Source of the DNA: a virus
Taxonomy: Duplodnaviria; Heunggongvirae; Uroviricota; Caudoviricetes
Length of the DNA: 44,611 bases
IMG/VR virus record: IMGVR_UViG_2703718850_000006
Span: 1 to 44,611 of that record
Reading direction: 5' to 3' (one strand)
Every line of letters begins with the position of its first letter. The stretch's first letter is position 1. The position numbers were made by a program, and so were the translations under genes. The notes beneath the pieces are model-generated. The model was given only the letters and a program-made list of their open reading frames with translations. It did not search any database and was not told where the DNA came from. This document shows, in pieces, positions 1 to 44,611 of the stretch.

Positions 1-10247: not shown

Positions 10248-13200
10248 CACCGGTATACTCCGCTTAACTGCCCGCCATCACGGGACTGTTGTTGCATAAA
10301 ATCTTCTGCAGCCCTTTTCCCCAGGTTGTAAACCGCCTGCATGACTTCCGGCCCAATCTGTCCGTTCTGGCCATCATTATTGATCTCGATGTTGTACTGC
10401 GGCGCAAACATCACCATCCCCGAACCACAGGTCGCTGCCACAACACCCAGCTTACCGTCAGCCCCCCTGCGCAAGGGCAGGATAGCCTCAGGCCCCGCTT
10501 CACCCATCACCCCCGCGCCTTTTGCAAAAGCAAAAAACGTTGGACGGTTAACCACCGTGCCACTGTAGCGACTCAAATCAGCAGACTGATAAACACCACC
10601 TTCTGCATTGGTTTTCACATCACCGAAATCAAACCCCATCACACTGCCAATCCCTTTGACAGCCTTCATCATGGTTGCCTGCGCCAGAATTTTTGCCATA
10701 TCTGACAGCACAGATGAGGTGAAAGATTTGAAATTGAGTTTGCCGGTGGTAACAAAAGTTGCCAGACCATTTCCCATACTACTGAAAGCAGACATAAACA
10801 TCTGTTCTGCAGTCCCGGCAGCATTATCCGCGTCGGCAGTAAAATTCATGAACGCGCGTTTTGTACCGTTTTTCCACTCCCCCTGCGCAGCATCCATCTG
10901 TTGCCAGTAGCGGCGATTCTCATTCAGTTTCCGGTTCAGACTGTCTGTCAGCGTCTGTTCAGCCTTCCGGTATGCGTCAGAACCATACGAGCCTTTCTGC
11001 TTACTGTCCCGTTCAAGTTGCTCCAGCTGTTGCTGGTACTGCTGTCGTAGACGCAACTGCGACTGGTACCGCTGCCGTTGCTTATCGCCCATTCCCGCCA
11101 TGGCAACGTCCAGATCGTGTTGCTGACGCTGTGCGCGCTCTTCCTCAGCCAGTTGACTGGTCAGCTGAATGGTCTTTTTCTTCAGGTCATTGAGGGCAGT
11201 CTGCTTCTGCAGCTCCTGCTGTTTTGCATCCAGCAGCGTCAGTGCCTGAATCAGCTCATCCTTGTGAGCCAGAACACTTTTTTCATCTGCTGTCAGTTTT
11301 TTACCGGCTAAATCGCTGATACGCTGCTGAAGGGCCAGAAGCTGTTTATGCGCTTCTGTCATCCTTTCAGTAGCCATGCCCGCTGACTGTCTGGCGGCGG
11401 CAATCTGTCCCTCCACCTGCGCCTGTTGCTGGCTGTACTGCAGTAATAACCGGGTGGCCTCATCATTACGGGTGGCAGGCGTTTTTTTCTTAATGGCTTT
11501 TTCGTAACGTTCATTTTCACGCTGTATCGCTGCGTCCCTGACCGCCTGATCGGCGTACTGCATGGCATTAATACGCGCAATTTCACGCTGATGTCGTGCT
11601 GCTTCCGTTTCGTTCATCCGGTTCAGCGCGGCATTTTCAGCATTCCGGCGTTTCTGCTGCTCCTGATAATTTCGCTCAGCCTGCTCTTTTGCATCCTGCA
11701 AATCCTGCTGGCGTTTTCGCTCTTGCAGCGCATCCAGTTGTTGCTGATCGTATTCCCCCGTGGTGGACGCCTTAGTCCACGGAAATTTCTTCGCCCGCTG
11801 AATTTTTTCCTGCAGCGACGCAATCTGCGCATCAAGGGAATCTTCCCGACCAATGTTCATGGCCGCATCCCAGAACTGCTTCCACCAGTCAGACAAGGTT
11901 TGCAGCGTACTGCCCAGCGCATTGAGGTTATTATCAATATCCGACGTACGTTTACCGGTTTCCTCTGCCAGTGCAGACATGGCTATCCGGGCGGCGTCAC
12001 TGGTGCGCCCCTGCTCTCCGAGCACACGGATCTGTTCAAGCTGGGTGGCTGTCAGAAAATGCAGTTCATCATCCAGCGCCTTCGCAGCACTGACCGGATC
12101 ATCCTTCAGCCGTTTAAACTGACTGATGGTGTCACTGACAGACTGCCCTACCGAGCGTTCCATCTGTGCGGCAGCTTTCGCCACCATACCAATATCGTTA
12201 CCGTGAAATGCACCGCTCCCCACTACCTGCGCCAGTGACCCCGCCATGGCATGTTGCGTGATGCCATTACCGGAAAGATTTTTACTGAGCGCCCACAACT
12301 GCCCGGCTGTCACACCGGCATAGTGTCCGGTGAGCTCAAGCTGCCGGTTAAAGGCTTCGCCTTCTTCCTGCCCCTCCATCCAGGCTTTACCCAGACCAAT
12401 AACCGCAGCAGTGATCCCTCCGATAACTCCCCCCACCGCCAGGCCTTTCGGCGTCATTAATTTATCAATCCAGCCGGCACGGTTAGCCAGGGTGATCCCG
12501 GAGCCACGAAGCGCACCGAAATTACCACGCGCCAGTTCACCAATCATGAACCCCAGCTCCCGACGGGCTGCCGCACTTTTCAGTCCCAGCGAATGTGTGG
12601 TGTTTCCGGCTTTCTCCATTTTACGGATGTACACCTCCGCGGCACTGCTGCACCCAAGTTGTGCCGCCTTTGCCCGAAGCAGTTCCGTCGTGGTCATTTT
12701 CTGGCGACTTGTCTGTTCTTTCAGCTGACGAATAAATGCGGTTTTCTGGCGGGTGGCCGTTTCCTCTGCCTGTGTCAGAACGCGGGTTTTCGCTGTCACC
12801 TCAGAAATCAGGGCCAGATAATCCTGCTGAGCAATCCCGCCACTGTTTCTGGCCTGTCGGATCTGCTGCTGAATACGCTGTAACTCCTGCAGCCCCGCAC
12901 TGGCCTGTTTTACGCTGTCGATCTGACGATAAAATGCGGCAGCCATCTTATCCTGCGCCGCAGCCAGCGCAGCCGCCTGAACCTGCTCCTCCCGCATCTG
13001 ACGACTCAGGGCCTCCATCCGCAGGCGCGCCCTTTCCACATCTTCCGCCAGCGAAACATGCCCCTGCGCATGCTTCACCACGGCCTGAGTCTGTATCACC
13101 GTCGCGCTGGCAGCCTGTTTCTGACTTTCCTCAAACCGTTTCATACGGGCTTCGGCCCGCTCCGCCTCCCTTGCTGTACCATTCAGCAGATTTTTTACAC

Positions 13201-13270
13201 GCGGAAGCTGCTCTTTAAAATCGGCGGTATCAATGCTTAAATCAATGACAAGGTCAGCAATCTGGTCCAA
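10247..13270 (-). CDS. H: tail tape measure protein
   Basis: 1007-aa ORF; N-terminus aligns with lambda H (M..DLV.DLS.D.A.F.EQ); coiled-coil-rich; apparent TTG start after GGGAGG. Confidence 0.9.
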   Translation of the reverse strand: MDQIADLVIDLSIDTADFKEQLPRVKNLLNGTAREAERAEARMKRFEESQKQAASATVIQTQAVVKHAQGHVSLAEDVERARLRMEALSRQMREEQVQAAALAAAQDKMAAAFYRQIDSVKQASAGLQELQRIQQQIRQARNSGGIAQQDYLALISEVTAKTRVLTQAEETATRQKTAFIRQLKEQTSRQKMTTTELLRAKAAQLGCSSAAEVYIRKMEKAGNTTHSLGLKSAAARRELGFMIGELARGNFGALRGSGITLANRAGWIDKLMTPKGLAVGGVIGGITAAVIGLGKAWMEGQEEGEAFNRQLELTGHYAGVTAGQLWALSKNLSGNGITQHAMAGSLAQVVGSGAFHGNDIGMVAKAAAQMERSVGQSVSDTISQFKRLKDDPVSAAKALDDELHFLTATQLEQIRVLGEQGRTSDAARIAMSALAEETGKRTSDIDNNLNALGSTLQTLSDWWKQFWDAAMNIGREDSLDAQIASLQEKIQRAKKFPWTKASTTGEYDQQQLDALQERKRQQDLQDAKEQAERNYQEQQKRRNAENAALNRMNETEAARHQREIARINAMQYADQAVRDAAIQRENERYEKAIKKKTPATRNDEATRLLLQYSQQQAQVEGQIAAARQSAGMATERMTEAHKQLLALQQRISDLAGKKLTADEKSVLAHKDELIQALTLLDAKQQELQKQTALNDLKKKTIQLTSQLAEEERAQRQQHDLDVAMAGMGDKQRQRYQSQLRLRQQYQQQLEQLERDSKQKGSYGSDAYRKAEQTLTDSLNRKLNENRRYWQQMDAAQGEWKNGTKRAFMNFTADADNAAGTAEQMFMSAFSSMGNGLATFVTTGKLNFKSFTSSVLSDMAKILAQATMMKAVKGIGSVMGFDFGDVKTNAEGGVYQSADLSRYSGTVVNRPTFFAFAKGAGVMGEAGPEAILPLRRGADGKLGVVAATCGSGMVMFAPQYNIEINNDGQNGQIGPEVMQAVYNLGKRAAEDFMQQQSRDGGQLSGVYR

Positions 13271-13589
13271 ATCTCATTCCTCCCGATATACCTTCCCCCA
13301 GATGCATCAGCTCTTCATCCGTGCGTTCAGGGATCACCCTGTCATCCGTAACCAGACTGAAATCATCCGCCGGAATACGTTCACCGGACACCATCTGAAC
13401 CATCAGCGACTTCAGTGTGGAAATCTGTGCATCCAGCCAGATATCCCCGAAACTCTGCTTCCGGAAGAAATCCCCCCATTCGCCCAGTTCTGACGCTGAC
13501 ATTTCTGATAACATCCGCCGCCAGTCTGCCCGCCGGAACTCACGGGCAAGCTGCATCACAAACTGCATCTCCCGCGTCAGGACTTTTCC
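13254..13589 (-). CDS. T: T segment of tail assembly chaperone G-T (-1 frameshift product)
   Basis: ORF 13254..13568 lies in the -1 frame relative to G and overlaps its 3' end; GGAAAAG at the junction. Confidence 0.55.
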   Translation of the reverse strand, partial: GKVLTREMQFVMQLAREFRRADWRRMLSEMSASELGEWGDFFRKQSFGDIWLDAQISTLKSLMVQMVSGERIPADDFSLVTDDRVIPERTDEELMHLGEGISGGMRFGPDC

Positions 13590-13966
13590 GGTGTCAGAGG
13601 AACCTGTTCACCGTTCTGAACATCACCGGTGGAGACCGGCATACCACTCAGGGATAAAACCAGACTGCCCCCGTCGCCAAGCGCGTCATAAGACCAGGTG
13701 TTTTTTACATCCTCATTCAGCGCATCCACATCCTGTGACGGGTCCGTATTCCACATTGACCGGGAAACCAGCCAGGCGTTGATATCCATCCCCATACGCA
13801 GAAATTCAATCTGACGTTCAGCCACCGGCATGGCATCATCCAGGGCGTCAAACTCAGCCGTCCGTTTCTGGACAAACGACAGATATTCCACCCGCTGCAG
13901 CCCGGACAGTTCTGTCATAACCACAGACTGATCACCGTAATTAAATGTGTCCTGTTTCAGAAACAT
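13577..13966 (-). CDS. G: tail assembly chaperone G
   Basis: ORF 13577..13987 trimmed to MFLK start (lambda G begins MFLK as I recall). Confidence 0.8.
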   Translation of the reverse strand: MFLKQDTFNYGDQSVVMTELSGLQRVEYLSFVQKRTAEFDALDDAMPVAERQIEFLRMGMDINAWLVSRSMWNTDPSQDVDALNEDVKNTWSYDALGDGGSLVLSLSGMPVSTGDVQNGEQVPLTPEKS

Positions 13967-14026
13967 AACCTTCTCCGCAAACAACAAAAAAACCCCGGCA
14001 TACCGGGGTACAAACAGACCGTCTGA

Positions 14027-14767
14027 TTAACCACCATTAACGGTAATACTGGCCACTGCGACCTGTGCGCCACCCGCTGTCATCCCGACAATCGAGGTGC
14101 TTCCCGCTTTCACACCTTTCACCGTGGCCACCATGCCACTCAGTGTAACCGTGGCGATCTCAGGAGAGGATGACGCCACACTCACCGTTTTATCAGATGC
14201 ATCTTCCGGTACTGTGCTGAATGTCAGCGTCGTCGTTGCCCCCACCCTGACACTGGCAGATGCCGGTGCCACCGTCAGACCGGTCACGCTAACAAGCCCG
14301 GTGCCTTCCTCTGCCAGATACGGACGTCCCACACCGCTGATTTTCACAGTGCGGGTCATCACCTCTTTAGAGGTAACAGTTTTCCCCAGCGAGCTCAGCC
14401 AGCCACGGAAAACATCAACAGTGCCGTTGGGATATTTGATACGAAACGCACAGACTTCACCAGAGTCGAACAACTGAACCAGTTTTTTCTGCCCGCTGTC
14501 ACCCGGACGCCAGGCCAGCGTCGCCGAAGTATCACCGACGGATTTTTGCCCCTGGGTTGTCGTTTTCCAGTCAGCATTTTCATCATCGAGATAATCGTCA
14601 TCTTCCGCATCTGCAGTCATTTCGCCCGGCTGTAAATCCTTCACCATCGCAAGACGCAGCCAGTCAGTATCTGACAACGGAGCCGCAAAGGCGTCCCCTT
14701 TGCCGGTATACATCCAGAACGTCGTCCCCGCGCCCTTCGTTTTTTCCAGTGGATTCGGTGTTGGCAT
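14027..14767 (-). CDS. V: major tail protein V
   Basis: ORF 14027..14785 trimmed to MPTPNP start after AAGGAG; 246 aa, the length I recall for lambda V. Confidence 0.9.
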   Translation of the reverse strand: MPTPNPLEKTKGAGTTFWMYTGKGDAFAAPLSDTDWLRLAMVKDLQPGEMTADAEDDDYLDDENADWKTTTQGQKSVGDTSATLAWRPGDSGQKKLVQLFDSGEVCAFRIKYPNGTVDVFRGWLSSLGKTVTSKEVMTRTVKISGVGRPYLAEEGTGLVSVTGLTVAPASASVRVGATTTLTFSTVPEDASDKTVSVASSSPEIATVTLSGMVATVKGVKAGSTSIVGMTAGGAQVAVASITVNGG

Positions 14768-14781
14768 TACCATCTCCTTGT

Positions 14782-15183
14782 TCAATTTGTATATGTGATC
14801 TGATACGTGATTTCCGCCATCGCCCAGGTGGCCATCTCGTTATCACGCTGATAGTTAAATCCCTGCGGGATCATGGTATCGATAAGATCTGAAAGTGCCG
14901 GAATATCTGTCAGAGCCGGGTAAATAATGTCATCCATCCACGTATCCAGTTCTGTATCCGGTGCCTGCGCCCGGATAAAGACCGCGACATGCAGAACCGC
15001 CTGCCAGTCAGCCTCATCCACCATTTTTCCGGTGTACTGCGCATCGCTCAGCCATACCGCCACGGCGGGCAGTTCCTGCGCATCAATAAAAGCAGGAAGT
15101 CCATCGAACAGGACGGTATTCTCCCTGCACGTCGCTTTCAGGCACGACAATACGGCCTGACGAATTTGTGTGTGTCGGTTCAT
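14782..15183 (-). CDS. U: tail terminator protein U
   Basis: 133-aa ORF, lambda U-like; ATGA overlap with Z stop. Confidence 0.9.
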   Translation of the reverse strand: MNRHTQIRQAVLSCLKATCRENTVLFDGLPAFIDAQELPAVAVWLSDAQYTGKMVDEADWQAVLHVAVFIRAQAPDTELDTWMDDIIYPALTDIPALSDLIDTMIPQGFNYQRDNEMATWAMAEITYQITYTN

Positions 15184-15758
15184 CGGGTCAGATATAACCT
15201 CAGTTGTTGTTTCAGGGCATACCCCAGCTGTTTCGGCATCTCGTTATCAATGACGCTTTTACGGGCATCCTCAAATGCCAGTGTCAGCGGACCGGACAGC
15301 GGAATTTTCACCACATCAATGGGGTAACGATTTTTGCCGTCAATACGCCGCATCACATGCCAGCGACCGTTCGCCAGTTGCTGAATAAAGGCATTCCGGA
15401 AGAGATATTTTCCCACTTTCAGCACACTGCCACGGTAATGTAACCTGCCACCACGCCGGGTCATTCTGACCTGTGCAGCCCCCAGTTTTATGGCGGGCAG
15501 GTTGCCGCGATTTACGCGAATACGGGCATACATTTTTCCGTCCGGGCTGGCTTTAAGTACCCTGACACGCTCACGCACCAGTTTCAGGGGGATCCCCTTC
15601 ACCTGGTTATCACCAGCCACAGTATTCTGCGCGACCTGCCGTGTGGCGACAGAGACAACCTTTGCCGCCACACGGTTCATCGCCCATGCGCTGGCCTGTG
15701 GCACCATACGGGTATCAAGGATGTCCAGATTACGGATGGCGTTTTCAAGACCTTTCAT
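15180..15758 (-). CDS. Z: tail completion protein Z
   Basis: ORF 15180..15872 trimmed to MKGLENAIRNL start; 192 aa like lambda Z. Confidence 0.85.
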   Translation of the reverse strand: MKGLENAIRNLDILDTRMVPQASAWAMNRVAAKVVSVATRQVAQNTVAGDNQVKGIPLKLVRERVRVLKASPDGKMYARIRVNRGNLPAIKLGAAQVRMTRRGGRLHYRGSVLKVGKYLFRNAFIQQLANGRWHVMRRIDGKNRYPIDVVKIPLSGPLTLAFEDARKSVIDNEMPKQLGYALKQQLRLYLTR

Positions 15759-16119
15759 AATATCGCCCCGTACTGATATCACCCCGGGAACTGTCACACC
15801 GTTGCAGGCGGATATAACAGCATCCCCTGTCGTCCGGAGTAATGCGATCCACCCGAAAAAGATCCCCACCAACCTCCAGCGTATCCAGACGGCGCAGTCC
15901 CGTAATATCTGCTGTTTTCACAAACAAAGACGGTGAAGAATCTTCAAACCGTACTCCTCCGGCAACGAACGAAATTTTTTCAGGATCATCAAAAACACCC
16001 CTGAGTGTTTTTCCTTCAAGCTGACCGGACGTAATTACCGCCGTAATCCCCATATGACAAAGAATGACCTCGTCAGCCATGGCGACGGCGGCATCAAACG
16101 GATTATCGAAATCTGCCAC
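15745..16119 (-). CDS. FII: head-tail joining protein FII
   Basis: ORF starting MADFDN (lambda FII-like), apparent GTG start after GGGGGAAAG. Confidence 0.85.
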   Translation of the reverse strand: MADFDNPFDAAVAMADEVILCHMGITAVITSGQLEGKTLRGVFDDPEKISFVAGGVRFEDSSPSLFVKTADITGLRRLDTLEVGGDLFRVDRITPDDRGCCYIRLQRCDSSRGDISTGRYYERS

Positions 16120-16132
16120 CTTTCCCCCACAT

Positions 16133-16513
16133 TCAACACATTTTCACGAGGCCACTTTCTGCCATGCTGGCTGCCACCACAGCAGATACACGAAACACTT
16201 CTCCCGGACGTACAAATGCCACGGGGTTATCCCGTGTGGCGTGGAGTGCATTGACATGTAACATCACCACAGCTTTGACCATGACCATATCCACAGAATT
16301 TCGGTTCTCACTCTCCCCACGTTCAGATCGTGTTTCGTTTTTTTGTTGTGGTTCTTCATCATCCTTATACAGGCCGTCTGAACCATCACTTAATTCTTCT
16401 TCCCACTCCGCCAGACGTTGTTCAAGATCAGCTTTAGAGCCTGAAATATCGGCATCGCGCCCGAGTACTGCCGCCAGCTCCTGAAGACGCGCTGTTATTT
16501 CTTCTTTTGTCAT
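16133..16513 (-). CDS. FI: DNA packaging protein FI
   Basis: ORF 16133..16645 trimmed to MTKEE start; C-terminus ...LHATRD.PVAFV.PG..FRVSA... as in lambda FI. Confidence 0.8.
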   Translation of the reverse strand: MTKEEITARLQELAAVLGRDADISGSKADLEQRLAEWEEELSDGSDGLYKDDEEPQQKNETRSERGESENRNSVDMVMVKAVVMLHVNALHATRDNPVAFVRPGEVFRVSAVVAASMAESGLVKMC

Positions 16514-16563
16514 CACATCTCTCCTGTGCGATAAAGAAAAAGGCGGGAATATCCCGCCTGACC

Positions 16564-17592
16564 TTATTTCACCTGAACTACCACAAACGCGTCCGGATCC
16601 GGCAACACCATCAACGGCGCAGACTGCGTCATGGTATATTCGCACCCCGGGTCCCCCACCTCTAACCAGTGTTTCGGATAACGAATTGCAGAGGTGATCC
16701 CTTCACTCAGCGCCTGGTTATCCTGGATTGCGCCATAACAACGGACACCCTCCACCTGAGTGTTTCCAAGAATCAGTGTGCCTTCCGGCAGATAACGCTG
16801 CTCATCCCCGTTTTCATCAACATACGTTGTTTTCGCCACCATGATGGCCAGATCACCGTAATAACCTTTAAAAGAAACCACGGAACCCAGATCTTTCAGC
16901 GCGGTTTCCAGTTCAGATTTTGAGCCACGGCGGGTATCCAGTTTTTCACGAAACAGCTTAAAACCGTTCAGCATACGCCAGACAGTACCGTCCATAATCG
17001 CAATATTGATGGTACCGGAAGCAAAATCGCAGTACGCATCCAGATCATGCGTCGGATCAAAGGTGTCAGCATTCTGTTTTGACCATTCGCGTCCCCCTGC
17101 CTGCGTAATGTTATTGGCGGCAGAACGACCAAAATCCACTTCCACCGTCTCAAACTGTTCACCGCTCATGGTGTACTTACCCTGCAGAACAGCGCTGACC
17201 GCCTGCATTTCTTCCACCTGCACAATCGCTTGCTCTTCCTGTTTCAGGTTGTCAGTCAGAATACGCAGGCGACGGTAGGCCGGGTCATTAAGACGGGCCG
17301 GATCTTCCCCCGGAAGACGCTCCACCGCCTGCTGATAATCCAGCCGGTGTTTTGGTTTAACATAGCCGGGGCGTAACACGCGGGTTTCACCACCACGACT
17401 GCGCAGTACCTTACCTGACACAACCGGAGACACATATGCCGCAACCGGTGTTTTTCCGGTGATTTTATCCAGCATCACTTCCTGAGTATGGAAAGTGACC
17501 GTACGACGAAAAAACAGCTCCAGAAACAGCGCACGGAATTTCACTTTCTGCTCGGTGTAGCCGAGCAACTGACGCGTGGTAAATAACCCCAT
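16564..17592 (-). CDS. E: major capsid protein E
   Basis: ORF 16564..17631 trimmed to ATG after AAGGAAAG; 342 aa, strong similarity to lambda E. Confidence 0.95.
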   Translation of the reverse strand: MGLFTTRQLLGYTEQKVKFRALFLELFFRRTVTFHTQEVMLDKITGKTPVAAYVSPVVSGKVLRSRGGETRVLRPGYVKPKHRLDYQQAVERLPGEDPARLNDPAYRRLRILTDNLKQEEQAIVQVEEMQAVSAVLQGKYTMSGEQFETVEVDFGRSAANNITQAGGREWSKQNADTFDPTHDLDAYCDFASGTINIAIMDGTVWRMLNGFKLFREKLDTRRGSKSELETALKDLGSVVSFKGYYGDLAIMVAKTTYVDENGDEQRYLPEGTLILGNTQVEGVRCYGAIQDNQALSEGITSAIRYPKHWLEVGDPGCEYTMTQSAPLMVLPDPDAFVVVQVK

Positions 17593-17661
17593 AATTGACT
17601 TTCCTTTAAAAACACAAACGGGCCGCATCACGACCCGTTTTTTCAGTTAATCACTTCACCA

Positions 17662-17997
17662 TCAGGCGTGGCTGATGGCACTTCCCACAAACGCGTTGGC
17701 TTTTTTCACCGCATCCACCGAATCCGGCCAGACCAGCGATTCGGTGGCAAACGTACCGCTTTTGTAGTACGTCAGTGTGGGCTCGGTCCCGGCCAGCGCC
17801 AGTACCAGCACCCCCACAGCCGTTCCGGCTTTCTGACCATCCCATGCCACCAGTTTTCCGCTGGCGTCATCCAGCATCAGTGGCGTCAGTGAAGGCGTGG
17901 CAACACTGATACCACTGGTACCTGTTGCGGTATATACCGGATCGCTTCCGGCAAAAATGCGCCCGTCCGCGCGCTTTTCTGTGGTGGTTTTAATCAT
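17662..17997 (-). CDS. D: head decoration protein D
   Basis: ORF 17662..18027 trimmed to ATG after AGGAGA; 111 aa, lambda D-like. Confidence 0.9.
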   Translation of the reverse strand: MIKTTTEKRADGRIFAGSDPVYTATGTSGISVATPSLTPLMLDDASGKLVAWDGQKAGTAVGVLVLALAGTEPTLTYYKSGTFATESLVWPDSVDAVKKANAFVGSAISHA

Positions 17998-18037
17998 TTT
18001 CTCAGTCTCCTGATTTATCTGAATCACGGATCCCCGC

Positions 18038-19654
18038 TTACGGCATACTCATCAGCAGTTCTTCTTCCCCGTTCCCGGCAGTTCCGCCACCGGAAACGGC
18101 ACTGGCGGCATGCTGAGCCATGAAGCGCTCAAAAAGTGTTACCTGTGACGGTTGCGATACTGATGGCGCAGCTGCCAGCAGCGTTTTCGCCTGCTCCACT
18201 GTCATTCCAGGTTGTTCAGCCAGCGCCTGTGCCAGTTTTTCGCGTCCTTTTGCTTCCGGCAACGCAATAATTTGATCGCCGGTACTTGCCGTACCGGTTG
18301 CCGGTGCCGCTGCCAGTAGCATTTTCGCCTGTTCCACCGTCATTCCCGGCTGTTCAGCCAGCGCCTGTGCGAGTTGTTCACGCCATTTTGCTTCCGGAAG
18401 TGCCATAATCTGCTCGCCGGTACTTGCCGCACCGGCAACCGGTGCCGCTGCCAGTAACGTTTTCGCCTGCTCCACCGTCATTCCCGGCTGTTCAGCCAGC
18501 GTCCGTGCCAGTTGTTCACGTCCTTTTGCTTCCGGAAGTGCCACAATCTGATCGCCTGTGCTGTCAGTACCGGCAACCGGTGCTGCCGCCAGTAATGTTT
18601 TTGCCTGCTCAACTGACATTCCCTGCTGACCTGCCAGCATCTGCGCCAGTTTTTCGCGTCCTTTCGCCTCCTGACAATTCAGGATCCCCATCACGCGCTG
18701 ATTTTCCCGGGACACCGCTTCAGCAACGGTGAGATTTTTTGTTGTCATCGTATTCTCCTGTGTAACAGAGTCGTTCAGAGCAGAAACCATTACATCAACG
18801 GCATCTGCAGCATTAATCAGTTGATCAGCCAGGCCTGTATCAATGCCTGCCTGACCGTCATAAACGGCAGCCTCGGTATTCATCACCGCCTCTGAACTCA
18901 GCCCCGTATAAAGCGCCACCTTGTCGACAAACATCCGGCGGGCCTCATCAATACGGCGCTGAAAATCCGCACGCACACCTGTCGGCAACGCCTGAATACT
19001 GTTGCCGTCAACCTTGTGCTGCCCGGAGTAAATCAGCGTGATATCCACGCCTTCCTGTGCCAGTTGTTTCTCGTAACTGGTGTGCGCCATCATCACACCA
19101 ATCGAACCAATTTTTGCCGTCTGCGTGACCAGCCGACGCGTACAGGCCGCCGCCAGCAACATGGCGGCTGAACAGGCCATGTCATTACACAGCGCCCACA
19201 CGGGCTTCTGTTCCCGCAGACGGTAAATCATGTCAGCACAGTCAAACGCCCCGGCAGCCTGACCACCCGGACTGTCGATATCCAGTAAAATGCCGCGTAC
19301 ATCCGGGTCGTTCACCGCTGACTTAAGACGGGCAGTCAGACCGTCATAACCGGTCATACCGGAATATGGCCGCAGGGTACCCATTTTATGTACCAACGTG
19401 CCGCTCACCGGCAGAATGGCAATACCATTTTTCACCTGGTAACTCTTTACCGGACGCGGACCACCAGTCATATAATCGGTAACCGCCAGCTGCATACCAT
19501 CGGCATCAAGCTGAACGGCCTGCTGCGGAACGGCAAGGCTGCCCGCCCCCATCTCCTTACCCAGTGCGCAAAAGAAAACCCGCGCATAGGCGGGTTCCAG
19601 TAAAAGCGGCTCATTAAATGCCATCGCGGCAATATGTGATAAATTACAGCGCAT
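18038..19654 (-). CDS. C: head maturation protease / scaffold (C, with embedded Nu3-like region)
   Basis: 538-aa ORF; N-terminal S49/ClpP-like region matches lambda C; C-terminal third has four 46-aa tandem repeats. Confidence 0.9.
   Translation of the reverse strand: MRCNLSHIAAMAFNEPLLLEPAYARVFFCALGKEMGAGSLAVPQQAVQLDADGMQLAVTDYMTGGPRPVKSYQVKNGIAILPVSGTLVHKMGTLRPYSGMTGYDGLTARLKSAVNDPDVRGILLDIDSPGGQAAGAFDCADMIYRLREQKPVWALCNDMACSAAMLLAAACTRRLVTQTAKIGSIGVMMAHTSYEKQLAQEGVDITLIYSGQHKVDGNSIQALPTGVRADFQRRIDEARRMFVDKVALYTGLSSEAVMNTEAAVYDGQAGIDTGLADQLINAADAVDVMVSALNDSVTQENTMTTKNLTVAEAVSRENQRVMGILNCQEAKGREKLAQMLAGQQGMSVEQAKTLLAAAPVAGTDSTGDQIVALPEAKGREQLARTLAEQPGMTVEQAKTLLAAAPVAGAASTGEQIMALPEAKWREQLAQALAEQPGMTVEQAKMLLAAAPATGTASTGDQIIALPEAKGREKLAQALAEQPGMTVEQAKTLLAAAPSVSQPSQVTLFERFMAQHAASAVSGGGTAGNGEEELLMSMP
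18164..18670 (-). repeat. in-frame 138-bp tandem repeat array (about 3.7 units) inside C
   Basis: Nucleotide periodicity (gcgttttcgcctgctccac... recurring at about 18181, 18319, 18457, 18595) and protein repeats EAKGRE.LA..LAEQPGMTVEQAKTLLAAAP. Confidence 0.8.
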
Positions 19655-28756: not shown

Positions 28757-28906
28757 AGATCAGTAAGCACTTCTCTGATAGGCTCATACCGCTTTTGCGC
28801 AAAGCAGATGGGCCTGAGGTTTGCTTGTGATCCCAACGCATGAGCAGATGGCTGGCAGGTGCCGCTAACACCCACCAGCCGCCCATTACCACAAATTAAA
28901 AAGCCT

Positions 28907-29104
28907 TCACTGCGGAAGGCGTCTGTAACAACCGAACTGATAATCTGCCAGACCCGCCATAACAAGCTGGGTCAGTATTAACTGGCAGCGTTCGCGTGAA
29001 AGGTAAGTATTCTGCGCAATTTCCCCGACGGTCGCCGGTTCGGTGACGCTTAATTCATTAAATACCACTCTGGCAGTTTCGGTCATATCCTGCTGTTTTA
29101 GCAT
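28907..29104 (-). CDS. hypothetical small protein (65 aa), possible DNA-binding
   Basis: Internal start of ORF 28907..29329 (MLKQQDMTETARV...); a terminator hairpin lies inside the longer ORF's N-terminal extension. Confidence 0.4.
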   Translation of the reverse strand: MLKQQDMTETARVVFNELSVTEPATVGEIAQNTYLSRERCQLILTQLVMAGLADYQFGCYRRLPQ

Positions 29105-29223
29105 GCCTTTTTCCCTTTCCCGGTTAACGTGACATACCAATAACTCTTGTCGAAAAAGCCAGCAAGCTGAAAGACCGGTATTCGCAACCACCAGCGCATT
29201 TAACGTCCCGTGTCGTTTTTCGG

Positions 29224-29248
29224 GCACAAAAAACCCGCCAAACGGCGG
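29224..29248 (-). terminator. rho-independent terminator (candidate tR-prime)
   Basis: Minus-strand CCCGCC-GTTT-GGCGGG followed by TTTTTTGTG. Confidence 0.6.
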
Positions 29249-29281
29249 GTTTAAGGAAGGAGTCGAAGCAACCACTCTTAA

Positions 29282-29309
29282 CATCATAATTGAATTTTTA
29301 CGTACGTAA
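29282..29309 (-). promoter_or_regulatory. candidate sigma-70 promoter (possible late promoter) with palindrome over the -35
   Basis: Minus-strand TTTACG-N16-TATGAT; 14-bp perfect palindrome TTTACGTACGTAAA. Confidence 0.4.
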
Positions 29310-29614
29310 ACCACAAATACGCCACTCAAATGTTAATGCCATATAACAAAACAAAACATACGAATAACACATATTACATCAAATACATCATTGTTATTTT
29401 TCAATGAAAAATGAGTAAATAATGTATTTCATTAATTAAATTCCGCATTACACAAAAATATCGACAAATTATACCAACGCGCATAAATGAGATCTTGATC
29501 ATATTATCAATCACTAAATTAAACTTGCCTCTTGAAATAACCACATTGATTAGATGAATATTTGTCGCGCAGTGACATCATTTTTTAAAAATAGTTCAAA
29601 AAAAAGGGTTCGTG

Positions 29615-30718
29615 ATGAAAAAATTAACGGTGGCAATTTCTGCTGTGGCTGCATCAGTACTGATGGCGATGTCTGCTCAGGCAGCAGAGATTTATAATAA
29701 AGACAGCAACAAGTTGGATCTGTACGGAAAAGTTAATGCTAAGCACTACTTCTCCTCTAACGATGCAAATGATGGCGACACAACTTATGCTCGTCTGGGT
29801 TTCAAAGGCGAAACTCAGATCAACGATCAACTGACTGGTTTCGGTCAGTGGGAATATGAATTCAAAGGAAACCGTACTGAAGAACAGGGAGCAGCCAAAG
29901 ATAAAACCCGTCTTGCATTTGCAGGGCTTAAATTCGGTGACTACGGCTCCGTCGATTACGGTCGTAACTACGGTGTAGCATACGATATCGGTGCATGGAC
30001 TGACGTTCTGCCAGAATTCGGTGGAGATACCTGGACCCAAACAGATGTATTCATGACTGGTCGCACCACTGGTGTTGCAACTTATCGTAACAACGACTTC
30101 TTTGGTCTGGTTGATGGTCTGAATTTTGCTGCACAGTACCAGGGTAAGAATAATCATGATCGTAGTAGCTTAGATAACTACACCAAAGGCAATGGCGATG
30201 GTTTTGGTTTCTCTGCGACCTATGAATACGAAGGTTTCGGCATTGGTGCAACGTATGCGAAATCTGATCGTACCGACACTCAAGTCAAATTGGGTAAACT
30301 TCTCCCAGGAGTATTTGCTTCCGGCGAAAATGCAGAAGTCTGGGCTGCAGGTCTGAAATACGACGCAAACAACGTTTATCTGGCAACAACCTATTCAGAA
30401 ACCCAGAATATGACTAAATTCGCAGATTACTTTGTGGCTAATAAAGCACAAAACTTCGAAGCTGTTGCACAATATCAGTTCGATTTCGGTCTGCGTCCGT
30501 CTGTTGCTTATCTGCAATCAAAAGGTAAAGATCTTGGCATTTTTGGTGACCAAGATTTAGTCAAATATGTTGATGTTGGCGCAACTTATTATTTCAACAA
30601 AAATATGTCTACCTTCGTTGATTACAAAATCAACCTGCTTGACAAAAATGACTTTACTAAAGCTCTTGGTGTAAACACTGACGATATCGTTGCTGTAGGT
30701 ATGGTATACCAGTTCTAA
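29615..30718 (+). CDS. nmpC: outer-membrane porin, NmpC/OmpD-like (OmpC family)
   Basis: ORF 29612..30718 trimmed to ATG; signal peptide [23 protein letters not shown] and general-porin hallmarks; opposite strand between Q and late genes as in DLP12. Confidence 0.85.
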
Positions 30719-30737
30719 TCTGGTTAATAAAGGATAT

Positions 30738-30762
30738 GCTGAGAAGGTTTTATCTTCTCAGC
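30738..30762. other. 9-bp stem-loop between porin stop and Q stop
   Basis: gctgagaag-gttttat-cttctcagc. Confidence 0.4.
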
Positions 30763-30856
30763 ATATAAGTGGCTCCCTCAAGCCACTTCTTTAAGAAGCA
30801 TTAGAGCCCTGCTTCTTACTATCTAAACTTTCTGTTATATATTACCCTTTATCTTG

Positions 30857-30884
30857 GGGGTGTTTTTACGCCCCATTTTTTATT
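30857..30884 (+). terminator. rho-independent terminator downstream of porin
   Basis: ggggtg-ttttta-cgcccc followed by attttttatt. Confidence 0.55.
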
Positions 30885-30898
30885 AAAAAATAATCGTA

Positions 30899-31282
30899 TT
30901 AATTAAGCTTAGTAACATCAATATCCATCTCTAAGCAAATGTCTAATGCCATTAACATACCTTCGATTATTCCCTCTGCTTTCTGTAACCTTTTCCCGAT
31001 ATACCCATCAGAGCAATTATGCTTCCGCGCCAGCATCATAAACGTCATCCCACCAACATAATAATCCACCAGCAAATCATGTAAGCCATTGTTGCTCTTT
31101 TTCAGACAGGCCATACATCCACAAATGATCATCGCGTCATCGTCACAGCATTGCGGACGAGATCTTACTTTTGAAGGAATTAATCCCTTAAAACCGGCGG
31201 CAACGGACGACCAGGTCACATCTTCATGATTATTAGCCGCCCACGCTCCCCAACGCTCAAGAACCATCTGAATATCACGCAT
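30899..31282 (-). CDS. Q: late antiterminator Q (QuuD-like)
   Basis: 127-aa [25 protein letters not shown]...; matches the DLP12 QuuD/YbcQ antiterminator family as I recall it. Confidence 0.8.
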
Positions 31283-31539
31283 CAGCGCAGTACCTCCTGC
31301 ACCAGTTTTTCAAACTTTCCAACTTTGGTTTCCAGCTCTGCCACACAATCCACCAGTTCATCCACTGCTTTTTGTGCGCGGTGTTTCGCCTGCATCAGTT
31401 CCCTGAGCGCTGGCACCATATCCCGACGAATGGCATCTTTTGTTACACCTGTTTTTTCCAGTTGTTCCGCCTGTCGCAACATTTCCTGTGCCTGTTTACG
31501 TAATTGTTCAGGGGTAAAAGTCATTATCTGGTTGTTCAA
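31282..31539 (-). CDS. hypothetical protein (85 aa, predicted helical)
   Basis: ORF translationally coupled to Q (ATGA); overlaps the 3' end of the DnaB-like gene. Confidence 0.45.
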
Positions 31540-32935
31540 AAGAAACGCTCCATCTTCTGCTGTCAGTTCTTTTATTGCTGTATCTACGCGGCTGGGGCTG
31601 CTGCATTGGGGTGGAAAGAATCTGTGCGCTTTCCTGGTCTACGGGCAGAAAATGTCCGTTATAAAAACGCCGGTAAATCGTCCCCAGAGAACCGTTACGT
31701 TGTTTCGTGATATTGATTTCTGCAATGCCTCTGGCCTGCGTATCCGGGTTGTACACTTCATCCCTGTAAAGCATCAGAATGATGTCTGCATCCGCCTCTA
31801 TTTCTCCGGAATTTTTCAGGTCTGAGTTCATGGGACGTTTATTTGGTCTGGACTCCACACCGCGGGAGAGCTGACTCAGCGCAATCAACGGAAAACCACC
31901 GGATTTTGCCAGGCCTTTAAGCCCCTTTGAGATTTCACCCACGGCAAGGTCATGACGCCCCGTGGTTCGGGTTTTTATCAGCCCGAGATAATCAACCACC
32001 ACCAGTGCCGTTTCCGGATGTTTAATCAAATGGTGTTTCGTTGTTACGCATATCTCGTCAATGGTCAGGTTCGCCTGGTCCACCATCCAGATATTGCGCC
32101 CGGTCATCCGCCCCACCCCTTGTGAGAAACGCGCCCAGTCTTCGTCTTCAAAGTGAGCGACAGATTTCAGACGTGATACCGGCATTCCTCCAGCCGCAGA
32201 TACCATGCGCTCACCAATCTGGATGTTCGCCATTTCCATTGTGAACAGAAGAACACCATGCCCCTGCTCAGTCACCTTGTCGATGATATCCAGCGCCAGT
32301 TCTGTTTTCCCCATCGAAGGGCGCGCCGCGATGAATATCAGGTCTCCTGGCTCCATGCCGCCTGTTTTTGCATCCAGTTCATCAATACCGGTCATCAACG
32401 TCCTGGATTTCTCCAGCCCCTGATTCCGGCATTCAACACGGTCAACCACCTCCGGAAGCACATCATCAATATGTACCGGCTGAATAATGCCCTTTTCCGT
32501 CGACAATGAGGCCATCATGTTTTGCGCATCCTTCAGGGCATCTTCAGCTGCTTCACAGGTATGCGCATCGCGTAATTTCTGCAATGCTTCGGCCAGTGTT
32601 TTTTCTGCATCACGCAGTGCGGCATTGCGTCGCAGTGCTGCAACATAGTGTTCCAGAGATGACTTCACCCAGGTTTTACGCCCGGTATCAGTAATCACCG
32701 GGGCAAGTTCCGGCATCTCATTGCACAACAGCACAGGATCAATCACGCCGGACACACGGGCCTGTCTGCAGATGCCTGTGTAGATATCCCGGTACGGTCG
32801 TACAGAAAAAACGTCCGCCGGTAGTGTGACCAGAATATCCATCACTTCCGGATCTGCCCCACGCAAAAAGAATGCGCCAATAACAGCACCTTCCAGATCA
32901 TCGTTACGCCAGACCGGGCTTTTCTGGCTGATCAT
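31508..32935 (-). CDS. replicative DNA helicase, DnaB family
   Basis: 475-aa ORF with Walker A ARPSMGKT and DnaB-type C-terminal RecA fold motifs. Confidence 0.9.
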   Translation of the reverse strand: MISQKSPVWRNDDLEGAVIGAFFLRGADPEVMDILVTLPADVFSVRPYRDIYTGICRQARVSGVIDPVLLCNEMPELAPVITDTGRKTWVKSSLEHYVAALRRNAALRDAEKTLAEALQKLRDAHTCEAAEDALKDAQNMMASLSTEKGIIQPVHIDDVLPEVVDRVECRNQGLEKSRTLMTGIDELDAKTGGMEPGDLIFIAARPSMGKTELALDIIDKVTEQGHGVLLFTMEMANIQIGERMVSAAGGMPVSRLKSVAHFEDEDWARFSQGVGRMTGRNIWMVDQANLTIDEICVTTKHHLIKHPETALVVVDYLGLIKTRTTGRHDLAVGEISKGLKGLAKSGGFPLIALSQLSRGVESRPNKRPMNSDLKNSGEIEADADIILMLYRDEVYNPDTQARGIAEINITKQRNGSLGTIYRRFYNGHFLPVDQESAQILSTPMQQPQPRRYSNKRTDSRRWSVSFEQPDNDFYP

Positions 32936-33819
32936 GCTGCCACACCTCCGGCATGTGCACGGTAGCTGGGCCAGTTAAAGGACAACAGGTTACGGCCACC
33001 ATCCGTAACCCTGTCAGCAATACGTGGACTGATGTATGCCCACAACGCCTTCGGTGAAAGATTGCTGATCAGGATGGTTGGCAGAATGCTTTCGTACCGG
33101 GCATTGATAATTTCCTGAAGAATGGCCATTTCCGCCGCGCTACCAAACTGGACACCCACTTCGTCGATAATCAGCAGATCCAGTGATGCATAATGCTCAA
33201 TCACCTCATCCGCAGTTTTTTCGCTGTCATTCCGCCAGCAGTTTTTCACAGCCCGGGTCAGGCGCATCACGTCGGTGATCTCAACACTGGCGAGATAGTT
33301 GCGGATGACATATTTTGCCATCGCAACCGCCAGGTGATTTTTCCCGGTGCCACAACTGCCAGTCAGCACGAGATTTGTGCCGTTCTCCAGAACATCCGCC
33401 CAGTTTTCGGCATAGCGACGACAGGCAGCAAGATTTCTGGCTGCGTCAGGATTAATCTCCTGATAGTTTTCAAACTCACAGTCACGAAAACGCAGTGCAA
33501 TTCCGGCGTTATCAGTCAGTTCTTCCGCCTTCAGGGACGACAACTCCATAATCACATCGTTGATTTCAGCACTCAGGCAGTGAGGGCAGTGTGAAATTTT
33601 CTCTCTGTCCTCGCCATTACGATCCCCCCACACCAGAATATGCGTGTGATATTCGCCATGTTTTTCGCAATATCCGCGACCTTCACGCATCCGGCAGGAA
33701 CGATAAGGCCACGGTTTTTCCCCAGTCTCCGCAAACGCCATCTCAGACCGTAACTCATCCATCCGCGCCTGTAGTCTTGTTTGTTGTTCACGCAGGTTAA
33801 ACGTCATCATCGCTGTCAC
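32932..33819 (-). CDS. helicase loader, DnaC/IstB-like AAA+ ATPase
   Basis: 295-aa ORF with Walker A GSCGTGKNHLA and Walker B LLIIDEVG; ATGA-coupled to DnaB-like gene. Confidence 0.85.
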   Translation of the reverse strand: MTAMMTFNLREQQTRLQARMDELRSEMAFAETGEKPWPYRSCRMREGRGYCEKHGEYHTHILVWGDRNGEDREKISHCPHCLSAEINDVIMELSSLKAEELTDNAGIALRFRDCEFENYQEINPDAARNLAACRRYAENWADVLENGTNLVLTGSCGTGKNHLAVAMAKYVIRNYLASVEITDVMRLTRAVKNCWRNDSEKTADEVIEHYASLDLLIIDEVGVQFGSAAEMAILQEIINARYESILPTILISNLSPKALWAYISPRIADRVTDGGRNLLSFNWPSYRAHAGGVAA

Positions 33820-33820
33820 C

Positions 33821-34813
33821 TCAGAATGTTAAGTTGTCACTGGATTTACCGAATTCGTCAGACATGGCACCAAGACCAGACAGGATATCTATCTGTCGCT
33901 GTCGCCCACCTCCGGGAGCGGCTGGCTGTTGCCAGAAATCTTCGAAGTGACGATCGGGTCCAAAGAACGTCGCAGCCTGCTTCACGAACTGTGTGCCGGT
34001 ATTTCCTGTGACACGTACCCAGGCGGCATAACGCCTCACGCCATCAAGCATGGTTTCGGGTGTCACACCTTCCCTGATTCGGGCTTTCCAGGCTTTGAAG
34101 GCTGCCGACTTGGAATTACCACCAGCACGTTTGGGATATTCCTGCCAGGCCTGTTCAAATTCTGGTGAATATTCCTGTCGGGCAGAACGCGCTGGTGCAG
34201 ACGCGTCAGCGGATGCGCCAATAGTGTTTTTAGTCTCCGTTGTAATCTCTGTAGTAATCTCTGTATTTGTATCAACATTCGGCGTATCCCCTGTTCCGTT
34301 ATGACGTTGGGGGGTGTTCCGTTTTAACGTAATAGCTGTGTCGCTGACTGTGTTATTGCTGTTGCTTTCTGACGAAACAGAAGAAGGTGTGGTGATGGCA
34401 GCAATTGCCTGTGGGTTGATCCCGACAAACAAAATATTGCTGCATTTCACCCCGTCTAGCATTTCCACCGTGCGTAAATCCAGAGTAATAAACCCGGCAT
34501 CGCGAAGACGCTTCAGCGCATCTGCGGTTTCCCTTTTCCCAAAACCAAACTGCTCAGCAAACGCCTGATAGCTTCTTTGCAGCTTGTCACCCTGAAAACG
34601 CTTGCGATATCCCAGTAAAGCCCCGGTATGCTCATCCCGGACTTCTGTCGGGCGGTACCAATAAACGATCTCTGAGAGCAGGGCGATAGCGGTCGCATCC
34701 GGACGACCACTGGGTAGCCGAATATGTTTCCACCAGTTCGCTGGTGTGACATTGCCGGAAATATTAATTTGACCAATAGCTATAACTTCCGGTGTGGGGG
34801 CGTAACGACTCAT
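33821..34813 (-). CDS. replication initiation protein (O-like replisome organiser)
   Basis: 330-aa ORF at the O position; winged-helix-like N-terminus; internal direct repeats. Confidence 0.65.
   Translation of the reverse strand: MSRYAPTPEVIAIGQINISGNVTPANWWKHIRLPSGRPDATAIALLSEIVYWYRPTEVRDEHTGALLGYRKRFQGDKLQRSYQAFAEQFGFGKRETADALKRLRDAGFITLDLRTVEMLDGVKCSNILFVGINPQAIAAITTPSSVSSESNSNNTVSDTAITLKRNTPQRHNGTGDTPNVDTNTEITTEITTETKNTIGASADASAPARSARQEYSPEFEQAWQEYPKRAGGNSKSAAFKAWKARIREGVTPETMLDGVRRYAAWVRVTGNTGTQFVKQAATFFGPDRHFEDFWQQPAAPGGGRQRQIDILSGLGAMSDEFGKSSDNLTF
34230..34277. repeat. iteron-like direct repeats inside the O-like gene (candidate origin)
   Basis: Tandem GTAATCTCTGTA x2 perfect plus flanking degenerate copies; encodes ...TEITTEITTE... 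Confidence 0.5.
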
Positions 34814-35109
34814 ACAGCCTCCTTACGCGGCATAACAATGGTGTAACCCCGGGCAGGCTGGAACCGGGCTTTTGCATCAATAGTGAGCGTTGCAATTTTT
34901 CGGATACGCAGATACCCCGCCCTTTCCAGGGCCAGGGTTTCTCTGAACATTGCCTGTTTTGAACAGCAACAAAAATCGGCAAGGACCTGGTGATCAATAA
35001 CCCTCTCACCTTCACCGTCTGAAGAACCCGACATCAAAACACGCAACATAATCAGGCGCTGAATCGGATTATCGAAAACACTTCCGCATACAAACTGAAA
35101 ACAGTTCAC
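34810..35109 (-). CDS. hypothetical protein (99 aa)
   Basis: ORF ATGA-coupled to O-like gene. Confidence 0.5.
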   Translation of the reverse strand: MNCFQFVCGSVFDNPIQRLIMLRVLMSGSSDGEGERVIDHQVLADFCCCSKQAMFRETLALERAGYLRIRKIATLTIDAKARFQPARGYTIVMPRKEAV

Positions 35110-35330
35110 ACGGCACCTCCCAGGCGTTTAAACATTTTTCCGGACTGAAACACCGCCAGTGGGTAGCTAATGGTGTAGTTACGCCCCAGTAATTCACACA
35201 CAACTTTCTGGTTTTCGGTGCTGACCAGACAAACCCGCAGAACGTGACCGTTGCTGGTGGCGAACCACTGCCCCACACGGGGGCAACGGTTGTATCGGTG
35301 ATACAGGGAATTAACGATGCGGCGAATCAT
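35106..35330 (-). CDS. hypothetical protein (74 aa)
   Basis: ORF ATGA-coupled to downstream gene. Confidence 0.45.
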   Translation of the reverse strand: MIRRIVNSLYHRYNRCPRVGQWFATSNGHVLRVCLVSTENQKVVCELLGRNYTISYPLAVFQSGKMFKRLGGAV

Positions 35331-35560
35331 GGGTACACCTCCCGCACATCAGCCATGAGCATTTTGCTGGCTGTTTCCAGCGCCTGGTCGGCGCTAATTT
35401 GCATGACAGCCAGTGAATGAGGAACAAAAGCACCGGCATATTCTGTTTCACTGGTGGCGTGTTTATGCGCCATATCTGCAATCACAGAAATCTCAATCAA
35501 CGCATCCATCAGTGTCCTGATAACTGCAACGGTTGTATCCGGACGAGTGTTATTGCGCAT
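35327..35560 (-). CDS. hypothetical protein (77 aa)
   Basis: ORF with RBS GGGAGGTG, ATGA-coupled downstream. Confidence 0.5.
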   Translation of the reverse strand: MRNNTRPDTTVAVIRTLMDALIEISVIADMAHKHATSETEYAGAFVPHSLAVMQISADQALETASKMLMADVREVYP

Positions 35561-36215
35561 GGCGCACCTCCCATTGATTACGACAGAAAGTGGAGTGATT
35601 CAGGTGGGTTTCAGCTTCACGGAATGCTTCAATGCAGCTCTCGTAGTACCGCATTGTGCGCAGACTTAACCCAAGCTGAAGCATCATCAGACCATCAAGG
35701 GTGATGTAATAACCTCGCAAAGAGTCACCATAGATGTGATAAGTACCCGGTATGAAATTGCGGGTGAAAAATTCGCGCGAGCAGTTCAGGTACTCGATTT
35801 TGTCGACGATGTTCTGGTGCATGCGCTTGAAATGACAGGCAACATGCAGAGAGAAAATAACGGCCTTGCCGTTGACGACTTCGATTTTGAGGAATGGGGA
35901 AGTTGGGACAGTAGCCATGATGGCAGCCTCCGTATGCAATGGATAACTTCCACCACCGGAGCTGCGAAACTCATGGGTGGTGAACTGAACAGGGTTCGCA
36001 GTACCGGCGCATACGGAAACCGGCGAGCCTTTCGGCTCCCCTGCCCAGCCCACCATAATTCTGGCGTGCGTGAGCGCGGACGATAAAAAAGACGCTGGCG
36101 CGTCATATATCGCCGTATGCAATTCCGGGCTGCGACCCCCGGCACCCGCTTTATAAGGTGCAGAGACAGTGTAACGTTCCAAAAGTGCAGAATCAATATT
36201 CAGGTAGCGGATCAT
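35550..36215 (-). CDS. hypothetical protein, duplicated gene copy A (221 aa)
   Basis: ORF with strong RBS GGGAGGTG; near-identical to copy B over about 200 residues. Confidence 0.6.
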   Translation of the reverse strand: MIRYLNIDSALLERYTVSAPYKAGAGGRSPELHTAIYDAPASFLSSALTHARIMVGWAGEPKGSPVSVCAGTANPVQFTTHEFRSSGGGSYPLHTEAAIMATVPTSPFLKIEVVNGKAVIFSLHVACHFKRMHQNIVDKIEYLNCSREFFTRNFIPGTYHIYGDSLRGYYITLDGLMMLQLGLSLRTMRYYESCIEAFREAETHLNHSTFCRNQWEVRHAQ

Positions 36216-36871
36216 AGGTGCACCTCCCGTTGATGACGACGGAAAGCGGAATGTACCTGGACGGTTTCAGCTTCATGGAATGCATCAATACAGCTCTCGT
36301 AGTACCGCATTGTGCGCAGACTTAACCCAAGCTGAAGCATCATCAGCCCATCAAGGGTGATGTAATAACCACGCAGGGAGTCACCATAGATGTGATAAGT
36401 ACCCGGTATGAAATTGCGGGTAAAAAATTCGCGTGAGCAGTTCAGATACTCGATTTTGTCGACGATGTTCTGGTGCATGCGCTTGAAATGGCAGGCTACA
36501 TGCAGGGAGAAAATAACGGCCTTACCGTTAATAATCTCAATTTTGAGGAATGGGGAAGTTGGGACAGTAGCCATGATGGCAGCCTCCGTATGCAATGGAT
36601 AACTTCCACCACCGGAGGTTCCAATCTCACTGGTGGTGAACTGAACAGGGTTGGAACTACCGGCGCATACGGAAACCGGCGAGCCTTTCGGCTCCCCTGC
36701 CCAGCCCACCATAATTCTGGCGTGCGTGAGCGCGGACGATAAAAAAGACGCTGGCGCGTCGTATATCGCCGTATGCAATTCCGGGGTTCCAATCCCGGCA
36801 CCCGCTTTATAAGGTGCCGGAACAGTGTAACGTCCCGAAATTGCAGAATCAATATGTTGGTTGCGGATCAT
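36212..36871 (-). CDS. hypothetical protein, duplicated gene copy B (about 219 aa)
   Basis: ORF 36212..36892 trimmed to MIRNQ start; ATGA-coupled to copy A. Confidence 0.6.
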   Translation of the reverse strand: MIRNQHIDSAISGRYTVPAPYKAGAGIGTPELHTAIYDAPASFLSSALTHARIMVGWAGEPKGSPVSVCAGSSNPVQFTTSEIGTSGGGSYPLHTEAAIMATVPTSPFLKIEIINGKAVIFSLHVACHFKRMHQNIVDKIEYLNCSREFFTRNFIPGTYHIYGDSLRGYYITLDGLMMLQLGLSLRTMRYYESCIDAFHEAETVQVHSAFRRHQREVHL

Positions 36872-36888
36872 TTTGTACCTACTCGCCG

Positions 36889-37098
36889 TCAATCCGCGTT
36901 TTCGCGCTGATTCCAGTCATGAACAGCACGTTCTTTCGAATCAGGGATCTGGTTTGCGTTACAGCAAGTACATGCGACGTAATAACCATCATCGCCATCC
37001 AGAAAATATTTCACCTCAATGAGTTGTACTTCCGGATTTCCGCAGAACGGGCAAGGTTTCAGATCGACATCACCAGTTACACACGTCTTGGTTTGCAT
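36889..37098 (-). CDS. Lar-family restriction alleviation-like protein (zinc ribbon)
   Basis: 69-aa ORF with KPCPFCG...C.CC motif as I recall it in Rac Lar/RalR. Confidence 0.65.
   Translation of the reverse strand: MQTKTCVTGDVDLKPCPFCGNPEVQLIEVKYFLDGDDGYYVACTCCNANQIPDSKERAVHDWNQRENAD

Positions 37099-44611: not shown

What the first reader, a model, noticed from the sequence alone, without database searches (positions are those of the whole stretch)
29224..29310. Candidate late promoter with a 14-bp perfect palindrome and a terminator about 50 nt downstream, displaced 1.6 kb from Q
On the minus strand, TTTACG-N16-TATGAT is followed by a strong terminator (CCCGCC-GTTT-GGCGGG-TTTTTT). The -35 lies within the palindrome TTTACGTACGTAAA. 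A promoter feeding a short terminated transcript upstream of the late genes is the architecture Q antiterminators act on. Here it sits beyond the converging porin gene, and the first downstream genes are a 65-aa ORF and the methyltransferase, not the holin.
Basis: inference. Interest (0 to 1): 0.5.

Follow-up and report, generated by a model that had tools for sequence, protein, structure and literature searches.

The report
Q-dependent late promoter and terminator
This is the prophage's late-gene switch: a promoter, a likely antiterminator (Q) docking site and a terminator, of the same kind that controls Shiga toxin phages; it lies 1.6 kb from the Q gene only because a porin gene was inserted between them.

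Summary
On the minus strand lie TTTACG-N16-TATGAT, the 14-bp palindrome TTTACGTACGTAAA, and a strong hairpin plus U-tract that would end a roughly 49-nt RNA.

None of these motifs is significant alone; conservation makes them real. The same roughly 85-bp module occurs:
- in E. coli K-12 prophage DLP12, between nmpC and essD;
- in phiP27 and Stx2a_1447;
- at 75% identity, as the annotated PR' of 933W/Sakai-type Stx phages. There the dRNA-seq start site maps to the homologous A, by my conversion of the published coordinates. This predicts +1 near window 29276.

A Q21-family (PF06530) Q gene lies upstream in all 32 loci where a Q gene was detected. It abuts the element in about 11 of them and is 0.3-2.9 kb away in about 21. 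The gap mostly holds reverse-strand cargo.

The element is a new member of a known kind.

The less expected result concerns -34..-21. This segment is dyad-symmetric about a fixed centre (-27.5/-28) in about ten sequence variants, and each variant pairs with its own Q recognition-helix variant. The palindrome is therefore probably the Q-binding element. It is an inverted repeat, unlike phage 21's direct repeat. Binding and pausing remain untested.

The parts
30899..31282 (-). Q antiterminator gene, 127 aa. Q21 family, QuuD/Q933W branch. Predicted helix-turn-helix at residues about 80-102, recognition helix [12 protein letters not shown] at 91-102.
   Evidence: Pfam PF06530, E = 5.5e-52, full length. 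Matches the Q21 chains of PDB 6P18/6JNX at E = 7e-8. 87% identical to K-12 QuuD. Helix position.
29612..30718 (+). Porin gene (NmpC/Lc/OmpC-like). This reverse-oriented cargo separates Q from its late promoter. Its own terminators lie at 30734-30766 and 30857-30874, and its AT-rich upstream region at 29311-29611.
   Evidence: PF00267, E = 8e-152. Terminator-like sites. Same arrangement in DLP12 and PhiR34_1.
29297..29310 (-). 14-bp perfect palindrome TTTACGTACGTAAA spanning -34..-21, centred at -27.5. Candidate Q-binding element (QBE). Its left arm is also the -35 hexamer.
   Evidence: Sequence. Dyad symmetry at the same centre in about 10 sequence variants. Each variant pairs 1:1 with a Q recognition-helix motif. 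Binding was not tested.
29283..29310 (-). Late promoter PR': -35 TTTACG (29310-29305), 16-nt spacer, -10 TATGAT (29288-29283).
   Evidence: Promoter scan hit, 9 of 12. Homologous to the PR' annotated in Ss-VASD. T-12 and A-11 were required by the filter used; T-7 is present in 95 of 102 unique homologues.
29276..29276 (-). Predicted transcription start (+1, an A).
   Evidence: Inferred by homology to the dRNA-seq start of Sakai Sp5 PR'. I mapped that start onto the sequence, with an uncertainty of about 1-2 nt.
29264..29279 (-). Candidate sigma-dependent pause module: -10-like AAGAGT (-3..+3), GGT discriminator (+4..+6), and TTC|G at +10..+13.
   Evidence: T-4, A-3, A-2, T+3 and T+6 are at least 95% conserved, although the search pattern biases this. 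It resembles the phage 21 SDPE TAAGCTG and lambda's AACGAT-GGG-TTAATTC|G. This is inference only.
29228..29252 (-). First intrinsic terminator (tR'-like): 9-bp stem, GTTT loop, U6. It would end a roughly 47-50-nt RNA.
   Evidence: Fold result. A hairpin plus U-tract is kept at +25..+65 with different stem sequences in other genera, in about 30 of 32 unique variants.
28907..29104 (-). 65-aa ORF, the first gene of the late transcript. A terminator-like hairpin at 28903-28920 overlaps its stop codon.
   Evidence: Annotated as hypothetical or TrmB-family in phiP27. 100% identical to the phiP27 protein. No Pfam hit.
27710..28756 (-). N6/N4 DNA methyltransferase.
   Evidence: PF01555, E = 1.3e-43. 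Same position in phiP27 and Stx2a_1447.
27419..27491 (-). tRNA-Gly(UCC) in the late leader region. Three more terminator-like hairpins follow at 27116-27134, 27077-27094 and 26968-26983.
25738..26942 (-). Lysis genes: two holins (26553-26942 and 26285-26575) and a GH108 endolysin (25738-26304). These are the late genes that need read-through.
   Evidence: ORFs. Annotation of the 97%-identical E. coli C5 prophage.

Best explanation
This is the late-gene regulatory module (PR' - Q-binding site - early pause region - first terminator) on which the prophage's own Q protein acts. Q is encoded at 30899-31282 and belongs to the Q21 family.

Proposed sequence of events:
1. Host sigma-70 RNA polymerase starts at about 29276 on the minus strand.
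2. Without Q, transcription stops at the hairpin plus U-tract at 29252-29228. This releases an RNA of about 49 nt.
3. After induction, Q binds the 14-bp inverted repeat at -34..-21 through its C-terminal helix-turn-helix.
4. Q loads onto polymerase held early in transcription. The hold probably comes from sigma region 2 re-binding the -10-like AAGAGT at -3..+3, with pausing near +12/+13.
5. The modified polymerase reads through this terminator and at least four further terminator-like hairpins. It then expresses the 65-aa ORF, the methyltransferase, tRNA-Gly, the holins, the endolysin and the structural genes.

The 1.6-kb distance from Q has no mechanistic meaning, because Q acts in trans. It reflects insertion of a reverse-oriented porin gene into a slot between Q and PR' that often holds cargo.

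Shown here: motif presence, homology, synteny, covariation and the fold.
Inferred: promoter activity, termination efficiency, Q binding to the palindrome, and the pause element and pause position.
For: 1. Homology to a mapped promoter.
- The window, DLP12, phiP27, Stx2a_1447 and 933W-type phages align from -35 to the U-tract.
- The 933W-type copy is annotated 'putative late promoter PR''.
- Its dRNA-seq start, after my coordinate conversion, falls on the A seven nt after the -10.

2. Same design as phage 21.
- The phage 21 record annotates a -35, a QBE in the spacer, a -10, a start site, an SDPE at +2..+8 and a terminator ending near +50.
- The window Q is PF06530 and hits the Q21 structures.

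3. Synteny with Q.
- A PF06530 gene lies upstream on the same strand in all 32 loci where one was detected.
- The nine loci with no Q hit have at most 2.8 kb of upstream sequence.
- The element was found downstream of Q in 66 of 80 QuuD-class IMG/VR loci. Seven of the other 14 were too short; the other seven carry a different recognition helix (point 4).
- It was found in 77 of 80 class-F loci.

4. Covariation between the palindrome and Q.
- The -34..-21 segment is dyad-symmetric about -27.5/-28 in about 10 variants.
- Each variant goes with one motif in the Q recognition helix.
- A TA versus AT centre tracks SDG[YH]IGK versus SDT[CH]IGK in both the E. coli and the Trabulsiella lineages.
- GCGG[T/A]CCGC stays paired with DEK.IRIE across gaps of 48-2759 nt.
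- A Q with a QuuD-like N-terminus but helix SDCWVGRML lacks the element.

5. Terminator function looks selected.
- Hairpins plus U-tracts with different stem sequences sit at the same place in other genera.
- Terminator-like sites are enriched between PR' and the holins (24 found against 9.8 expected).

6. The early transcribed region resembles known pause modules.
- AAGAGT-GGT-TGCTTC|G resembles lambda's AACGAT-GGG-TTAATTC|G.
- It also resembles the phage 21 SDPE TAAGCT.
Against: - No transcript, binding or read-through data exist for this sequence.
- In the closest studied homologue (Sakai Sp5), Term-seq placed the PR' transcript's 3' end at +258. It did not place it at the homologous first hairpin near +50. 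The first hairpin may therefore terminate only partly, although the window's stem is stronger.
- The Q/palindrome covariation could partly reflect co-inheritance of neighbouring DNA.
- Many of the loci are close relatives. Most were also found with a pattern that forces TAAGAGTGGTT, so conservation of that block is biased.
- A -10-like element at -3..+3 overlaps the start site. It is 5-6 nt closer to the start than in phage 21 or lambda.
- The better -10-like TACATT of 933W-type phages (+7..+12) is TGCTTC here.
- The proposed QBE is an inverted repeat overlapping the -35. Phage 21's QBE is a direct repeat inside the spacer.
Confidence: 0.85

Rival explanations
1. The element is a Q-independent unit. 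It would be a constitutive promoter making a stand-alone small RNA, or an attenuated leader for the 65-aa ORF and methyltransferase cargo. True Q action would occur elsewhere.
For: The PR' transcript of Stx phages does act as an sRNA, StxS. The first downstream genes are cargo-like rather than lysis genes.
Against: In DLP12 the element sits directly before the lysis genes, with no 65-aa ORF or methyltransferase. It is always downstream of a PF06530 Q gene. The functional part of StxS has no homologue in the window, and no Rfam family matches. No second copy of the element or the palindrome exists in the window. An sRNA role for the short RNA is still compatible with the main explanation.
Confidence: 0.07
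2. The palindrome is the operator of a different dimeric regulator. One candidate is the 65-aa winged-helix-like protein acting as a controller of the methyltransferase; another is a phage repressor. It would not be a Q-binding site.
For: Perfect palindromes are typical of dimeric repressors or controller proteins. A small putative DNA-binding ORF and a methyltransferase lie just downstream. Q21 itself uses a direct repeat.
Against: The 65-aa protein is 100% identical in the window and in phiP27, yet their palindromes differ (TTTACGTACGTAAA versus GGAATTCC). Most loci lack that ORF altogether. DLP12 and 933W-type phages keep the palindrome without an intact methyltransferase. The palindrome class tracks the Q recognition helix, not the upstream cargo or the downstream genes.
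Confidence: 0.1
3. The real Q loading site lies immediately downstream of Q (30719-30898), as in canonical phages. The element at 29224-29310 would then be a secondary internal promoter.
For: In canonical phages PR' abuts Q.
Against: The 180-bp Q-porin spacer holds two plus-strand terminators belonging to the porin cassette. It has no PR'-like module. In relatives this spacer travels with the porin cargo.
Confidence: 0.03
4. The arrangement is a chance juxtaposition of a promoter-like match, a palindrome and a terminator.
For: Each motif alone occurs at chance frequency in this window.
Against: The whole arrangement is conserved in hundreds of phages and thousands of genomes, with fixed spacing.
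Confidence: 0.01

Closest known systems
PR' late promoter of 933W/H-19B/Sakai Sp5-Sp15 Stx phages (source of the StxS RNA)
   Same: Homologous DNA: 75% identity over about 84 nt. Same -35 TTTACG, 16-nt spacer and TATnAT -10. Same GnTAAGAGTGGTT start region, with the start site mapped there. A 14-bp palindrome at the same place (TTTACGATCGTAAA). A first hairpin plus U-tract near +50. A Q of the same Pfam family.
   Different: There Q abuts PR' (the Q stop codon is just before the -35); here they are 1.6 kb apart. The centre of the palindrome is AT there and TA here, and the Q helix is SDTCIGK there and SDGYIGK here. The reported tR' is at +258, and the 74-nt StxS part has no homologue here.
Phage 21 pR' cassette (QBE, SDPE, terminator), structurally characterised with Q21
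   Same: Same Q protein family. Same order: promoter, Q site upstream of the -10, a -10-like TAAG.. element near +1, and a terminator giving an RNA of about 50 nt.
   Different: The Q21 QBE is a direct repeat (ATTGAGCA and AATGAGCA) lying between the -35 and the -10. Here the candidate is an inverted repeat overlapping the -35, about 9 bp further upstream. Q21 has a loop of about 23 aa between its two HTH helices that contacts the minor groove; this Q has a 5-aa turn. There is no DNA sequence homology.
E. coli K-12 cryptic prophage DLP12 (Qsr'): quuD - nmpC - essD rrrD rzpD
   Same: Same Q class (87% identity). Same reverse porin between Q and the element. Identical palindrome. Nearly identical leader and terminator. 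The predicted K-12 RNA runs from about 577,229 to 577,276 on the plus strand.
   Different: In DLP12 the element is followed directly by the holin essD. nmpC is interrupted by IS5, so the gap is 2.9 kb. The leader differs at +8 and at +14..+21.
Lambda PR' / 6S RNA / Q-lambda
   Same: Same regulatory logic. The early transcribed region is similar: AACGAT-GGG-TTAATTC|G in lambda and AAGAGT-GGT-TGCTTC|G here.
   Different: The Q protein family is unrelated (PF03589). The terminated RNA is 194 nt in lambda. Lambda's pause element lies at +1..+6.

Membership tests
Lambdoid Q-dependent late regulatory cassette (Q, PR', QBE, SDPE, tR', late genes) | Q antiterminator gene upstream on the same strand | tested here: met
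   PF06530, E = 5.5e-52, full length. Hits the Q21 PDB chains.
Lambdoid Q-dependent late regulatory cassette (Q, PR', QBE, SDPE, tR', late genes) | Sigma-70 promoter with a mapped start site | tested here: inconclusive
   Consensus match of 9 of 12. Homologous to the TSS-mapped and annotated PR' of Sakai and Ss-VASD. No transcript data exist for this sequence.
Lambdoid Q-dependent late regulatory cassette (Q, PR', QBE, SDPE, tR', late genes) | Intrinsic terminator shortly after the start site | tested here: met
   9-bp stem, tetraloop and U6 at +25..+49. Total fold -17.7 kcal/mol, z = -3.1. The structure is conserved with different sequences in other genera.
Lambdoid Q-dependent late regulatory cassette (Q, PR', QBE, SDPE, tR', late genes) | Q-binding element in the promoter, specific to the cognate Q | tested here: inconclusive
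   The palindrome at -34..-21 covaries 1:1 with the Q recognition helix. Binding cannot be tested with these tools.
Lambdoid Q-dependent late regulatory cassette (Q, PR', QBE, SDPE, tR', late genes) | -10-like sigma-dependent pause element in the early transcribed region | tested here: inconclusive
   The candidate AAGAGT lies at -3..+3, so it overlaps the start site. The +7..+12 position that looks -10-like in 933W (TACATT) is TGCTTC here.
Lambdoid Q-dependent late regulatory cassette (Q, PR', QBE, SDPE, tR', late genes) | Lysis and structural genes downstream on the same strand | tested here: met
   Holins, a GH108 endolysin and a small terminase subunit are annotated in the 97%-identical C5 prophage.
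Lambdoid Q-dependent late regulatory cassette (Q, PR', QBE, SDPE, tR', late genes) | PR' immediately adjacent to Q (canonical layout) | tested here: not met
   The gap is 1588 nt and holds a reverse porin gene. The same holds in about 21 of 32 species-level loci. Adjacency is therefore typical but not defining.
Phage 21-type QBE | Direct repeat of two 6-8-bp subsites (TGAGCA) between the -35 and the -10 | tested here: not met
   There is no TGAGCA and no consistent direct repeat. An inverted repeat occupies -34..-21 instead.
StxS small RNA | 258-nt PR' transcript whose 3' 74 nt form the Hfq-binding regulator | tested here: not met
   Only the first roughly 50 nt are homologous. The remainder has no match in the window.
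Controller (C-protein) operator of a restriction-modification system | Palindromic operator recognised by the adjacent small HTH protein, with a restriction enzyme gene nearby | tested here: not met
   The 65-aa protein is identical in the window and phiP27 although their palindromes differ. No endonuclease gene lies between the methyltransferase and the holins.

The most novel reading that the evidence does not exclude
Four linked proposals:
- The largest branch of the Q21 family (QuuD, Q933W, phiP27 and 'qO111'-type Q proteins, including those controlling Stx2) recognises an inverted-repeat QBE. This QBE is centred at -27.5/-28 and overlaps the -35. It is read by a short-turn helix-turn-helix, not by Q21's loop-containing motif on a direct repeat.
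- At least nine mutually distinct Q-helix/palindrome specificity classes exist. One class pair differs only in the central TA versus AT, together with Gly versus Thr at helix position 3. This would give a readable recognition code.
- Loading may occur on a polymerase paused unusually early, through a -10-like element that overlaps the start site.
- The Q-PR' junction is a preferred insertion slot for reverse-oriented cargo, including anti-phage defence genes.
Probability: 0.5. Interest if true: 0.55.

Novelty: new member of a known kind. Interest (0 to 1): 0.4.

Why it matters
This element sets when, and how strongly, the late genes of a very common family of enterobacterial prophages are expressed. 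In related phages those late genes include Shiga toxin.

It is unannotated in the genome records examined, although about two thirds of complete E. coli genomes carry a copy, K-12 among them. Recognising it fixes the true start of the late operon when cargo separates it from Q.

If the palindrome is the Q-binding site, the covariation table predicts which Q activates which prophage in strains carrying several prophages. This bears on differences in Stx production between q alleles. It would also offer sets of non-cross-reacting antiterminator/promoter pairs for engineering.

The Q-PR' gap also looks like a place to search for prophage-borne defence genes.

Tried and rejected
- Rfam. The gathering-threshold scan of the whole window and the E-value scan of 29100-29400 found no family. 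Only weak hits driven by the terminator appeared.
- Literature search for the palindrome and leader sequences, and for 'qut'/QBE of 933W. Nothing relevant was found in the open library. Zhang 2018 compares pR' regions but does not define these elements. The phiP27 paper is not held.
- StxS homology. Rejected beyond the first roughly 50 nt.
- Phage 82 as the model. Rejected, because Q82 belongs to another family, PF06323. I used 82 only for general pause features.
- SDPE at +7..+12 (TACATT in 933W). Rejected as a general element: position +8 varies between A, G and T, and the site is TGCTTC here.
- Reading the operator as a direct repeat (TACG-TACG or ACGC-N2-ACGC). Not consistent across variants; only dyad symmetry is.
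- The 65-aa protein or the methyltransferase as the palindrome partner. Rejected.
- A small 5' hairpin (GUGG...CCAC) folds in most variants but is shifted in the window. Its arms were partly forced by my search pattern, so I draw no conclusion from it.
- Searches for K-12 transcript evidence around essD gave nothing usable.

Full report
**1. The observation**

On the minus strand the window reads GG-TTTACG-TACGTAAAAATTCAAT-TATGAT-GTTAAGAGTGGTTGCTTCGACTCCTTCCTT-AAACCCGCC-GTTT-GGCGGGTTT-TTTGTG.

- The -35 hexamer is at 29310-29305 and the -10 hexamer at 29288-29283, with a 16-nt spacer.
- The 14-bp perfect palindrome TTTACGTACGTAAA is at 29310-29297.
- The hairpin spans 29252-29231, and its T6 run lies at 29233-29228.

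The promoter scan lists the promoter. It misses the hairpin, apparently because extending the stem through the A/T pairs consumes the T-run. The RNA from the predicted start folds into this hairpin at -17.7 kcal/mol, z = -3.1.

Taken alone the motifs are not significant. The scan found 7 promoter-like sites against 14.1 expected. The window has four 14-bp palindromes against 2.6 expected.

**2. Genomic context**

The minus strand encodes, in order:

- a DnaB-type helicase;
- a 127-aa Q protein (30899-31282; PF06530, E = 5.5e-52);
- the element described here;
- a 65-aa ORF (28907-29104);
- an N6/N4 methyltransferase (27710-28756);
- tRNA-Gly;
- two holins, a GH108 endolysin and the terminase.

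A porin gene on the plus strand (29612-30718) converges on Q. The distance from the Q stop codon to the -35 is 1588 nt.

The Q sequence matches the Q21 chains of PDB 6P18/6JNX. PF06530 is the Q21 family.

**3. The element is conserved and homologous to a mapped late promoter**

The stretch from about -25 to the U-tract recurs in very different surroundings:

- in phiP27, after a GIY-YIG nuclease gene;
- in Stx2a_1447, after two reverse ORFs;
- in E. coli K-12 DLP12 and phage PhiR34_1, after the reverse porin gene and directly before the holin essD.

A more sensitive search found it in 258 phage records. Among them are the 933W/Sakai-type Stx phages, where it abuts or overlaps the 3' end of Q at 75% identity (alignment).

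- In Shigella phage Ss-VASD exactly this -35/-10 pair is annotated 'putative late promoter PR''.
- Sy et al. mapped the Sakai PR' start site by dRNA-seq, 258 nt upstream of tR'.
- I placed those coordinates on the current Sakai record, using the tR' U-tract as an anchor. The start then falls on the A seven nt after TATCAT.
- The homologous base in the window is 29276.

The family is present in 3588 of 5426 complete E. coli genomes. No annotation lies under it in the records listed. No Rfam family matches.

**4. The design matches phage 21**

The annotated phage 21 genome lists a -35, a QBE (ATTGAGCA and AATGAGCA), a -10, a start site, an SDPE (TAAGCTG at +2..+8) and a terminator ending near +50. 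The window element has the same order and the same transcript length, although the DNA is not homologous.

**5. Link to Q**

An exact-pattern scan of one genome per species returned about 33 Enterobacterales loci. They come from Escherichia, Shigella, Yersinia, Serratia, Enterobacter, Citrobacter, Kosakonia, Trabulsiella, Phytobacter, Tatumella, Ewingella, Rosenbergiella and Atlantibacter. Hits in unrelated phyla were chance matches.

A PF06530 gene lies upstream on the same strand in all 32 loci where one was detected. The nine loci without a Q hit have at most 2.8 kb of upstream sequence. The gap is 11-60 nt in about 11 loci and 315-2919 nt in about 21.

In IMG/VR:

- 66 of 80 QuuD-class loci carry the element 1.56-2.9 kb downstream of Q, always with TTTACGTACGTAAA.
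- Of the other 14, seven were too short to tell.
- The remaining seven carry a different recognition helix, described below.

**6. The palindrome**

In every sequence variant the segment around -28 is dyad-symmetric about the same centre, -27.5 or -28. The variants are:

- TTTACGTACGTAAA
- TTTACGATCGTAAA
- GCGTACGC
- GGAATTCC
- TGTAATTACA
- (T)GCGG-T-CCGC(A)
- TCGG-C-CCGA
- ATTCGT-T-ACGAAT
- ATGC-N5-GCAT

At a fixed centre, arms of four or more pairs have a chance of about 1/256 per variant. Both arms have changed together between variants.

Each variant goes with one motif in the second helix of Q's C-terminal helix-turn-helix:

| Operator | Q recognition helix |
|---|---|
| ...CG-TA-CG... 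| SDG[YH]IGK |
| ...CG-AT-CG... | SDT[CH]IGK |
| GCGTACGC (13 loci in Escherichia, Shigella, Yersinia, Serratia, Enterobacter and Phytobacter, with different cargo) | SDGT[IV]RK |
| GGAATTCC | SHTQILK |
| TGTAATTACA | SHNHVSV |
| GCGGTCCGC | [DS]EK.IRI |

- The TA-versus-AT pairing holds in both the E. coli and the Trabulsiella lineages.
- In a separate sample, 77 of 80 loci with helix DEK.IRIE carry GCGG[T/A]CCGC at -28, with gaps from 48 to 2759 nt.
- One Q type has an N-terminus almost identical to QuuD but the helix SDCWVGRML. It lacks the element and has a different region after Q.

By contrast, the leader from -10 to +25 is shared across Q classes. The homology breakpoint between the window and phiP27 lies inside the spacer, at about 29299.

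Other candidate partners are excluded.

- The 65-aa protein is identical in the window and in phiP27, although their palindromes differ.
- Most loci lack that ORF.
- DLP12 lacks the methyltransferase.

I therefore read the palindrome as the Q-binding element. It has the same 6+2+6 size as Q21's TGAGCA-N2-TGAGCA. It differs in being inverted, and in lying about 9 bp further upstream, over the -35.

This Q also lacks the loop of about 23 residues between the two HTH helices that Q21 inserts into the minor groove.

Caveats:
- The covariation is also what tight linkage would produce.
- The samples contain many close relatives.
- Binding has not been shown.

**7. Pause element**

Among 102 unique homologues, T-4, A-3, A-2, T+3 and T+6 are at least 95% conserved. 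T-12 and A-11 are invariant, but only because the filter required them. The search pattern also biases the TAAGAGTGGTT block.

AAGAGT (-3..+3) has the A and T that sigma region 2 would flip out. It is followed by GGT and then TTC|G at +10..+13. Two known modules look similar:

- lambda's AACGAT-GGG-TTAATTC|G, with its hexamer at +1..+6 and its pause at +16;
- the phage 21 SDPE, TAAGCT.

My best guess is an early sigma-dependent pause near +12/+13. The hexamer overlaps the start site, so confidence is low.

The alternative TACATT at +7..+12 in 933W-type phages is not conserved, and here it reads TGCTTC.

**8. Terminator and downstream**

About 30 of 32 unique variants keep a GC-rich hairpin plus U-tract between +25 and +65, with different stem sequences in different genera. 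This points to selection for termination.

One caution comes from Sakai. There the reported 3' end of the PR' RNA is the second terminator at +258, not the homologous first hairpin. The first hairpin may therefore leak. The window's hairpin has a longer stem and a tetraloop.

Four more terminator-like hairpins lie between the element and the holins. Terminator-like sites are enriched in this 10-kb region, 24 found against 9.8 expected. This fits a need for processive antitermination.

The StxS regulatory segment is absent.

**9. Cargo**

The DNA between Q and PR' is mostly reverse-oriented. Examples:

- porins, as in the window;
- a GIY-YIG nuclease;
- PD-Lambda-5_A;
- an AriA/NsnB-like ATPase;
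- a KAP NTPase (PDC-S20);
- a RelA/SpoT-like protein (PDC-S33).

**10. Verdict**

The element is a new member of a known kind: the PR'/tR' cassette of Q21-family antiterminators.

That DLP12 (Qsr') can replace lambda's Q-S-R functions is my own recollection of the older genetics. I did not verify it with the tools.

The inverted-repeat QBE with its covarying specificity classes, and the cargo slot, are the parts that a specialist might find new. Both remain to be tested.

Noticed in passing
window 29311-30898; loci L020, L023, L043, L046, L051 and others: The gap between Q and PR' is a recurrent insertion slot for mostly reverse-strand cargo. In the window the cargo is a porin. Elsewhere it includes PD-Lambda-5_A, an AriA/NsnB-like AAA ATPase, a KAP NTPase (PDC-S20), a RelA/SpoT-like protein with an NA37 partner, and several ORFs with no family match.
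   Followed up: partly
L154, L156, L157, L160, L162, L163 (IMG/VR), first 130 nt after Q: A Q with a QuuD-like N-terminus but recognition helix SDCWVGRML is followed by a different region. That region holds a 7-1-7 palindrome (AACATTTTAAATGTT), a TATCAT -10-like hexamer and a 933W-tR'-like terminator (GCCAGCCTCCCC..GGCTGG-T7). It may be another PR' class.
   Followed up: partly
L008 (Sakai Sp5) 1069-1094, that is +24..+50 of PR': The 933W-type PR' leader contains a hairpin plus U7 homologous to the window's terminator. The StxS study nevertheless reports only the 3' end at +258. A transcript of about 50 nt may have been missed, or this hairpin may leak.
   Followed up: no
L003 4690-4790 = E. 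coli K-12 MG1655 about 577,190-577,290 (+): K-12 DLP12 carries the same unannotated module between nmpC and essD. The predicted RNA runs from about 577,229 to 577,276. No literature on it turned up in the open library.
   Followed up: partly
window 35973-36060, 36085-36161, 36629-36716, 36741-36817 (-): Two tandem copies, about 656 bp apart, of a C4 antisense RNA plus isrK pair. This looks like a duplicated P1/P7-type immunity/antirepressor module.
   Followed up: no
window 846-1044 (-): Full-length match to the Rfam family IS009 at 207 bits.
   Followed up: no
window 27419-27491 (-): A tRNA-Gly(UCC) sits in the late leader, where Stx phages carry ileZ/argN/argO.
   Followed up: no
window 19572-19597 (-): A second hairpin 92% identical over 26 nt to the Sakai PR' first-terminator sequence. 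It is probably another intrinsic terminator in the prophage.
   Followed up: no
-45..-38 of most homologues (for example L005, L021, L052, L080): An A-rich tract resembling a proximal UP element precedes the palindrome when Q is adjacent, and in most cargo classes. It is missing in the window and in DLP12, where the porin cassette joins directly at the -35. Classes C and F have no recognisable -35 hexamer.
   Followed up: no

Follow-up and report, generated by a model that had tools for sequence, protein, structure and literature searches.

An intact Lc/NmpC-type porin cassette between antiterminator Q and the late promoter homologue of an apparently complete lambda-like prophage

The window (the whole 44,611-nt stretch of DNA analysed) encodes an lc/nmpC-type general porin, arranged tail to tail with the gene for the antiterminator Q (Table 1). 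The listed open reading frame (29612..30718, + strand) has zero internal stop codons. It opens with a GTG at 29612, the start adopted in an earlier reading made from the letters of the DNA (the sequence-only reading). We place the start one codon further in, at the ATG, which is preceded by an AAGGG Shine-Dalgarno sequence and agrees with the annotated start of Lc. The protein matches Pfam Porin_1 (PF00267) over the entire profile (positions 1-337 of 337, E=8e-152). Its signal peptide, followed by AEIYNKD, is 100% the same as the one annotated in phage PA-2, and mature porin chains in the PDB begin at residue 24, fitting a peptide of 23 residues. Amino acid identity is 93% with the Lc protein of PA-2 and 62% with OmpC of K-12.

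Table 1. Features of the porin cassette and its flanks in the window
Feature	Position	Strand	Basis
Hairpin with U-run, AAACCCGCC-GUUU-GGCGGGUUUUUU	29229..29254	-	fold, homology
Late promoter PR' homologue, TTTACG-16-TATGAT	29283..29310	-	promoter-like match, Stx-phage alignments
Porin regulatory region, 27.6% GC, promoter predicted	29311..29614	+	alignments, composition
CRP-like site AAATGAGATCTTGATCATATTA	29485..29506	+	alignment columns of the PA-2 annotated CRP site
lc/nmpC-type general porin CDS, 367 aa	29615..30718	+	ORF, Pfam Porin_1, Lc identity
Porin signal peptide, 23 codons	29615..29683	+	matches PA-2 annotation
Structured 3'UTR, IpeX sRNA homologue, ~165 nt	30719..30884	+	homology, fold
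IpeX hairpin 1	30734..30766	+	
IpeX hairpin 2	30767..30788	+	
IpeX hairpin 3	30792..30818	+	
Candidate seed, conserved single-stranded AACTTTCTGTTATAT, complementary to ompC -21..-7	30826..30840	+	15 contiguous bp
Intrinsic terminator of porin/IpeX transcript, GGGGTGTTTTTACGCCCC + T-run	30857..30881	+	
Antiterminator Q, 127 aa, QuuD/Q933 type	30899..31282	-	PF06530, E=5.5e-52

Solved OmpC, OmpK36, OmpF and PhoE chains align end to end over residues 24-367, with E-values to 1e-136. From these matches (E ~1e-136) we infer that the protein folds as a 16-strand trimeric barrel. The translation contains PEFGG (in LPEFGGDTW), the loop-3 constriction motif, and ends in VYQF; the C-terminal aromatic residue of this ending (YQF) serves assembly. 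Because a single-sequence AlphaFold2 model had a mean pLDDT of 31.8, too low to map loops, the assignment of loops uses the alignment to solved porins and textbook topology. E. coli C5 and six IMG/VR contigs (seven independent records) encode an identical protein, so the intactness of the gene is not a sequencing accident. Thus, the sequence-only reading was right to describe an intact, full-length general porin with a signal peptide.

The region 29311..29611 upstream of the gene is AT-rich, as had been noted before, with a GC content of 27.6% compared to 50.9% for the whole window (the range within the cassette is 27.6-42.8%). Towards its distal end (29311..~29480) it bears no relation to the PA-2 type, and the proximal ~95 nt, leader included, are conserved in all alleles. 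A sigma-70 consensus scan of the + strand upstream of the porin returned no promoter match, so the porin promoter is predicted from conservation only. The CRP site annotated in the PA-2 record (L002 1363..1383) aligns with the CRP-like site of the window, and the half-sites GAGAT..TCA(C/T)A are kept between the two while the flanking bases diverge. The match to the CRP consensus, judged by eye, is not significant alone; it is positional conservation only that argues for the site.

On the opposite strand, Q shares 77% identity with its counterpart in Stx2 phage P13374. The last 7 codons of the window gene deviate from those of Q933, and homology to Q of Sp5 ends after GAGATGGAT; this divergence of the tail puts the right junction of the cassette at ~30922. 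The left junction is marked by the PR' homologue. The same element occurs in Sakai Sp5 (TTTACG-16-TATCAT), where it overlaps the Q stop codon. PR' has been mapped experimentally in a Stx phage (Sy et al., 2020; PMC7547250), and the Sp5 element fits the mapped transcription start site, which is 258 nt from tR' and has GUAUU at +173. Given an offset between genome versions, the published coordinates fit the second terminator (258 nt); the first hairpin after Q in Sakai was tried as tR' and rejected, since the coordinates did not fit. Also rejected was a PR' directly after Q in the window (30719..30898): this interval lacks a promoter-like site, and the Stx-phage PR' has its homologue on the other side of the porin. 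The hairpin ~22 nt past the predicted PR' start is common to Stx phages, phiP27, SfV and PA-2, and its counterpart is annotated in the SfV record as a putative rho-independent terminator. It is probably either a tR'-type terminator or part of a Q-loading leader.

Q and PR' overlap in Sp5 and P13374, whereas they are 1.6 kb apart in the window. Because PR' lies beyond the porin, Q-dependent late transcription would not cross the cassette, which (~29311..30922), judged from these alignments, is situated between Q and PR' and outside the predicted late transcript. The sequence-only reading placed the porin antisense to the late operon; this is correct as to orientation, but not as to a location within the late transcript. 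Its placement of the gene between Q and the late genes is sound, as the - strand past the porin encodes a 65-aa ORF, a DNA methylase, tRNA-Gly, two holins, an endolysin and terminase.

If PR' instead lay just downstream of Q, the porin would be inside the late unit, subject to antisense late transcripts and mutual interference. Such an arrangement would follow the rule in lambda and Stx phages, in which PR' directly follows or overlaps Q, and could explain both the conservation of the Q-porin spacer between the window and PA-2 and a - strand hairpin followed by CCTTTATT at 30766..30734. We consider it very improbable: the consensus scan found no - strand promoter-like site between Q and the porin, and the sequence that in Sp5 and P13374 overlaps the Q stop and carries PR' recurs past the porin, at 29310..29229. 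In 112 of 123 loci the same PR' block precedes the porin, 300-370 nt upstream, and the spacer conservation is accounted for by an IpeX homologue (see below).

With respect to the features of a moron, we identified an insertion separating elements that adjoin each other in related phages, a deviant GC content and an own terminator, along with the predicted promoter. The flanking architecture is shared with PA-2, DLP12, phage 434 and many prophages, and the gene is by identity of the Lc type, in line with the earlier proposal of an NmpC/Lc-type lysogenic-conversion moron. This moron type is already known, the gene having long been recognized beside Q in many lambda-like E. coli prophages. The prophage that hosts the cassette has an integrase, a repressor and genes for head and tail, and is apparently a complete lambda-like (lambdoid) prophage. 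Annotation could suggest that the porin is the host's own OmpC orthologue and not phage cargo, since the protein scores 529.9 against a cut-off of 484 with the NCBIfam 'porin OmpC' subfamily model, and RefSeq names the identical gene in E. coli C5 ompC ('porin OmpC'). The probability of this is close to negligible, given the far lower identity to K-12 OmpC than to phage Lc, the location of the gene in a prophage, with Q on one side and the lysis genes on the other, and the cassette junctions, one inside Q and one at PR'. This is a true phage porin gene of the Lc/NmpC type, probably functional but ordinary.

By homology, 30719..~30884 is the counterpart of IpeX of DLP12 and PA-2, an sRNA for which the DLP12/PA-2 literature describes repression of OmpC and OmpF. 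Thus, the functional unit of the porin would run ~165 nt past the stop codon, and does not end at 30718 as the sequence-only reading had it. The terminator predicted in that reading exists; rather than directly following the gene, it is found ~140 nt beyond the porin stop codon and ends 18 nt before the stop codon of Q. Its stem is retained across alleles, with one change from G-C to G-U. Like IpeX of DLP12 and PA-2, whose 3'UTRs are identical to each other, the homologous sequence in the window is located between the porin stop codon and the terminator, is of similar length (~165 nt compared to 167 nt) and has three hairpins plus the terminator. An Rfam search of 26500..31500 (E up to 1) returned only the tRNA and two matches at chance level, with none for the 3'UTR or the PR' leader.

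The 3'UTR is predicted to be strongly folded (MFE -60.1 kcal/mol, z=-7.6), and the alignment has 85% mean column identity with two islands fully conserved. The consensus structure includes 39 pairs, 5 of them compensatory, with the compensatory changes all derived from one lineage and hairpin 2 fixed by the search pattern. The window carries the most divergent allele seen: compared to DLP12 and PA-2, the hairpin 1 stem is recoded with compensatory changes, the loop of hairpin 3 is 3 nt longer, and the candidate seed has one C-to-U change. This hairpin 1 variant was found in only 7 IMG/VR contigs, compared to >119 with the conserved hairpin 2 motif, nearly all of the common type. The compensatory changes of hairpin 1 may serve the - strand hairpin noted above as a terminator of the Q transcript, instead of IpeX.

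IpeX may repress ompC by antisense pairing of a single-stranded stretch with the ribosome-binding site, as the candidate seed is complementary to a segment of the ompC leader that takes in the Shine-Dalgarno sequence. We assessed pairing by a gapless-run statistic, with dinucleotide shuffles as reference, and by segment duplexes. The seed-ompC score was reached by 4 of 500 shuffles for the window allele and by 1 of 500 for the K-12 allele. The predicted segment duplex is weaker for the window allele (-23.2 kcal/mol, with 11 of 300 shuffles as good) than for the K-12 type (-26.7 kcal/mol, 0 of 300). By these measures the predicted pairing with ompC is significant. Controls with ompA and with the porin's own leader were at background level, and by the gapless-run statistic the pairing with ompF was no better than shuffles (106-123 of 500 reach the score). 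The window allele retains the seed, with one G-U-compatible change, though the flanking hairpin is recoded. This divergent allele is a natural test of the structure of IpeX and of the candidate seed.

The stretch GTTATAT-ATTAC-CCTTTAT, 3' of the seed in the window, resembles a split version of the 5' end of MicC, the E. coli repressor of ompC. IpeX has GUUAUAU and then CCUUUAU(U/C), in the order in which they occur in MicC, and both RNAs are predicted to pair with the same segment of the ompC leader. The two blocks are separated by a G in MicC and by AUUAC in IpeX. MicC is encoded by a free-standing gene, whereas IpeX is located in the 3'UTR of an mRNA and its pairing extends over the Shine-Dalgarno sequence. 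The resemblance does not establish common ancestry. One potential mechanism is that AAC(C/U)UUCUGUUAUAU...CCUUUAU pairs with ompC -33..-7, spanning the MicC site and the Shine-Dalgarno sequence, and so blocks translation. IpeX would then be a phage-borne, 3'UTR-embedded, pairing-dependent mimic of MicC, a proposal that we put forward tentatively and would not favour over its negation. Castillo-Keller and colleagues are said to have reported in 2006 that IpeX is without complementarity to ompC and acts on ompC independently of Hfq.

Of 5426 complete E. coli genomes, 3368 (~62%) carry a homologue of one kind or another of the region used as query, so correct annotation of this porin matters. The allele in the window belongs to a rare, divergent lineage (2 of the 5426). 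Among the complete porin copies sampled, 112 of 114 are intact, and all loci with enough sequence (108 of 108) have a convergent 127-aa Q. At the protein level the sampled copies represent 21 alleles, whose differences cluster in some seven short segments, the same places where OmpC and OmpK36 differ by indels. Based on known porin topology, we infer that these segments are surface loops. Comparison with lc of PA-2 gives a dN/dS of 0.064 at a dS of 0.53, and the range over six alleles other than that of the window is 0.06-0.09 at dS 0.52-0.78. These values indicate that the gene is maintained by strong purifying selection.

K-12 nmpC, which the sequence-only reading correctly described as disrupted in DLP12, is the odd one out. 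The gene in the window is intact, but it is not exceptional in being so, as intactness is the rule among copies. A case can be made that the porin gene, as in K-12, is silent or a relic in decay, intact by chance and without contribution to the lysogen: IS5 disrupts the K-12 gene, 'quiescent' is the word used for nmpC of E. coli B in the title of Prilipov (1998), and the AT-rich upstream region (27.6% GC) could be silenced by H-NS-like proteins. We judge this very improbable in view of the low dN/dS, the proportion of intact copies and the identity of the protein in seven independent records. Furthermore, copies in related prophages are expressed. In the LF82 prophage Perceval, nmpC is expressed 10-fold above the local background (PMC9928086), and in CFT073 the nmpC genes rise strongly at 37 C, with a drop in ompC (PMC12890032).

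In all, we regard it as highly likely that this is an autonomous 1.6-kb lysogenic-conversion cassette of the Lc/NmpC type, located between Q and PR', with its expression and function deduced from related prophages. As the cassette is outside the Q-dependent late transcript, porin expression should be a trait of the lysogen and not of the lytic phase. The steps that follow are taken from published work on PA-2, DLP12 and other prophages. In a lysogen, a promoter belonging to the cassette would drive its transcription whether or not the lytic programme runs, with CRP and temperature as probable inputs. The Sec signal peptide would direct export of the porin, which would assemble into a 16-strand trimeric barrel, and the 3'UTR, within the mRNA or after processing, would lower host synthesis of OmpC and OmpF. 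The net effect would be replacement of host porins by a phage porin whose differences cluster in the putative surface-loop segments, so that a diffusion channel is kept while permeability and the availability of receptors for OmpC/OmpF-dependent phages and colicins are altered. Phage-borne porins thus may change the surface of the lysogen with respect to phage and colicin sensitivity, antibiotic entry and immune recognition.

An expressed cassette could also be selected for a physiological benefit, such as resistance to heat, growth at the temperature of the host, or the flux of nutrients and antibiotics, and not because it alters receptors or excludes phages. This would agree with the increase of nmpC at 37 C in CFT073 and with a reported contribution of NmpC to heat resistance in strain AW1.7. 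The C-terminus of J in the carrier is 97-98% identical to J of lambda (the LamB-binding type), so lowering OmpC would not block the carrier's own primary receptor, and exclusion of its own kind via OmpC is not obvious. We nevertheless consider a purely physiological benefit fairly unlikely, because the allelic variation in the predicted surface loops fits pressure from phages, colicins or immunity, and because IpeX, according to the literature, specifically removes known phage and colicin receptors. Physiological and receptor-based benefits are not mutually exclusive.

Among the closest known systems is lc of PA-2 (GenBank J02580), with 93% amino acid and ~88% nucleotide identity. The position of the gene, the proximal leader, the place of the CRP site, the PR' block upstream, the 3'UTR and the terminator are all shared or homologous, and the signal peptide is identical. 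The porin in the window differs by 25 substitutions and a 2-aa insertion, clustered in the variable segments, and the distal ~170 nt of its upstream region are unrelated and about 60 nt shorter. The carriers also differ, in that PA-2 is an OmpC-dependent phage and the window phage has a lambda-type J. The nmpC locus of DLP12 (qsr') in K-12 has the same layout of quuD(Q), porin and lysis genes, including a 127-aa Q, but its porin gene is interrupted by IS5 close to the 3' end, and DLP12 is a defective prophage. OmpD of Salmonella belongs to the same OmpC/OmpF/PhoE porin superfamily, yet is encoded by a core chromosomal gene and is not phage-borne. In the literature, nmpC is treated as the E. 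coli counterpart of ompD, and its mRNA is reported to be a target of RybB. The stx morons, too, are cargo carried between Q and the lysis genes, in lambdoid phages that have a Q933-type Q and PR'. They are located downstream of PR'-tR', on the late strand, and are Q-dependent. The porin cassette, in contrast, is found upstream of PR', is encoded on the other strand, and has a terminator and a predicted promoter of its own.

The porin gene is a single open frame without a break, and the sequence-only reading of an intact, full-length porin with a signal peptide holds. An ATG at 29615, one codon 3' of the listed GTG, is preceded by an AAGGG Shine-Dalgarno sequence and equates to the annotated start of lc, the porin gene of phage PA-2. 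The 367-aa product covers the whole Pfam Porin_1 profile (1-337 of 337, E=8e-152), matches the solved OmpC, OmpK36, OmpF and PhoE chains from first to last residue (best E 1e-136), and has the 23-residue signal peptide as annotated in PA-2, the loop-3 PEFGG motif and a C-terminal YQF. All testable defining features of a general porin and of a moron of the Lc/NmpC type were found. A single-sequence AlphaFold2 model has a pLDDT of 31.8. Identity is 93% to PA-2 Lc and only 62% to K-12 OmpC; by sequence, the protein is a phage porin of the Lc/NmpC group, and the RefSeq name "porin OmpC" on the identical gene of E. coli strain C5 is, given these identities, a family-level label. The 93% identity and the prophage setting agree with the earlier description of NmpC-type lysogenic-conversion cargo, and nmpC of the K-12 prophage DLP12 is indeed disrupted (split by IS5). 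That reading correctly picked out a lysogenic-conversion gene that is classic, very common and already known. The window adds a rare, divergent allele of the porin and of IpeX (an sRNA in the 3'UTR of the DLP12/PA-2 porin gene) with compensatory changes, clear cassette junctions between the antiterminator gene Q and the late promoter PR', and a testable antisense model for IpeX.

The window looks like a complete lambdoid prophage, with integrase, S24-type repressor, antirepressor, replication genes, lambda-like head and tail genes, J, lom and tail fibres. On the minus strand beyond the porin are a 65-aa ORF, an N6/N4 DNA methylase, tRNA-Gly(UCC), two holins, a GH108 endolysin and terminase. 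The tRNA-Gly/methyltransferase/65-aa ORF module sits between PR' and the holins and recurs in phiP27, in SfV and in a large number of E. coli prophages; the corresponding interval of Stx phages, by contrast, carries tRNAs and stx. Positions 5..34264 are collinear with a prophage of strain C5 (97-99.8% identity), and the immunity/early region (34265..39881) differs. The gene for an SPFH/Band-7 protein may be another accessory gene.

Features of the porin locus and of the surrounding prophage
Feature	Position	Strand	Detail
J	4458..7856	-	receptor-binding tail protein
tRNA-Gly(UCC)	27419..27491	-	
N6/N4 DNA methyltransferase (348 aa) and 65-aa ORF	27710..29104	-	
PR' block	29310..29229	-	TTTACG-16-TATGAT, ~22 nt, hairpin AAACCCGCC-GUUU-GGCGGGUUUUUU
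CRP-like site	29485..29506		AAATGAGATCTTGATCATATTA; same alignment columns as the annotated PA-2 CRP site
Porin open frame	29612..30718	+	
IpeX hairpin 1	30734..30766		read on -: 13-bp stem then CCTTTATT, directly downstream of Q
Intrinsic terminator	30857..30874	+	~140 nt past the porin stop
Q	30899..31282	-	PF06530, E=5.5e-52
Two tandem Ash/Rha-domain paralogues	35550..36892		
ORF6N/KilAC antirepressor	37098..37952		
S24 repressor	38417..39109		
SPFH/Band-7 domain protein	41603..42430	+	between immunity region and integrase

The top matches among phage records are "OmpD", "NmpC" or "porin" genes in 36 lambdoid phages, including PA-2 (lc) and 434, whose copy contains IS5. Of 5426 complete E. 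coli genomes, 3368 contain some homologue of the queried region, and only two, both cattle isolates, have a match of at least 99%. A set of 123 oriented loci was assembled from the window, reference loci and IMG/VR hits. The porin is intact in 112 of the 114 copies free of contig-end cuts, and the copies represent 21 protein alleles; the window allele is found unaltered in another four records, and its nearest neighbour is 94% identical. Relative to PA-2 lc, the window gene has a dS of 0.53 and a dN/dS of 0.064, and five further comparisons gave dN/dS of 0.06-0.09. The window porin is an old, diverged lineage under strong purifying selection. Its intactness and low dN/dS speak strongly against a remnant. 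Variation among alleles is limited to about seven segments (residues ~49-52, 88-99, 177-191, 221-238, 268-274, 307-313 and 342-355), which fall at the sites of indels between OmpC and OmpK36. From textbook porin topology, we take these segments to be the external loops L1, L2 and L4-L8, with the constriction loop L3 invariant.

The porin had been described as antisense to the late operon. Its orientation is opposite, but the cassette is upstream of PR' and, judging from the sequence comparisons that follow, outside the late transcript. The PR' block is kept in PA-2 whereas its flanks diverge, and it is also found in phages without a porin. In Stx2 phage P13374, whose Q933-type protein is 77% identical to the window Q, and in Sp5, the Stx prophage of strain Sakai, the equivalent block overlaps the Q stop codon. 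In Sp5, PR' was mapped by dRNA-seq to a point 258 nt upstream of the terminator tR'; GUAUU, a site for RNase E, is at +173 (PMC7547250, Sy et al. 2020). In the Sp5 sequence, the distance from the element TTTACG-16-TATCAT to an intrinsic terminator is 258 nt and GUAUU falls at ~+171, a spacing that identifies the element as PR'. The window and Sp5 are homologous through Q to codon ~120; homology is then lost, and is regained exactly at the -35 element past the porin. This break implies that a 1.6-kb cassette (~29311..30922) parts Q from PR', and that the last ~24 Q933-type codons were swapped for seven new ones. Positions 29229..29310 (minus strand) are also homologous to the first leader hairpin of the StxS locus; the remainder of the 258-nt Sp5 StxS leader shows no conservation in the window, which after this hairpin runs into the 65-aa ORF/methylase module shared with phiP27 and SfV. 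The Q-porin-PR' layout is general among porin-carrying loci: every locus with sufficient sequence (108 of 108) has a convergent Q of 127 aa, and in 112 of 123 loci the PR' block is found 300-370 nt upstream of the porin. At one IMG/VR locus, homology ends directly past the IpeX terminator, reading ...TAATAACTTTGGTAATGACTCC, and this break looks like an insertion/rearrangement junction on the Q side of the cassette.

The AT-rich upstream region noted earlier is evident (27.6% GC in 29311..29611 vs 50.9% for the window). The ~95 nt proximal to the start codon are near-invariant in all alleles; the distal sequence of the window bears no relation to that of the PA-2 type and is ~60 nt shorter. The consensus match of the CRP-like site is not significant taken alone. 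A sigma-70 scan found no plus-strand promoter upstream of the porin; a candidate promoter picked by eye, TTGAAA-18-GAATAT (29532..29561), would set the CRP-like site near -72.5. Among relatives, NmpC of the LF82 prophage Perceval is 10-fold over local background in the lysogen (PMC9928086), CFT073 nmpC is strongly induced at 37 C as ompC drops (PMC12890032), and RybB is reported to target nmpC mRNA (PMC3333887).

The terminator attributed to the porin is present, although well past the stop codon and outside a unit that had been ended at 30718. The 180-nt spacer between the porin and Q stop codons is homologous to its counterparts in PA-2 and DLP12; those two have the same sequence and are described in the literature as IpeX. 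This IpeX homologue extends to ~30884, so the functional unit is longer than first described. The stretch 30719..~30884, for which Rfam gave no match, has a computed fold of three hairpins and the terminator, with an energy of -60.1 kcal/mol; none of 200 dinucleotide shuffles was as stable (z=-7.6). An alignment of 18 distinct variants gives a consensus structure of 39 pairs, five with pair-keeping changes on both sides, although these represent a single lineage and hairpin 2 was fixed by the search pattern. The five, four of which lie in hairpin 1, are all contributed by the window-type allele, which is thus the sole informative natural variant for IpeX structure; its 3'UTR hairpin occurs in seven IMG/VR contigs, six of which encode the identical protein. 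The stem of hairpin 1 may also serve as a minus-strand terminator of the Q transcript, as it is terminator-like on that strand and lies just past Q, which could explain its retention and its compensatory changes equally well.

For IpeX as a regulatory RNA, a stretch unpaired in the consensus structure, with 26 nt unchanged between the window and K-12, includes AAC(C/U)UUCUGUUAUAU, complementary to ompC -21..-7 over 15 contiguous bp that cover the Shine-Dalgarno GAGGG. Dinucleotide shuffles reached this pairing score in 1 of 500 cases for the K-12 allele and 4 of 500 for the window allele. The leaders of ompA, a reported IpeX non-target, and of the phage porin itself gave background pairing scores only. 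The next IpeX sequence, GUUAUAU-AUUAC-CCUUUAU(U/C), matches the 5' end of MicC, a host sRNA repressing ompC (GUUAUAU-G-CCUUUAUU), bar a 5-nt insert, and is computed to pair with the MicC target segment in ompC. With the K-12 allele the two-helix duplex has an energy of -26.7 kcal/mol, which none of 300 shuffles equalled; the window allele gives -23.2 kcal/mol, and 11 of 300 shuffles did as well. Pairing of IpeX with ompF was not significant against shuffles. We tentatively suggest that IpeX could be a split MicC mimic acting on ompC, a reading to which we give rather less than even chances. The original IpeX abstract reportedly found no complementarity to ompC, and the antisense lead may be new or already superseded.

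The window thus holds an intact, selected porin in an autonomous cassette with a terminator, a structure-keeping IpeX homologue, and a place outside the late operon. Judging by published work on relatives, the cassette would be transcribed in the lysogen, the porin would be inserted into the outer membrane, and the 3'UTR would lower OmpC and OmpF; as an outcome, a phage porin with other surface segments would supplant the host porins. Lysogens of PA-2 make Lc and no longer have OmpC, and so are resistant to phages that depend on OmpC, PA-2 included. Over its last 213 residues, J shares 97-98% identity with lambda J, which implies that LamB is the probable primary receptor of the window phage. 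With a lambda-type J, loss of OmpC would bring no self-exclusion through J, and exclusion, if any, would act mainly against other phages or colicins, or on OmpC-assisted side-tail-fibre adsorption.

Unlike the OmpC-dependent PA-2, the window phage has a LamB-type J, so its cassette would spare its own primary receptor. The position of the cassette upstream of PR' also differs from that of stx, which is downstream of PR'-tR' and Q-dependent. In phiP27, a GIY-YIG nuclease gene (2672..3901 of the phiP27 sequence compared) fills the Q-PR' junction in place of the porin. Cargo may have entered at this junction repeatedly, which would make it a different slot from the classical moron site after tR'.

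Follow-up and report, generated by a model that had tools for sequence, protein, structure and literature searches.

In the window, that is the whole stretch of 44,611 nucleotides analysed here, the tandem 12-mers inside the replication initiator gene are best explained as a DUE-like melting and helicase-entry element lying beside the true iterons of an initiator-embedded prophage origin, a reading to which we assign a probability of about 60%. The region is very probably a replication origin, and the comparisons of its sequence with related loci indicate that the 12-mers are probably not an initiator-specific iteron set. The origin of this lambdoid-type Escherichia coli prophage would occupy 34230–34333, perhaps extending up to 34377, in the linker-coding part of the initiator gene, which would narrow it to about 100–150 bp and reassign its repeat classes. 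This explanation draws on the anatomy of the locus, on selection acting at the DNA level, on the family-wide co-occurrence of the motif with initiators and on the positional equivalence of the array to the AT-rich region of lambda.

The initiator gene (33821–34813, minus strand) is an ORF of 330 codons assigned to PHROG 270 'replication initiation protein' (E = 5e-77); its product has no match in Pfam or NCBIfam, and phmmer against PDB sequences returned nothing. The protein consists of an N-terminal winged-helix domain, a linker of about 75 residues whose coding sequence contains the origin, and a C-terminal helical domain from about residue 215, and its C-terminal part matches PHROGs of DnaD-like helicase loaders and primosomal proteins. 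The N-terminal DNA-binding domain (residues 1–140, hallmark EIVYWYRP; coding region 34394–34813, minus strand), recognised by AlphaFold2 and profile comparison, was modelled with a mean pLDDT of 90.5 and has homologues in many phyla. Foldseek of this domain against the PDB gave weak generic winged-helix matches (TFE/TFIIE, MarR/ArsR and the DnaD N-domain 2V79), none of them at E <= 0.001. The full-length AlphaFold2 model, calculated without an alignment, has a pLDDT of 34.5 and is unusable beyond a hint that residues 141–216 are without regular structure. Directly downstream of the initiator gene lies the gene for a DnaC-like (IstB-type AAA+) helicase loader (32932–33819, minus strand; Pfam IstB_IS21, 4.7e-16; PHROG 50 'DnaC-like helicase loader', 7.5e-85), and a DnaB-like replicative helicase is encoded at 31508–32935 (minus strand; Pfam DnaB_C, 1e-72). 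In addition, an ORF of 99 residues (34810–35109, minus strand; PHROG 4617 'replication initiation protein', 3e-28) overlaps the initiator start codon, belongs to the conserved replication module and stands upstream of the initiator in all E. coli relatives fetched. Of 5426 E. coli genomes, 221 contain 80% or more of the sequence for the N-terminal half of the initiator and its linker. The first-pass annotation had called this gene O-like, a term that suits its architecture and PHROG assignment but not its N-domain, for which homology to lambda O was rejected (no match to Pfam Phage_rep_O; hhalign probability 0.1%). The initiator matches the 'O-like' PHROGs 391 and 678 only weakly, at about 1e-6.

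The 12-mer array, with the unit TACAGAGAnTAC on the coding strand, spans 34230–34265 (minus strand), as delimited by reading of the sequence, Tandem Repeats Finder and pattern search. On the plus strand GTAATCTCTGTA occurs twice, exactly and head-to-tail, at 34242–34253 and 34254–34265 (sequence reading and pattern search), just as the first-pass annotation had reported, and on the coding strand these two perfect 12-mers read TACAGAGATTAC. The repeat analysis of the region that it had proposed gives the same picture, since Tandem Repeats Finder places a repeat of period 12 at 34234–34265, with 2.7 copies, 90% matches and a score of 50. An exact tandem duplication of a 12-mer is expected by chance only about 0.003 times in 44.6 kb (44,600 x 4^-12, by arithmetic), and the pattern search found no further exact copy of GTAATCTCTGTA elsewhere within the window. 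The degenerate copies claimed on both flanks are present on one of them. The unit at 34230–34241 (AACGGAGACTAA on the coding strand) agrees at 8 of 11 constrained positions and matches the third unit found family-wide, and therefore, judged by sequence, it is taken as a real degenerate copy and the counterpart of that third unit. The other flank, 34266–34277, agrees with the unit at 5 of 12 positions by our own count and is better described as a lead-in (ACAAA) followed by the end of the proximal iteron. The array codes for ...NTEITTEITTETK... within the initiator ORF, at residues 183–194 of 330 in the inter-domain linker. The GC content is 0.30 at 34220–34279, and the array falls within the least stable 60-mer of the gene, which ranks 329 of 44,551 in the window by stability. 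Averaged over the family, purines make up 73% of the motif's first 10 nt on the coding strand; among 54 non-redundant loci there are 2–4 units per locus, with 1.3–2 bits of information per position. Rfam at a permissive threshold found no RNA family in 33800–35200, which leaves an RNA-motif reading of the region unsupported, and sigma-70 -10 elements, an IHF site and primase trinucleotides were set aside as unfitting, by inspection only.

The constraint on the 12-mer was analysed in 55 distinct loci picked by their peptide pattern only. Synonymous third positions are nearly fixed, with T in AAT/TAT in 55/55, A in ACA in 54/55, G in GAG/AAG in 47/55 and T in AnT in 51/55, while the I/N/T codon varies freely at its second base in the same loci (T17/C13/A24/G1). 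The codon choice also departs from that in the rest of the same genes: GAG makes up 90% in the motif versus 40% outside it (p = 7e-19), ATT 89% versus 40% (p = 6e-12) and ACC 1% versus 26% (p = 4e-27). Moreover, among 45 distinct relatives of the window no third position is polymorphic in 34230–34333 (0/34), compared with 62/160 upstream (p = 7.8e-7), and within the 12-mers themselves 0/36 positions vary. These patterns indicate that selection acts on the DNA, as expected for a cis-acting element, and the conservation of synonymous sites together with the free non-synonymous base rules out a protein-level cause such as the TEIT peptide repeat. Furthermore, three iterons and three 12-mers stand together in a non-coding context in the Bacillus plasmid pBamNAU-B3a.

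The number of 12-mers is variable. Of the IMG/VR relatives whose gene was readable, 1 has a single copy, 55 have 2 copies, 10 have 3 and 1 has 4; STEC2018-553 has 11 copies, and near-identical E. coli prophages thus range from 1 to 11. Because the unit is 12 bp long and in frame, replication slippage changes the copy number and leaves the gene intact, and N-terminal modules also recombine with C-terminal ones at the shared patch of 24–36 bp. The megablast match to Stx-phage O genes has its breakpoint within the array, at position 34264 of the window. Both features would also fit a slippage-prone coding minisatellite without an origin function of its own, in a disordered linker, that is kept alike as a recombination patch between N and C modules, and so would the extensive module shuffling (the 12-mer was found with 23 C-domain BLAST clusters) and the lack of predicted regular structure in the encoded linker, although the latter comes from a low-confidence model. 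However, N-domains that are just 40–50% identical share the motif with near-invariant synonymous sites, neutral slippage or occasional recombination would not keep 11 of 12 positions from one phylum to the next, the cassette survives beside iterons outside a coding region, and the array holds a fixed place directly after the last iteron. We therefore regard such a minisatellite as the least probable of the explanations weighed here, with only a very slim chance of being right.

The candidate iterons lie directly upstream of the 12-mers, in the linker-coding region (all on the minus strand). Iteron P3 (ACGTTAAAACGGAACA on the coding strand, 34315–34330) is an imperfect palindrome identified as a member of direct-repeat family D1 and by exact pattern match; it lies 23 bp from P2 in a different reading frame and is unvaried in the 45 distinct relatives. 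Iteron P2 (ACGTCATAACGGAACA on the coding strand, 34292–34307; family D1 and pattern match) sits on positions C-36/G-27 relative to the motif, which are conserved throughout the family, and P2 with its edge has only two polymorphic positions among relatives, both non-synonymous. The two 16-mers are 88% identical. A degenerate proximal iteron, P1 (ATACGCCGAATGTTGATA, 34270–34287), is inferred from the family register 'AC N7-8 GT'; this putative copy lies 22 bp from P2, is identical to it at 7 of 16 positions by our own count and is free of synonymous polymorphism. A possible distal iteron (TTTCGTCAGAAAGCAACAGC, 34358–34377) is a weak and tentative 75% copy in family D1, located 45 bp from P3; relatives differ in it at gene positions 442, 443 and 450, and it is therefore less constrained. 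The iterons of the window are few and partly degenerate, and its 23-bp periodicity taken alone is modestly significant (lag-23 autocorrelation 0.39, matched by 117 of 5000 shuffles). In the 54 non-redundant loci the autocorrelation upstream of the array reaches 0.415–0.466 at lag 22–23 and 0.33–0.37 at lag 44–45, against a baseline of about 0.25, and it is flat on the downstream side. Each lineage has its own repeats of 22–23-bp period directly upstream of the 12-mers, and the sequences of these repeats change with the lineage.

The motif itself is distributed far more widely. TACAGAGAnTAC was found, in 2–4 copies each, in at least 119 IMG/VR viral contigs, all inside initiator-like ORFs, in 130 named phage records, always under replication-initiator annotations, and in 84 plasmid records, and the hosts include Enterobacterales, Acinetobacter, Staphylococcus, Bacillus, Lachnospiraceae, Rickettsiales and cyanobacteria. 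It accompanies three winged-helix N-domain families, which profile comparison relates only remotely (90–96% probability); BLASTP between the window-type and the L001-type N-domain gave no alignment. Single-linkage BLAST had put all N-domains into one cluster, and the count of families rests on BLASTP and profile comparison instead. The helicase partners near the motif also differ, being DnaC-like, lambda-P-like, a primase-helicase, or none encoded nearby.

This distribution bears on whether the 12-mers are iterons after all, that is, duplex sites for head-to-tail assembly of the N-domain, possibly as a second class beside the 22–23-bp repeats. The units stand in tandem, are highly conserved and show selection at the DNA level, two of them (24 bp, at a period of 12 bp) approximate one iteron period, and the stand-alone plasmid cassette retains both repeat types. 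In every case examined, moreover, the motif goes with one remotely homologous winged-helix superfamily and the C-domains are free, which would be equally expected if the N-domain bound the 12-mers as duplex. On the other hand, the recognition-helix regions are not alike in the three N-domain families, which nevertheless share one 12-mer, and it is the upstream repeats that change with the lineage, as specificity sites should; the constancy of the 12-mer beside lineage-specific repeats thus argues that the 12-mers are not the specificity sites. Furthermore, at a spacing of 12 bp neighbouring sites face different sides of the helix, the range from 1 to 11 copies in near-identical prophages is unusual for a structured initiator array, and the array occupies the position of the AT-rich region in lambda, not that of the iterons. 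Duplex iterons are therefore considered an unlikely account of the 12-mers. The first-pass annotation had proposed a candidate origin made of iterons in parallel with lambda, and this proposal survives in part: the location in the linker, where the origins of lambda and SPP1 also lie, the DNA-level constraint and the non-coding cassette favour the origin, while the iteron label is unsupported for the 12-mers in view of the same unit with three N-domain families, the separate 22–23-bp repeats, the lambda AT-rich position and the variable copy number. Its remark that the unit, at 12 bp, is shorter than the lambda iterons was correct and serves as a clue to a different class of repeat.

The DUE-like reading does not reduce to low stability. 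In Staphylococcus phage 37, whose host is AT-rich, the AT content of the motif does not exceed that of its surroundings, which speaks against a melting-only reading, and the family-averaged GC dip at the motif is modest. Since the motif is not enriched in AT in AT-rich hosts, easy melting alone cannot explain its conservation, and a putative sequence-specific reader is required. Such a reader could be a universal host factor, for example DnaA capturing single strands in the manner of the DnaA-trio, a DnaD-type adaptor or primase, and the conservation of the motif in hosts from Proteobacteria to Bacillota, cyanobacteria and Rickettsiales would suit it. The coding strand of the unit contains TACT (5'-TnnT-3') and the opposite strand 3'-AnT-GAT-5', which resemble, in a resemblance only, the Bacillus subtilis oriC DRE 5'-CTACTATTACTTCTACTA-3' and the DnaA-trio consensus 3'-GAT-5' (PMC10201434). 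However, the 54 loci contain 0 perfect DnaA boxes and 9 boxes with at most one mismatch versus about 20 expected, and none lies near the window array, a lack of enrichment that rules out DnaA-box involvement. By sequence inspection there are only two trio-like triplets per unit, with 6 nt between them, and DnaD is absent from Proteobacteria. The trinucleotide preferences of primases differ between phyla, which also counts against a host factor. A host factor as the reader is thus very improbable.

We infer the following course of initiation for the preferred DUE-like element, in which initiator binding, melting, capture of single strands, helicase loading and origin activity are all steps proposed by analogy. 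Dimers of the N-terminal winged-helix domain would bind three, possibly five, imperfect-palindrome iterons spaced 22–23 bp apart (34270–34330, with the weaker copy at 34358–34377), as in the lambda O-some and on SPP1 oriL bound by G38P. The 12-mer array would be a near-universal element of the origins served by this initiator superfamily, placed in the position of the lambda AT-rich region, and assembly of the initiator on the iterons would strain and melt this least stable, strand-asymmetric stretch. A conserved surface on the initiator would then most likely hold the single-stranded 12-mers, in the way that plasmid Rep proteins hold the 13-mers of their DUEs, after which the C-terminal domain would recruit the phage DnaC-like loader and the DnaB-like helicase.

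A wider reading may be entertained, to which we give slightly less than even odds: the TACAGAGAnTAC repeats would be an unrecognised sequence-specific origin core of a winged-helix initiator superfamily in phages, prophages and plasmids from cyanobacteria, Rickettsiales and both Gram-positive and Gram-negative bacteria. Origins inside initiator genes are textbook knowledge, and their unwinding regions are commonly taken to be nothing more than AT-rich. Here the element after the iterons is a specific 12-mer, near-constant across phyla, and the iterons, the N-family, the C-domain and the loading partners vary around it, which implies a conserved sequence-specific step after initiator binding. 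If the wider reading is true, a conserved surface of the initiator or a universal replisome component reads the 12-mer and thereby positions melting and helicase loading, the 12-mer has been kept while iterons, C-terminal domains and helicase partners were swapped around it, and a common, undescribed initiation step is indicated. In that case a single 24-nt pattern would suffice to find the origins of hundreds of mobile elements, and initiator-less cassettes such as that of pBamNAU-B3a would be explained as elements borrowing a phage initiator. The searchable literature yielded no description of the 12-mer motif on either strand or of the encoded peptides (TEITTEIT and similar), and the paper on Eru-type Stx phages does not treat their origins. 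The question of what reads the unwinding region becomes testable in E. coli prophages, Staphylococcus phage 37 and Bacillus phages. For practical use, the motif offers a simple way to search phage, prophage and plasmid sequences for origins, accounts for the mosaic joint in Stx-phage O genes and flags small plasmids with an initiator-less copy.

One of the closest comparisons among known systems is with the lambda origin, which has four iterons and an AT-rich region inside gene O. In both lambda and the window the initiator gene itself contains the origin, in the part coding for the linker that joins the DNA-binding to the helicase-recruiting domain, the order is iterons, a low-stability stretch that is A-rich on the coding strand and a right arm, and the iterons, which are imperfect palindromes, recur about every two helical turns. 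In the O genes of L253, L283 and L290, which have a lambda-type C-domain, the 12-mer array is collinear with the AT-rich region of lambda and not with its iterons, and it is followed by TCTTCGTCCGAGAATTCTGACGAATCC, homologous to TATTCGTCAGAGAATTCTGGCGAATCC of the lambda right arm. In the window, the right flank of the array (34205–34229, minus strand) consists of A-rich AAACACTA and then TTGGCGCATCCGCTGAC, which in a MAFFT alignment matches lambda CTGGCGAATCCTCTGAC, to the right of the AT-rich region, at 14 of 17 positions; a correspondence of this flank to the lambda right arm is suggestive only. The two differ in that the lambda AT-rich tract (CACAAAAGACACTATTACAAAAGAAAAAAGAAAAGAT) has no copy of the 12-mer unit within one mismatch, and in their partners, which are DnaC-like and DnaB-like proteins in the window and lambda P in lambda. 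According to work cited in PMC7466680, the O proteins of lambda and Stx phages bind single-stranded DNA of the AT-rich region, and two iterons plus the AT-rich region are enough for unwinding.

In Bacillus phage SPP1, oriL comprises iterons (AB boxes) and an adjoining AT-rich DUE inside gene 38; it is bound by the replisome organizer G38P, is experimentally validated and has been reconstituted in vitro (PMC5737612). There too an AT-rich DUE comes after short iterons and itself consists of three 9-bp units in tandem, and the gene order of initiator, loader and DnaB-like helicase is that of the window (PMC5737612). SPP1 differs in its 11-bp boxes and its 9-bp AACAATGAT units, that is, in sequences and periods, and the SPP1 gene 38 sequence contains no TACAGAGAnTAC unit. 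In Bacillus subtilis oriC, the DnaA-trios and the DnaD recognition element (DRE) are likewise sequence-specific single-stranded motifs in the melted region, and the DRE and ...GATTACTACAGAG... share an ATTACT/CTAC flavour (PMC10201434). This origin differs from the arrays of the window and its family, which are without adjacent DnaA boxes and in which the 3-nt periodicity is interrupted within the 12-mer; moreover, DnaD binds via its C-terminal tail, and the C-domains of the motif-bearing initiators are variable. The DUEs of RK2 oriV, F and oriC are similar in consisting of a few tandem conserved units of 12–13 nt adjoining the initiator sites. The winged-helix Rep proteins of RK2 and F, TrfA and RepE, bind the DUE 13-mers on one strand, and every repeat is required (PMC4081077), which is the behaviour that we propose for the initiator of the window. 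The 12-bp period is neither a helical repeat nor typical of the described DUE 13-mers, and the unit sequence is unrelated to that of the plasmid and oriC 13-mers. Unlike them, the 12-mer element lies inside a coding region, is polymorphic in copy number and is common to many phyla and initiator families.

The 12-base repeat lies in a minus-strand ORF of 330 aa (33821-34813), whose product was not recognised as a member of any Pfam or NCBIfam family and matches PHROG 270 'replication initiation protein' with E = 5e-77. Its N-terminal 141 residues have a confident predicted fold (pLDDT 90.5, from a 19-sequence alignment), a winged-helix domain, and its C-terminal part matches the PHROGs for DnaD-like helicase loader and primosomal protein. 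The genes that follow, identified by Pfam and PHROG, encode a DnaC/IstB-like AAA+ loader (32932-33819) and a DnaB-like helicase (31508-32935). The PHROG identity and these neighbours make the setting that of lambda and SPP1, an initiator gene with helicase-loading partners. Upstream of the initiator gene are small conserved ORFs and Rha/antirepressor genes (PHROG); two paralogous Rha-like/transcriptional-regulator genes (PHROG 995; 35550-36215 and 36212-36892, 221 and 226 aa), adjacent, overlapping and with long identical stretches in common, lie upstream of the replication module. In addition, the last ~35 residues of the initiator (window 33821-33930) occur in alternative versions, as seen in the comparison loci L004 (gene 1131-2126), L005 (1131-2222) and L007 (1131-2114): the tail ...SSDNLTF is found where DnaC-like and DnaB-like genes come next, and ...IPAGFRG where a PerC-family regulator and a methyltransferase come next instead. 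A similar ...IPxGFRG tail closes the lambda-type C-domains of loci L253, L283 and L290, and the tail version may decide between the phage and the host helicase system.

Read directly, the + strand around the array is gtctccgtt GTAATCTCTGTA GTAATCTCTGTA tttgtatc, with the exact units at 34242-34253 and 34254-34265. The perfect tandem duplication reported in the first-pass annotation was confirmed by this reading, by pattern search and by Tandem Repeats Finder (34234-34265, period 12, 2.7 copies, score 50); by simple arithmetic about 0.003 such exact duplications are expected by chance per 44.6 kb, and pattern search found no further exact copy in the window. The coding-strand unit is TACAGAGATTAC, translated as ...N-TEIT-TEIT-TETK.... 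Degenerate copies had been claimed on both flanks: the next unit downstream in the gene, AACGGAGACTAA on the minus (coding) strand at 34230-34241, is a real third copy, whereas 34266-34277 is unconvincing with 5/12 matches by manual count. Seven two-mismatch matches occur elsewhere in the window (at 4381, 24314, 25454, 27154, 32572, 32652 and 44546), giving with the two exact copies 9 matches against 1.6 expected from shuffles (shuffle maximum 5); none of the scattered matches is tandem, so they may reflect composition or a codon effect. The strongest tandem repeat of the window, at 18171-18671 (138-bp unit, 3.6 copies, 84% matches, TRF score 659), has no relation to the putative origin.

Of 5426 complete E. 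coli genomes, 221 contain 80% or more of the N-terminal half and linker, at ~92-99% identity. Seven aligned relatives carry always perfect, in-frame units, mostly two, with three in strain EC8 and 11 in STEC2018-553, and the IMG/VR relatives with a readable gene have 1, 2, 3 and 4 copies in 1, 55, 10 and 1 cases, respectively. Several Stx phages have 'O' genes that resemble this one over the C-terminal half only, and the match stops inside the array at window 34264. The array acts as a recombination joint and slippage site. Two close relatives among the IMG/VR loci L008-L087 have shortened initiator ORFs of 171 or 182 aa (C-termini ...KRNTPPTS and ...TGDTPNEVA); the breaks, which may be frameshifts or sequencing errors, lie among the iterons, shortly before the array. 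One of the Stx-phage O genes (Stx1 phage, L001) has the same kind of array, an N-domain without BLASTP similarity to that of the window and its own five clear 23-bp-spaced repeats, GGKTTTCCC..., directly upstream of the array; it was this combination that first spoke against the 12-mers as specificity sites.

The motif is widespread. A pattern scan of IMG/VR with ATACAGAGAnTACTACAGAGAnTAC found at least 119 contigs, and among the matches listed every motif sits mid-way in an initiator-like ORF. BLAST with a 41-mer matched 84 plasmid records and 130 named phage records, with genes always annotated as replication initiator, O-like or DnaD-like, from phages of Acinetobacter, Bacillus, Klebsiella, Geobacillus and Staphylococcus (including phage 37 and phiMR11), Stx phages, Pseudomonas AF, Burkholderia DC1/BcepIL02 and a Synechococcus phage. 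Three types of N-domain accompany it, F1 (...EIVYW[YH]RP, the window type), F2 (RPIAYYPGL...Q.FYW, the L001 type) and F3 (PLVvnPeLA..IGLNEAI.LQQ.HYW). The window type (F1) could not be aligned with the L001 type (F2) by pairwise BLASTP, and hhalign found all three remotely related (90-96% probability, E 1.7e-6 to 9e-9); the three types make up a single winged-helix superfamily whose members differ in their recognition regions. In 129 proteins, BLAST sorted the sequences that follow the motif into 23 clusters, lambda-O-type C-domains included, and the adjoining helicase genes are DnaC-like, lambda-P-like, primase-helicase or none. Variant arrays in the Bacillus phage TP21-L (1633-1664 of locus L289; CCAGAGACTAC / ACAGAGAATAC / CCAGAGACTAC, 10-11-nt spacing) and the Staphylococcus phage P954 (~1590-1640 of L288; one good unit, then CATAGAGAGACAGAC) show that period and unit number are not absolutely fixed. 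The lambdoid Escherichia phage PhiR42_1 (L290; cI, cro, cII) has an O gene (801-1766) with an F3 N-domain, a lambda-type C-domain, five GGTCAAAATG-type iterons and three 12-mers, followed by LygF and a methyltransferase instead of a P-like gene.

The N-domain with the hallmark EIVYWYRP occurs at 40-70% identity in Enterobacterales, Acinetobacter, Bacillota, Rickettsiales, Chloroflexota and cyanobacteria, and the linkers of distant relatives are unalignable apart from the motif. Common to 55 distinct loci is ACA-(A/T)AT-ACAGAGAnTAC-TACAGAGAnTAC, in which third codon positions are near-invariant (T 55/55, A 54/55, G 47/55, T 51/55) and in the I/N/T codon the second base varies freely (T17/C13/A24/G1), a pattern that points to a constraint on the DNA, not on the protein. 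When loci were picked by peptide only and the motif was compared with the rest of the same genes, GAG made up 90% versus 40% (p = 7e-19), ACC 1% versus 26% (p = 4e-27) and ATT 89% versus 40% (p = 6e-12). Moreover, among 45 distinct close relatives of the window, gene positions 481-584 (window 34333..34230) contain no polymorphic third position, versus 62/160 upstream in the gene (Fisher p = 7.8e-7), and over all positions the counts are 5/104 versus 82/480 (p = 7e-4). Within the 12-mers 0/36 positions vary, and the putative distal iteron region is polymorphic, so the constrained core consists of three iterons plus the array. A further copy is non-coding: the 8.4-kb, small mobilizable plasmid pBamNAU-B3a of Bacillus velezensis (NC_022531.1, L293) carries at 1425-1540 three iterons with CCTACAGGGAAA cores, spaced 22 bp apart, and three TACAGAGATTAC units, all in a region without an initiator gene, overlapped solely by a 63-codon ORF in another frame. 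Thus, the cassette also occurs as an independent cis element, through which the plasmid could make use of, or titrate, the initiator of a phage; similar iterons are found in initiator genes of Bacillus and Lysinibacillus phages. The synonymous-site conservation and this non-coding copy contradict a rival explanation of the array as a neutral minisatellite or a mere recombination patch.

In all families, three to six lineage-specific repeats, often imperfect palindromes, immediately precede the motif. Autocorrelation over the 108 nt upstream of it in 54 non-redundant loci was 0.415 at a lag of 22 bp, 0.466 at 23 bp and 0.33 / 0.37 at 44 / 45 bp, with a baseline of about 0.25, and was flat downstream. 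In the window, repeat search and pattern match gave ACGTTAAAACGGAACA (34330..34315) and ACGTCATAACGGAACA (34307..34292) on the minus (coding) strand, which are 88% identical and 23 bp apart, and which lie in different reading frames and are therefore not a peptide repeat. On the same strand there are a degenerate proximal copy (34287..34270, in the family register 'AC N7-8 GT') and a weak distal one from the repeat search (34377..34358). The lag-23 signal of the window alone is modest (0.39, reached by 117/5000 shuffles), and the weight of the periodicity comes from the family. The real iterons are probably the 22-23-bp-spaced repeats, not the 12-mers; the earlier view of the 12-mers as iterons fits poorly with the same array beside BLASTP-unrelated N-domains, with lineage-specific repeats upstream and with the collinearity to the AT-rich region of lambda.

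No 60-mer of the gene is less stable than the segment 34220-34279 (GC 0.30), which comes 329th among 44,551 windows in nearest-neighbour free energy, and the coding strand of the array is purine-rich. Where the host is AT-rich, the motif has no higher AT content than the sequence around it, so its conservation must have a cause beyond easy melting. Around the observed anatomy, selection, co-occurrence and positional equivalence, we propose that initiator dimers would bind the 22-23-bp iterons, that the adjacent 12-mer array would melt, that its conserved sequence would be held single-stranded, most likely by a conserved region of the initiator protein, and that the C-domain would bring loader and helicase. 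Parallels for such single-strand holding are TrfA and RepE on their DUE (DNA unwinding element) 13-mers (PMC4081077) and the O proteins of lambda and Stx phages on the AT-rich strand (PMC7466680). As cited in PMC7466680, two iterons plus the AT-rich region are enough for lambda unwinding, and the few good iterons in the window are thus no obstacle. It is possible that the N-domain binds the 12-mers as duplex, as the iteron reading of the first-pass annotation implies, since the motif always travels with this N-domain superfamily, but the lineage-independent 12-mer sequence, the collinearity to lambda and the free copy number fit this poorly. A universal host factor reading the 12-mer would explain the conservation across phyla, and the unit resembles the DRE (DnaD recognition element)/DnaA-trio region of B. 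subtilis (PMC10201434); against this reading, DnaA boxes are missing or fewer than expected, and the unit breaks up the trio pattern.

Text searches of the limited searchable literature with the DNA motif (both strands) and the encoded peptides found no description of it, and a search of Rfam gave no family. The parallel drawn earlier with the lambda origin inside the initiator gene holds, both in the layout of iterons followed by a low-stability region and in position, as MAFFT aligned lambda's AT-rich tract opposite the 12-mer array. In L253, L283 and PhiR42_1, which combine an F3 N-domain with a lambda-type C-domain, the order is iterons, 12-mers and then TCTTCGTCCGAGAATTCTGACGAATCC, a homologue of lambda TATTCGTCAGAGAATTCTGGCGAATCC, which lies directly to the right of the AT-rich region. 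The right flank in the window, TTGGCGCATCCGCTGAC (34205-34221), matches lambda CTGGCGAATCCTCTGAC, right of the AT-rich region, at 14/17 positions (MAFFT), a likeness that is suggestive only and may be either a trace of a shared right arm of the origin or a coincidence. That an origin can lie inside an initiator gene, with iterons and then an AT-rich region, is already well known: SPP1 oriL, reconstituted in vitro (PMC5737612), lies inside gene 38 and has 11-bp boxes followed by an AT-rich DUE with three 9-bp tandem units, the same layout as here.

Follow-up and report, generated by a model that had tools for sequence, protein, structure and literature searches.

A duplicated 'ash family' gene in a lambdoid pR operon as two probable tandem antisense-RNA switches of the P1 immI, P4 CI and Gifsy-1 isrK type

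In the immI system (c4, icd, ant1/ant2) of phages P1 and P7, the C4 antisense RNA is processed by RNase P to an RNA of about 77 nt that represses antirepressor synthesis. The C4 RNA defines the Rfam family RF01695, and the annotated order of elements in P1 is a1-b1-C4(b',a')-a2-b2, with b2 placed over the ribosome-binding site of the next ORF, icd. The sites of P1 (TTGACAG/CTGTCAA) and P7 (TTAGCAG/CTGCTAA) differ by 2 nt per site set and are compensated three ways, and such coherent changes of a few nucleotides are the stated basis of the heteroimmunity of the two phages (PMC6906374, PMC12197685). The immunity region of P4 (seqA, the CI RNA with seqB, and seqC) yields Rfam matches to isrK (8615-8692) and C4 (8420-8507) in the same order; CI pairs with an upstream and a downstream site, which is the known mechanism of immunity (summarised in PMC4825925), and the pairing is reported to lead to premature transcription termination of the replication operon. 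In the third system, isrK-orf45-anrP-isrJ of Gifsy-1, isrK (RF01394) has a promoter and a terminator of its own, and downstream of it come the C4-like RNA STnc1160 inside orf45 and then the effector gene (Hershko-Shalev et al. 2016, PMC4825925). There, IsrK acting in trans activates translation of the effector, and single mutations in a1 abolish this activation, from 796 to 1-2 Miller units (PMC4825925).

The window analysed here is the whole 44,611-nt stretch of the IMG/VR virus record IMGVR_UViG_2703718850_000006 (Caudoviricetes). Its minus strand carries two adjacent ORFs in tandem repeat units of about 660 bp (Table 1). As a preliminary description had proposed, they belong to the early-right (pR) operon, where a cro-like gene lies on one side of them and the replication genes on the other. 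That description viewed them as fresh duplicates of a gene of unknown function, whose protein products were diversifying in specificity in the manner of anti-defence or host-takeover proteins. The region is instead very probably a pair of tandem antisense-RNA switches of the P1 immI, P4 CI and Gifsy-1 isrK type. Each unit by itself is ordinary; what is modestly new is the stacking, together with an apparent mis-annotation of the RNA part as an 'Ash' protein.

Table 1. Coordinates of the two units and of their elements within the window
Feature	Position	Strand	Details
Unit 1 (upstream)	36212..36871	-	219-aa 'Ash-family' ORF as annotated, counted from its ATG
Putative promoter PisrK-1	36824..36852	-	TTGATT, 17 nt, TACACT
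isrK-1	36741..36817	-	Rfam RF01394, 63.6 bits (gathering 50)
isrK-1 site a1	36792-36786	-	UUGGAAC, in hairpin-2 loop
isrK-1 site b1	36776-36769	-	GCAUACGG
isrK-1 Rho-independent terminator	36760-36747	-	plus U6
C4-1 antisense RNA	36629..36716	-	Rfam RF01695, 83.0 bits (gathering 45)
orf45-like AUG in C4-1	36712-36710	-	
C4-1 site b'	36673-36665	-	UCCGUAUGC, hairpin-2 loop
C4-1 site a'	36657-36651	-	GUUCCAA, 3' single-stranded stretch
Target region 1	36583..36624	-	a2 UUGGAAC 36624-36618; b2 GCAUACGGA 36593-36585
Rha ORF-1	36212..36574	-	120 aa, start MATVPTSPFLKIE, tail end ..QREVHL
Unit 2 (downstream)	35550..36215	-	'Ash-family' ORF, 221 aa
Putative promoter PisrK-2	36168..36196	-	TTGATT, 17 nt, TACACT
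isrK-2	36085..36161	-	Rfam RF01394, 58.8 bits (gathering 50)
isrK-2 site a1	36136-36130	-	GUCGCAG
isrK-2 site b1	36120-36113	-	GCAUACGG
isrK-2 terminator	36104-36091	-	plus U6
C4-2 antisense RNA	35973..36060	-	Rfam RF01695, 83.3 bits (gathering 45)
orf45-like AUG in C4-2	36056-36054	-	
C4-2 site b'	36017-36009	-	UCCGUAUGC
C4-2 site a'	36001-35995	-	CUGCGAA
Target region 2	35927..35968	-	a2 UUCGCAG 35968-35962; b2 GCAUACGGA 35937-35929
Rha ORF-2	35550..35918	-	122 aa, tail end ..QWEVRHAQ

The tandem duplication is real, with homology well beyond chance: the two proteins are identical at 190 of 217 residues (88%; BLASTP, E = 1e-145), and the DNA is 91.4% identical over 651 nt in a gapless alignment with 56 nucleotide differences. 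The ORF of unit 1 extends over 36212..36892 (226 aa when read from a TTG and 219 aa when read from the ATG at 36871) and contains the putative promoter, isrK-1, C4-1, the target sites and Rha ORF-1. Homology between the copies begins at that ATG, exactly at ATGATCCGC, and has its 3' limit at GGGAGGTGC(A/G)CC, and in the ATGA at 36212-36215 the stop codon of unit 1 overlaps the ATG of unit 2. The sequence GGGAGGTG, which had been described as a ribosome-binding site within the duplication unit, is found at 36221-36228 and 35565-35572; two further occurrences are at 35336-35343 and 35114-35121, and the linker GGGAGGTG..ATG is shared by successive gene junctions. Apart from the tandem arrangement itself, nothing points to a single gene falsely duplicated during assembly, and this explanation has a negligible probability: the roughly 9% of differences between the copies are structured and mutually compensated, the flanks of the two copies differ, and the same two-gene layout, with two adjacent 'ash family protein' genes, is present in the complete E. 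coli genome NZ_CP027544 and the same architecture on many independent contigs. The copies are not fresh, because dS between them is 0.18 (Nei-Gojobori; dN = 0.066) and each has closer relatives in other prophages than the neighbouring copy, with relatives 97-100% identical to each unit existing elsewhere. Nor is the gene one of unknown function, as PGAP names its relatives 'ash family protein' and its N-terminal half corresponds to the Rfam families isrK and C4.

Both RNA families are matched on the sense strand and at full length in both units, with positions 1-87 of the 87-position C4 model covered in each, and the Gifsy-1 cassette is in turn matched by an HMM of the unit (E = 7e-36). The 3' ends of both isrK sequences consist of a terminator-like hairpin, GACGCGCCAGCGTC, plus T6. 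The a1/b1 leader is here a terminated IsrK-type small RNA, unlike that of P1; isrK-1 is a leader of the c4-a1b1 or seqA-like type. Upstream, the putative PisrK-1 ends 6 nt before the isrK +1, which is the relative position of TTGACA-17-CTATAT before the Gifsy-1 isrK. The motif is conserved in the cassette family and matches 8 of 12 consensus positions, one below the scanner threshold of 9/12, and for this reason it was missing from the promoter-scan list; we infer that it would be active in both units. A plus-strand T-arm-like sequence, GGTTCCAATCC, had suggested a tRNA-like element, which was rejected as ARAGORN found no tRNA or tmRNA in the region and the Rfam matches explain the sequence as C4/isrK.

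The predicted RNA structures are supported by covariation among 49 distinct relatives' sequences. All 27 pairs of the C4 fold are kept (100% of 1323 cells paired, with 7 compensatory pairs) while slid controls are 27-49% paired, and the minimum free energy fold agrees with a long closing stem around two hairpins. The pairing of C4 with its target (b'-b2 plus a'-a2) is likewise complete (100% of 784 cells), with changes on both sides at 12 of 16 pairs; none of 500 shuffles reached the observed value, and slid controls were 24-39% paired. The pairing of IsrK with C4 (a1-a' plus b1-b') is 97.6% kept, with 12 of 15 pairs compensatory and again 0/500 shuffles. The a1-a' helix corresponds to helix b-I of Gifsy-1, which was proven there by compensatory mutations, the proven pairs G28-C162 and G31-C159 falling within it (PMC4825925). 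At the target, b2 overlaps the Shine-Dalgarno sequence GGAGG (36587-36583 for Rha ORF-1 and 35931-35927 in unit 2), which is located 8 nt before the Rha AUG.

Within each unit one 7-mer, as sequence or as complement, occurs at three places, and the a1/a'/a2 set is UUGGAAC/GUUCCAA/UUGGAAC for unit 1 and GUCGCAG/CUGCGAA/UUCGCAG for unit 2, while Gifsy-1 has the a allele UUGGCGU. Thus the a address differs at 3 of 7 positions (UUGGAAC versus UUCGCAG) and is compensated at all three sites, a situation like that of P1 and P7, and the SD-masking b sites are identical between the units. It was correctly noted earlier that the differences between the copies are localised, at the termini and internally, but the internal differences form two patches rather than one, at codons 27-29 (IGT versus GRS) and at codons 72-73 plus 81-85. 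These variable patches, the internal one and the one towards the N-terminus, are a-type recognition sites (a1, a', a2) as known from c4 of phage P1. Hence the localised differences do point to diversified specificity, as proposed, although of mutually complementary RNA sites and not of a protein. What looked like protein paralogs under positive selection is an RNA-RNA recognition code that changes coherently at three sites.

That the ORFs are instead recent protein duplicates, whose products diverge by positive selection for different targets, is a highly improbable reading. It can draw on intact ORFs with RBS-like sequences and on dN/dS values near one in the variable parts (0.91 for codons 1-32, 1.16 for codons 70-86 and 1.27 for codons 194-217), but the patches are three-way covarying sites in which Watson-Crick complementarity is kept, the same 7-mer or its complement recurs within each unit, the 'Ash' part lacks codon periodicity, and the age of the copies and their closer relatives elsewhere do not fit recent duplication. 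The terminal divergence does not reflect specificity either; the 5' part is the promoter spacer, and the 3' tail follows the type of junction, ending in ..QREVH in 24 of 25 cases when another cassette follows. No anti-defence link was seen for the units in the RNA- and protein-family searches made here.

From these elements a switch can be proposed for each unit of about 656 bp, read on the minus strand in the order sigma-70-like promoter, IsrK (a1, b1, terminator), C4 (a', b'), a2/b2 and Rha ORF. On read-through or pR-derived transcripts, b' and a' of C4 would pair with b2 and a2, either in cis or in trans after processing, and the pairing would mask the Rha ORF's ribosome-binding site, so that the effector stays off. 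IsrK, in which both the a and the b sequence of the target recur, would compete for C4 as a target mimic and so allow translation, as in Gifsy-1. In P4, by contrast, the reported effect of the pairing is on transcription and not on the translation of an antirepressor. Since the a addresses differ and are compensated, the two copies should carry different regulatory 'addresses', with the IsrK/C4 partners of the two units at least partly insulated from each other: the predicted a'-a2 duplexes amount to -8.8 and -10.5 kcal/mol for cognate and to -4.3 and -6.0 kcal/mol for non-cognate partners. The stronger, SD-masking b helix (predicted b'-b2 duplex, -20.5 kcal/mol) is however common to both units, which makes cross-regulation likely and any 'orthogonality' only partial.

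The annotation of the region as protein derives from its first ~97 codons, which Pfam and PGAP call 'Ash' in each ORF and which are occupied by the putative promoter, isrK and C4. Phage_ASH (PF10554) matches with 64.6 and 62.5 bits (gathering 26) at residues 15-106 and 22-113, the region coinciding with isrK, C4 and the target sites, and the old 'cI protein' ORF of P4, which lies over the CI/C4 RNA, matches Phage_ASH just as the ORFs of the window do. Amino-acid-level constraint was not found in codons 1-97 by codon-position diversity, the ratio of position 3 to the mean of positions 1 and 2 being 0.89 there against 4.61 over the Rha domain, to which the coding signature is thus confined. About 1,200 database proteins match the query at E ≤ 1e-5. 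It seems that Phage_ASH and the 'ash family' proteins are the isrK/C4 RNA cassette in conceptual translation, in which case the real gene would be the downstream Rha ORF.

Given the open frame and the usual ATG and SD, some translation through the RNA part might nevertheless occur. The long 'Ash' frame is open in 66 of 66 distinct units, compared with 1.4 and 3.9 stops per unit in the other two frames; most contexts have an ATG in this frame 51-57 nt before the isrK +1, often behind a good SD (GGAGGTG); and a single indel, of 3 nt, occurs in the cassette alignment (A1). Moreover, the orf45 frame across the C4-like RNA of Gifsy-1 is translated and is required for expression of anrP, the nucleotides of orf45 being conserved and its amino acids variable (PMC4825925). 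These features are compatible with a dual use, in which the full 219/221-aa frame would also be translated, for example on pR read-through, besides encoding the RNAs. In one variant the peptide would be irrelevant, and the passage of ribosomes would melt the isrK terminator and the C4 fold and so bypass the switch; in another, translation from AUG-54 would give an N-terminally extended Rha isoform, as with Ant1/Ant2 of P1. We regard dual use as possible but rather doubtful, as the 'Ash' part shows no constraint on amino acids, the start codon is missing in a few contexts (L043, L079 and L081), and the units are related, so that the open frame may be mere inheritance. In addition, the equivalent region of P4 and Gifsy-1 does not consist of a single long ORF continuous with the effector. 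The orf45 of Gifsy-1 ends where anrP begins (AUGA). In the present units the orf45-homologous AUG is present and invariant but its frame runs for 46 codons into the Rha AUG with no stop; a separate orf45-type ORF with a stop overlapping the effector start is accordingly absent here.

The credible protein of each unit is the 120- or 122-aa Rha-domain ORF that starts at the internal SD-AUG, in frame with the leader ORF, where P1 has icd and the large Ant1/Ant2 after its cassette. Between the copies, purifying selection on codons 87-193 is strong (dN/dS 0.03), the two Rha domains differ only by I13V and I14V, and an AlphaFold2 model (mean pLDDT 89) combines a winged-helix-like beta-alpha core with a long helix at the C-terminus; the product is thus a real, folded and constrained protein. 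It consists of a Rha-type domain and a short helical tail of 25 aa, the domain being all that it shares with the Rha family (PF09669, TIGR02681) and the Stx Rha-N antirepressors. Pfam Rha (PF09669) aligns over the whole domain with 29.8 and 29.0 bits (cut-off 29.9) and TIGR02681 gives 36-39 bits (cut-off 45.95), the E-values for Rha models ranging overall from 1e-6 to 5e-10, and several near-invariant residues of the family are replaced. The ORFs show 40-43% identity to the N-terminal parts of proteins that carry the annotation antirepressor or Rha in Stx1a phages, mEp460 and Salmonella phage 118970_sal3, and in the Stx1a phages these genes follow the same RNA cassette, which is about 88-90% identical there.

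By parallel with the cassettes that control Ant in P1 and AnrP in Gifsy-1, the Rha protein may have an antirepressor-like role. The biochemical role of the effector is a guess, because the match scores lie below the cut-offs, domain searches found no ANT/KilAC C-terminal domain typical of antirepressors, the model had no significant structural neighbour, and BLASTP gave no homology to the ORF6N-type AnrP of Gifsy-1 (E = 0.5-0.9), on which ground an AnrP homologue was rejected as the effector. The window also encodes a protein with ORF6N and ANT domains at 37098-37952, with no cassette in front of it, and an S24-type repressor at 38417-39109. A hairpin followed by a U-run inside the Rha ORF is conserved without compensatory change and is a candidate for a regulated terminator.

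The described systems are single: P1 has one cassette under a C1 operator, P4 a single copy, and Gifsy-1 one cassette after the late antiterminator gene antQ, whereas here two are stacked in a lambdoid pR operon. No report of tandem or stacked C4/IsrK cassettes was found in the literature searched, which took in few subscription journals, so that this absence is weak evidence. Among related prophage loci, arrays are frequent, E. coli and Stx prophages often carrying 2-3 switches with different addresses (28 of 82 loci; copy number 1 to 3). A junction query of complete E. coli genomes gave 140/5426 at ≥80% coverage, which is an upper bound only, because the search also joins non-collinear pieces of single units. 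The sample comprises 8 a' and 12 b' alleles in 24 observed combinations, and in none of the 28 multi-cassette loci is the same a'/b' pair repeated, although 0 observed against 1.3 expected is not statistically compelling. An a address is shared in 1 of 23 arrays, against 20.6% expected for random pairs, a result that goes in the expected direction but is weak and not independent.

One could argue that unequal or illegitimate recombination left the second unit behind as a selectively neutral by-product and that stacking as such has no function. The region from cro to the replication genes is highly mosaic, the closest genome, strain C5, having quite different genes there; the copy number varies; the shared linker could drive the shuffling of cassettes; and the lack of repeated address pairs carries little statistical weight. 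Such an origin without function is nonetheless unlikely, since no element is missing from either unit and compensation holds at all six sites, both Rha ORFs are under purifying selection, a addresses are shared within arrays less often than in random pairs, and the junctions between cassettes are conserved, as seen in the ..QREVH tails, which indicates that arrays persist and spread.

As the cassettes of P1 and Gifsy-1 control antirepressor-type genes, a stacked arrangement could have consequences for cross-talk, immunity and prophage induction in polylysogenic pathogens, including those with Shiga-toxin phages. A tentative and so far speculative extension is that a combinatorial RNA 'immunity code', made up of the different a/b addresses of stacked cassettes, operates between lambdoid prophages, both co-resident and incoming. 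If so, having two or three addresses could allow a prophage to silence antirepressor-like genes in several relatives as they enter, an incoming phage with two addresses could escape silencing by the resident prophage, the address sites would be in an arms race, and translation of the always-open 'Ash' frame would bypass and override the switch after the firing of pR.

An exact-pattern scan with one genome per species recovered 12 cassettes in other Enterobacterales (Brenneria, Sodalis, Edwardsiella, Citrobacter and others); within 8-kb stretches it showed no second cassette adjacent, a result uninformative about arrays, and one Symbiopectobacterium contig carried two cassettes on opposite strands.

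The tandem repeat is real: two minus-strand ORFs, 36212..36892 and 35550..36215, adjoin in the ORF listing of the window, share a stop/start overlap (ATGA, 36212-36215), and are 88% identical as proteins (190/217, E = 1e-145) and 91.4% identical, gap-free, as DNA. Homology has its exact 5' limit at ATGATCCGC, so that the upstream copy is best started at 36871 and not at the TTG at 36892, and its 3' limit at GGGAGGTGC(A/G)CC. The preliminary description took the copies to be fresh, which is not borne out by their overall divergence (dS = 0.18, dN = 0.066). It was right that divergence is localised, as non-synonymous differences lie only in codons 1-32, 70-86 and 194-217 (dN/dS about 1), while codons 87-193 hold 15 synonymous and 2 non-synonymous differences (dN/dS 0.03). 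Its reading of the patches as diversification of a protein is not supported. In copy 1 the 9-mer ATTGGAACC stands in each of the two N-terminal patches; in copy 2, ..TCGCAGC takes its place in each, and a third patch carries the reverse complement, which indicates base pairing rather than protein function, as Rfam confirmed. What is repeated is an antisense-RNA switch of a known family, stacked in two copies, and the diverging patches are its a-type address sites, altered coherently at three positions.

Each unit, or cassette, carries an isrK RNA and a C4 antisense RNA (gathering scores 50 for RF01394 and 45 for RF01695), and both isrK copies are closed by terminator-like hairpins with U6; ARAGORN found no tRNA at the cassette region. 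The recognition sites follow the nomenclature of the P1 record, which is annotated in the order a1-b1-c4-a2-b2-icd, with b2 at the icd ribosome-binding site. Covariation was assessed on 80 related IMG/VR loci, from which 60 cassettes, 49 of them distinct, were aligned (alignment A1). In the b'-b2 and a'-a2 helices 100% of 784 cells are paired, with both-side changes at 12 of 16 pairs; for a1-a' and b1-b' the figures are 97.6% and 12 of 15. No shuffle in 500 reached the real value in either case, and slid controls were 24-39% and 31-47% paired, respectively. The internal fold of C4 is likewise paired in 100% of cells, with 7 pairs changed on both sides. At least 8 a' alleles and at least 12 b' alleles occur in the family, in 24 combinations.

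Features of the window, by position, with the cassette elements last
Feature	Position	Strand	Remarks
IS009	846-1044	-	near tail-fibre end; strong Rfam match, 206.9 bits
tRNA-Gly(TCC)	27419-27491	-	
N6/N4 DNA methylase	27710-28756	-	
OmpC-like porin gene	29612-30718	+	adjoining Q
Q antiterminator	30899-31282	-	
Replication genes	31508-34813	-	
Three small ORFs	34810-35560	-	
Two cassettes	35550-36871	-	
Lar (restriction alleviation)	36889-37098	-	
ORF6N+ANT (KilAC) protein	37098-37952	-	
cro-like gene	38029-38328	-	
S24-type repressor	38417-39109	+	
Integrase	43412-44611	+	
Phage_ASH (PF10554) regions, minus strand	36554-36829; 35898-36173		
isrK, unit 1	36741-36817	-	RF01394, 63.6 bits
isrK, unit 2	36085-36161	-	RF01394, 58.8 bits
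C4 antisense RNA, unit 1	36629-36716	-	RF01695, 83.0 bits
C4 antisense RNA, unit 2	35973-36060	-	RF01695, 83.3 bits
a1, unit 1	36792-36786	-	UUGGAAC
a1, unit 2	36136-36130	-	GUCGCAG
a', unit 1	36657-36651	-	GUUCCAA
a', unit 2	36001-35995	-	CUGCGAA
a2, unit 1	36624-36618	-	UUGGAAC
a2, unit 2	35968-35962	-	UUCGCAG
b1, both units		-	GCAUACGG, same in both
b', both units		-	UCCGUAUGC, same in both
b2, both units		-	GCAUACGGA, same in both; overlaps Shine-Dalgarno (SD)

Annotation presents these units as proteins: Pfam finds Phage_ASH above threshold (residues ~15-106) and a borderline Rha domain in each ORF, PHROGs labels both as transcriptional regulators, and PGAP calls relatives 'ash family protein'. 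The 'Ash' half, however, is RNA and not a constrained protein. Over 66 distinct full units, nucleotide diversity at codon position 3 relative to the mean of positions 1 and 2 is 0.89 in codons 1-97, as expected without protein constraint, against 4.61 in the clearly constrained Rha domain. Moreover, the historical 'cI gene product' ORF of phage P4 (locus L083, 8168-8584, minus strand) matches PF10554 and overlaps the Rfam C4 match, that is, the CI RNA, with isrK just upstream; Phage_ASH and the PGAP label thus seem to come from conceptually translating the isrK-C4-target cassette. In some relatives (proteins P0001, P0009 and P0030, 341-344 aa; loci L080/L081, ~3600-4580) one Rha ORF is preceded by two nested RNA cassettes that differ from each other, the first followed by only ~20 Rha codons and then by the divergent second; annotation pipelines read these as a single 342-aa 'Ash' protein.

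The frame itself is stop-free in 66 of 66 units, the other two frames having 1.4 and 3.9 stops per unit, and an in-frame ATG just 5' of the -35 box is kept in most contexts, often after GGAGGTG. In Gifsy-1, orf45, a frame over the C4-like RNA, is translated and required for effector expression, although its amino acids are not conserved (PMC4825925). Taken together, these points suggest that ribosomes moving through part of the cassette may have a role even if the peptide has none. An invariant orf45-like AUG (AAUUAUG/GUGGG, the slash marking the end of the AUG; 36710-36712 and 36054-36056, minus strand) lies directly 5' of the site at which mature C4 begins in P1/P7 records (GGUGGGG...), so that RNase P processing, should it occur here, and initiation at this AUG would be mutually exclusive.

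The protein proper would begin at an internal Met at codon 100 behind a perfect SD (GGAGG, 8 nt, AUG), so that the two Rha ORFs encode 120 and 122 aa. AlphaFold models the protein with confidence (pLDDT 89); a search for solved structures returned no significant neighbour, and the best, weak resemblances of the model are to winged-helix-like DNA-binding domains. A hairpin with a U-run lies ~45 nt inside each Rha ORF (36514-36530 and 35859-35873, minus strand; codons NGKAVIFS) and is kept across the 66 units with changes only from G-C to G-U. Pairing between C4 and its target could act on it as an attenuator or terminator, as happens at P4 timm; alternatively, it may simply follow from codon conservation.

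Both the 'c4 antisense RNA' and 'c4-a1b1' motifs were already defined by Weinberg et al. (2010), and a single unit is ordinary. The antQ-anrP interval of Gifsy-1 matches the unit HMM (E = 7e-36; a allele UUGGCGU/ACGCCAA). There, the G28-C162 and G31-C159 pairings, which map to the a1-a' helix, were proven by compensatory mutation (Hershko-Shalev et al., PMC4825925); single a1 mutations abolish IsrK trans-activation (from 796 to 1-2 Miller units), and IsrK in trans switches on translation of orf45 and anrP, AnrP inducing the prophage (PMC4825925). The Gifsy-1 promoter (TTGACA-17-CTATAT) has a putative counterpart at the same position in the window (TTGATT-17-TACACT); we infer both its use and the direction of control. 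Between P1 and P7, a and b each change at 2 nt, with compensation in all three copies, and these differences are the stated basis of the heteroimmunity of the two phages (PMC6906374, PMC12197685). Unlike these systems, the window has two cassettes within the pR operon and an orf45-like frame fused to the effector; the latter has only a Rha domain, is unrelated to AnrP and may have an antirepressor-like role. The Rha ORFs share ~40% identity with the N-terminal portion of Stx-phage 'Ant'/'Rha' proteins, whose genes have the same cassette in front. What is modestly new, then, is that different addresses are stacked and that the leader ORF and a Rha-only effector are fused in frame, along with the annotation problem.

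Scanning 82 loci with the HMM gave a single cassette in 54 loci, two cassettes in 25 and three in the other 3. Among 23 within-array pairs from 19 distinct arrays, none is alike in both a and b (5.7% at random), one shares its a address (20.6%) and one, that of the window, its b address (15.1%), a suggestive trend towards avoiding repeated addresses that is weak because the loci are non-independent. The window is unusual in this sample in that the SD-masking b helix is common to both units (predicted b'-b2 duplex -20.5 kcal/mol), so cross-talk between them is plausible and any insulation would depend on the a sites alone, with predicted a'-a2 duplexes of -8.8 and -10.5 kcal/mol for cognate and -4.3 and -6.0 kcal/mol for non-cognate partners.

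Recent duplication in situ was rejected, as each unit has nearer relatives in other loci than its neighbour. In its RNA part, unit 1 matches a single-unit locus (L003) at 100% identity, and in unit 2 the RNA part is 98.9% identical to those of loci L075 and L016 and the Rha part 97.1% identical to that of L019. Across loci L002-L081, the tail of a Rha ORF is ..QREVH(L/P/Q) in 24 of the 25 cases where another cassette comes next, and ..QWEVRP, ..RHV or ..RHAQ where the ORF is terminal. The C-terminal 'divergence' therefore reports junction type, and the common tails point to a shared origin of cassette-to-cassette junctions; the 5' 'divergence' falls in the promoter spacer, the discriminator region and the upstream junction. 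The best reading is that two alleles which already existed were put in tandem, or that recombination reshuffled an old array. Four gene junctions in a row (36221-36228, 35565-35572, 35336-35343 and 35114-35121, minus strand) have the same linker, GGGAGGTG-N4-6-ATG/GTG, which may act both as a coupling ribosome-binding site and as a handle for recombination that shuffles cassettes; ORF 35106..35330 starts with ATGATTCGC (MIR..), as both units do.

The window is a mosaic lambdoid E. coli prophage. Its ORF6N+ANT gene, directly after the cro-like gene, encodes the same protein type as anrP of Gifsy-1 but, unlike anrP, has no isrK/C4 cassette upstream, and the Lar gene comes next. The cassette family is present in 390 phage records, mostly Stx phages, and in other Enterobacterales. 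The best genome match, E. coli strain C5 (97.4% over 80% of the query), differs from the window between cro and the replication genes (L086, NZ_CP010122, 1698000-1710000), and this slot is an exchange hot spot. In place of the two cassettes, strain C5 carries two longer Rha-family genes, a DUF4222 gene and a RelE/ParE toxin-antitoxin pair.
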